From Girardia tigrina (lineage: Eukaryota), in contig MQRK01218788.1 in NCBI GenBank assembly GCA_001938485.1, positions 1-64,000 of the forward strand: a stretch of DNA of 64,000 nt, read 5' to 3'. Every line of letters begins with the position of its first letter. Positions within the stretch are counted from its first letter, which is position 1. The translations under genes were made by a program, and so were the position numbers. Below, one piece after another: positions 1-64,000 of this stretch. Under the pieces are notes generated by a model. That model saw only the letters and a program-made list of their open reading frames with translations. It ran no database searches and was not told where the DNA came from.

Positions 1-536
1 CATAAAACAAATTAATTTGTATCTTTATAAAGTGCAGCCAACCATTTAGAGCCAATAAAGTGACATTAAGCGGAATGTGACTTTATCCGGGGTGACTATA
101 TGTGGGGTTTACTGTATACTGTAAACAAATTCAAATCTATCTGCTTTGTTACTATTTGCGGTCTGCGAATCCCCATTTAATTTTTTCTATGCAATTTTAT
201 CAGTTTAGATGTTACTTGCAAACAGTAAATACGAGTCACGCTTATATGTGCTGTGCTCGGAATTGCCAAGTAAGTTATTTATAATTTTATTTAGTATGCA
301 GCAATCGTTTTTGAGTTTCGTTTTAAAATTTTCACTTTAGAATGGATAAATCTTTGTCAGGCCTCCAAGACATTGCGAATAAGATTGATTTCGAAGAAGA
401 ATCCTCACCATTTCAAGACAGTGATGATAGTGATATAGATAAAAACTATGTACAAACATCTACCGACGATGATTCGTCAATATTTTGGGCTATAATATTA
501 CATGGATTACTAAATAAAAAAATCATGTTGAAAGGG
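1..536 (+). mobile_element. Non-autonomous piggyBac-like element, right end (starts left of the window)
   Basis: Ends AAAGGG|TTAA at 531-540, a piggyBac terminus plus TTAA target. Contains an acidic N-terminal remnant (DFEEESSPFQDSDDSDIDKNY) of the type seen in piggyBac transposases. Confidence 0.55.
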
Positions 537-737
537 TTAAAAGTTTTTTATATTTAAGTTTTAAGGATTTCAACTGACAGGAACCTACGGAAATTTAAGA
601 TGCCTGACAGAGAGGCAGTAATAAGGCATACGGAGATTATTGTACACACTCTACCTCACATCACTATTTCAGGTACCGTAAACTGGAAATCCTTGAATCA
701 TACTCTTCAGGGGGTGATCAAAACGGACACCAATTAA

Positions 738-1172
738 CCAGCGATGGCTAATTGGGCATGAAGAAGAACTGAAATTACTCATCAAAGATAAATCGTAAAA
801 ACGCACTGAGTTTGTGAGGTGTAGGGATAACACCAATTACTTGGCAGTTTTCAAAGAGCATAATATACGACGGCATTTCATTTCTAAACATGCAAATTAT
901 GGAAGCAATCTATCTGATGAAGCAAGAGTGCAAAATGCAAGTGATTCGTTGAAGCAGTTGAAAAAGCAGCGAAATATTTTTACAAAGCAAAAGAAAACTC
1001 AAGAGGCTGTAAGCAAAGCAAGTTTTCTTGTGGCATTTGATATTGCAAAAGAAGATAAAGCATTTTGTGATAGTGAATTCATCAATTGTTTTCTCGAAAT
1101 AAATTTTCTGGCCCACAGAAGAGCTTAGAAATTCGAGAGTGGCCCATTTAAAAAAAACTTTGCCCACCCCTA
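738..1172 (+). mobile_element. hAT (Charlie/SPIN/Buster-type) transposon fragment
   Basis: ORF 814-1128 (LAVFKEHNIRRHFISKH...VSKASFLVAFDIAKEDKAFCDSEFI) is GTF2IRD2/SPIN-like. Ends TTTGCCCACCCCT, a hAT-type terminus. Confidence 0.7.
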
Positions 1173-1174
1173 AT

Positions 1175-1945
1175 CTAGACGATGTTGGAATAAGCTGCGG
1201 AGGAACAAGAATATCCAACCTACGATTTGCTGATGAGATGAGTGTCAAAGAAATTCGGAATGGAAATCAACAGACAAAAAAGCAAAGTAATGGTTTCAGG
1301 AAGCCATAACGAGGTTAAACGTGAGATCGACAACTGGAACAAGTTAAGAGTTTCAAATACTTAAGCTCTACTATCACAGAGAATGGGGGAAGCGAAGAAG
1401 AAATCAGAAGCCGGATTGGTATATCAACAAGCGCAATGATTAAACTTAGCACAGTGTTTAACCTCAAATAAATCCATCTCAAGAGCAGATTAAAGATCAC
1501 TAAGGCTGTTGTCTGGGCAACACTCCTCCATGGATGCGAGAGTTGGACAATAAATCAGAAGAGCATTGATAGACTTAAATCATTTGAAATGAAGTGCTAC
1601 AGGAGAATGCTTAAGATCACGTGGAAAGAAAAGAAGACAAACAACTTTGTTTGGAGGAGAGTGACAGAAATAGTAGGTAAGAGACCGAATCAATAGAAGA
1701 GATCATCAAGAGAAGGAAGCTGAAATTCTACGGTCATCAAATAAGAAAACAAGCACTAGCAAAGGTTATGATTGAGGGAAGAGTGGAAGGAGAAAGACCA
1801 AAGAGGCAATGGATGGACGATTTAAAAGAATGGACTGCACTGAGTATGGAATGTCAGAGAAAAGAAGCTACAAATAGAGAGATGTGGCGAAGGCTTGTTT
1901 ATAATTGGGTGCACCCACGGCCCAACGGCTAAGGTCAAAAAAAAC
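1175..1945 (+). mobile_element. 5'-truncated RTE-clade LINE, degenerate RT C-terminal half
   Basis: Motifs ISNLRFADE, LEQVKSFKYLSSTIT, LLHGCESWT, FEMKCYRRML, KRRKLKFYGH, RPKRQWMDD, followed by an A-rich tail. Confidence 0.9.
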
Positions 1946-1993
1946 TTAAATTAAATAATAATTTTATAGAAATTAATCAATAAATTTCATTAC

Positions 1994-3382
1994 CGGGTTT
2001 CAGAACCGGTTTTTTAGCAACTTCCTTTGTCGGTTTCGGTGGTTGGCGACTGACGTTCTTGCTACTGAACTTGGCGACCGCGGGAACGGGCGGAGTCGGT
2101 TTAATCGGCACCTGCGCAAATAAAACAACGGGTTCAATCAAATCGGCGATAATCATCGCTCAAATACATTGAACTGCTTCCTATCGGGTGTCCCGATTAC
2201 CCGATTGTCGGGATCCCGCGTCGGTTCTTCAAATCGAGATTTTTCTTCCATCTTAAAACTCGAAATAATATTTATTATTTCTTTCACTTCTTCCGATTCC
2301 TGATTGAGCTCCATTTTCACCTGAGATCAATGATTATCTATCAATTATTGGGTGTATTTGTGTATGAGTCCCCACTGGTTTGAGAGATTAAATCAATAGA
2401 AACAATTTCAGTTATAATAAGTTTTAAAAAATAAATAATATATTTTTTTAAAAATTATCTAATATTAAATTGAAAATAAAAAAATAATTAAAATAAAAAA
2501 AATATAAATCGAAATATTTAAAATTAAAAAAATCAATATTCTAAGTAATCAATAATTAACAGAAAAAATATTTTTAAAAATAATTAAACCATATATTTAA
2601 ATTTTTAAAAAATTGTTAAATTATTTTAAAATTAAAAAAAAACGAAATAATAAAAAAAAATATTTTACAATTTTAATTAAAATTATCAAATGCAAAATAA
2701 TTTTAAAATATTTAAAAAAATAAAATTATTATAGCATATACTTAAAATCGAAAAAAATCTACGTAAGTCAAATAAATTATTTCAAAATTTACAACTAATA
2801 ATACAAAAAAAATTAAAAACAAAATAATTTTTAATATTTAAAATAAATGTTTTTAAAAAATAATTTTCAGTTTTTTAAACATTTTAAATTATCAAATATT
2901 TACAGAAAAAAACTATTTAAAATTTTGCACCAATTAAGTAAAAAAATTAAAAAAAAACAAAAATAATTTTCAAATATTAAAAAAATAATTTTAATGGAAA
3001 TAAATTAAAATAATTTATTAAATATTTATAAAATTATTTTAAAAAATTGAATAAACAAATTCTGATTAAGGAGACACTTAAACAGCTGTAATGACGATAA
3101 ACGAACAAAATCAAATGTCAACACGCGATTAAAAAATCTCAAATTTGCAGGGACCCAAAACAAAATACACCAAAATTATTGCTTTTTAGAAAATCTAGAA
3201 TTTTCCGTCTTTACATTGATCCATTTTTCTCGTAAACTGATTTTATCGATTGTGGAAATTATTTTGTTAATTTGAATAATCGCATATGTGTAATAGGTAA
3301 TTGACGATTCATAATTGCCCAAAAGAGCGTATTCTCGTGCCAATTTCGCGTTCTCGAATATTTCATCACCTTCTTTTGTCAT
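1994..3382 (-). CDS. KATNA1: Katanin p60 ATPase subunit A1(-like), exons 1-3 (MIT domain and linker); AAA domain not seen in the window
   Basis: ENAKLAREYALLGNYESS...WIN matches the katanin p60 N-terminus. GT-AG exons 3215-3382, 2168-2320 (VKMELNQESEEVKEIINIISSFK...RDPD) and 1994-2111 join in frame. Confidence 0.9.
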
Positions 3383-4356
3383 TTATAATCTGGTTGCCTT
3401 CTATCGAATTTAAATTTAAAAGAAATCTAATCTAAATACAATTTGAAGAATTTAAACAAATTCGGTATTTTTCTTTTACGGATTTTTAAAATTTATTTTG
3501 GTATTTTATATTAATTATGATTTTTTTTGAAAATAATATGAAATGGTTATTATAATCTTCACACTTGATAATTAAATAATAATAGGTTATTTAATATTTT
3601 AAACATTTAACATTTTCTATAACATCCTACATTGACATGGGTTCCATTTAAAAAGAGCCAAATTAAATGAACCAACAATAAATAATATTATTAATAAAAA
3701 AAAATTTTATAAAAACAACCACGTTTTTCAAGCATTACCAATGCATTAAAAAGAGGAAAATAATTTTTTTCTAGACATGTGAGAAATTTTATACCTANNN
3801 NNNNNNNNNNNNNNNNNNNNNNNNNNNNNNNNNNNNNNNNNNNNNNNNNNNNNNNNNNNNNNNNNNNNNNNNNNNNNNNNNNNNNNNNNNNNNNNNNNNN
3901 NNNNNNNNNNNNNNNNNNNNNNNNNNNNNNNNNNNNNNNNNNNNNNNNNNNNNNNNNNNNNNNNNNNNNNNNNNGCCTGTATAAAACTTCATTCATGAAA
4001 ATAAACGAAAAGATTGCTATTTAATACAGTGTATAAATTTGTAGATAATCGTAAGTGGTTTTTTGCAAAAAAATTAGAAAAAAAATTTTTTTTTCAAAAT
4101 TTTTTTATCAAATTGTATTGTCATCGGAAACAATCCTGTATAAAAAATTCAGCTCAATTGGATTGTTAAGATAATTAAATTAATATCAATACATATTTAT
4201 GTTTAAATTCATATCTCTATTTATAAATATATAAAGGATCCATTATATGATTATATAGACTCCTGAAATTGTTTGAATCAATCAACGTAATTATAAATTA
4301 CGCGCATAATTTAATTTTGATTAGAAATAAATATTTCTTCTAGTTTCGATTTTTTA

Positions 4357-5372
4357 ATGAATAATTCTTACTTGGCGGCCACGCCTAGCATCGTTAATAA
4401 TTTAGCACCGAAGATATTCGATGGGAACAGCGATCTAGAAGACTTCATCGGCGATTGTCAACGATTTTTCGAGGTATGTCAAATCAATGAATCAATCCAA
4501 ATGCTTATGGTGAAAGCATTTATCGGAAGAGACCTACTCGCAACATATGAAGCAGTAGATTCGAAAATCGTGGATTTTTCAGAACGATTACAGAAAGCGT
4601 TCAAAAAACCAACATCGTTGATCCAAGGATCAGACTCGGCTCCTGCATTTTTCAATAAAGTGGAAAAAAATGGTCGATAAAATTCTGAATCACAAATGGA
4701 ACAAGCAAGAACTCATGTCCTATATTTTGACCCATTGTGTGGAAGATGTCAATATGAATACTCAAATTTTAATGCATGAAGCAAAATCACCAGAGGCAAT
4801 AAAATCGGTGATAGAGAAGATGGAGACTATCAAATCGAAAGTGGAAGTCAATGAAATCGCTAATATTCAAAGACAGAAAACCTTCGCAAATGTCTTGAAA
4901 GCCCGTTCCCAATTTCCGATCCACCAAAGTTTTCAAAATCAAAGAAGCAATCCGTCAAGAGATTTTAAAAGATATGCAACAATTTCATACAACAAAGTGG
5001 AGAAAAGGATGGTAAATCTTTTGTTTGTTATCATTGCAGGAAATCTGGACACATTCGTCGAGATTGTCCAGAAATATCAAGAATCTGTTATGAATGCCGT
5101 GATGTTGGACATATTCGGAAAGATTGCCCATATGTTAAATGTTCCAAATACGATAGCCATTGATATTTAGGATATCAATGTTTCAAAAATAAAGCCAGAA
5201 TGCCAACTTGGAATCAAAGATCTGGCCAATTTGGTCGATATGAGCAGCAATACCGATGAGACGTGGCTGGAGTAGACGAAATAAATGATTCAAGATCAGT
5301 TGAATNTGAAACAGATAGACCGTCAAACTTCGAGGCCCCATCAAATCAGGAGATGGTGGGAGCCATAAATTA
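4357..5372 (+). pseudogene. gag: gag of gypsy element (frameshifted; two intact and one decayed CCHC zinc knuckle)
   Basis: PKIFDG capsid-type start; CYHCRKSGHIRRDC and CYECRDVGHIRKDC at about 5025-5130. Confidence 0.85.
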
Positions 5373-8300
5373 AAATGTAAGAATATTTTGGATCCTTATA
5401 TATGTAATATTAGTAGTTGTAAATGTATTTATAATAGTAATAATATATATCTTAATTATGATATTGGTAGTATTTATAATAAAAATAATAATAATAATAA
5501 TAATATTAATAACAGTGATGTAACTAATGTAGAGGGTATAGCATTTATAGAGAATACTAGAGGTAGTACAATCTTGAAGAGCACAGATCGATATTTATTA
5601 ACATTTGTAATGAAGTCGAAAGATAAGTTAAGTAATAATGTTTTTAATGGGAGGCCAAGCATGTTGACAAAAATTGGCGGTTTGGAATTAAACTGTTTGC
5701 TTGACACAGGAGCTCGAATTAATGTATTGGATGAAAAGATTGTTAAAGAGTTACAGATTTTGATAGATAATAAATCTATAATGAATGTAGTTTGTGTCAA
5801 TGGTATTGGTATGGAGTTGTCAGGTACATGTAGAATTAATGTTATGTGGCGGAGTCTAAAAATAAATGCATTATTTTATATCGCGAAGAGAGTATTTCCA
5901 TCTGTTATTTTTGGAATAAAATTAATAAGTGATTTAGGTTTCGAACTTAAATGTAATGGAGTGATTACATCTGAAAAAGAGGATATAATGAGCGATTCAA
6001 AGACAAATATTTGTGCATTAAACCCATAAGTAGGTAAATTTCAATATAATGAGAAAAATAGAATGCAAAATGCAATTGAGAAATTAAATCTGAAGACTAA
6101 TACAACTTCATATAAGTGCGTCGAAAAATACAAAAATATATTTATGGCTGGTAAATGGGATATAGGGAAGACTAAGTTAGTGAAGCATGAGATTAAGACA
6201 ATAGGTGAGCCCAATTTACAGAAACCCCGTCGTCAACCAGCTCACTTGGAAAACCATATTGATGAAGCAATATGGAATTTGGAACAACATGGAATAATAA
6301 TGAAATGATCTTCCCCCTGGAACACACCCATGGTCTGCGTATGGAAGAAAGAGAAAAAGGAAATTCGTTTGTGTCTAGACTTTAGACTTTTAAATCAGAT
6401 TACAGAAAGACCTGCCTTCCCAATGCCAAATATAGATGAGATGCTAGATTCTTTGAAAGGAGCCCGATGGTTTAGTTCTGTGGATTTAGGAAACGCTTAC
6501 TATCAAGTGTAGTTGTAAGAAAATTCGAGATTGAAAACTGCCTTTTCAACCAAAACAGGACAGTTTTGTTTTACGAGAATGCCTTTCGGCATAGCAGCGG
6601 CACCAGCAACGTTTCAAAAGTTGATGACAGATGTTTTGGGAGAAATGTTATGGAAGGAGGCATTAGTTTACCTGTACGACATTTTAATATTTTCAGAAAC
6701 AGAAGCACAACATTTAGACCGACTAGACAAGCTATTTTTGAAGATTCAAGCTGCAGGACTCAGAATAAACCCAGAAAAGTGTAAACTTTTTCAAACAGAA
6801 TTAAAATTTTTAGGTCACATCGTTAACAGAGATGGGATTAAGACAGATCCTAAAAAAATCAGAGCAATTCAAGATTTCGAAAGACCAAATTGTATTAAAA
6901 AGTTACGAAGTTTCTTGGGGTTATGTAACTATTACAGGAAATTTATTCAACAATATTCGAAATTATCTAAACCATTAGAGGAAGTATGTAGAAGTTCAAA
7001 AGATAAACTTTATTGGTCTGACTCCCATACTGAGGCATTTAAAAGATTGAAGGAAGCATTGATATCGACCCCAGTACTGTGTTACCCTGACTTTCAAAAA
7101 GAATTTATTTTAGATACGGATGCGTCATTTGACACTTTAGGTGTAGTTTTGGCCCAAATAAATGACAAAGGTGAGGAACAAGTGATTGCATATGGTTCGA
7201 AAACTATGTCAAAGCATGAAATTAGATATTGTATTACTCGGAAAGAGTTATTGGCTATTTTTTATTTCACTCAGCACTTTAAACATTATCTGTATGGTGC
7301 AAGTTTTAAATTGCGAACCGATCACAAAGCAATAGAATTTATGATGACCACAAAGAAACCAATAACACCATAATTCCAAAACTGGATGAATTATTTAAGT
7401 AGCTTAGATATGCTTTTAGAGTACAGAAAAGGAATATTACATCAAAACGCAGATGCCTTGTCGAGAACAGATTGTATGACATGTGCGCAATGTCTTATTA
7501 AGCATGATGAAGCAAAATTGACCAAATCAAGGTCAAGAATGGTTGCAATAGATGAAAAGGAATTGCATATCCCTTGGCAACAAAGTTACGATGAAATTAA
7601 AGAAATATTAGGAAAGTTAAATAGTGGTAGTAGTATAAATTTTAAGGAATGCAATGGTTGTGTAAGAACTTTGACAGACAAAATTTGGATCCCAAAAAAT
7701 TCAAGGAAAAACTGTACAACTTTCTTTCATAAATTTTTGAGCCATGCCGGTGTGAATAAAGTATATTCTTTCATGAAAGACGAATATGATATGGATAGTT
7801 TTACTAAAGAAATAGAATCAGTGGTTCGTAGTTGTCCTACCTGTCAGTTATCTAAAACATACACGGGAAAAACGAAAGAAGTATCTCTTGACTTAGTATC
7901 TCAGCGCCCTTTAGATGATATTTATATAGATTTTTGTGGACCATTGCCTGTAGTTGGTGGTAAAAAATATATTATAGGAATTATCGACAGATTCAGCAGG
8001 TATATAAGTTTAACAGCCGTGAATAGTCAAGATGAAGAAACATTAATTACAACAATCCAACATAAGTGGATATTTAGATTTGGAGCACCCGCANNNNNNN
8101 NNNNNNNNNNNNNNNNNNNNNNNNNNNNNNNNNNNNNNNNNNNTAAAGAAATATTAGGAAAGTTAAATAGTGGTAGTAGTATAAATTTTAAGGAATGCAA
8201 TGGTTGTGTAAGAACTTTGACAGACAAAATTTGGATCCCAAAAAATTCAAGGAAAAACTGTACAACTTTCTTTCATAAATTTTTGAGCCATGCCGGTGTG

Positions 8301-9231
8301 AATAAAGTATATTCTTTCATGAAAGACGAATATGATATGGATAGTTTTACTAAAGAAATAGAATCAGTGGTTCGTAGTTGTCCTACCTGTCAGTTATCTA
8401 AAACATACACGGGAAAAACNNNNNNNNNNNNNNNNNNNNNNNNNNNNNNNNNNNNNNNNNNNNNNNNNNNNNNNNNNNNNNNNNNNNNNNNNNNNNNNNN
8501 NNNNNNNNNNNNNNNNNNNNNNNNNNNNNNNNNNNNNNNNNNNNNNNNNNNNNNNNNNNNNNNNNNNNNNNNNNNNNNNNNNNNNNNNNNNAACATTAAT
8601 TACAACAATCCAACATAAGTGGATATTTAGATTTGGAGCACCCGCAAATATTCATGTAGATCGAGGGAAAGTCTTCGAGTCAAAAAGTTTTAAAGAATAT
8701 GCTAAATCTATTTTAATTACAATTCACTTTTCCAGTCCATATCCTCATAGTTCAAACGGCATAATATAACGTCAATTTCGAACTATTCGAGATGCACTGA
8801 ATGCAACACTGAAAGATAGAGGAGGTTCAAACTGGGTTGATATTCTCCCAGAAATTGAATTTAGCATTAATGTGTCCAGACAAAGCACCNNNNNNNNNNN
8901 NNNNNNNNNNNNNNNNNNNNNNNNNNNNNNNNNNNNNNNNNNNNNNNNTCACTATGAATTAGACAATAAAAAGATTATTGAAAAAATTAAACAAAGTGAG
9001 GCAAGTAAATCAGGCAAATCAAATACACCAAGACGAGAATATAAGGAAGGTGATTTAGTTCTAGTAAAGATAGAGAATATACAGAAAGGAACAGACCGTT
9101 ATGAAGGCCCTTATGAAATAATACAGAAACTCCATAATCGATCTGTTGAAATGAAAAATAAAACCGGAAGGGTTATAGTTAGAAATATAGAATGGCTGAA
9201 ACCTTTTAAAGAAGGGGGGGTGTTAGGATAA
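5322..9231 (+). pseudogene. pol: pol of gypsy element (PR-RT-RH-IN) with in-frame stops and assembly gaps
   Basis: ORF pieces 5388-6029, 6063-6308, 6330-6512, 6531-7373, 7386-8093 and 8950-9231 carry the canonical domain motifs in gypsy order. Confidence 0.92.
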
Positions 9232-11005
9232 TTTAAATTAATATCAATACATATTTATATTTAAATTCATATCTCTATTTATAAATATATAAAGGATCCA
9301 TTATATGATTATATAGACTCCTGAAATTGTTTGAATCAATCAACGTAATTATAAATTACGTGCATAATTTAATTTTGATTAGAAATAAATATTTCTAGTT
9401 TCGATTTTTTTAATGAATAATTCTTACATGGATGACTGAAAGTGGTCGAAAAATCAATCGCAAGATTTGTTCCAGACAAACAGACAAACAGACAAGAAAG
9501 CAAGCTAATAAAAACGTGGTAAAAATAGAATAAAATTTAAATAATAATTGAAGTAAAATTTTACTAAAAACAGTTTAAATAAAAAGAATATAATAAAATT
9601 ATTTTTTGATATTTTATTATTTACTTTAAATCATAGATTACAAGCAATTCCAATTAAGTAAAATATAATATATCCTAATTCATCAAACTGATTTTTTTAT
9701 TTAATCAATCTTTGTGTTCCACCGTTGTGAGGAATATTTGAATGTTTGAATGTCTATGTTGATTTGGAAATGTGTCTCTCCTACCCAGATGGATGATTAA
9801 TATTTTAATTATTATTATCTAAAAATATGTAATGTTTAAATTTATTTTTAATTTCAAATAATTTGACAATTTTAAATAAGTTTATTAATTTTTATAATAT
9901 TTAATAAATAAATCACATTAATATTTTTTAAATAATTAATTATCATTTTAATTATTATCCAATACGTCTTGAGTAAATATTTTAATAAAATATTTATTTC
10001 CCTATTTGCTAAAAAATAATGAGAATTAATCCATTAATCAATTTCGCTTTGAATGCAAATGTACCAAAGTTTTGACAAAGATTGTCTTAAGGACAATCAA
10101 AATTGTTGTTTAAATAAAAATATAAAAAGTCAAATTGGTGTTCTTAATAACCGTAATTTTGTGATAATTAATTTTTTATTATTATTTTATTTTTCGTTCA
10201 TTTTTCGTTAGCTTTCGATTCTTTTGCGTTTTTTTGCGAGTAGTTTATCATCTATTTAGGGATTGTAATGATTTTTCGTTATTTTTAGGATGTTTTAACT
10301 TCTTTTACGATTTTAATTATAAGATTCTTATAATTTTTGTTTTAATTAACTAATCTTAATTTTTTATTTCATCATATTGTTGGAATATAGGTGATCTTTT
10401 AATAGATAAAATAGGATGATTAAAACAAATGGAACTTGTCTTTTTAGATATTTATTTGTTATGTAAAAATACAATCTGATAATTAAAAACAACTTATCCT
10501 ATTTATGATTTGGTATTTTAGATAAGAAGGGAGAAGAAAATTCTTCTGCCCCACTGATTTTAAGAAAAGAAAATATATAAGGATATTTTAATCAAATATA
10601 AATAATTATATATTTAATTCGCACTACTTTTTTTAGTTTTCTTCTTTTTTTAGTATAGCCTTTCGTCTTCCTTTTATACAATATTGGTTCGCGTGAAGTG
10701 GGTTCTTGACTGTCGTGCTAGTACCACTAAATCTTTTTTTACACCTGGCCTTTAAACTTTTAGTTTTTCTCAATTAGTAAACTTCTCGCACCTGACGATT
10801 AACTTTTCTTTTACAAATAATTTAAGTTAATAATTAAGTCTAAAATAAATTCTTGCAAGTTAATCTCTAAAATCTTTCCCTTTTATACCTTTTTTTCACT
10901 TCTTATTTTCTTTCTTTATAAAATTATTCAATCTATTTATTTCCTTTTGATAAATCCATTATTTCTTTATCTTTTATAATTATATTATTTAATTAATTTT
11001 ACCTG

Positions 11006-11008
<3 letters not shown>

Positions 11009-11046
<38 letters not shown>
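11009..11046. repeat. (TA)n microsatellite
   Basis: About 19 TA units, seen directly. Confidence 0.95.
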
Positions 11047-11053
<7 letters not shown>

Positions 11054-11415
11054 ATTTTTAATATGGTAGAAAGTAACTATCTATATTTAACTTTATTTAA
11101 TTAAACAAAATTTTTATAAAATACTTTTATTAAATATTTATACTCAATAATATTTTATTAAATTTAATTCTATCGCAACAGTAGCTAGGAAATAACCAAA
11201 AGGCAAAGAGAAAAACCATAAAAAACAAATGCCTTTAAGCTATTCTAACATATATGTACAGAATGTTTTTTAGAAATGAAAAGGTAAGATACTAAGACCT
11301 AGTTTAGCATTAAAGTTGATTTAAAGTCTGAGAGATTGTGAGAATATCAATCAAATTTACTAACAAAAATAAATCTTAACATATAAGGTAAGATTTTTTT
11401 ATAACTTAATAATAG

Positions 11416-12049
11416 TGTTAGGACTTCGAAAAATACATATGGATATTTTTAACAAAATTTTTGTGTATAAAAAATTTAAAATAATTCTTTAAGTAAAATT
11501 ATTAATTTCAGACAAAATAATATTTAGTTTAACAAAATTTGAAATTAAAAATTATAAATATTTTGGTGTTTGTTTTATTTGATCAATTTTCAAGGCTGAT
11601 GAAAACTATTATATAAACAGCAGCGAATTCATTTTTAGATTGCCAAAAAATTTTTACAAAAATTCAGCTCAAAAAATTGATCTTGAGTAAAGTTATTATT
11701 AATTTTACTTTATATTTTTGAAATTTAAAACCATAAGTATCCCGTAGGGGAGAACAAGGTTTTTAAGTAGAAAAAAACATCGTTCGTTTTGGAGATTCAC
11801 GGTTTTTACTGATATTTATTAACTCGCACGAAATATTAATTTGTGTTTGAGTTCTGTTATCAAAGAATTGGATTATTAGTATTGTTTTACGTGTTCATTT
11901 TTGTTATTTGAAAATAAAGTTTTAATAAAGAAATTGTGTTCACTTGTTTATATATTTGTGTCGGAAGAGCGTCCTGAATTATTGGAGTCAGATATAAAGG
12001 TGTGGTTAAAAGTTTGATAATAAAATTTGAATATTTTTAATAACCAACA
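11416..12049 (+). mobile_element. Solo LTR (family X, copy 1)
   Basis: TGTTAGG...CCAACA; alignable along its length with 55982-56650; flanks ATAG/ATAC (degenerate 4-bp TSD). Confidence 0.85.
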
Positions 12050-12559
12050 ATACTTTGATTTTTTTATTTCAGGTTTTACTAGAATTAACAGTTAAGCCAT
12101 ATTAAAATTGTTTCATACTGATTGATTGTCTTCATTTAATACAAATCTCTGATAAAATTGAACCATCAACAATTTCAATGCGAAGTTACTAACGTAGACG
12201 TATTTATTTGAATTGCAATCGAATTGCCAATAAAAGTAAATTCTTGGATTTTGATCAAAAATTTATGAACTTTGACAACTGGGTACTACGTACTCGAACT
12301 CGGAGGCGCCATCATAGCAATTTGAAAAAAAGACTGCACATGGAAGACTGCAAACAGGTGGTCAATGTTTTTTTCAATTTGAGTATTCAATTATTATTTA
12401 ACGCAATTTTTAGTCGCATGAACAGTCTCGCAAAACCATTAATAGTCCTGTATTCGTCTATTTGGTTATAAAATTCGATTTTATTTTCAGTTACAAAAGC
12501 AATGCCTTAGTATTATAATATTTTTCAAACAAAATTGAGAAATAATTTCAAATATTTTT

Positions 12560-12678
12560 TATATATCCAATACCGAAATACCGGTATTGAGCCAACCTGA
12601 TACCGGTAATACGGTAGCCTAAAAAATTCCGGTAATACGGTATACTGGTATCGGTACTACCGGTATTGGATGCACTAA
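12560..12678. mobile_element. hAT-like terminal remnant with ATACCGGTA subterminal repeats
   Basis: Clustered TACCGGTA/TACGGTA motifs ending TGCACTA. Confidence 0.45.
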
Positions 12679-12794
12679 CTGTTTCCATCCTAAACCCTTT
12701 TTTTGCGTTTATAAAAAAATCTGTTTTCTACAGATGGATACTCAAAAAACATTTTACTCAAACATTTTTTATTAAATCAAAAGTCCGTGTTTAT

Positions 12795-14383
12795 TAGTCC
12801 ATCAAAAAATTATACGCGATTCCTCTAAGGTACTCGATTATGTTTCGTTCTCTCTAAGTCCCAACAATTGTTCTGATCCTGGCATCTGCAGCGACGTATT
12901 TTCTGCGCTTTACAGGAGGCTGATCTCCACGAATGAATTGTTAATATATAAGGTCACATCCTTTTTGAACACATCGAATGCCGTCTATAAATTTCCAAAT
13001 GTTTGGATGATACACCCCGAATTCGGCTTGGAATCTTCGATGTGCTGCTTCCACATAGTTGTTGGTTCGATCGTCTCCATTCACTGTTCTCTCGTAGACA
13101 GACCACATATGAAAAGAAAATAATGCACGACGTCGAGACTGGTTTTCCATTTTGACGTCCAATGTAGACATGCTCAAGCCAATCTATTATTGGTGTGTGG
13201 TCCTCCATAATTTCGTTTTCCAGTGCCTCCTAAGCACTATAGAAGGTCTTCGATTGGAATAAAGGAGAGAGCGACTATCATTCTGGCAGACAAACGAATT
13301 CAGGATCGATGTTATATCGGCTAAGCAGACCTTCGTCTGCTAGCTTCTTCCGCATGTTCTTCGTCAAATGAAAGAGACATCCATGGATTGCACAATTCGG
13401 AAACACAGCCCGAATAGCTCCAATTCCGGCCTGTTCAAAGTCGATAGAAATTGACGACGGGTTGAGATATGACTACAATTCTTTAATGGCTTCAAACAAT
13501 CGTCGGTATGTTCTTCCTTCTTTGTTCGGTAGTAGAGCACATAGAACCAGTAGCACACATCCTCTTCTGTTTGCCTTGATTACATATATCTGAGCAAAAA
13601 GAGCAGGAGCTGGACTAAATGTTCCATCCACATAAAGTTTGTCCATTTGGTTACTCCAATCACCTTTCGACTATCCGCCAAAGAGAAAAATGCGATCTTC
13701 ATCTTGTTCTCCGGAATCCCATAAAAGAAATTCTTCCATCGATCTGGTGTGACTTCGAAAATTCTGTATGCATCCGGAATGATAATTGAAGCTCGATAGA
13801 CCGGTTGTGGAGGAGCTGCTTGATTGTGTTTTCTAAGACGCTGAATAAACTTGTGAATGGCGTCTTTCTTTGGTATCTTCGGTTGAACGGCAGTCGAGGT
13901 TCCTTGGAAAGCACTGTTGAGGATAACTGATGGAATTTCAGTTGTATCTATTACCCTCCTTTTGATTCCAGTTATTATCATGGCAGTTCGAAGTTGCGCT
14001 GCATCACTTCCGTGACTATGCTGGTTCATCTGCTTCAGAACACGATCATTATCGACTGTCGTGTGTAAACGCGCTGTGCATTCGTTCTTCAGTTCATATC
14101 GCCAGAACTTCTTGGAATGGTCAGAGCTAAACTTATCGAAAACATAAAAATATCCTCCATATCTAAATTTTTCTTTTCCACGCTTCGACTGAACATTTTC
14201 CATTTGTTTTTTAAAAAATATTTTAGGGAATATATACGGAAATATTGAATTTTATTGGAGATTTTAAATATACCTATGGTCTGTCAATAATAAAATTTTG
14301 ATTTTTAATTAAAATGGCAACAATCGATAAAGCGCTAAACCGACTTCGTGCCAAAACGGCCTCGTGTCAAAATGTCACGTACT
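12795..14383 (-). mobile_element. MULE/Mutator transposon with FLYWCH domain, degenerate transposase (ATG 14203)
   Basis: FLYWCH-like FWRxxxKNECTARLHT...HSH; VDGTF; GCLFHL; WSVYERT...RTNNYVEAAHRR...HPNIWKFI; multiple frameshifts. Confidence 0.9.
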
Positions 14384-14422
14384 GATGGATTCATACATAT
14401 ATAACGTACTTGCTCCTATGTA

Positions 14423-14965
14423 CGAGGGGCGTTCCGAAAGTAAATCGAAAAAAGGGAGACGACACCACAAGAAAACATTTATTGAAGGAATACAATGTCA
14501 TTCAGATAGGTCTGTCATCTCCGCCAACTCGCGAATGGTAAGGCAGCGATTTGCATTGATGGTCTCCTACACTTTTTCCACATTTTCTACCGTGCTCGTC
14601 GTTGCTGGACGTCCACTCCTGTCCACGTCGTCCAATGATTTACGTCCATTTTCGAATTGATGCACCCAATTGTAGACGGCAGACTTTTGCAGGGCTCTTC
14701 CTTGAAACACATTTGATAAGCGGCGCACAATGTCAGACACTGGATGATCCTCTTTCCAAAGGAAAAAGATGATAGCACGCTGAGAACGTACTGTGACAGT
14801 TTCCTCTATGCTGCTCACATGTTGCATGGACCAATGCCACTTTTGCTCGATTTCTATTGGCTGGTAAGTACATCACGCTACCACGCCATCTGTCCCTCTG
14901 TAAGATGCACACACACGCACACACCCGTATATAAGTATTTCCACTTACTTTCGGAACGCCCCTCG
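14423..14965 (-). mobile_element. Internally deleted mariner (irritans/Hsmar2-like TIR)
   Basis: Perfect TIRs CGAGGGGCGTTCCGAAAGTAA with TA TSDs; ORF 14567-14827 encodes the HTH (QRAIIFFL...VYNW...RSGRP). Confidence 0.92.
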
Positions 14966-15178
14966 TATGTAAAAAATTGTAGTTTGTAACAAAACCTCAA
15001 TAGTTTGTTTGTTTACAATGTCTTTATTTTCATCAGTTACTTTAATCTCGAACATCACAGTAAAATTGAAATGGGACTCTTATTTTCGGACAGAGGGAGC
15101 AATCATTAGCGGCGCACCACGCCAGCACAAATCATAATAAAAAATAGAAGAAGAGACAAATAAAAATTTTCTATACAA

Positions 15179-15184
15179 TTTATT
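15179..15184 (-). promoter_or_regulatory. Putative polyadenylation signal of the zyg-11-like gene
   Basis: AATAAA on the minus strand about 120 nt after the stop codon. Confidence 0.45.
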
Positions 15185-15304
15185 ATAGAACATTGTAAAT
15201 ACTCTCTCTATCAACCAGCAATACAAAACAGAACGAGTCAAGAGTCTGTATAAAGCATTCAGTTTGTGAATATAAATCTTGGCGTTATGTTTGAAGAAAG
15301 TCTC

Positions 15305-15471
15305 TCATTCCACCATCATTCTGTCATCAGTGACGTCTTGTTTGAACAATATCAAAATGTCTGTTGCTAAAGATCTGATGCGACCGTAGGAAGATGTTTG
15401 GTTTTTAGAAAGAATCTCAACGTACTCAATCAGTCGAGGATGCCGTTCAAAAATTACTGAATATCTCTTTC
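15305..15471 (-). CDS. zyg-11: zyg-11-like terminal exon 6
   Basis: Acceptor TTTCAG; phase matches exon 5; KRYSVIF...IRSLATDIL resembles the family C-terminus. Confidence 0.8.
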
Positions 15472-18400
15472 CTGAAACATGCCGATCCAAAATATGAACG
15501 ATATAAAATCAAATTTATAAAATCAAAGTCTAAACCACTAGCCAATCAAAAAAATATTTTTTATATCCACTCTTTATACGTGCAGAACTGTACTTGGACA
15601 AGAGAATTATTTTGTTATCTTTTGTAGAAGGGAAAATTACAAGATATCTACTTATAAATTATAAGGAGTTTATATTAGGTTGGTCGAAAAATAATGGCGG
15701 TTTTGGGACAAACTTCAAAGACGTGCAAATTCACAGAAACAAAAGTTTATTAATCAAAGTATGAACCGTTGGCATCAATACATTTTTGNNNNNNNNNNNN
15801 NNNNNNNNNNNNNNNNNNNNNNNNNNNNNNNNNNNNNNNNNNNNNNNNNNNNNNNNNNNNNNNNNNNNNNNNNNNNNNNNNNNNNNNNNNNNNNNNNNNN
15901 NNNNNNNNNNNNNNNNNNNNNNNNNNNNNNNNNNNNNNNNNNNNNNNNNNNNNNNNNNNNNNNNNNNNNNNNNNNNNNNNNNNNNNNNNNNNNNNNNNNN
16001 NNNNNNNNNNNNNNNNNNNNNNNNNNNNNNNNNNNNNNNNNNNNNNNNNNNNNNNNNNNNNNNNNNNNNNNNNNNNNNNNNNNNNNNNNNNNNNNNNNNN
16101 NNNNNNNNNNNNNNNNNNNNNNNNNNNNNNNNNNNNNNNNNNNNNNNNNNNNNNNNNNNNNNNNNNNNNNNNNNNNNNNNNNNNNNNNNNNNNNNNNNNN
16201 NNNNNNNNNNNNNNNNNNNNNNNNNNNNNNNNNNNNNNNNNNNNNNNNNNNNNNNNNNNNNNNNNNNNNNNNNNNNNNNNNNNNNNNNNNNNNNNNNNNN
16301 NNNNNNNNNNNNNNNNNNNNNNNNNNNNNNNNNNNNNNNNNNNNNNNNNNNNNNNNNNNNNNNNNNNNNNNNNNNNNNNNNNNNNNNNNNNNNNNNNNNN
16401 NNNNNNNNNNNNNNNNNNNNNNNNNNNNNNNNNNNNNNNNNNNNNNNNNNNNNNNNNNNNNNNNNNNNNNNNNNNNNNNNNNNNNNNNNNNNNNNNNNNN
16501 NNNNNNNNNNNNNNNNNNNNNNNNNNNNNNNNNNNNNNNNNNNNNNNNNNNNNNNNNNNNNNNNNNNNNNNNNNNNNNNNNNNNNNNNNNNNNNNNNNNN
16601 NNNNNNNNNNNNNNNNNNNNNNNNNNNNNNNNNNNNNNNNNNNNNNNNNNNNNNNNNNNNNNNNNNNNNNNNNNNNNNNNNNNNNNNNNNNNNNNNNNNN
16701 NNNNNNNNNNNNNNNNNNNNNNNNNNNNNNCCACGACCTTCTTCATCTTCAAGGTTTTCATCTCCATCAGAAAATTTTCGGAACCATCGTTGCACTGTGC
16801 GCTCAGAAGCTGTTCCCTTGCCAAACGCTTTATTGATATTGCGAGCCGTATCTGCTGCTTTACGACCCAGTTTAAATTCATACAAGAAAATTGCTCGAAT
16901 TTTAATTTTTTCCATTATTAATTTAGCACCGTAAATATTCTAAAAAATAGCAGCAATATGTTAATAATGGCTATATGAATATACAGCTAGGCATAAGATT
17001 TCAAATAATATCTAACACTAATGCATTTAAACTTATATACATATCAAAGTAGATAAACAAAGTATAAAGCTCAAAAACCGCCATTATTTTTCGACCAATC
17101 TAATATGAATTTTTATTGTGTTTTTTTAATTAAAATTTTTTAAATTTTAAAACGTTGTCGGCAAAGTAGTTCTGTCTGCATAAAGAATGGATAAAAAATT
17201 TAATTTTTTGATTTACTAGATTTATACTATTATCAGGATTTTATTAAGGTCATTTTGAGTGTACAATGTACACCCAAAAATTTGGCTGTTTATAGGTAAA
17301 GCATGAGTTCATTGAAAAATAAACACACTACTATTCCACCCACTCTCCCTCCCTCTCGCACATACTCACTCCTACACAAGGTCATTTATAATTGTATACT
17401 TATAAAATATAAAGTATATATCGGTGTATAAGGCGACTCCCGTATAAGACGAGGATCAAGATTCAGAGAACATTTCATGAATTTTATGCCAACCGGTTGT
17501 ATAAGACGAGTGGTAAAAGATTGGTAGGTACGTAGCTATTTGAAATGAAAAATTCTGTAAAATAATCTAACATATTCCATTTTTTGTTCATTGAATTTTT
17601 ATTGGATTCTTACAATATATTTCAATAAAATTTATTGTATATTATTTGTATTATAAATAGGGTTCTTTTTGCTTCATTTATAATTTTTTATTGGGATAAT
17701 ATTGAAATAATGAAGCCAACAAAACGAAGGAAATATGAAGCAAGTTTCAAAATAAAAGTGGTCGAAACAGCCAGAGAATTAAACAATTGTGCTGCTGCAA
17801 GAAAGTTTGGCGTAACCGAGAAGAAGGAAAGAGACTGGAGAAAGAATGAAGATATTTTAAAGAAGATGCCAAGGAAAAAATGTGCAATGAGAACAGGAAT
17901 CACCCGATGACCCGAACTTGAAAATTATATTGCAGAATGGGTACTTGAACAGAGTCAGGGTGGCTATATCATCACAAGAAATATGATAAGAGCACATGCA
18001 CTAAAGTTGTCTAAATTGTCAGCTTTCCGACGATTATTATCATCAAATGTTTTCGTGTATTTAAAAATAAGAAACGATAGAGAAATTAAATGCTTTTCCC
18101 AGTTTGAAAATTGAAAAATCTGTCGATGGACTTGCGAGGAATATTGTACAATGTGTATGAATGTGATGTGTTGACACTGGAGTTTTGATTCACTCACTAT
18201 ACCAGATGGAAAATTGGTGTTTTAAGATAACTGATCCTTCGAACAGAATTGAAATTTTTTAAATTAATGACAATTTAATAAACAAAAAATAGACCATTTG
18301 AAAACGTATTTCAACGGTTTTAGCTTTTTTACGTCTTATATATGCGATCCCAAAATTAATGTTCAAGCGGAACTCTCAACTAGATCATGGGCGATTGTGA

Positions 18401-21400
18401 CCCGAACACAACCCGGGATCGGGTTGGGTTTGGGTGGGTAACGATTTGTTACTTCGGGTCGGGTTAGTGTTACACTTTAGAAAATCGGGTTGAGTACGGG
18501 TTGACAAATATCCGTGTAGTGATCTCAAAACAATAAAAAAATAATAAGAAGAAACATAATTAATTAAAAAAAATAGAGAAAAGAAAATCCACTACAGCAA
18601 CAGATTTTTTTAATAAAAAGGTAATTGTGAATATTTGATCGAATGTATAAATTTAGTAAAAAATAAAAGAATATATTTTTTATTTAAATAAACTAAAAAG
18701 TTAAAAAATATCGATCAGTACTCACTGCGGTGAGTGAATGTACAGCGCATTTTCTATATGTAAGACTACGATAGTAATACTGCGAAATTTAGGCCATTTT
18801 TAGACATTTGACCTTGGTCGACTTTGGGTTACTATAACGATCCGGGTGTGTTTTGAAAGCTCATGTATGCTTTAAAGTATACCATATGTTTTTATATTAG
18901 GATGGTCGAAAAATAATGGCGGTTTTTGAGCTTTATACTTTGTTTATCTACTTTGATATGTATATAAGTTTAAATGCATTAGTGTTAGATATTATTTGAA
19001 ATCTTATGCCTANNNNNNNNNNNNNNNNNNNNNNNNNNNNNNNNNNNNNNNNNNNNNNNNNNNNNNNNNNNNNNNNNNNNNNNNNNNNNNNNNNNNNNNN
19101 NNNNNNNNNNNNNNNNNNNNNNNNNNNNNNNNNNNNNNNNNNNNNNNNNNNNNNNNNNNNNNNNNNNNNNNNNNNNNNNNNNNNNNNNNNNNNNNNNNNN
19201 NNNNNNNNNNNNNNNNNNNNNNNNNNNNNNNNNNNNNNNNNNNNNNNNNNNNNNNNNNNNNNNNNNNNNNNNNNNNNNNNNNNNNNNNNNNNNNNNNNNN
19301 NNNNNNNNNNNNNNCAACAGTCCTGGATCATTTAAAACAACTTGGAAAAATCAAGAAACTTGATAAATGGGTTCCACATGATTTGAATAAAAATCAAAAG
19401 AACCGACGCTATGAAATTTGTTCTGCCAATCATTTCTGCCAACTGTTCATACTTTGATTAATAAACTTTTGTTTCTGTGAATTTGCACGTCTTTGAAGTT
19501 TGTGTCCCAAAACCACCATTATTTTTCGACTAACTTAATATATATTGTTTTTATATATAATATTAAAATGTTATGTATCATTGTACGGTAACAAAGGTAC
19601 TTGTGATTGTTGGTGGGGCACATTAGACGATTCATGAGGTACAGTTTTATGGTAAATAACATACCCTAAAATCGTGTTTGAGAGTGTTAGCTTAGTAGAA
19701 AAAAAACTTTTTGTAAACGAAATATGACCTTAGTAAAGAGATGAAATTTCCAAGAGCAATCTCAGAGATGACTTTAATTGTAATGATGATAAGGACTGAT
19801 TGCGAAGAATATTGCTAACTTTAAATCTCTCTAACTCCAACATAAATTCACAAATTACAAAAACTAATCAAGTAGGCTGTTGTTTGAATAAATCAAAATA
19901 AAATTCATTGCAGTATTCATTTTTCATGAATATGTCGTCAGAAACAGGAAGTCGCGAATTAATTATTCGTTTATTTCAAGAAAATCCACAATCAAGTCAG
20001 AAAGCAATTGCCAGAATGGCAAAGGTTTGTCAGAAAACAGTTTCTAACGTTATTAAAAACTTGGTTCGGGAAGAAGAAATAGTTTTTCGTGTACACAGAA
20101 TGTGAAGAAAGTAAAGGCTCTGTTAGAGAGAAATCCTCGTCTATCAAATCGAAATCTGGCGGAAAGGCAAGCTATAGCGAGAAAACAGTTCGGAAAATTA
20201 AAATGTCTGTTTAAAAACGTATAAAGTTCAAACAGTACCAGACCGAAACGCTAACAAGAACGTAAAGACGCAGCAACAAGCCAGAAAGTTGAAATCTGGT
20301 TTTCTTGCGAAGAAAAAATGTTGCATTATGGATGATGAGACTTATGTGCTCTGCGAGTTTTCCCAGCTACCCGGACAAGAATTTTACTCTGCAACTAAGA
20401 GAGGAGTTGAAGAAAAAATTAGAAGCAAGAAAAAATCTAAGTTTCCCAAAATATTTCTTGTTTGGCAGGTCATACGTGGATGCAGGAAAAGGAGTAAATG
20501 CTTTGTCACATATGGCACAATAAACACAGAAGTCTATGTGAAGGAGTGCTTGCAAAAGCGTTTATTCCCATTCATAAGTCAGCTCGGAGGTCTTACTTTC
20601 TTGTAGCCGGATTTGACATCGTGCCACTATGGTAAGGTAGCAAAGAAGTGGTACGAAGACAATAACGTCGATTTGGTGCAAAGAGATCAAACCCACCAAA
20701 TTGTTCAGAGCTTCGCCCAATCGAAAGATATTGGACCATAGTAAAATGGCAATTAAAGATGACGAACAAGAGGGCACAGGCAAATGCAGATTTTTAGAAC
20801 AAGTGGAATAATGCAGTCAAAAACGTAACAGAAACTATAATTGCAAGTCTAATGGCAGGCATTCCGGAAAAGCTCAGAATTTTTTAAAAAAATAATAATC
20901 TTTCTTAGTTTATTAAAATTATTTTGAATTAAACACATCTTTCGAAACAGTCGGTATTTTTTCAATCAAAATGGTTTTGAAAATAGAGGATTTTAAAGTT
21001 AGTAATATTTTTCGAACTCAGTTCTTAATTTTTTTAATTAAAATTGTGTCAGCGCTCTTAACAGGACTAATAAATTTTGAATCACAATATTTGTTGTTGC
21101 ATAATTTTAACAATTTAACCTTATTAAAAAAACTAATAAAACAAAAATAATCTAATGGTGTCAAAACTAAGCTAATCCTGGAATATAAGACAACGCTAAA
21201 TATGACCAGGTTGTTATTGTTTTTGTTTTTTTTTGCAAACTTGAATATAGTTTAAATACAGTTTCGGTGGACACAGCCCCGGTTAGGAAAATAACTTCAT
21301 CGAAACTCCAACAATAGATTTGACAAAAATGGTCATTTAGGGTGGTCTTATATTCCAGGAAAACCAGTAATAATATTTTATAAAAAAAAGTACTTTCAAT

Positions 21401-24400
21401 CTTCATAGTATGTCTGATAGCCCATAGTGACCATAGTAAAATGGCGCGTGATGATCCGGCATTAGCAATAAGATTTTCAAACGGAGAAAATGACCGATAA
21501 CTCGCCATTAAAAAATTTGGTGTCACCCAAGAATCAACAGCAGAATACTGAAATAATTTTTAGGGAAATTCATATCATATCCTAAATGCATTTCACGCAA
21601 CTACAAAATTATTATTACATACAATGCGATTTTCAACACTTGATTTTTCATATTCGCATTTTTCTTTCCATTCTTCGTTACTGATAAGGAGGAGGTTTGA
21701 CAAAATACCCCCAGCAAAATAGGTCATTTGAATATCTTCTTGATTCAGCATTTTACTATACACAAGTACGAATAAATTTTATTTTAAAAACAATGCTTAT
21801 TTGTACTTAATTATTGAAAAAATATAAAAATCTAAAGTATTTCCAAAAAAACTGAATTAGTTAGTTACTTGCGGAGGTACCCGGTGTGATATTAGAAAAT
21901 CTGATAGCATGTATTTAACGTAACAGCAATTGATCGAAAAGCAGAACAGTTTAAGTAGATCGGGAGTGTTAATGATAGTAAATAAACCCTCGAATGACCT
22001 TCAGTTGCCTTTGCTACTTACAAACTTTGATATTATGAAATACTCCTATCCTATTAGTAAGATTTATGAATGGCATGTATCAAAGACAAGGATGATTTTA
22101 TTTCGGAAAATAAATTGACGTCCATCTTTCGTTAGATCAGCAGAATGTTTGCGGAAAATCTGGTTGCATTTAGAAGTATCATTTCCAAATGCATAATAAA
22201 CAGGCATTTTATTTCCGTTCTTTTAATATATATTAATTTTTTTCATTATTGTAAAAATAATTGCAAAAAGTCGAATAAATAATTTTTTATGATTTTTCTA
22301 AATTTTAAAATTTTTTCACTTTTGTAAAATATTTTCAAAGAAATAAAATATGAACCTTCCGAATACTTTCTTTGAATTTTTTTCTTTGTACTAGTTTTTC
22401 GTGAAATAAATCTCATTAAATTTTCTTTATCGTAATTTTTTTATCTAACACAAAAAAAATTTAATGTAAATTTAAAACAGTGAAAAAAAATTGATAAAAA
22501 ACGTATTTTTGGATAAAAATTTTTTATCAATATAATGCATATCCTGGATAACTTTTTTACATGAAAGATGCATTGAAATTTTATCAACTTCCTGGAATTT
22601 TTATTAAATAACCTTTATATAAAATTAGTATAATAAATCAGCTCACTTAACCAATAGGTCAATTGGACCTGAATGGTAAATAATGCTTATTTTTTTAGAA
22701 AAGGTTAATTCGAATTAGCGTCAACAAAACATTTTTGTTCTATTCTGTTGTATCCAAAATTATAAGACAGTATTTTGAAAATACTTTAATCTGATTATTA
22801 GAGTAAATATATCAGTGCTACATTTTTTTCGGACAAAAAGTCGATGCGTCTTTACCAAGGGTGGAAAGTTTGATTGAATTTCGTCCTCTTCAAACAGTAA
22901 TATATACGATTTAATAAAATTATTTAGTACTGACCTGAATTAATTAGAAATATGATTTGATTTATTAACTATTCGGTGTAGAAATGTGAAATAAACGTTT
23001 CCAAAAAAATAATAATATAGCAACAATTAGTAAAACAAGTAGACAACATTGTTGAAAAAAAATTTTTTTAATTCTTTTGTCCCTCGAAATTCATAAATTA
23101 TTTCGAGCCTTTCATGCCGGAATTGTTCTTAATTGTAGGATATTATTTTATCATTTTAGCTTTATAAGCCTCCCCCGACTGAACGGATAACTGAGTATTG
23201 TAGAGACTACCGTACTGGTTTAATTTAATTTAATTTAATCGCACCGCTTAGGTGTAGTTAAATCAAATGCAAGACATCGACATTTACATGAAGATGACTC
23301 GATAACTGACTAGTGGCTTACGCCTCTGCCTTCGCTTCGTCACGGCGAAGAGTTACACTCTCTTACAGAGTGGAACTAGGGGTTTTTGACTGCGTGTTGT
23401 TAAGCAGTACCGTCTCTGAAAGGTAGTGAGACTGTATCGGGGAAAACTATAAATAAACAATACAGAGCCTACTGACTTTCTCACACGGCTTTGGATGTAA
23501 GAATGTCAGCTTTCAGTGCACGGGCAGGCTTCGGTTTCCCAGTCAGAAAGGCCACTTCATGATCCCTTGTACCATGATTGTATAGAGCTTTAGCTGTGAA
23601 AACACATTTCATACAATGAGTAAAGGGACACCAAAATATCCCCACATCATTTGTTCTACTTAACCGAAAGTCGAGAACCACCCGTGGAATCACTCCTGAG
23701 TCCGTCTCCGCGGTACCGTCCAGGGGCACTGACACATCATGCATCGCGATCGGATTCGAAGATTTTGTACATCCTTCACCTACGTTATTTTGTGAAGCAC
23801 TAGTACCACTGGTACTGTCTAGGGTTCTGTGATCGATAAATAAATGTCGCTTTAACCATACATCTGTTTTATAGGTCTTGTGACAATTTTCCATGGGACA
23901 TTGGAAAGGTTTTTTTACCATTCTGACGCTGAGGCGTCGTGACCGTATGCACGTTTTTGATATGTCTTTTTAGTTCCTTCGTTCAGCAAAAGCTTTGAAA
24001 CAAGAAGGATACGTGAATTGCACTCTTGATATGCGACTGGAGCATCTTCGCATACTCTTTTCCCTGTTTAATCACTTCTGCCAGTTTTTCAGGCACAGTT
24101 CCTTTGATCAGGTGTTTTAATTCCTCGTCAGTGTCGAGAATTCCTCTCTCATTCAAGCATTCCTGGAATTCGACCAGATCTTCTTGGTCGTCAAATAACA
24201 AGAGTATATCGCGGGCGATACGCTCTTTCATCAACTGCTTTTTCCTGAGGCCATTTCAGAGTTTAATACTCTTTTTACCTCACGTACACCTCTTAGTTTT
24301 AAGTAGCTTTATTCACTCTATTATACCGAATATTTTTAATGTTTATTGTTACAATATTTCCATAAAATAAAATTATAGTAAGAAATTATTATTTTATGCG

Positions 24401-27400
24401 AGACATTCCTGGATTAATTTACGCATTTTATTGCAAAGTAATAAATAAAATGCTTTTAAAAATCGATGATGAAAGACAATAATATGATTAAAATGACGCT
24501 TGAAGCAAATCTGTGTTTGCATAATTAATTGAGTTGTGTCAATCATTGGATCCAATGAAGCTTTTTTGATTTTATATTCAAGTTTATTAATTATGTTTTT
24601 CTAATTGTGAACATTGGGTCAATATGAATGATGTAACAAAGTTTCATATTCAATGCAGTTTCAAAAAATCTTGAAAATAAATGATTGAACGAAGTAACCG
24701 TAGAATGTTTGATGTAATAGTAGGTTAAACGCCATTCTAGTAATATACTGTCACTAAGATCACACAAAATATTATTTCACAAATAGTTGTTGCTTACAAT
24801 CTATTATCATTTTGTCAAAAAACAAATTTTTGTATTAGATCGATGCATAAGTTTCCGACATTTGATAAAAAAGGGATAAAATTTTTTAATCGTCCCTAAA
24901 ATCCACGTGTTTATTTTTTTTATTATTCTGTAAATGGATACCAATAAAAATCCCATACGCCACTGTATATTATTTATGTTTAATCTTGGCAAAAAAGCGT
25001 CGCAAGCGAAGGACGAAATTTATCAAGCACATGGTACAGGTTCTGTTGGTCTTACAACGATCAAAGAATGGTACGCCAAGTTCAAGAACGACGAATTCAA
25101 CCTGGAGGATCAGCCGAAAGAAATGGAGGACGGAGAGCTTCTAGTTCTCTTAGAAGAGGATGATGGACAGTCAACCCGTGAACTGGCCAAGTGCGTCAAC
25201 GTTAACCAGTAGACTGTCCTACGGCGTCTGAATGCTCTAGGAAAGGTTCAGAAACAAAGACGATAGGATGAATCGCCATGGCCCACCTTACCCACCACCG
25301 AAGAAAATCGTTTTTATGGAGAATCGTCGCTGGGGACGAGAAATGGATGTATTATGATAACCCAGAACGAAAGAGGCAATGAGTAGACCTCGAACTCCAT
25401 CAACCTCTACCCCAAAACGCAATATCCATGGCAAGAAGGTCCTTCTGTGTATGTGGTTGGATATGAAGGGCTTTAATTTAATTTAATTTGATTTATTATG
25501 GGCTGTTGTATCCCGGGCAAACGGTTACCGCACAAAGCTATTGTGATCAGCCATCTAAGCTGACCGAAAAAATCCGCGAGTTAAGGAAATATGTGGGCCA
25601 TAGGGACGCAAGGTCATACTGTTGCATGATAACGCTAGACCACATGTTGCGTCGGCGACGGAAAAATATAATTTTAGCGCTTGGATGGGAGGTTCAGCAT
25701 CAGACCTATTCACCGGACTTGGCTCTAACAGATTTTCATTTTCAACATTTCAAAACACGCGATGAAGTCAAGAAATGCTTAGATGACTTCATTGATTCGA
25801 AAGATGAAGACTTTTTCAACAAAGGCATCTATTTGCTGCCACAAAGATGGCAAAAGTCCATCAATGTTAATGGTGAATACTTTGAAGATTAATCGTACGC
25901 CACTTTGCTTTAAAAAGTAAATAGTTTTAATTAAAAATTGTCGGAAATTTATGCATCACCCTAATTTTAAAATTATACTTGTTACTTTACTTTTTTATTA
26001 AATATCATTAGTGGAACTTGTGGCAGAAGATTATGGAGTTCTGTTTCAAGAAAGCACTCCAACCTGATTTTTATACATCTTCGATCAATCAATATTGGCA
26101 ACTTTAACAAATAAAACAGCATGATTGATGCGTTTTATTTTATTTTAATTAATATTACCGTTATTCTAGATCGAGTTCGTTATGTTTATTTCACACAAAT
26201 TATGAAATTTCTTTGTAATTTTTTGGACATTTTTCACAGAATAAATTATCCCAACTAAGAGGGAAGAAACCTGAATCTACGATGATGACAACTAAAAAAG
26301 ACTGCACGTTTTAACAGCTCATTTCTACACAAAAAGTAATATCCAAAGAAATTTGAAATGGTTTTTTAGTTACTGTTAAAGTGTTAAAGGTTGTTTACTC
26401 TAAAATAAAAAACGAAATTAGAAACTAATTAAAAACAAACATGTTAAGGAATTTTTAACAAATAATGAAATATTTGATCAAATAAATTACTTTCTGAAGG
26501 TTATCGTCTGTAAAATTTAATTTTTTTAATGCTATTTTTCATGTGTCCTCTTGACATTTAAAGTAAGATTGAACTTTTAAACTTATAAAGGAATCATTTG
26601 GTTTTTAAAATCAAATAAAAATTAGTGATGAAATAAAAGACCTTCAAGAAAAGGAAGATTAAAGTTGTGATGAATGAAAATATGAATGAATTCAGAAGAA
26701 CTATGAAAATCCTCTCTGGAGACAATGTTGCTATAGTTCAATCATCATAACTTGCATTAGTATTATAAAACTTTTCAAAAATAAAAAGTAACTACAAATG
26801 TTTTTTTGGGGTTACTTTTGGTGAACTTTAAATTTTTGATATTTTTTAAAAATCATATTTATATTTTAGATAAAGTAAAAATAATGTCGATTAATTAAAA
26901 TGAAATAATTCTTTAAAATAAAAATTTATGTTATAGATAATATATTTACTAATTAAGATAAATAAGATTTTTTAAAAAAAAATATATTTTATAGTAACAT
27001 TTCTACAAATTAAATCGAAATAATTTTTGTAAAAATTATAGTTCACAGATAGTATATTACTAATTAAAATGAAATAAGTTTTAAAAAAAATTTTAGAGTA
27101 ATGATAATATTTTAATTAAATTGGGAATTTTAATTAAAATTTTAATTAATTAAAGTTTTAAAAAATTCACAATTAAATATCATCTTCGAAGTTAAAGAAT
27201 ATTGTAAAGAAGATTTTTATATATTTTGTAACACTATTTAAAATAAAATCGTAATACTTTTTAATGTATAAAATCAATATTAAGAAAAATAAATTTTAAA
27301 AAGAATGTAATTTTATTTAAATCAAATAAAAGATTTTTATTAAAAAATAATTTATCATCGAATGATTAAAAATCAAAAAAAACATTTAAGAAATGAATTT

Positions 27401-30400
27401 TTAAAAATCTAAATTTAGATTTCAATTAATAAACGTTGTAAAAAATTAATAAAACAAAAAAACAACATATGATACAAAATTGAATAAAAATAACATATTT
27501 GTATATTTATCGATATTATTATTTATATTTAGAATTTTGAGATCTGGATTATGTAACTGAAATATTGTTCCTCACAAATTTGTTTCAATAATGAAAATTG
27601 TAATAGAAATAAAGTTTACAAAATTATGACTTCCAATTTTAATCACGAACCTAATAGCTTTAATTATCAAAATGGGAAATAATTCATTTTATTATCGAGT
27701 TTTTTTATATTTTCAGATCCAAATCGAGTGACTAGATTGAACCAATAAAAGATGTTGATATTCTGTAAAATATAAATTGTATGAACCATACTGTTATGAA
27801 TGTTAATGATGATAAGTTTTTTTTTCAAATTATGAGCAACTGAACACCAACTCCAGTACTTGTAATATAATGACAAGAATACTTAACAAACTTTTAATTT
27901 TATAAACCGTTATAGATTATCGCTTCATCGATATAAATTAGTTTTTTACTAAGTTTCTTTTTCTATTTTAAATGTAGAATTTGTTTTTGCACATATTTGG
28001 AATATTTTGTGAATAATTTAACATTAATAAATAAATTATAATTAATGAGAAAAAAATTAATTAATAAAAAAGAATAAATAATTAAAACATTATTAAATGC
28101 GAAAATCTGTAATGAATTACTTCAGAAAATCCAAATATTCCTTCGTCAAAAGAGCTGATCTACAAGCTTCCTCTTCGGCAATATTATTCTAGAAAGATCA
28201 TTGGTCATTTAAATACTTATTTTCAAAAACAAAATATTAAGAATTAGATAATTTTAGTATTTTTATGAATGGTCAGACTTCAAAATCGTAAATCTTTTTA
28301 CTCTTACACGTGAAAATAATATCCTATATTATTTGATACGAAATTAGAATAATTTAGCAAAAGTAATTCAGTTCTAAAATATATTATCATAAAAAGGTTC
28401 ATCAAAAGTAAATCGATTATGTACACTAAAATCTTTGAGGTCGATTTTTTTCGTACCGAGAACATTATTATGCCATTATTAGGTTAATAATTATAAAAAG
28501 TCCGACTGCTCAAGTACAATTTTCTTTTGACTTCTAAACATATCAGTTATCAGTAGGGCCCATGATTTATAGCCTCCCGCGGATTTTTTTGCCGCGCCGT
28601 GAATTTAATGTTTTTTAGAGAAAAATCGTCACGCCGCGATTTCACCAAACTGCCGCGGAATTAGTCTACCAGCGCTGAAAAAAATTATTAATGCATTTTT
28701 TTAATAAATTTATTGATGAAATGCATTAATATTTATGCTCAGTGCTGGTTGGCTAATTCCGCAGCTGTAATGAATTTAATTTCCGATATGGAAATTATTA
28801 AAATATTAATATTCGGATTATTAGGTTGTCTTAAAAGTTCCCGGTCAATAATGAAAACAATTTTTTTCTAATTTCTTTTTGGTATTATTTATTTGATATT
28901 GATATATATCGATTTATTTATAGTATTATATTGACTACGAGATTACAAAGCTTGAAATCCGTGTGTTGCTGCGTCACTATTGGAAGAAAGGCTTGACAAC
29001 ACGAGGTGCTGCCAAGGTAATTTACAAAGTAGAAGGTACAAAAACGGTCGGAAAAAGTACGGCAATTGATTGGTTCAAGCGTTTCAACAAAGGCAACTTT
29101 GACTCGAATTACAGTCCTTGTTCTGGACGACCAAAAAATTTGTATAACGATAACTTGCAAGCAGAGTTGGACATGAAGCCTTTGTCAAGCATTAGCGATT
29201 TGTCATTTAAGCTTGGAGTTGGAAAGTCAACCATACATTGGCATTTGAAGCAGCTCGACTTTGTGCACAAGAAACCGCATTAAGATCCAAACGAACTCAC
29301 CAAAGCACATGCCTATAAAAGAGTCCAAATTTGCCAACAACTACTACAGAATCCACTAGATTATCGTTTTTGGAAACGAAATGTGACGTCGGACGAGAAG
29401 TGGGTCTACTTGGTGAACCACAACCGAAACAAGTGATGGGTTCCAAACGCAGTCAGTTCCAAAACAAGATCGATTTAGCTTGAAAATCATGTTGAACAAG
29501 CATGTCAAGAGTTCTTCGATTCGAAGCAGCCGGAATGGTACTTTGACGAGATCCGAAAGCTTGCAGACCGTTGGCAGAAGGTAGTCGAAAACGATGGACT
29601 GTTTTTTGAAGATTAATTGTTATTTTTTTAAAATAAATTCTTGTACAAAAAATTATATTTTTCATTCTTGACCGGGAACTTTTAGGACAACCTAATAAAT
29701 CATAGAACTTAAAAACTAATTTTTGCAATATTTTTATTTCGTGAAGTAATTCAAACTGATGTGACTGTATTTTGGAGTGCGTACAGGGCAGACTGCCTTG
29801 TTTAGCAGCACTTGCTAAAGTTTACATTGAACTGTTGATATGGAACGTGCTTTCTCAAATTATGAATTGGTGTTGTCACCATTGAGATATTCTCTACCAC
29901 AAGAAGAACTGCGAGCTTACGGTGCAGTTTTTTCAACAAAAAAGATGAATTGTAAATGTTTTGATATATTTCTTTGAGTATTTATTGTGATTGGCTGATG
30001 AATAGAAATAAGAATAGAAAAAAAAGAATATAAAGTTATTAAACTTGTATTATTATTTGTTTTTATAAGTTTCCAGGGCTACACAAAGCATGTCGCGGTA
30101 AATCGTGGGCCCTAGTTATCAGCAATTTTTGTTTGAAATACAATTAAAAAAATTAAATTAATCTTTATTTTATTCAGATCATAAGTAAAGTGAGAAATTC
30201 TTATATGAATTTCGGTGTGACCAAATGCAGCTAGTACGAGTCTTAATATCAAAGAAATATCTGATTTTGTTGATTTAATCAAGTGCACATTGTACCGCAA
30301 ATTTGATTGGAATCACTTGGAGATTTTGGTCTTGAAAATGAGACTTGTTAATATCCGAAGCCAAAAGTTAATAAAGATAATTTTACAGGGGTTTTTGAAT

Positions 30401-33400
30401 AAGTTCCATCTCAAAGTCCACATATTATTAAAAATAATTGCGTTAGATATTACTCGAACATTATCTATAGATTTTGTTCCTTTGAGCAAATACAATAATA
30501 GTCAAGTTGTATACGTAATACTTGCATTGTAATTATCTAGAAGTTTGTGTCTAAAATGTATTTCTGTTGGTGATATTTTAACTGAACTAAATATATTACA
30601 CCCGTCTTTATTCAATATAAGGTAATAGTAATAACATGTAGATAATAAGTGAATTAAATCAACAATAAATAAAATGTTTGAAGACATTTAAAAATAATTT
30701 AATAATTTTACATGCATCATGTCCAGCCAAACACTAAAATAACGAGAAAAATCACTCATGTCGAATAATTTTTTTTATTATTTTATCTTATTTATTTTTT
30801 TATTTTATTTAACTAAGTCGAGTAAATCATATTTTTAATTCCTAGTCTGAGTAACATTGTGTCAGAACAATACTGATTTAATTTTAGTAATCTGCGGAAT
30901 AATTTAAATGATTTATAAATTAAAAATAATAAATTTATTTTAATAAAATTTAAAATTATAAAAATCGAAAGACAACAACACTAATCAATGAGAATTGAAA
31001 TATTCAATTAAATATAAGATTTAACCCACTTTATTGTGGTGTTTCAATTAGAGACATAATAAATCAGAGAATAAAAAATAATAAATATTTGATAAAATAG
31101 TAAAATTACAAATAAAAACACTCACCAAAAGCCCGAGACATTTGTTGTAAATATGTGAATTGACATTCTGCGCTGCATTCTCAAACCGTTTGATCATAAT
31201 GAAGTATACTAGAAGTCCCTGATGTTGCACAAATTTCTTACATGCTGCCGTACATTCGTCCGTTAAATTCCACAATGAACTCAAAGCAAATTTCAATATG
31301 AAATCGAAAATCGGTTCACCAATTTGTCTCAAACCGACCCTTATTGTTGACAGATACGATGAATCAGAGACCTTTTCGAGATCGGATTGTAGGACGCATT
31401 TCCGACAAATCAGAGTAAGAAGACTTTGAAAATTAGAATCATCATCGACCAATTGACAAAGTTCAGATTTTGAAAGTTCTGATGCGATAACGGAGATAAT
31501 GATGACACCTGCTTGATTGATATTGTCGATATCATGCTGACGCATACCGCGGAACACGAGTTGGGATAAGCGCAACTTATCGTATCGAGCATGTTGAATT
31601 ATGAAATCATTACAGATGATTAAAAAACAATTGACAACGAGTTGAGTAATAACGTTTGGATGGTCGAGAAAATTTATCAAAAGTCGAACGAGCTCAGATA
31701 ATTCATCAATCGGCCAACGTTCCGCCAAACAACCTTTGGTTAAATTATACACAACGGCCGTTACCGTGATCAATAGATCATGCTGATCAGGTTTCACCCG
31801 CTGCATATGACAAATCACAGTTGAATTAAGAGTTTCATCAAAAAATGAACGACTTCTCGTCCGTTCGAAAAGTAAATGTAATGCGATTGGTAAATATCGT
31901 CCATGATTGAGCGAATAAATCAAACTATTGAGAATTGTATATTTTGAGAAAGCCCCAATGAATGTTATTTGAGGATTTTCGCGAATAAATCGTTTCCATT
32001 CAGTTCGTTGTGATATTCGCGATAATGAAACGAACTCTGGATGATAGACAAAAGTTTTTAGTTGAGTTGATTTTCGTATTAACGCAAATATCGTCCGATA
32101 GCGGATAGAGTTTTGGTTACCAGATAAATCGATGAGGCGGATTGTTGAGAGAAATTTACTGGACAAGAGATCAAAGTCTGATCCTATAGAAATTGATTTG
32201 TCGATGGATTCACCGTGTTCGGACATATCGAGATAACGCAGACGCGTCATGGGATTTAGAATAAAGAATAAGTTACGGTACGCGACAGGAGGTAAGTAGT
32301 GAATATCGAGAAACTCTAGTCGATCAACGACAAACGACAGACTCGAGAGATCATCAACTTCGGAACTGTTAATATTTATATGAAGTGTCAATTTAGTGTA
32401 TCATTTAATGAATAATAAAAAATAAATAAGAACAATTAATACTACCGTGTTCTCCCTATTACAAGCCATTCCTGCTTTTTTCTTCAATTTTGTAAAAAAA
32501 TAATTACAAGCCCCAGAAAATATATTATTTTAAAAAAGTCAAAGTATTAAAAAAGCCGCTTTTTTATTCTTACACACGAATTTTTAAAAAATTTTAGTTA
32601 GGGAACATTTTGAAAAAAAGTAATAATAATTATTTTTTTCAAAATATCGTGTTTATTTTAAATAGCATACATTACTTTGTAAAAATATTTTTGTTTTTTT
32701 AAAAGTCAAGAATGAACAATGGTGTGTATGTTTTACAATCTGAAAAGGCTTGTTCCACCAAAAGTGTGCTTAAAAAATGGATTGATATAAATTTTACATT
32801 GATGTTTCGAGGTGGCAGGCGGGATTTAATGATATGGGATTCTGCATCCACAAATCGAGCTTTGATTATGAAGGCTTTTTTTAAACACGAAAGATTGATC
32901 TTATTGTTATTCCAGCTGGAATGAAACTTTTCAGAAGCTTTTCAGAAACTTTAATTCATAAACATCAAATTTATGGTGAATAAATTAAAAATACTTTGGA
33001 AAAAACAACAGAAACAGTCCGTTAATTGGAGATATTTGTTGAGGATGTTGACTTTCATGATGAACCTGTTATTTTTTAATAAATATTGTGATTTATCGTT
33101 AGACTTACTTGTTGAAGTTATAATATATTAGACTTATGATGCTTATTGTTGATATGTTAAAGTGGTGTAGTATATATAATTCTAATATACGAGATTTATT
33201 CAAATTTTGTAATAAAAATTGATACATGCCACTAACTCATTACAAGCCACTATCGCTTTTTTGTCAAAAATTTAATACAAGCCATGGCTTGTAATAGGGA
33301 GAACACGGTAGAACGTGATAAATTATAAAATTATTGTTGCTTAAAAGAAATAGGTAAAATTGAAAACATATTTTTTTGAAAACACAATTTAAATATTTTC

Positions 33401-36400
33401 CTAGAATAAATAATATTTAAAATTTAATTAGGTTTATTTTATCCTCGAATTTATTAGAAATAGACCATTTTCATGATTATGGTGTTGCCAGTTTAAATAA
33501 GGTGAATATTTAATGACCCGATATTTTATTAATGTACCAGATGACCAGAAATTTTGTTTTGGAGATTGCAATTTTCATGATGGAAGAGCCCATGATTTTT
33601 AAATGTCTGATATATTGGCAGGTTTGCTGATATTTGTTTCAATGAAACCGAACTGAAAGTACTGTAATATTTGTAGTACTTAAAACTGCAAAGGAGCGAT
33701 TGAATGAAATTTGTATCATAACTGTGTAGATTGTTTGATACACCCATTTCCGATTAGATATGCCATATAGGCATTTAAAAATGACAATAAATATTATGTT
33801 TCATTTATATTGATTTTTTATTATGTTTTTTGGTTTTTTCTCACGTCATAAATCAAATAATTTGATTTGCATCATTTGATTTATGATTATTTACATCTTG
33901 AAGATTTTTTAGGATTTATTTGATGCATGATATACACCTATTCCCCATTATAAATATTATAAATACCACGTAGGCATTTGCAAATGACATCATTTATATG
34001 ATTTAATGACTTTCGAGTCGTTTTACGCTTAGTAAAGTTCATTTTTTGTTAATTAATTTAGGATTATTTATGAATTAATTTGTGATTCTTTATGAATTAA
34101 TTTGTGATTATTTATTAATTAATTTGTGATTATTTATACATTAATTTGTGATTATTAATTAATTAATTTGTGATTATTTATGAATTAATTTGTGATTATT
34201 TATTAATTAATTTGTGATTATATTATGAATAAATTTGTGATTATTTATTAATTAATTTGTGATTATTTATTAATTACTTTGTGATTATTTATTAATTAAT
34301 GTGTGATTAATTATGCATTAATTTGTGATTATTGAAACAAGCATCGTTAACGATATATCGTCGCTCCCTAAATAAAATCTTATCAAAATCTTAAATATTA
34401 GCTCTAGAATTACCACAGTTACCTTGTTGCAAAAGATTATTACTCTCACGTCCCCGATTTTCTAATGAGCCATCCGCGATTTAAGAGTACTAGTCTCTGT
34501 ATTTAGACATGCATGGCTTAATCTTTGAGAATAGCATATGACTACTGGCAGGATCAGCCAGATATGTAAAAAAATCATAACTATTCATGTGCTAAACTTT
34601 TCGGTCCAGTAGTGACTCAGTTAAATTGCCGGTAGCAAACTAGCACTAATTTCTTAACACCATCCACATATCAATCGTTGCTACCTACTACTACACCTGT
34701 TCCCGATTAGATGTGCCATGTGGGCATTCTATTAGATTCCTGGATGAAAATATATGTAAATTAATTGGAAAAAAGTAATCTAAGCAATGGAAATGGATCT
34801 GAGGGTCATTCTGATGAGAAATGTCAAATTATGAAGAATGGGTAGAAAAAATCCGAACAAACCTCATCACATACTAACAAGACACATATAACTTCGATAC
34901 AAACACGGATATATACATAATTTAGAAGCATTTGTCAGAACCGTAAGCATTTATATATGTCACTTGACACTTTAAAAAAATAAATTAATAATCATAAATT
35001 AATAAATATTAATAATTAATTCATAAATAATTACAAATTAATTCATAATATAATCACAAATTAATTCATAAATATTCACAAATTCATTAATAAATAATCA
35101 CAAATTAATTCATAAATAATCACAAATTAATTCATAAATAATCACAAATTCATTAATAAATAATCACAAATTAATTCATAATATAATCACAAATTAATTC
35201 ATAAATATTCACAAATTCATTAATAAATAATCACAAATTCATTAAGAAATAATCACAAATTAATTAATAAATAATCACAAATTAATTCATAAATAATCAC
35301 AAATTAATTCATAAATATTCCCAAATTAATTCATAAATAATCACAAATTAATTCATAAATAATCACAAATTAATTCATAAATAATCACAAATTNNNNNNN
35401 NNNNNNNNNNNNNNNNNNNNNNNNNNNNNNNNNNNNNNNNNNNNNNNNNNNNNNNNNNNNNNNNNNNNNNNNNNNNNNNNNNNNNNNNNNNNNNNNNNNN
35501 NNNNNNNNNNNNNNNNNNNNNNNNNNNNNNNNNNNNNNNNNNNNNNNNNNNNNNNNNNNNNNNNNNNNNNNNNNNNNNNNNNNNNNNNNNNNNNNNNNNN
35601 NNNNNNNNNNNNNNNNNNNNNNNNNNNNNNNNNNNNNNNNNNNNNNNNNNNNNNNNNNNNNNNNNNNNNNNNNNNNNNNNNNNNNNNNNNNNNNNNNNNN
35701 NNNNNNNNNNNNNNNNNNNNNNNNNNNNNNNNNNNNNNNNNNNNNNNNNNNNNNNNNNNNNNNNNNNNNNNNNNNNNNNNNNNNNNNNNNNNNNNNNNNN
35801 NNNNNNNNNNNNNNNNNNNNNNNNNNNNNNNNNNNNNNNNNNNNNNNNNNNNNNNNNNNNNNNNNNNNNNNNNNNNNNNNNNNNNNNNNNNNNNNNNNNN
35901 NNNNNNNNNNNNNNNNNNNNNNNNNNNNNNNNNNNNNNNNNNNNNNNNNNNNNNNNNNNNNNNNNNNNNNNNNNNNNNNNNNNNNNNNNNNNNNNNNNNN
36001 NNNNNNNNNNNNNNNNNNNNNNNNNNNNNNNNNNNNNNNNNNNNNNNNNNNNNNNNNNNNNNNNNNNNNNNNNNNNNNNNNNNNNNNNNNNNNNNNNNNN
36101 NNNNNNNNNNNNNNNNNNNNNNNNNNTTAATTCATAAATAATCACAAATTAATTCATAAATAATCACAAATTAATTCATAAATAATCACAAATTAATTAA
36201 TAAATATTCACAAATTAATTCAAAAATAATCACAAATTAATTAATTTGTGATTATTTATTAATTTTTTTAAAGTGTCAAGTGACATATATAAATGCTTAC
36301 GGTTCTTACAAATGCTTCTAAATTATGTATATATATATATGTGAATAAAGGTGTGATTTCATTATATGTTAGATAACAAAGGCAAGCAGTCTTTCTAGGC

Positions 36401-37347
36401 ATCGTTAACGATGAAGGTTTTTCGATGCATCGACCATTTTCAACGATGTGTCGCTCTCTAATTTTATTCAATGATTAAAACTTTATGTCAGAAATATAAT
36501 CAACACAACAAAACAGACATGCCACACAATTTTAGCCATAAATGTTAGACCTGGAGTTGTAACCTTTAATATCTACCGATTATGTTTGTCTCGATTGTGG
36601 ATTTTATTTCGAGTTATGAATTAAATAATGAATTGAAACCTTCAATTTATGTTGTGAAATTGGAAAAATAACATTTAGATACACAGATATTTGATCGAAT
36701 TAGTATTTCAGTCACTTTTGAAGAGTGCTACAGCAAATATTATGTTTGTGTTTAATAATAAGCGACAAAAAGTGAATGGACACATAATCACGATTAAATC
36801 AACCAATAACAATCACAAACCTGGAGATATTCAGTCCGACAATCGACGGCAAATTCTCGCAGATCTCTCTCAACTGGGAGCTGCGCAAATTCGTCTTGGA
36901 CAAATCGAGGAACTTAAGCGCGCGCATCTCCCGCATCAGTCCCAGAGGTGACGTGGACAACCGGATGTGTCTCAGTCGCAAGTAGCCCAGTCGCTGTCGT
37001 GTCTGCTCGTTGAAATGACCGAGAAAGTGCTCCAATTCGACATTTTCATCGAATCGCGTTGAAAATGAGGTCAAATTGAACGTGTTCAAGAAGCCGTAAT
37101 CGTCGATTTGATGCGCAGATTTATCTAGACAGATATTCGATATTGTTGATATCAATGGAGAGAAATGGCGCAACAAATTCGAGTGGTTCTTCGAGATCAA
37201 TAATCTCTCGAGCATTTTCTGTGACGGGCGCTCGGGCAAACTGATGTCGACGATGTAGGTTTTGGGGTCCGGTGAGTTGTCGAACAGTTTTGTGAGAAAA
37301 TCGAAACAGTTTTCGACGCATAAATCCTCTAATGATCTGATATGCAT
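15305..37347 (-). CDS. zyg-11: ZYG-11/ZER1-family Cullin-2 E3 ligase substrate adaptor (BC/VHL-box, LRRs, ARM-like repeats), 6 exons, about 762 aa
   Basis: Exons 36821-37347, 31126-32365, 28121-28188, 21623-21755, 21394-21547 and 15305-15471. All are GT-AG and phase-compatible, totalling 2289 nt with no stop. Motifs: SLEDLC (BC box), LKFALSSLWNLTDECTAAC, KCLGLL|NNIAE, MTYFAGGILS, YRSFSPF, LWSLWAI. Confidence 0.93.
15675..17103 (-). mobile_element. mariner (cecropia/Hsmar1-like), apparently full length, middle in an N gap
   Basis: TIRs TTAGGTTGGTCGAAAAATAATGGCGGTTTT with TA TSDs; N-terminus IRAIFLYEFKLGRKAADTARNIN; C-terminus KCIDANGSYFD* (stop 15750). Confidence 0.95.
17414..18347 (+). mobile_element. 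pogo-like (POGK/Tc2-type) transposon remnant
   Basis: GTATAAGACG subterminal motifs; Brinker-type DBD RRKYEASFKIKVV...AAARKFGV followed by CENP-B HTH (PELENYIAEWV). Confidence 0.8.
18897..19538 (+). mobile_element. mariner deletion derivative, same family as 15675-17103, opposite orientation
   Basis: Same TIRs with TA TSDs; KWVPHDL motif, then a jump to the terminal SYFD*. Confidence 0.92.
19541..19680 (+). repeat. Dispersed fragment homologous to 58790-59070
   Basis: TTTTTATATATAATATTAAAA..TTATGTATCA..ACGGTAAC.AAGGTACTTGTGATTG...TTCATGA is shared with 58796-59065. Confidence 0.7.
19792..21025 (+). mobile_element. ITm DD37E-family transposon, degenerate
   Basis: Imperfect TIRs with TA flanks; MDDETYV; DLTSCHY...NPPNCSELRPIE with 37 residues between D and E after correcting one frameshift. 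Confidence 0.85.
21394..21755 (-). CDS. zyg-11: zyg-11-like exons 4 and 5 (75-nt intron 21548-21622)
   Basis: KMLNQEDIQMTYFAGGILSNL and YSAVDSWVTPNFLMASYRSFSPF...LWSLWAI. Confidence 0.88.
23161..24330 (-). mobile_element. Probable 5'-truncated non-LTR retroelement 3' end with three C2H2 zinc fingers, structured 3' UTR and (TTAAA)4
   Basis: FQCPMENCHKTY...LKRHLFIDH, FWCPFTHCMK...LYNHGTRDH, plus a frameshifted third finger (PSCFKAF...LKRHIKNVH); hairpin-rich UTR; pentanucleotide repeat 23219-23238. Confidence 0.5.
24835..25964 (+). mobile_element. mariner, degenerate
   Basis: TIRs TTAG..GATGCATAA.TTTCCGACA; IRHCILFMF, GDEKW, LHDNARPHV, YSPDLALTDFH, LPQRWQK...GEYFED. Confidence 0.9.
28121..28188 (-). 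CDS. zyg-11: zyg-11-like exon 3
   Basis: NNIAEEEACRSALLTKEYLDFL; flanked by TTCTAG and GTAATT. Confidence 0.88.
28554..30114 (+). mobile_element. Non-autonomous hAT element hosting a mariner
   Basis: TIR TAGGGCCCAYGATTTA; perfect 8-bp TSD GTTATCAG; dimerisation-domain remnant (LAALAKVY...ERAFS) at about 29770-29930. Confidence 0.92.
28821..29695 (+). mobile_element. mariner, internally deleted
   Basis: TIRs TTAGGTTGTCYTAAAAGTTCCCGGTCAA with TA TSDs; IRVLLRHYWKKG...SGRP, TSDEKWV. Confidence 0.92.
31126..32365 (-). CDS. zyg-11: zyg-11-like exon 2 (LRR and ARM region)
   Basis: Acceptor AACAG, donor GTGAG; contains LWNLTDEC. Confidence 0.92.
32445..33308 (+). mobile_element. pogo/Tc2-like deletion derivative
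   Basis: Perfect TIRs CCGTGTTCTCCCTATTACAAGCCAT with TA TSDs; DDE remnant LMIWDSAST...VIPAGM. Confidence 0.88.
34050..34333 (-). repeat. 22-bp minisatellite (TTAATTTGTGATTATTTATGAA)n, about 12 units
   Basis: Seen directly; reverse complement of the array at 34980-36240. Confidence 0.95.
34370..34563 (-). rRNA. 18S: 18S rRNA 5' fragment (about 190 nt), degenerate orphon/pseudogene
   Basis: Minus strand reads ATCTGGCTGATCCTGCCAGTAGTCATATGC...AAAGATTAAGCCATGCATGTCT...GCGGATGGCTCATT...GGTAATTCTAGAGCTAATA. Confidence 0.93.
34916..36327. mobile_element. Foldback/MITE with about 80-bp TIRs and an internal 22-bp minisatellite
   Basis: CATAATTTAGAAGCATTTGT.AGAACCGTAAGCATTTATATATGTCACTTGACACTTTAAAAAA is inverted at 36264-36327; inserted in a TA run. 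Confidence 0.85.
34980..36240 (+). repeat. 22-bp minisatellite (ATAATCACAAATTAATTCATAA)n, partly in an N gap
   Basis: Seen on both sides of gap 35394-36126. Confidence 0.95.
36821..37347 (-). CDS. zyg-11: zyg-11-like exon 1 (BC box and LRRs)
   Basis: MHIRSLEDLCVENC...LKFLDLSKT...GLNIS; donor AG|GTTTGT. Confidence 0.9.
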
Positions 37348-40330
37348 TTGTAGATATATGAATATATAATATCGAGATTGAGAAAGAGAGAGAGATAGGT
37401 AGATATAAATAGAGGTTGTGGTAAAAAAACTTCAAGTAAAAAATGCCAGAATGAGATAAAAAGAAAATAATCAAAAAATATTGAAAATGTTTATGAGAAT
37501 TAAAAAGATTCGAATTAATCTACTGGAAAGAGAATTATGTACATGATTAAAACAAAATTAATTGTGGGGGTTTTTTGTAGAAATAAATTCTTTAATTTGA
37601 CATTTAATGGAAAATATATTTTATTATAACGCTTTGAAATTTTTTTTAATACAAATTTTGGTAGTTTAATGAAGAATGAATTTTTTCAATTATATTTTGT
37701 TATAAATGAAGAATGATTATAGCATTGATAAAAAATTAATTTTGTGACTAATAAAAATATTGGAATTGAAATAAAATGTTTTTCAAAAAAAATTAAAATA
37801 AAAAATTTTATTTATGTGTTTGTTTTTCATTAAAAAATTAATTCTTAATTCAACAAATTTTTTTGTCAATAATTATACTAACATTGTTGATGTAAACAGA
37901 TTTCCTTCATCTTTAGCATGTGTTTTATTGTTGTGTCACCGAATTTTGATTTACAGCAATAAAAATGGTTCATGTTTTCTTTTGAAATTTTTTATTATAT
38001 TGGGCTGTTTCATTAGTTCTAACTCTTTTTAAAAGATTTATTTTTAAATAAATCAAAGAATTCTAAAAACCTAAAAAATTACTCAGTCAATTATTAATTT
38101 TATGAAATCAAAAAATTTTAACAGCGAATATAATAAACATAAATCAATTATGTATTCTTGTTACTTTTTCAATAATTCTTATAATCCTTACACCAGTTTA
38201 TTGATTCCATTTTTCCAGAAATTCTTAGGTCGAGTCTCAAAACTGATGTTGGCGTATCTAGATGATTATTAAAATGATAATGAAAAATCAAAAAGATTCT
38301 TTTATAAAATATTTATTGACGATAAAATTATATACAATTTTTTAAAAACAACTTAATCTTTATTAAGTGCATTTATATATTGGGTAAGATGGAGAAATGA
38401 AATTCTCTTGCTCCTAGTAGATTTTAAAATATATAAAAATATATTAACCAAATATATATTAATATATTGGTGTTAATTCGTACTTTAATAATAGCTTTGC
38501 TCGGATTCAGTTCAGATGATCAAATTCAATTTTTGTCTTAAAAACTTTTAATCAATTCGATCGCTTTTAAATGATGCGGAACTTTCCAGGTAGATCATTT
38601 ATTCGATTAAAATAAATTCTTCGAATTCTCGATCTTGCGATGACCTTCGTTTTTTAATGTTAAACTTCTGGGGGGTTTGCGAATTATTACGCTTTGACCT
38701 CCGTTGAAATCTAACAAAGGAAAGTTGTAATTCGATAAAATTAGGTCTTTGGACGATTATAAAATTTTTTGATTTTAGATGCTTGATTTTATGTAAATAT
38801 TTATGAAACAGTAAATGACAATAAAATATAATAAATGACAGTAAATGACAACACAAGCTTCTCTTTTTAATAAATTTTTATTTATTATATACAATAATTA
38901 CAAATAAAGAATTATTACAATTGAAATATGTTTCCTTAATGTGTGATGCTTGATTTTAGTGGTGGTCACAGTACATCGACTGCAGACCACAAATAGATGA
39001 GTTTAATAATAATAAAGATTATTAATTTAAAATTTAAGTAATAATAGATAATAATTAATTATTGATTTTAGAATATTTAAAATTTAATAATAAAAACTTA
39101 TAATTAATTTTCAAGAACCTCACCCTGTACGAAAATTAATATCTTCCAATTAGTAATTTCTCGTTCCTTCGGACGGTAACTGATTTTCGTAATAACTCTT
39201 TCTTCTGAGCAATAATACAATTATTACAATTTTTCTCTTCTGGACAAAACAATTTCTTCTTCTGAGCAATATTACAATTTTCTCTTCTGAGCAAAAAGGC
39301 AATTCTTCTCCGTGATTGTACCTGAAGATTATTAAATTCTTTTGTGCTAAGTTTTGTGATTTTGGTTTAACTATTTATATTTTTTAGACTTGCGTAGCCT
39401 ACATTGATCTACGCAAGTTTATTGTTGATTTTGAGTAGGCCAGTTCAAGATTTTTTATTTTGAACTTAAAAAATGTTTAAAATTATTTATAATAAATATA
39501 ATATTTAATCAAACTTAACTTTAATATTTATTTAAATTATTATAATAAACATAATATTTTAATTAAACTTAACTATAATATTTATACTTTTAGAAATATA
39601 AATTTCAATAATATCATCGTATTATTTATTTAACATATTAAATAATACATTGTCTTTATTTACAATAAAAATGATAATAAAATAATTAAAATAAACAAAC
39701 ATAAATAAAATAAGTAAAACAAAAGCACATCCCCAACATTAAGGTCAATTAAATAATTCTTCAATTAATTACGGTCCTTTCTTCTTTTACAGATATTTTT
39801 TTGTCGTCCTTAAAAAGTATTCATTGGGTGCAGGTCTGCCGGTGAATCACCCAATCTTTCCTTTTCTTCATTTTCAATCTAGAGACACGATTTTTCGTCT
39901 CCAGTGGCGATTCTGTATATGAAACATTGCCTATTTGAAATAGGCTGTTTCCGAGGGTTTCTAGGTGTCGAGAAAGATTTTGAGCAGCAATGTAAAATCG
40001 GTAATTTTTGTTTTTGGTTGAGTTAATGTGAACCCAAGCTTCAAGCTTTTGAAGGAAATCCATCAACTAAAGTTTGAAATTATCTTAAAATTATAAGCAT
40101 CTTTTCTTCCAATTTTCTGCAAACCTTGCGGCCATCTTCCTTCCAATGATTCCCGACTTTATCCTCGTCTATCTAGACTGAACATCCGGAGCGATGAAGG
40201 TAGTTGAGGTCGAAATGATTTTATTTGAACCTAGAAAACTAATCTCGATCAATTTTCTCAGCTAAAGTGTTATTTCTTTACACAACGCAAATGTCTTTCG
40301 TACCTTCACTCAGTTTTTGATCTCTATTAA

Positions 40331-42132
40331 CCCTTTTGCTACCACAGAAATTACTACACACTATATACTAATATGTCGAAAACGACCTATTATAACTTAA
40401 ATGGAAAAAAATGCAATGAATTAATGGTCTAATAATTAATTTTTCAGAATATTTCATTGAATATATGTATATTACAATATCTGGCAATTGAAATTTATTA
40501 TTGATATGTAAATCAATAGATTATACTTGCAACCAGGGGCATTGGAGCCGTTTTAAGTATAAAATATTTTAAAAGTCAATATAATTTGCCCATTCGTTAT
40601 ATTAAATTTTAAAGCCAAACTAAAGATTTGAGAAAGAAATACACGAATATATACAACAAGAAATACTAGGTGATATATGAGAACAATGAACAATATATGA
40701 TTTCACTGTTTCTAAAATCAGATTGGAATTTAAGCAAAAACAGAAAAGAAAAGAAATGATTTCAAAAAGAAAGACAATAATTCCAATCTTTCCAAGTAGT
40801 AATGGTGATAATTGTGCATCCACAAAGTCAAAACTCCAGTAGTTTAAAAGGTATCCTTTTGAAATTCCAGTTCACTTGTTTGAAAGTGACAGTGAAAGTA
40901 ATGAAGACGCGGATGACGACAATTGCAGTGAAGAGGAAGACTTTTGATGAAGATGAAATTATAAACAATTTGAATATCACTGACGATGACATAGAGCATG
41001 AGTATGATGAATATCCAATTGTGAATGACACCCATGAACTAATGACATCCAAGAACAAGAAGATCACATGGAGTTCTTTGCCAACAAAAAGTTAAGGCGG
41101 AGCACGAGCAGCAAATGTCATTCGACAAAGACCTGGCCCAAGTTGCTATTTAGTGAATACAGTGATCATCTCATTAAAATGAATCTTCATGCAGTTTCTC
41201 ACCGAAGACATGATAAAATTAGTTGTAACTTTCACTAAATGGGAAGGAATAACTTGGTATGGAGACAACTGGAAAGTTGCAAACGCAGCTAAAATCTATA
41301 AATTTATTGGATTAGTACTGTTAGCCGGAGTTTATACATCCAAGAATGAAGCGATAAACCAGTTATGGAACACAGAAAATGGTCGTCCAATATTTTCAAG
41401 AATTATGCCTCGTAACAGATATTCCATATTGTCATCGTATTTTTTATTTGACGACCATTCTACACGCAACCAAAGAAAAGAAAATGTCAAGTTGACACAA
41501 TTCCGCTAAATTTTGAAAAAAAATCATTATACGATGCAAAGCGAACTTTATTCCCGGTGCAGATGTAACAGTTGATGAGCAATAGGTTACATTCCGTGGA
41601 CGTTACCCTTTTAAAATGCTTATCCCATCAGAGCCTGGTCGCTTTGAAATAAAGATTTTGATACTGGCAGATAAAATCACCAAATATTGTTATAATGCTG
41701 ATATTTACTTTGGTAAAGTTGGAAATGTTAGATAAGTGAACCAGGCAACTCTTGTTGTTCTAGAACTAACTGAAACCTTGTCTGGTTCAGAACGCAACGC
41801 AGTGGGTGACAACTTTTTCTATTCGCTGCAACTTGTCCGCTATTTGGAGCAAAGGAAACTGACCTACTTCGGTACAATCTGAATGAACAAGCCTGAGTTA
41901 CCTGAGTTACCTCCAGCCATCAAGCATGAGAAAGGTTGGAAGCACATTATTTGGATTTCATGAAAACACAAGTGTGGTTTCATACGTCCAAAAGAAGAAC
42001 AAAGCGGTTAACTTGATCAGTTCTGTGCATAACTCAGGTGAAATTTCCGAAGAGCAGGGAAACCCCAAATCATCATCGATTACAATCATCCTAAATGTGG
42101 TGTCGACACCTTGGACCAATTGTATAGATACT
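40331..42132 (+). mobile_element. piggyBac transposon, degenerate, 3'-truncated
   Basis: TTAA|CCCTTTT left end; FIGLVLLAG, MPRNRY, VTVDE, FRGR, GDNFF, YNHPKCGVDTLDQ motifs. Confidence 0.92.
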
Positions 42133-42137
42133 AAATG

Positions 42138-42790
42138 ATTTTTAGCGCAATTTCCATACTGACAATTGCGATTATTAATTGGTTATTTCTGTGTGGATGG
42201 ATGGATGGATGTGTGTCCGCAGCTTTAAGTCGTATCTCCTCCTCAACGAAGCAATATCGAGGGCTAGTTCCAAAAGCAAATATGTTAAGCAAGTTTTGAG
42301 GATGATTATGGGCCAAAAAAATTCCCGGAATTCCTTCCTGGATTTCCCGGAAAAGCCAAAAAACCTCGAAAAAATGCAGTTTTTGGCCTATATCTCGGAA
42401 ACCAGACCACTTAGCGACTTGAAACATTTACCAATCGATTCCTGCAATAATTTAGAACAATATTGCTGAAGAAAGTTTTCAAAAATATCCTTTCGTTCGG
42501 TCACAAAAAAATTATTCATAGTCAAATACTGATATAAACGTTTTAATAATTAATAGACAACTATTAATTTCATATGGATTAATTAATTAATTTTAATTAA
42601 TTTTATATAGAGACTTGAAACATTTACCAATCGATTCCTGCAATAATTTAGAACTATATTGCAGAAGAAAGTTTTCAAAAATATCCTTTCGTTCAGTCAA
42701 AAAAATTAATCATAGTCAAATACTGATATAAACGTTTTAATATTTGGGCACCGAATAACATAAGGAAATTGCGCTTAAATTGTCACTAGA
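42138..42790 (+). mobile_element. Helentron/DINE-1-like non-autonomous element (HINE)
   Basis: SubTIRs TTTAGCGCAATTTCC (42141) and GGAAATTGCGCTTAAA (42764); 5' palindrome CGCAATT..AATTGCG; (GGAT)4; internal direct duplication of about 130 bp; CTAG near the 3' end; T-rich flanks. Confidence 0.7.
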
Positions 42791-43254
42791 CTTTTTATTA
42801 ACTTGTTTAATTAAAATTGAGCAAAAACATTTAAATGAGTTTAAAATGATAAATATCTTTTGTTAAGTTAATTAAAATATGTAAAAATGAACGAATAAAT
42901 CGTTAAAATAATTTTAGGTAATAAAATGTTTTTAAATTGAAATATTGATAATAAATAAAATGTTAAAATCTTTTATTAATTAAAACGTTTTCACAAATAA
43001 AATAAAATAACATTAAACTGATTCTAAAGTAATAAAAAATCTTTTTGTTAATTTAGTTAAAATATGAATGTAGTGCTCAGAAAAATTAACATTAAATAAA
43101 TTGAAAAATTGAAAAAAACTTTCAATTTTTTGATTTTTGTTTAAGTAAACTAAAAGTGTGAAAATCGAGGGCACAATTTTTTATGGCTGATATTTGTGTT
43201 TTTTATGTTTTAAATTTCAAACATTGAATATTAATCGTCGTTCAGATGTTTTTA

Positions 43255-43608
43255 CCCGATGCTGATATTGACGGAAATCGCAATGTGCGGCACCAGCCCC
43301 AATCGGTCGTATCCCGTGCGTCATCGCCCAGCACAATTTAGTGACGCATGACGGATCCCCACAGTCTCGCGGGTCGCACACTCGGTCTGTATGTCGATGA
43401 ACGGAGCGGGATCAGCGTTCACAGAAGTGCAACCGCCGCGAGCCGATCGCGGGACCGCAATCCCATGGCATATCGACGATGATCACCGGATCCGATCGGC
43501 AACCAGACGTCGTCGAATCGAGGCGGCGATCTCTCCGGGAACCAAGTCTCGGCACGTCTAAGAAGTGCCGGCAGTCGCCACTTGGTCAGGCTGCCGGCTA
43601 AACAATGA
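43255..43608 (-). pseudogene. Orphan GC-rich exon-like segment, gene unidentified
   Basis: Acceptor TTTTAG at 43609; frame HCLAGSLTKWRLP...AVALL* to 43419; GC-rich sequence continues to a GTAAAA donor near 43255; no single open frame. Confidence 0.45.
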
Positions 43609-45541
43609 CTAAAATAAATTATGTTGATTTTGTATTTTATTTTAAATTAAATTTTTAAAATAGTGGAATGTTAATTTTCACAATGAAGAGAATAAAAAAA
43701 TAAAATTTCAATTTTAAAATAGCTTATCAGTATTTAGAATTCAATATTTTTATACATAAAGAATCTGGTCAAAAAAAGAGAAAACGAAAAGAAAAGTCCC
43801 TCGACGAAAAACTGTTTAAATAATTGTTATTTGTGTTAAAAATAAAATTTGGTGTTAATGAATTATAATCTTGATCAAGAACCCAACTATAATAATAATA
43901 ATGACACTATAATTATAATTGTATTTAAATGAATTATTTTTATTTATTTATTTTTTGTATCTATCTCAAATAACCGCCCCGCGTTCCTGAGCAACTTGCT
44001 CAAACAAAGGGAAGGTTAAAATGGGATTTACCATTATTATGATTTTGTTATATATAAATTTATTTCAGGGAATTCAAGGTAAAGATAGTATTTTATTTTT
44101 TAATGTTTAATTTAATATATTTATCTTTTATTTTATTATTTTTTTTATCTATAGGACCCCAAACAAATTGTATTATTAAAACAAAAAAGTATACTTATAA
44201 TTTCGTGTTATTGTTAAAATAAAAATTCAAAATTAATCCACAAAAACGTAAATGTAATAAATTGTTATTCAGCACTTATCTTACAATGAAAAAATTTGTT
44301 TTTCTAAATTATTTTCGGTAATTACCAATAAATATTTCGATTTACCGGTAATTTTACAGCCACTATTTTTTGTTATTAACCGGTAAACCGTAATGAAATC
44401 CTTAATCACCGCCGTCCGGATGAGAATACAACAGTTTGTTTAAAGCCTTATTCATCTTTTTTGAAATAAATAGTTATAATTTGTTTTATAGTTTTAAATA
44501 ACAATATAACTTCATTTTTTTAAAAAAAAATATGTTTATATTTTTTACCCATAATTATTTTTAAAAATTGTGTTATTCAATAAATACAAACTGTTGAAAG
44601 TTAGTTCTGCTTTTTTCTTTTAATGGACTGAACATCTGAAGAGAGTCCTATTTAGGACGGAACATGTAGTGAATCTATTAATTGATTAATGTTGTCATAA
44701 TATGCAATCCAAATGCTGCAAGAAGGCTGCGACATCGAACTGTTTGATCTGATGCAAAGCAGCAATCAAGAAAATTATGAGACTATGAGAGTGACTCTTC
44801 TAGGGGCATACGACCCAGATGCCCAGAAAAAATACGTTTTTTGTGCCATTTTATTTCCAAATTTTTCTAAAAAGGGTTGGATGTATTATAAATTTATTTA
44901 AAAATTTTTAAATCCCTTTAAAATGCTTGTCCATTTTGGTAAAAAAAATTTTAGTTTTATGTACCATATAAGCTTCAATTTTGCTTTAGACAACTTTTTT
45001 ATTTACGAAATAAATATATTATTACAAATTATACCATTAAATTGCACGTAAGCACTGTGAGAAGTTTAAATTTCTTCCGAATTGTTTGTTTCTAGTTACA
45101 TCTTTAATTGCTCCTTTTTGGTAATTTCTTATTATTAGATCGAAATGGATTTGTTTGCAGGATGGTATTAAAATTTTTGAACTTTACTGCATAACATTGG
45201 ATTTACATAAGACAATGAAAGTGACCCTTCTGGAGGTATACGACCCAGATGCCAAAGTTGTATATAGCTAATTTCTTTGGACTGCAAAAAAAATAGTAGC
45301 GGGTTATTTTAGTTTGCTGGTTATTTCAGAAATTTCTGGTTATCTATAAGAGTATTATAAACTGTAAGTTTACTTACCAAAAATTATTCTCTTATTTTAT
45401 GATTCTATATTTTATAAAAAATGACATATTGTCATCTAATATTGTGAAGCTAGTAACAAATATGAAATTAGACAATCATCTTTGAACTGCAGTAGCGTGA
45501 TTTATGCAATCATTAATTTTACTTCGTAATATATCATATTA

Positions 45542-46777
45542 TAGGGTGTTCCAAAAGTAGTGAAAGAATGTTTGTATTAATCTATCTCCAGAAAGGCACT
45601 TTATTTCACGGAAATTCATATTTATGTTTTAACACTGACTATTCTCATTTATTAACAAATGAATGAAATCTGGACACGACGCCCTCTTGAGGAGAGAATT
45701 AAAATGGTATTCCTCTACGCACAATTCCAGCATTAAGAAGAGGTACGAAGATAGTGGCATTTTCATATTGCTACCTCACCTCCTAAGTCTACCTGTTTGA
45801 GCAATTTCAGAAGACTGGAAGCGTTGAAGATCTCCCCAGATCAGGGCACCCAGCTGCATCTACAACGCCTGAACGGCTCAAACAAGTTCAAAAGTTGGTC
45901 GCTGCAGATCCTGCAATGTATGTGTCTCGTTAGGCAGCCGCTCTTGACCTGCCACGAACGATTTACTACCTCCTGCTTGTGAAACTTGATCTTAAGCCTT
46001 ACCGTCCGTAACACATGCCAATGCTCAGCGATTGCGACTTTGATAGGCCAGAAGAGTTTTCCAAAACGATTGTGAAGAGATTCGACGCCGACACTCACTT
46101 AGTTGACCACATAATGTGGACAAACGAATCTTTGTTTCACCTATCTAGAGCAGTGTCATAACACAACAATGTTCGATGGGTCCAGAAAATCCACACACTC
46201 AAGAGCAGATTCTAAACTCTCACCAGGGAATTATGATGTGGTGTGGAGTAACTTCGGCGGGTGTCTTGTGATCTTACTTCTTTGATGGTCCAGACAATGC
46301 TGATGCTTATCTACACCTGCTGAAAACAACTGTGTGGCCTTATGAGAGATACAAGAGGCTTACCTTGCATCATGATATGGCTCCTGTCCATTACGCAGCT
46401 AGCTCTACCAAAAGTTTCCTCAGTGGTGGATCGGTAGAGGTGGTCCAATGGAGTGCCCCTCTTAATTGCCTGACTTAACTGTGTATAATTACTACCTCTG
46501 GGACTACCTGAAGAAGCATGTGTACCGCACAAGGCCTGCTACCATTGCTGAGCTCAGACATAAGATTGAGTGCAGTATTAAAGAAATACAACAGGACATG
46601 TTCAAAAGAGCATGCCATCCAGCGTATGAGCGGTTTGAACTGTGCACCGCCTTGCAAGGAAAACAACTGCAAATGTGATACCATTCAGAACACTCTCTGT
46701 AGTAACTTTGCATTTTCTTTTATTTTGTCAGATACGCATACAAAATAATTTCCTCCCATTACTTTTGGAACAACCTA
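45542..46777 (+). mobile_element. Tc1/mariner-superfamily element of rosa/DD41D type, degenerate
   Basis: TIRs TAGG(G/T)TGTTCCAAAAGTA with TA flanks; IMWTNESLF, HDMAPVH, PDLTVYNYYLWDYLKKHVY. Confidence 0.85.
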
Positions 46778-47234
46778 TATTTCTCTCGGAGTATTTTCAA
46801 GATTTACAAATATCATAATTTTAAAAGGAAACATTATTGACTCCAAATTAAAACAGTGGAAAGTTTTTTATTACCAAATATCGACAATATTTATTTATAA
46901 TATTTATTAAAGGTTCTCATTTTACAGAACTTTCATTACCAAACACAATATACGAAAGATATTGTTTCCGTGTTCGACTTCAAATATTTACTTTCGGTAA
47001 ATAATGTTATTTGAAAATGTTTCAAAACCAATTTTAATCTATTTCAAAATCCATTTTTCCCACAGAATATCAATATTTTTTCATAATAATAAGACAAAAA
47101 ATTTTATTATCATTTTGCAATTTTAATTTTAGGCGTATCATATGAAAAGACACAAATGTGATATGTGTATTTTTAAGATTTAAATTATTTTTTGACAATT
47201 AAAACTTTCATTTAATATATCTTGCGTTGTCCTT

Positions 47235-47600
47235 TTAAATAGTTTTGTATTTAATCTTTGAATATTGAATTAACTCGGCGTACAAAAGCGTAAGTAACAC
47301 TGTTTCAGAAAGAAGCCAATTGTTAAGAGCACCGACACAGTTACTATGTACACATTTATTACTATTACATTTAGAGTCATCACAACTCTCAAAGGTTCTT
47401 TCACCATTTGTCATCATTTTAATTTCTGAATTTTTATTAATGATTATTCGAACATATTTCTTTATAAAAATTGAACGCCATTTTTCATAATTTTTTTTGG
47501 TGTCGTAATTAATTTCGGCGGATAAACCGCCATCTTCAAAGTAAATTAACATTAGCCTTTTGCAGCATATATGAGAATGGTGATTATGTAATCAATTATG
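47235..47600 (-). CDS. Possible Cys-rich (Ly6-like) exon with hydrophobic C-terminus
   Basis: Open frame of more than 105 codons in AT-rich DNA: ICCKRLMLIYF...SCDDSKCNSNKC...LLTLLYAELI; no clear 5' part. Confidence 0.3.
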
Positions 47601-47612
47601 TAATAAGGGCTC

Positions 47613-49003
47613 TATTTAAAAATGTTTGACAGAGAAGTTGAGTGTGAAGCTTGAATATTAATTTGTGGATCCATGGATCTTATTATTAGGGTTATGCATT
47701 AGTTCTCGACGTTTTTATTAGATATTCATAGACGAGTTACAATATAATGATTAATATTTAATTATAAAATACTCCCCATTTGAATCTATTATCTTTTGCC
47801 ATTTTTCTGGCAAAAATGAATACCCCTAGTATAAAATCCTTCATCCTTGGAATCGAGGAACTTGTCTATGCAATTTCTGACCTTATCGCTATTTTTGAAG
47901 TGTCTGCCAGCAGGGTATGTTGTAATGATGGTGTAAGGTCTAGTAAGTAAGCTGCGGGAGGGAGAACTTGCCAGCCCAACTGCAATATTGCTTCTTTTGT
48001 TGCTGAAGCAACATGAGGTCTTGCAGTATCGTGGAGCAGTATGATCTGCTTATTACCCTGCTTATAAGCTCAATTTCTTGTGCTAAGCGCAATAGTTGAT
48101 CACGATATCGTTGTGCAGTGACTGTTTGACCAGGTTTCAATGGTTCATAATAGAGAGGTCACAAAGAATCCCACCAGATGCATAAAAAGACTTTATGTCC
48201 ATGAATATTGCGTTTCGGTGTTGATGTTGTTGTTTGACCTGAATCTACCCATGATTTTTTGTGCCCTGGTTATTCGAAGTAAATCCACTTCTCATCTCCG
48301 GTCACGATTCTCCATATGAATGATTTCTATTTGTGGCGGGCAAGGAGCGATATGCATGTCGTTAAGCACTGGTTTGTGTTGCACTCGGATAATTGATGTG
48401 GAACCCATTTTCCTACCTTCTGGATCTTTCCCATAGCGTTCAATCTTCTTACCACTGTTGATTGATTGCATCCAAGCTTCTTGGCAAGAATTGTGGTCGA
48501 TTGGGTGGCATCTTCTTCAAGAATTGTCTGCAGGTCTTCATAGGTGTTTTCTTTTGGGCGACCACTTCTTGCTTTACCTTGATATCTTTCTCACCATTTC
48601 TGAACTTTATAAACCATTCGCGACACGCTGATGCACCATTAGTTCTTTCGCCATAAGCTTGGTCAATCCATTGTTTTGCTTCGGCAGGGGATTTACCTAA
48701 ATCAAACATGAATAATAAGCAATGTCTGATGTGATTTTTATCTTTAACCATTTTAGACGAATCAATTAAAATATAATCAATTTTAAATATAATCAATTAA
48801 AATAAACGGTATTTTAATATAAATATAATTTTAGGCGCCATCTATGTCAGCATCGAGAACTTATGCATAACCCTAATAATAAGGCCTCATACGTTACTCT
48901 CTCCCAGTAATTCTTAAATCGATTACACAGAATTTGAAATTCATTTTTTTCGATTTTCTTTTTCAAGCTTCACACTCAACTTCTCTGTTAAATATTTTAA
49001 ATA
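47613..49003. mobile_element. MITE (about 200 bp) with about 45-bp TIRs, split by a mariner
   Basis: ACAGAGAAGTTGAGTGTGAAGCTTGAA near 47630 is inverted at 48962-48988. Confidence 0.75.
47686..48876 (-). mobile_element. mariner, degenerate, related to 24835-25964
   Basis: TIRs TTAGGGTTATGCAT.AGTTCTCGA with TA TSDs; HIRHCLLFMFDLG, KWVPH, TGDEKWI. Confidence 0.92.
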
Positions 49004-49629
49004 TATACTTAAAGCACCAATTTTCCAATTGGGTGGGAGAATCACAATTCCAATTTCAACATACTCAAATAAATGGTTGGGCATCTATTGATTGCATGCA
49101 AATTAATCGGTTCATGTTCGCCGGTGAAAGTTGACTGGACTATCAAATGATCGGATGAAAACTGATTGCTAGAAAATTTATCGTGGTCTATTATTTCCTA
49201 CTGCAGTCGGACAGTGCAGACAGTGCATGCATCGGATCATCCCACTTCTAACACCAATGAGGTACCGGCCACCAGATCGAGCAGTGACAGGCGGCCTCCT
49301 TTTATTGTGCGGGCGAATTCAAATTTTAACACTAAAAAAATAACAATTGTTTAAATAATACAATTTGTAAATGTGAAAAATTCGAATAAAATAAATCTTA
49401 TGACAGACTTGTCTATTTAATTGATGAAATGAATTCGGACTTGAAATATAAATTGTCGTACTATTTTGATTATATTTCGTCTTACTCGGTCCAACAAGAC
49501 AGCGATTCGACCTCATCCATCAGATCGGTCCGATCCAACTCGATACCGCAGCACTCGACCCGATGGCGCACTGCTGGTGAACACAACCCCGCCCGTTGGC
49601 TTTGCCGGTATCGTGCATGTGGATCGCTT

Positions 49630-50870
49630 GCACTGTCTGATTATCCTGACCGATACTTGACATTGGAGACAATACACATGCATCTCAGATTTTTTGTTGT
49701 CGTCTCTGAGAGCTTCAATCTTTTGAGTATTATTTCGTTTTCACTGGCCAGGAACCCAAGCAACCTACAACAATGGTACCCAGTCGAACTGTCTATCCTT
49801 TGTGATGCTTTTTGGTCTCCTCTTTCAGTATTTTTATATTTCGCCTCATTACATTTTCTTGCTTTCTTAAGAGTTTTAAGCGTATTATACGGTGTTTCGA
49901 CATAGATCAGCCAGAGTTTTTTTGTACCTTTATTGAATATTTATAAGTCAACTCTGCTTTTCGAGTCTGACAACGCGCACTTACGGTCTTTAATTATTTG
50001 TAAAATTGATTTTTCTGATGATATTGTTTCCTCGACAGTCTGCATCACCACATTATGTTGCAAAATAATCATCGGACTATTTCTTTTACAGAGACCCAAG
50101 ACATGTATCGGTGCCTCTGTATCTTTGTCGCACGCTCAGCAGAGTGTTTCATTGCGTGGTTTTCTCGGTTTGTAATTAGTTTGGAGACTGGTTGCTCTTG
50201 CACCATGAAGAAATTGCCATTCTTCGTTTGAGATGTTTTCACTGTACATGACACCAACAGTCTCTTTGTTGTCTGCAATCGCAACTGCAGATATTCTAGC
50301 CATTGTCTGTTTGATCAACTTTGTGAATTTTAGTTTTTCATACAAACTACGGAACTAGGAGGAGATTGAGTGCATGGGAGTTTTATAATTCGACACCGAA
50401 TCCGTATTGGTGTTGATCATTAAACAGATTTCAAGTTCGTTCGTTGTGAAACTTGCTTACAACCCAATAGAATCGAAATATTTAATTGAGCTGCGTATCT
50501 TTGTCCACCACGATTTGTATCCGTTCTCTCTGTCGCCTTGATTTAACCTCTCTAGGCATTCAGACAGTATTCAGTCTCTATCTGTTTTGTTGTACTTATC
50601 TAGAGTTTTTGCTAAATTAATTAGTGTTAAGTCCTGAGATATCGAGTCCGTACAAGTGAGATTTCGAAATGCTTGAAATATCGATTGCATTGAATATTCA
50701 TCTCTTACCGACTTAAGTCCAACTCCTCCAAGATCCTTATCTGCGTAAAAGTTCTCATTGGAGGAGTTCTGGACTGCGCCACATATTTGTTTCAATAGTC
50801 GTCGGAGTTCGATATCCAGGTTGCTCTTAAAAACTGATTTTTTCTTTACGTGATACCCATAGCTTGTTAG
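49630..50870 (-). mobile_element. 5'-truncated REL-endonuclease non-LTR retrotransposon (NeSL/R4-like), degenerate
   Basis: FYADKDLGGVGL (RT thumb); WQFLHGAR; CCHC-type C*ACDKDTEAPIHVLGLC...HN; RVDL; VVGCLGSW. Confidence 0.85.
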
Positions 50871-51911
50871 TGTTTCAGGAGTAAAAGATTGATTGTTATT
50901 AAAAGATAGCAAACTACGTTTTGCAAAACATCGACGCATCTACACTCACACACTTTTAAACAATTTAGCAATTATAAAGATATCTTAATAAAAAACTGAA
51001 TTAATTTGCTTTGACAGTTTTATAAATTTAAACTGCATATAATTTAAACAAAAGCGGATAATTTGAATACAAAAAAACACAACAAAAAGTGTTGACATAA
51101 AAAATGTTAATAAGTCATCAAAATCTCCGTCAGAAAAATGATCAAATGGGTTCTGCCGAGCTCAATCATCTTGTTTCATTGCGTATAACTAAGGTAAGTT
51201 AAGAGACCAGAAAAAATCCAGGGGAGTAATTACCCCTTTTATCTCCCCCTGAATCCACCATTGGTATGCGATCAATTTACCAGATACTCAAATAAATACA
51301 TATCATCCATACATAATTTAAAATATTCCTCACACCTATTTTTTTACTTATCCCTGCGTCACTCATAAATTAACTTTCAAAGTGGAAAGCTGAAGGATTA
51401 AGTGAGAAATTATCGTCTTTCAAATATATTAGAGCCTGGTTGTGTTCATTCAATAAAACGAAACTTTTATAAGCATTTGATTACTGTGTCTTTCGAGAAT
51501 GAACAGATGCCTGCAGTCGCAAATGTAGAAGCATTGGTCAATCTCTGAGCAATATGTAAGGTATTTGATGATTCGTGTGGTTAATTGTTAACACCGAATC
51601 GTTACTTTGCTCAGTGGATTATTTAAAAAAGAAGTTGACAGCAATAAAATAACTTACTTACATCTTTTAGATGACACTAAAGAATGACACATGAGTTTGT
51701 AGGGTATTATTGGAACAGATGGAAGAAGAAGATAAAACCGATATAGATGAATAAGATTTAATATAATGAAATTTCAGTTTGCTATCATTATTTTTCTAAT
51801 AAACATATCTCGAAAAGTTTGTGGGATTAGTTATAGGTCTGAAAAACAACAAATTTTGTGTTTTAAAGTTATTAAATCAAAAACATAAGTGTCGGTTAGA
51901 TATAACGTTTG

Positions 51912-52626
51912 TCAGCATACACATAAAACTCCTAATTTCTTTACAGTTTCTTGAATTAGAGTAACGATCAACCTCCTTTTGTGTACGACCAAATATTCAT
52001 CATAATTCGGTTTTTTGTTGGTCGTATTCAGAGGGGTCTGTTTCCTAGAATAAATCCATTCAACTGAGTAATCCGATATTCTTTTTGCTCCTAAGAAATA
52101 GTATCTGTCCAGCAAAAATGAATCTAAAAAAATAGTTAAATAAATATATTTGAATACATTTACCATTTCGTATCTTATTGATAAGTTGTTTTGCAATTGC
52201 TAAATCATCAAATTCTGTCATTTTTCCGTTAAACTTTTCACAAAACCTTTTGGCTTCTTTAAAATTATTGACTCGAGGCTTCACAAAATAATTGTCGTCA
52301 ATTTGAATGGTATCCCTGTCTATTCTATCTATGCAAGATAAATCCTCCATATTCACCATGTAATATATTCCAGCTTTGTTATAAATTTCCTTTTTATTAT
52401 AAAATAAATTACAGTATTTTTCCTCTTCAATAAATTTTATTTTACAACATTTTGTCGATTGACAGTCGATTAAACATTCCATTAAATCGGTGTCGTTCTG
52501 TTCTGTTTGAAAGGAACTACAAGTACCCTGTTTAGAACCTGGCTTCCAAACACTCAAATAATTAAGAGTGCTTTCCTTAACAAATCCTCCAAGAATTATA
52601 ATGTAAAATGGTACTAAACCTAGCAT
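51912..52626 (-). CDS. Secreted PAN/apple + C-type-lectin-like domain protein (2 exons)
   Basis: Signal-like MLGLVPFYIIILGG; CLIDCQSTKCC...YCNLF; NFKEAKRFCEKFNGKM; a 40-nt GT-AG intron (52124-52163) joins in frame to YYFLGAKR...EWIY...LCVC*. Confidence 0.72.
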
Positions 52627-54061
52627 AGCTTGAAGAAAACATAGGAAAATTCCCAATTTATTTGTCCGTCCCGAGAGTAATAACCAATGGAATTCATGTC
52701 AGCATGTCTTGTGTAATTAGGAAGGGGTTATTTTATTTTTTCCCAAAAAGTCATGTTTGGCAAACAATAATTGACTTAACAATAGTTAAATATTATGTCG
52801 AGAGACATATTTTGTTTTCACTAAATTTTTATTATATATAATTTCCTAAATCAAACTTTTTAAACGGCAATATAGGTCATTCATAAATGTTTTTAGATCC
52901 TACCATTTACTCCTAATATTTTATAAAAAAAGAACCAATCTATTTTTCATATAATACGTTAAAAAAGTGTAAACTTCATTTTCTGATAACTCCGATCCTC
53001 ATCTGAAATTCCGAAACACTCTCTAAACAATTGATTCTATGCTTCAAGCGAGTTAACTTAAGAACTTCAACATTTATCAGCTAAGAGAGACATGATGCCG
53101 ATATTCGTTAAATAATAAGTTACTCAATATTTTAATAACTGTCTCAGTAATTAAAAAGGAATCTCTACCACAAGGGTCCTTGAAACATTTTTAGTATTTC
53201 GTCAGATTTTGATAATCATATTTTTTGTATGTGTGGTATTTCCGTCAATTGCCAAATGAAAATTCACAGAAAAAATGAATGAATCGATAAAAGAAGAAAA
53301 AATTATATAAGAAAAACTTATGTGTAAAAAAGTAAAATAACAACGTGAAAAATTGATGTTGTTTAATACACAAGAAACTGTAAAAAGTAACGTTAAAAAT
53401 TTGAAAGGAAAATAAATGTGTTTCATGTGGACTTCGTTCTCTATGATCCTATTTCAACCTTGTAAAATGAATAAAAGGAAGACGAATGAGGCGTCAACCC
53501 AACTACGGCTCCTCACAGTGCACGAAACTGTTCAACCGCACCCACTGATGTCTCACCTGGGACCGCGCCACTTTAGCGAGTCACTCAAGCACATTGAACG
53601 TCAAATCTGGAACCCATAGTCGGGCCGAGTGAGCTGCCATCAAAGACAGAGCCAATCGGGACGAGATCGATAGGTTCGAACTGGGAGCATCCGAGGACGA
53701 CACAAGAAAGTGATTCTCTGGCGTCCGCAGGATATCTGGGGGCATTTCTCGGTCAACGGCTTTCCCCACAGTCGAGTATAACAGAGCTTTTAAACTCATA
53801 AACTTTTATTGATTTGAATTAATAAAAGTATTTTTAATTAAAAAAGGAAAATGTGAACACATTAGTCATTATAAAATAAAAAAATAATGTAAAGGATATT
53901 GCACAAAAATATTTTCAGATGTTGGGTATTTTAAATGTAATTTTGAATGTTTTTTTTATAATTTCATACTGATACCTTTCCAACTTTGATAGTTGTTTGC
54001 TGTCTATAATTCTTATTATTTGAAAATAATTTAATTTGAATTTAAGTTTAGAATGTTTATA

Positions 54062-55847
54062 CGTGATGAGTTCAATAAGTAATTGACCTAATATAAAAAA
54101 TATAATAGCAAATTTAAGTTTATTTTGGCGATTAAATAAATTAATATACGTTTTAATTTCAGTAATTGTTTTATTTCATCAAACACATTAAATTTTTTGC
54201 GACATTTTGAATTTTCGTCAGTGTGATGATTTCAGACATCGAAAATTGCATCGTTATCAAGTTCATTGTGTTGCAGAATGTGATGATTGCAAAAAATTAA
54301 CGAATTAAAAAATAGCGGCTTAAAAATTGGCAATAGTTTAAATTAACTTTAAATTGGTGTAACTTTTAAAAATTTCTGAACTGTAAATAACGAAGAATAA
54401 ATGTCTCGATTTGTTCGCTCGTTTTTGATAAAAAAGTCATCAGTAATGTTGTTTCTACTTCATTCTCGAGTCACCGTTCTTTCGAACAATATTGTGTTAA
54501 CGAGAGGTCGGATTCTTTTACTGCAATTGAATCCTAATTCCGTAATTGCGATGCTTTACCATCGAGCACGAGGATTCACCACAGTCCTCTCTATGCATTA
54601 CATACTGCACATAATCACTGATTCCGAAAACAGACCGCAAATGCTGGGGAGCTCATTGAGCCTTAATGAGGAGCATGACTATTCTGGATCGCATCGACCA
54701 ATACTGAACTACGACGGTTCGAGGACCCCAGTCAGTCTTCTGTTGTCGAAACCCATGCGCGATATGTGGTTGGGGGCTTGATCGAAGTCAGGATCGCCAC
54801 CCTCCACACAGAAGAAGTTGTTCGGGGAAACCCTATTATCTTTTGCAGTCAACTTACTAGTATAAATCCCTATCTCTGACAACTATTAAATATTTTGTTA
54901 GAGAGTTTAAAAGTCGTCGCACTTCCATTTTTATTCAAGAAAACTAGAGGCGACCACAAGAAGTTTTCGAAACAGTTGATGAAAAATTGGAAAAGATAGT
55001 CCTAGAAAAGCGTCAAATTATCATAAAAATGCTCTTAAAAAGCTCAATATTAATGTTGGTACTGTTAACCACAAATTGAAATCTATTGGTTTTAGAAAAC
55101 TGTGCTCCAGATTTGTACTCCGCTTCTTAACTGCAATCAGAAAAACTTGAACCTGTGGGACCAGCATGGTAAAACTATCCTGGAAAATTTAATTACGGAG
55201 GATGAAAGCTCACTCAGTATGTATTTGCTGGAAATAAAGCGTTAGGCAGCAGAAAGGAAACTACCTGAAGAGAAATCATCTTTGAAGATACGAACGGGGA
55301 AAATTCATGGACGAGGGAAAATACTTTCCATTTTCTGGGATCATAAAAGTGTTATTATCATGGATTTTGCAGATAAAATTATAATAAAGTTAAAATCACC
55401 ATCGACGCTGCCTATTATAATAAACTCGCAGAAACCACCAGAAAGAATAGTGGGAGGAAGAAGAACACGTCACTATGATTCTCCATGAGAATGTGCCAGT
55501 ACACACAGCTGAAATTTCTTGGGTCACAATTGAAAGTGATGGATGATGAGGATCATCCGCCGCACAGCCCAAATTCTGCACAAAGAAATTTATACCCCTT
55601 CAGACACCACAAAAAGCATTTGAGTGGTACCTAGTTTGGATTCAAAGACGATTTGAAGGTTTTCGTGGATGATTTCTTCGCCACACGCAACCCAGAATTT
55701 TTTAAAAAGACGTTTTTTGTTGATTATTTATTAGCGGAAGTTTGTTTAGTTAAATGGACATTATGTTGAAAAATGATGTGTTATAAAAATTACCGTTTGT
55801 GTAAATTATTTTCTTTGTCAGGTTGATTACTTATTGAACTCACAACG
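54062..55847 (+). mobile_element. mariner, degenerate, with an unrelated insert of about 600 bp
   Basis: TIRs CGT..TGAGTTCAATAAGTAAT; RKLCSRFVLR, ITEDES, SIFWD, LHENVPVH. Confidence 0.82.
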
Positions 55848-55981
55848 CAACTTCAGAATTTTAAATAATTGAATTTGTTTACTAAAAGATTAATATTTAT
55901 ATAGATATAAAAAAGATATTTTTATATAGATATTTTTAAACCAATTCCCGCCTTGTGTCTATTTACTACCAGTGATACATT

Positions 55982-56650
55982 TGTTAGGGTTTCGAAAAAT
56001 GCATATGAACACTTTTGGATAAAATTTTACGTAGAAAAATTTTTAAAATAATTCTTTTGGTAAAATTATTAATTTCAAACAAAATAATATTTAGTTTAAC
56101 AAAAGTTGGAATTGAAAATTAAAAATATTTTAGTCTTTGTTTTATTTTATCAATTTTCAAGGCTGATGAAAATTACTATATAAACAGCTGCAAATTTAGT
56201 TCAGTTTGCCCAAAAAATTCTCTTGTCAAAAACAAAACCAAGGAAACTCGTTATATAGAATTATTTTTATTTATTATTCTTTTTAAAATATTCTTTTGTT
56301 TAAAACATAAGTATCCCGTATGGGAGAAAAGGGTTTAATTTAAATTTAACCATTCGTTCGTTTTGGAGATTCACAGTTTTTACTGTAATCTGCTAACTCG
56401 TACGATATATTGTTTTGTGTTTGTGTTCTGTCATCAAGAATTGAATTATTATTATTATTTTTGATTTGTTAATTTTTGTTATTTGAAATAAAGTTTCATA
56501 AAAGAATTTGTGTTCATTGTCTATATATTTATGTTGGAAGTCCTTTCTGATTAATTAGAGTTAGATTAAAGATTTCAGTTTAAAGATTAAAGAATAAAGA
56601 TTTGTGTTTAAAAAGTAAATAATTATATTAAAGATTTTTAATACCCAACA
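55982..56650 (+). mobile_element. Solo LTR (family X, copy 2)
   Basis: TGTTAGGG...CCCAACA; perfect 4-bp TSD CATT; internal TATA-like and AATAAA motifs. Confidence 0.92.
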
Positions 56651-57209
56651 CATTAAAACAAATTAATAAAAAGCTATATAATGAAAAAATAGCTATATAT
56701 TTTGATGGTTGATGATATCTTTGATAAGGTATATTGGATAGTTGATTTGGTGATTTTGTTGGTTATTGATGTAAATGTGATGTTTGATGACATAGTTGAT
56801 GAGGTACTTTGAAGGTTGATATTGTTTTTTTTAATGATTTTTGAGGTACATTTGATAGTTGATGATATACTTGATAAGATATATTTGATGGTTGATAAGG
56901 TAGTTCTTATGGTATTTTATATATTATTCAGCATTTTCTGTATTTTTTACATGTTCAGCTGTGTATTGATATGATGAATGTAATACGTTGATGTAGGGAA
57001 TTAAAAAAAAATCAAATCAAAATAATTTTTTTTAATAACAAAAAAAAACGATTAAAAAATAAAATTGTGAACGTAGTGATCGAAATATAAAAATAAAAAT
57101 TCGAGCGAAAAAAATTAGCAAATTATATAAAAAAATACACTTGTTTAAATAAGCTCAATATTTACAAAACTCGAACTACATAATCAAAAAAAACAGTTAA
57201 ACTCTAATC

Positions 57210-57790
57210 ATGTCCGACTGCGAAACCGAGACATTCGCCTTTCTGGCCGAAATCGCCTAGTTGATGAGTCTAATCATCAACACGTTCTACTTTAACAAAG
57301 AGATTTTTCTTCGGGAATTGATCTCCAATTCCAGCGATGCGCTTGACGAGATCCGTTACAAAAGCTTGACGGATCCATCCGTGCCCGTCACCACCAAAGA
57401 ACCAATGATCGAAATCATCCCGGTCCAAGATGCTGACACTCTCACTCTCATCGACACAGGAATCGGCATGACGAAAGCCGAGCTCATCTGCAATCTTGGA
57501 ACGATCGCTAGATCTGGAACCATAGCATTTATGGAGGCGCCGCAAGCCGGTGCCGACATCTCGATGATCGGTCAATTCGGTGNNNNNNNNNNNNNNNCGT
57601 ATCTGGTCGCCGACAAAGTTCAAGTGATTTCCAAGGGCGACGACGGCGGGCGGCATCTGTGGGAATCGTCCGCGGGCGGTTCGTCCACCGTCAAATCCGA
57701 CAACAGCGAGCCGATCGGCCGAGGAACGAAAGTCTTTTTATGCATGAAAGAAGACCAAATCGAATATCTAGAAGAACGGAAAATCAAATA
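57210..57790 (+). pseudogene. HSP90: Cytosolic HSP90 N-terminal ATPase-domain fragment (nonsense codon, truncated)
   Basis: [44 protein letters not shown]...DTGIGMTK...[10 protein letters not shown]...MIGQFG...YLEERKIK, then unrelated sequence. Confidence 0.95.
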
Positions 57791-59576
57791 CGATGGGCCG
57801 TTTGGGCGTGATGGCCGCCCCTCTGTTCGAAAATCCGCCATCCCAACTCGGTTGNNNNNNNNNNNNNNNNNNNNNNNNNNNNNNNNNNNNNNNNNNNNNN
57901 NNNNCAAATCGAATATCTAGAAGAACGGAAAATCAAATACGATGGGCCGTTTGGGCGTGATGGCCGCCCCTCTGTTCGAAAATCCGCCATCCCAACTCGG
58001 TTGGTTGAACGATTCGCCTCTTCTTTTTTTTCCTTTTACATTCAGGAACGTGTTGTCGAGCGAGAGGATAGTTGCCCGTTCTCCGACGGCCACAGAGAGC
58101 TGGACTATCAACTCGCATCAATGTGGGAACAGACGGAAGTTCCGCGCTCGAGGCGTGCTTCCGCCAACGTCGACTCAACAACGGGGTTATCGCCTCATCT
58201 TACCGCGGTCGCCGCTCGGCGCCTCACGTCCGTGTCTGGAGCAACAGCCTCCTTGAACTTTTCAGTTGACATTATGGATGCATGACGATATCACTTTGGA
58301 TACGACCGTGTTTTGAATGGTTGATACGATATTGGTCGATAACATAGTATAATATCATAATATAATACATACCTATAATATAATATTTGAACACATAATG
58401 TGCATATATTCGAAAAAGCACTAGGTATCGATTTTTTCAAAAATGTTGATATTGAATCTGACTATTCATATATAAGTTACTATCCATGTGTTCAGACAGA
58501 TTTTTGATGATATTAAAACATCAATATGTTGCAATTTGCACAATTGTGAACTTATTGATTCTGCACACTTGCACATGTGAAGTATTGATTTGCACATTTG
58601 CATTATTGATTAGCACATATGCAGTATTGACTAGCACATATGCAGCCTAGGCAGCACATGTACAGACGAGTGCAGTATTGATTTTTGCACTTTTTTGTGT
58701 AATTTTGGTGGTTTTTACATGTTTTCGATGATTTCTAAGAGGTTTTTCATGGTTTTTTAAGGTAACGGTGATGGTTTCTAAGGTGTTTTCGACTGTTTTT
58801 ATATATAATATTAAAAGGTTATGTATCATGATTACGATAATCTAGGTACTTTTGATGGTTAATGCCTAGGCTCAGGTACTTAGTTGATTATGTAGATGTT
58901 ATGTATAATGTTGATGCATGTTTTAAGTACTATAGAAGTTTTATACATGTAGTTTTTACATGTATAATAAAAGGTTATGTATCTTGGTTACGGTAACCAA
59001 GGTACTTGTGATTGATGAGTAAGTACATTAAAAAATTCATGAAGTATTGTTTTAAGGTAAACAACATACATATATCCTATGGGTTTCAGATATATACGAA
59101 AAAATCGATTTTTAGCACTTTTTTGAGAATTTCAGAAATGTTCGAAAAAATTGATTTATCAGCACCTTTTGATAATGTTAATGTGGAATCTGAATGTAAG
59201 TATATGTGTTACTATTCAAGTGCATCAGCACATTTTTGATATTCTGCTTCCTTCTGTCTCTAAAATGGATGTGCATTTTGTGTAAATTTGCATATTATGC
59301 TAATTATAGGGAAAAGTAATCAATATATGAAAATTATAATTGCACATTCAGATAGAGAATCAAAATGTGCATCAAACACATGATATCGATTTTTGACGCC
59401 AGAACTTAAAAAATTTTATGTATTGATTAATGCCCTTTCGCACATGTGCAACTTAAAAAGCGCTGTGCTAGCACATTAGAAATGTGCGGCACAATGTGCA
59501 CTATCGATTAGCACTTAAAAATATCGATTAGCACATCTGGGCACTGTGCAGCGATTGATTAGTACTTTTTGCTACG

Positions 59577-59875
59577 GTTGCTAGGGAAAGGGTGACAGTT
59601 GCTATGGATACGGTAACCGTTACCATGGTTACAACCGCCTTGACTCACTGTACCCATTGCTAATTAAAAACGCCCTTGGTTACCGTTTCCATGGGAACCG
59701 AAACCATTGCTGCATAGGCTAAGGAACCTGGAACCAATCAGAAGCGTCCCCAAGGTACCGGTAACCAATCGGAACCGTTGCTATGGTAGCCGGAACAGTT
59801 TCTATGACAACCGGAACAGTTTCTGTGGTAACCGGACCCGTTGCCATGGCAACGGGTGACTGCCCCACCGCCCCC
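59577..59875. promoter_or_regulatory. Array of RFX X-box-like palindromes with AP-1, CCAAT and GC-box motifs
   Basis: X-box matches start at 59577, 59598, 59619, 59685, 59777, 59798, 59819 and 59840 (GTTGCCATGGCAAC, perfect); TGACTCA at 59641; CCAATC at 59734 and 59765. Confidence 0.6.
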
Positions 59876-59923
59876 GGGGGGTCAATTATTGATTGAGGGA
59901 GAGTCCCAATTTTCCCCCTACTA

Positions 59924-62300
59924 ACGGTGATAGCATATGGTTCAAAATCCATGATGAAATACGAAATTGGATTTTTTATCACCAGAAAAGAAATGTTAGC
60001 AATCTTTTATTTCACCCAACAATTCAATTTTCTGTATGGTGCACGGTTTCGATTGCGGACAGATCATAAAGCAATAGCTTTCATAATGACGATAAAAAAT
60101 CCGATTTCCCCTCAGTTCCAAAACGGGATGAATCACCTGAGCAGTCTCATAATGAAATTGGAGTATAGAAAAGGAAAGCTACATCAGAATGCAGAGGATT
60201 TTTCAAGAACTGAGTGTAGTATTTGCACACAATGCCTGATGCCACATGAACAAGCTAAAAAGGGTAAACAGCGAACCCGTTTGTTAGCTTTAAATCAAGA
60301 AGAATCACCGATTCCGTGGTAGCAAAACAACAAGGAAATACAGGAAATACTGGAGGAAATTAACTCACTGGACAATCCAAAATTCAGAATCGAGTCAGGA
60401 TGTGTTCGATCATTGGATGGACGAATTTGGATTCCAAAAACGATGAGAAAATGATGTATTTTATTTTTTCATAGGTTCCTATGTCATGCCGGAGTAAAGA
60501 AAACATACTCTTTTTTGAAAGAGGAACGCCATGGAAAATTTTACAAAAATGGTAGAATTGGTAGTGCGCAGTTGTAGTTCATGTCAGAAACAAAAACTTA
60601 TACAGGACCAACAAAAGAAGAGACGAATTCGCTAATATCATCTTATCCCTTTGAGGATGTTTACGTGGATTTTTGTGGATCAATGCCTGTAATAAATGGA
60701 AAGAAATATATTCTGGGAATATTTGATAGGTTTATTAGATATATAAGTTTGACTGCAGTGAACAACCAAGAAGAAATGACTGTCATAAATACGATTTTGA
60801 AACGTTGGATATTTAGATTCAGATCTCCTGCATACCTCTATGTAGATCATGGGAAGGTTTTTGAATCAAAAGCATTTATAGATTTCACAAAATCCATGTT
60901 GACTAAACTTAAGTTTTCAAGTCCATTTCATCACAGTGCAAACGGAATAATTGAACGTCAGTTTCGAACGGTACGAGATACAATAAATGCCGCATTACAA
61001 GAAAGCAGAAAGACAAATTGGGTGCAACTTTTACCAGACATTGAGTTTAGTATTAATGCGCCAAAACAAAGTACAATAGGATTCAGTCTTACGGAAGTGA
61101 TTTTAGGGAAGCGTATAACTTTAGATGGCTTTCGTCAATATGATTTAGATAATAAAAAAGTCATCAAATGTGTAAGAAAAATAGAAAAAGATAAATTGTC
61201 GGATGAAAAACAAAAGAGAATATTCATGAAGGGGATACCGCGCTTGTTAATATAGAAAATAGACAAAAGGGTACAGATCGATATGAAGAACCATACAAAA
61301 TTACTCGAAAAAAACATGACCGTAGTGTTGAGTTGATAAACAAATCAGGTCGAGTTATATGCAGGAATATAGAATGGTTGAAACCTTTTAAAGAGGGAGA
61401 GATGTGAGGATAATAAGATATATATATATATATATACGTGTTGGGTATTAGAAATATTTAATATAATTATTTACTTTTTAAAACACAAATCTGAAATCTT
61501 TAATCTGAAATTTTTAATCTGACTCCAATTAATCAGAAGGACTTCCAACATAAATATATAGACAATGAACACAAATTCTTTTATGAAACTTTATTTCAAA
61601 TAACAAAAATTAACAAGTCAAAATAATAATAATTCAATTCTTGATGACAGAATACAAACACAAATCAATATTTCGTACTAGTTAACAGATTATAGCAAAA
61701 ACTGAATCTTTAAAACGAACGAATGGTTAAATTTAAATTAAACCTTTTTCTCCCATACGGGATATTTATGGTTTAAAGAGGATAATATTTTAAAAAGAAT
61801 AATAAATAACAAAAATAATTCTATGAGTTTACTTGCATCCTTTTGTTTTTTGATGAGAAAATTTTTTGGGCAAACTAAACTAAATTTGCTGCTGTTTATA
61901 TAGTAATTTTCATCAGCCTTGAAAATTGATACAATAAAACAAAGACTAAAATATTTTTAATTTTTGATTCCAAATTTTGCTAAACTAAATATTATTTTGT
62001 TTGAAATTAATAATTTTACCAAAAGAATTATTTTAAATTTTTCCTACATAAAATTTTATCAAAAGTGTTCATATGTATATTTCGGAACCCTAACATAAGT
62101 ATTTATAATAAAATATTTCTATTTATAATTATAATCTATTAATGGATCCAAAGTATTCTTAATAAACATCTCCTAAGTTTGAAAATTTGTAACAGATTCA
62201 AATTATTGTGTAATTTTTTATTTTAAATAAATGTTGGAAAATTCTTATAATTGTTATTTCATTTATTAAAATTTAAATTTTATATATTTTTATGTTAACA
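59924..62300 (+). mobile_element. 5'-truncated Ty3/gypsy element (RNase H, integrase, 3' LTR), related to 4164-9428
   Basis: VIAYGSK...RTDHKA; YVDFCG; NGIIERQFRT; PPT AAAGAGGGAGAGA, then TGTGAGG at 61403; LTR interrupted by a solo LTR; right boundary approximate. Confidence 0.9.
61439..62095 (-). mobile_element. Solo LTR (family X, copy 3) nested in the gypsy 3' LTR
   Basis: Reverse complement of 55982-56650; flanks TACG/TAAG. Confidence 0.9.
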
Positions 62301-62788
62301 TTAAAGAACATTTTCACTTCATTTTCATAATCGTTTAAAAATTCGTTTAATTTAACAACTTTTAAATTACCCTTTTTTTACATAAAATAAAATTATATTT
62401 TCAGTTATAATTGCGTTTTTGGTTCGATTAAAAACTTTTAAATTACCTTTCCATTTCGGTGAAAATATACTTTTTAAAAATAAAAGTAAGTTATATTTCT
62501 TAAAATATCGAAAATTCTATTTCGAATTGTTTTCATTTAATCCTTTTTTTAATGAAAGTTTTATTTTCATTTAGTCTTAAAGCAATTATATTTTAATTTA
62601 AAATTTATGAATTAATATCATTTTTGTTTTGTTTAAAACTTTAAAAAATAATTTTCTAGTTTATTTTTTAGTTTTCACATTAAATTTTACGTTTCATATA
62701 AAATTATAATTTACTTTATTATTATTAAACAAATTTATTGGTTTTCTGTTAAACACTAAAAATTAATTTTATATGAATTACAGTGGTG

Positions 62789-64000
62789 TGTCGCAACCCC
62801 TTTGAGTTGAAACATTTTGGTTAGCTCAAGAGCCCCCAGTGATTGTTAAGGGTCAACCACCACCCGTTATGATTTTATTTCATCTCGATTCTCCATTACT
62901 CTACTACGTGATAGGGTCGGACGCCTCTTCTTACTCGACATCTGGTTAGCAGTGCCGAGCTCGAATGACCTTCGGGTTCGGTTCAAGGCGGGATAGGCTA
63001 TGGGCCCTCCACCTAGATCAGTATCAATAGGGGTATGTGATATGTTATTTTGATGCATGTATCGCTCGTGTCTGTTCAATGTAACCGATTCATTATCTCA
63101 ACTTGCGGCACTGTTGCGTAATGTTTAACATTAGACTCGTGACACTGTTGGGTGTTGTTAGAATTGCGACAATGTTGTGTTTCTAAATCGACTAATAATA
63201 CCTACAAACAAGATTACTATGTATCATTACCATTATGTATAATTATCGGTTTCATATTAATTTATTCCCTAACAATCGATTTATATCAATTTATTACTTT
63301 ACCAACCTGTCGATTTACCGCCTTATCAATTTATCAATTAACTTCGCTAATTCTCGCAGTTTATTACTTCCTCAGCTTGCTTCGTATGGGCTAAGTCATA
63401 GCAATTCGTTTTACGCCAGATCAGGATTCTTTGTATCTGTGCCAATTTATCCTATAAGAACTCATGTCAGGTTATTAATTCGCATCAAACCATTTTTTAC
63501 ACAGATTCGTAACAAATTAACCTTAATTTCATTCATATCAAATTATATTTATAGTAATTCACTTCAAGTCATTTGTAATTTGGTATTAATTCATCTCAGA
63601 TCAAATTGCTTTTATTTTACGTCATCTTCTTGCGATCACATCGTTTCTATTTTTAAATTCTCTCAAATTGACTTTATTTTAATTCATACTGATTTGTTTT
63701 AATACGATGTTCGCCAGTTTATTAACTCAGAACTATAGTAACCTTGGATACCATAGACGCATCAACAACAGGTTCGTTAATAATGGTTATGTATGGTTAA
63801 GGGAATATCATTAAAATATCAGAAAATATATAAAATAAATTGACAAAACACTAATAGTAAAAAGAAATTTTCTTTTAATCATAGTCATATCGATTCACCA
63901 AGTCAATCATTTTATTCGTTCGGTTAGCTGCCTCTCTGGTAATCGCCGCCGGCTGCCTCTCACTCAATATCTCGGATATCGATTTATGTACACGTTATGG
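62789..64000. mobile_element. Possible start of a long LTR running out of the window
   Basis: Sharp compositional switch beginning TGTCGCAACCCC; more than 1.2 kb without a convincing ORF. Confidence 0.35.

What the first reader, a model, noticed from the sequence alone, without database searches (positions are those of the whole stretch)
59577..59922. Helically phased RFX X-box enhancer-like array at the tip of a putative virus-like transposon
Seen: eight 14-bp X-box-like palindromes (GTTGCTAGGGAAAG, GTTGCTATGGATAC, GTTACCATGGTTAC, GTTTCCATGGGAAC, GTTGCTATGGTAGC, GTTTCTATGACAAC, GTTTCTGTGGTAAC, GTTGCCATGGCAAC). Seven of them form two blocks with exact 21-bp spacing (59577/598/619 and 59777/798/819/840), i.e. 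two helical turns. Between the blocks lie TGACTCA and two CCAATC boxes, and a GC box follows. The units differ from each other yet mostly keep the palindromic consensus. Known: GTTGCCATGGCAAC is the canonical RFX site; RFX controls ciliary and spermatogenic genes; RFX + bZIP + NF-Y is the logic of the MHC-II X/X2/Y module; adenovirus ITRs carry host TF sites. Inference: a mobile element may have built an RFX-responsive enhancer or origin into its terminus, perhaps to be active in ciliated or male germ cells.
Basis: partly seen in the sequence, partly recalled or inferred. Interest (0 to 1): 0.8.

Follow-up and report, generated by a model that had tools for sequence, protein, structure and literature searches.

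The report
RFX-site array in Maverick transposon end
The end of a dead virus-like transposon in a probable flatworm genome carries a regularly spaced row of binding sites matching the host cilia regulator RFX, and a similar layout turns up in related ends from another source, hinting at how these elements borrow host factors to switch on.

Summary
The array is real. All eight 14-bp boxes, the 21-bp spacing, TGACTCA, two CCAAT boxes and a GC box are at the stated places. Five boxes match the published DAF-19/RFX consensus exactly; they are the only exact sites in 64 kb (0.56 matches expected). Differences between boxes fall mostly on positions RFX tolerates (8 of 12, P 0.006-0.05) and are never compensatory, which favours protein binding over hairpins. 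The array starts 70 nt inside an end reading AGTAGG, a documented Maverick/Polinton end motif, which abuts a cut Gypsy gene. One collection scan found three non-coding repeats, probably animal contamination in one bacterial bin. They share a sharp AGTA(G) start, a similar first 30 nt and three boxes at 21-bp period, but with other partner motifs. Best reading: a host-factor array in a Maverick terminal repeat, most likely bound by RFX, opening and driving the end. This copy is a gene-less fossil. The other end, target duplication, RFX binding and germ-cell activity were not testable. Bacterial MarR operators show the same palindrome pairs, so an element-encoded binder remains possible.

The parts
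59893..59922 (-). Terminal 30 nt of a Maverick/Polinton-type element, starting AGTAGG at 59922; inferred core origin and integrase end
   Evidence: End motif listed for tuatara and axolotl Mavericks; lies 4 bases from the Gypsy break; anchored similarity to three external ends P=0.0004, 0.003, 0.016; top hit of a tip profile built without the window, E=0.62
59777..59853 (.). Outer block: four X-box-like 14-mers at 21-bp period; the outermost is a perfect X-box inside a perfect 22-bp palindrome (59836-59857)
59577..59632 (.). Inner block: three X-box-like 14-mers at 21-bp period, in helical phase with the outer block
59685..59698 (.). Single X-box, exact consensus match, out of phase with the blocks
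59746..59759 (.). Degenerate ninth box (2 mismatches to the consensus), 31 bp from the outer block, followed by a typical spacer
59732..59771 (+). Two NF-Y-type CCAAT boxes (59732-59740, 59763-59771), 31 bp apart
   Evidence: P=0.001 in local shuffles; motif label recalled
59641..59647 (.). AP-1-like TGACTCA
   Evidence: P=0.012; 2 such sites in the window
59860..59892 (.). G+C-rich stretch with GC-box-like motif and short palindromes between array and tip
   Evidence: (GC box P=0.13, not significant)
58290..59576 (.). Non-coding subterminal body of the same element (inner limit uncertain): zones rich in GCAC and ATYGAT motifs, an old internal duplication (about 58435-58660 with 59167-59556) and a second 21-bp array of a different motif at 58567-58659
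   Evidence: 58794-59069 matches 19535-19664 at 79-85%, so it is a dispersed repeat
59923..61402 (+). Flank, not part of the element: decayed Gypsy pol, cut in RNase H at the element's tip
   Evidence: Pfam RT_RNaseH and rve; 68-72% identity to the copy at 7182-9232, alignment starting at 59927

Best explanation
The stretch is the outer part of a terminal inverted repeat of a Maverick/Polinton-type element, now a gene-less fossil. Read inward from 59922 it is built like a linear DNA virus end: about 30 nt of conserved tip (inferred site of protein-primed initiation and integrase action), then an array of host-factor sites. Most likely host RFX dimers occupy the X-boxes on one face of the helix, two turns apart, helped by NF-Y and a bZIP factor here and by other general promoter factors in related families. 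The bound array keeps the end free of nucleosomes and drives inward transcription of the element's genes, and may also help load the replication and integration proteins. Shown: motifs, spacing, bias of variation, end motif, shared layout. Inferred: Maverick membership, RFX as binder, every functional step.
For: Exact fit to the DAF-19 consensus taken from a paper. The two most variable columns, 4 and 11, are the two free positions of that consensus; 8 of 12 distinct variants are tolerated against 14 of 42 possible, P=0.006, rising to 0.017, 0.039 and 0.052 with transitions weighted 2, 4 and 6. No compensatory arm changes. AGTAGG//CCTACT is a family-level Maverick end in a published table; Polintons are abundant in some flatworms, 748 polymerase copies in 8 of 73 genomes; the host looks like a flatworm. 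Three external repeats, found by the box pair alone, share a sharp start at AGTAGT/AGTAAG with unrelated flanks and three boxes 84-175 nt inside. RFX1/3 bind the AAV terminal repeat and viral enhancers. Planarian cilia-module promoters are enriched for the RFX motif.
Against: No Maverick gene in the window (0 of 132 reading frames) or in the external loci (0 of 10 frames); no second end or target duplication. Unanchored, the tip is not more like the external ends than like unrelated loci (score 24 against a best of 26 among the other 53), and the tip profile hit has E=0.62. The external loci are three copies of one family in one bin, selected for carrying two boxes, with at most 600 bp of flank. 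The boxes are related by duplication, so the variant test has few independent events. The spacers are almost as conserved as the boxes, which a simple RFX-dimer model does not require. 16 of 56 scan hits are MarR operators with the same paired palindromes, so the motif does not name its binder. No binding or chromatin data.
Confidence: 0.55

Rival explanations
1. Maverick end, but the boxes are iteron-like sites for a protein that the element itself encodes (a winged-helix domain of a D5-like helicase, or one of the uncharacterised conserved proteins), and the likeness to RFX sites reflects a shared fold.
For: Winged-helix MarR genes sit behind the same paired palindromes at 21 bp in 16 of 18 promoter-like bacterial hits. 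Three half-sites per 21 bp suggest a protein row. Some related viruses encode D5-like helicases; vertebrate Mavericks keep genes of unknown function. Recalled: phage P4 and D5 origin-binding domains have an RFX-like fold; EBV dyad sites and plasmid iterons use two-turn spacing.
Against: The neighbouring motifs (CCAAT pair, E-box-like and YY1-like repeats) look like host promoter-factor sites. The same box is kept in ends from apparently distant hosts, whereas self-encoded site/protein pairs usually drift (inference). The listed core genes of vertebrate Mavericks include no helicase.
Confidence: 0.2
2. The end belongs to another cut-and-paste superfamily (hAT-, Academ- or Kolobok-like) and the boxes are subterminal transposase sites.
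For: Subterminal site arrays are common in such elements (recalled). The window end could also be read as starting TAG, and no Maverick gene is linked.
Against: The base before AGT is C, C, G and T in the four ends, and the flanks are not TTAA or TA, so the boundary is at AGT; AGTAGT and AGTAGG are the listed Maverick ends. The superfamily end rules are recalled, not checked in a paper.
Confidence: 0.1
3. A neutral 21-bp minisatellite that arose by slippage from a chance palindrome and has no binder.
For: The element is full of short repeats, including another 21-bp array with a different motif; spacers are conserved with the boxes; with strong transition bias the variant test is only borderline (P=0.052).
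Against: Variation concentrates on the free consensus positions; the same period and motif recur at a similar distance from the tip in a separate family.
Confidence: 0.1
4. The palindromes work as single-strand hairpins in replication of the end, or the stretch is a host enhancer unrelated to a transposon.
For: One perfect 22-bp palindrome; folding z about -2.
Against: Seven of eight boxes have broken symmetry with no compensation; hairpin positions differ among the four ends; the stretch ends on a transposon-type motif against a cut Gypsy gene, with no intact host gene close by.
Confidence: 0.05

Closest known systems
Maverick/Polinton terminal inverted repeats (PMC8097293: passages and supplementary table rows seen)
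   Same: End motif AGTAGG//CCTACT, listed for many tuatara and some axolotl copies; non-coding end of a length within the reported 46-1,447 bp range is plausible.
   Different: Only one end, no genes, no testable target duplication. The passages seen describe only the 6-bp end motifs, not internal factor-site arrays.
RFX1/RFX3 site in the AAV ITR D sequence, and EF-C sites of HBV and polyomavirus enhancers (PMC5760533: abstract and passages seen)
   Same: RFX site in a viral terminal repeat or enhancer, acting on expression.
   Different: One site, with binding shown; here eight to nine sites in a phased array in an endogenous element of an invertebrate, binding not shown.
Adenovirus ITR: core origin plus auxiliary host-factor sites (recalled, no call)
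   Same: Protein-primed end with a short conserved tip followed by host-factor sites.
   Different: Adenovirus uses single NFI and Oct-1 sites next to the core; here a homotypic array begins 70 nt inside.
Heat-shock-element clusters in Caenorhabditis Helitrons (PMC6927752: passages seen)
   Same: A transposon carrying a dense cluster of one host factor's site.
   Different: Different superfamily; there binding and gene induction were shown; here the cluster is tied to the element end with a fixed period.
Paired MarR operators in bacteria
   Same: Near-identical 14-bp palindromes, 21 bp apart, beside a winged-helix gene.
   Different: Two sites straddling a -10 box in a bacterial promoter; no homology beyond the motif.

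Membership tests
Maverick/Polinton | Terminal motif of the (AGT)2 type | tested here: met
   AGTAGG at 59922 on the minus strand, a listed variant; AGTAGT in 2 of 3 external ends
Maverick/Polinton | Paired terminal inverted repeats | tested here: inconclusive
   No inverted copy of the tip in the window; the other end may be deleted or outside
Maverick/Polinton | 6-bp target-site duplication | not testable with these tools
   Flank hexamer not found before an AGT start in the window; external loci too short
Maverick/Polinton | Protein-primed polymerase B, integrase and capsid-module genes | tested here: not met
   No such Pfam match among 132 window frames of 70 aa or more or 10 external frames; the rve matches belong to Gypsy elements. 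So this copy is at most a non-coding remnant, not an element to be filed as a member on gene content
RFX X-box | Match to the published consensus | tested here: met
   5 of 8 exact, 2 with one mismatch, 1 with two
RFX X-box | Variation confined to tolerated positions | tested here: inconclusive
   8 of 12 distinct variants tolerated, P=0.006-0.052 by mutation model
RFX X-box | Binding by RFX | not testable with these tools
   No binding data and no position-weight-matrix library on hand
MHC-II S-X-X2-Y module | Fixed X, adjacent bZIP site, CCAAT distance | tested here: not met
   TGACTCA is 8 bp from the nearest box and 93 bp from the nearest CCAAT; CCAAT centres lie about 16 and 45 bp from the nearest strong box centres, not near the 29-bp peak cited in PMC4889920
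Helitron | 3' hairpin about 11 nt before CTRR, inserted before T (recalled) | tested here: not met
   The junction reads CTAA then C, and the strong hairpin is 65 nt from the end
hAT / Academ / Kolobok / Tc1 ends | YAG or TAG start, or TTAA or TA targets (recalled) | tested here: not met
   Base before AGT varies (C, C, G, T) and flanks lack those targets in the four ends

The most novel reading that the evidence does not exclude
Phased RFX arrays are a conserved part of animal Maverick ends and act as the host switch for the element: RFX bound two helical turns apart licenses transcription, excision and protein-primed replication in RFX-rich cells such as spermatogenic or ciliated cells, with interchangeable helper motifs per family. 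That would supply a candidate trigger for elements whose particles have not been seen, and would make Mavericks a source of RFX sites scattered through invertebrate genomes.
Probability: 0.22. Interest if true: 0.85.

Novelty: new variant of a known kind. Interest (0 to 1): 0.62.

Why it matters
When and where endogenous Mavericks become active is open; their virions have not been observed (abstract listing of PMC8097293). A defined host-factor array in the end names a factor, a cell class and a knockdown experiment. It also predicts that many RFX motif hits in such genomes are transposon-derived. Host-factor sites in viral ends are a known principle; the phased homotypic array in a Maverick-type end, seen in two separate families, was not found in the searches run.

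Tried and rejected
Rfam scan of the window: 0 matches. blastn of the end against plasmids gave 3 chance hits of 26-34 bp, phages none; L037 against both none. Unanchored tip alignment did not separate the external ends from other loci. Folding gave only z of -1.3 to -2.1 and no shared structure. Whether the Hsp90 fragment lies inside the element stayed unresolved: the flanking bodies align at score 64 against a shuffle maximum of 63 and a background maximum of 80. The frame at 58046-58282 had no Pfam or Atlas match. Model R1 found only the array itself, which was in its training set. Reading the end as a Helitron 3' end, a polypurine tract before an LTR, or a TAG-type start was considered and rejected on the shared AGT boundary. 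Papers that gave nothing for the question: PMC11464507, PMC11410931, PMC11071193, PMC8363768. The single genome-contig scan was run with 600-bp flanks, so the external loci could not be extended.

Full report
Observation. The eight 14-mers, their coordinates and the 21-bp steps are as reported. Using the DAF-19 consensus GTHNYY AT RRNAAC, read in a figure legend of 10.1101/2020.08.21.260547 (passages), five boxes match exactly and they are the only exact sites in the window; 0.56 matches were expected and 0 of 100 shuffles reached the count. Local shuffles give 0.002 exact sites against 5. The CCAAT pair (P=0.001) and TGACTCA (P=0.012) exceed local chance; the GC box does not (P=0.13). PMC3414849 (passages) gives the same palindrome as the classic site and notes that working X-boxes often have one strong and one weak half.

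Anatomy of the array. The boxes are weak palindromes, with arm matches of 3 to 6 of 6 and no compensatory changes. What they keep is the RFX pattern: columns 4 and 11, free in the consensus, are the two most variable, and 8 of 12 distinct variants are tolerated where 14 of 42 possible changes would be (P=0.006; 0.017, 0.039 and 0.052 with transitions weighted 2, 4 and 6). The boxes share ancestry, so this is moderate evidence. The two blocks are in phase (15.05 turns), the single box is not, and a ninth degenerate box lies at 59746.

Surroundings. The window is A+T-rich and crowded with mariner, Tc1-like, piggyBac-like, FLYWCH and Gypsy remnants around a zer-1/zyg-11-like gene. The best named relative of that gene is from a monogenean flatworm at 30% (1 of 3 hits), and among named hits the highest identity listed for an Hsp90 fragment is Dugesia japonica at 83%; a flatworm host is an inference from these. 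The array is followed by 69 nt and then a Gypsy pol gene cut in RNase H, whose alignment to another copy starts at 59927. Read inward, the end starts AGTAGG at 59922. Such a hexamer pair occurs 10 times on that strand in 64 kb, so finding one within about ten bases of the break has a chance near 0.002 (my arithmetic). Inward lies about 1.3 kb of non-coding DNA in motif zones, with an old internal duplication and a second 21-bp array; 130 bp of it recurs at 19535, so it is a dispersed repeat. No Maverick gene was found in 132 frames, and no second end.

The end motif. PMC8097293 (passages) gives (AGT)2 as the commonest vertebrate Maverick end and ties the repeat to jumping-back initiation. Its supplementary table holds AGTAGG 37 times; the 32 places seen are nearly all 5' end motifs, mostly paired with CCTACT, in tuatara and axolotl elements. 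The supplement of PMC10748475 (part 1 of 266 seen) lists 748 Polinton polymerases in 8 of 73 flatworm genomes. The parts of these supplements that I read held no terminal sequences.

Related ends. One scan of bacterial and archaeal contigs for two exact boxes 21 bp apart gave 56 loci. Three, L034, L037 and L044, come from small scaffolds of one bin, are 78-82% alike over 113-207 bp, have no Pfam match in 10 frames and read like eukaryotic repeats; animal contamination is my inference. Their likeness begins sharply at AGTAGT (two) or AGTAAG (one), with unrelated flanks, and three boxes at 21-bp period follow 84-175 nt inside. The start motif was not part of the query. An AGTAG(T/G) lies 40-200 nt before the boxes in 3 of these 3 and in 2 of the other 53 loci. 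Anchored after the first five bases, the window tip matches them at P=0.0004, 0.003 and 0.016 against random sites, and a tip profile built without the window ranks 59922-59890 first in the window, though at E=0.62. Against this, unanchored alignment is not significant, the three copies are one family, and two boxes in each were forced by the query. Their partner motifs are E-box-like and YY1-like (labels recalled), with no CCAAT.

A control from the same scan. 18 of 56 loci have TTGAC just before the pair, often with a -10-like spacer, and 16 of these 18 precede a MarR-family gene. Winged-helix dimers other than RFX can therefore use this palindrome at this spacing.

Mechanism. Most likely (0.55) this is a Maverick terminal repeat built like a linear-virus end: a conserved tip for protein-primed initiation and integration, then a host-factor array. 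RFX dimers two turns apart would hold the end open and drive inward transcription, and might aid initiation, as host factors do at the adenovirus end (recalled). RFX1 and RFX3 bind the AAV terminal repeat and act through viral enhancers (PMC5760533, abstract and passages). In planarians an Rfx factor is linked to cilia modules whose promoters carry the motif (PMC12660999, passages). All functional steps are inferred; germ-cell activity has no evidence here. Rivals: an element-encoded binder (0.2), another transposon class (0.1), neutral slippage (0.1), hairpin or host enhancer (0.05). The MHC-II comparison fails on geometry (PMC4889920, passages) and on the swapped partner motifs.

Novelty. 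Host sites in viral ends and site clusters in transposons (PMC6927752, passages) are known. A search for polinton with RFX returned 1 paper, unrelated; the exact palindrome occurs in 3 papers, none on transposons by title; broader searches listed nothing on RFX in Maverick ends (in one search only 30 of 104 papers were listed, and maverick with RFX alone was not searched). Subscription journals, Repbase notes and bioRxiv supplements were out of reach and may describe it. Other papers were seen as passages only: PMC6431247, 10.1101/2023.08.22.554363, PMC8502044. Verdict: a real feature, a new variant of a known kind, interest 0.62.

Noticed in passing
window 57210-57790 (+): 5' fragment of an Hsp90 gene with start codon, an early stop and upstream A+T-rich DNA, switching at about 57790 to another G+C-rich piece with an apparent splice acceptor near 58045; possibly captured fragments inside the element, but that link is unproven.
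   Followed up: partly
window 58567-58659: Second 21-bp-period array inside the same element, with a different unit containing GCACAT and ATTGAT motifs.
   Followed up: partly
L003, L006, L010, L016, L017, L020, L023, L026-L028, L033, L035, L039, L046, L049, L053 (around 601-635): Paired X-box-like operators between -35 and across -10 of MarR-family genes, mostly in Acidobacteria and Streptococcus.
   Followed up: partly
L034, L037, L044: Probable eukaryotic repeat contamination in one bacterial bin (record prefix WPAE01); L037 has a tandem run of a YY1-like motif right after the boxes.
   Followed up: yes
window 55982-56650, 61439-62097, 11416-12050: Three copies of one solo LTR of about 650 bp; the first has a 4-bp target duplication, the second sits in a TA run inside the Gypsy 3' LTR.
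   Followed up: partly
window 34041-36264: 22-bp satellite in two oppositely oriented blocks forming long inverted arms, like a foldback element.
   Followed up: no
window 57756-58003, 7598-8419: Exact duplications on both sides of N gaps, probably scaffolding artefacts.
   Followed up: no
window 21170-37431 (-): zer-1/zyg-11-like host gene in widely spaced exons, with transposon-filled introns.
   Followed up: partly
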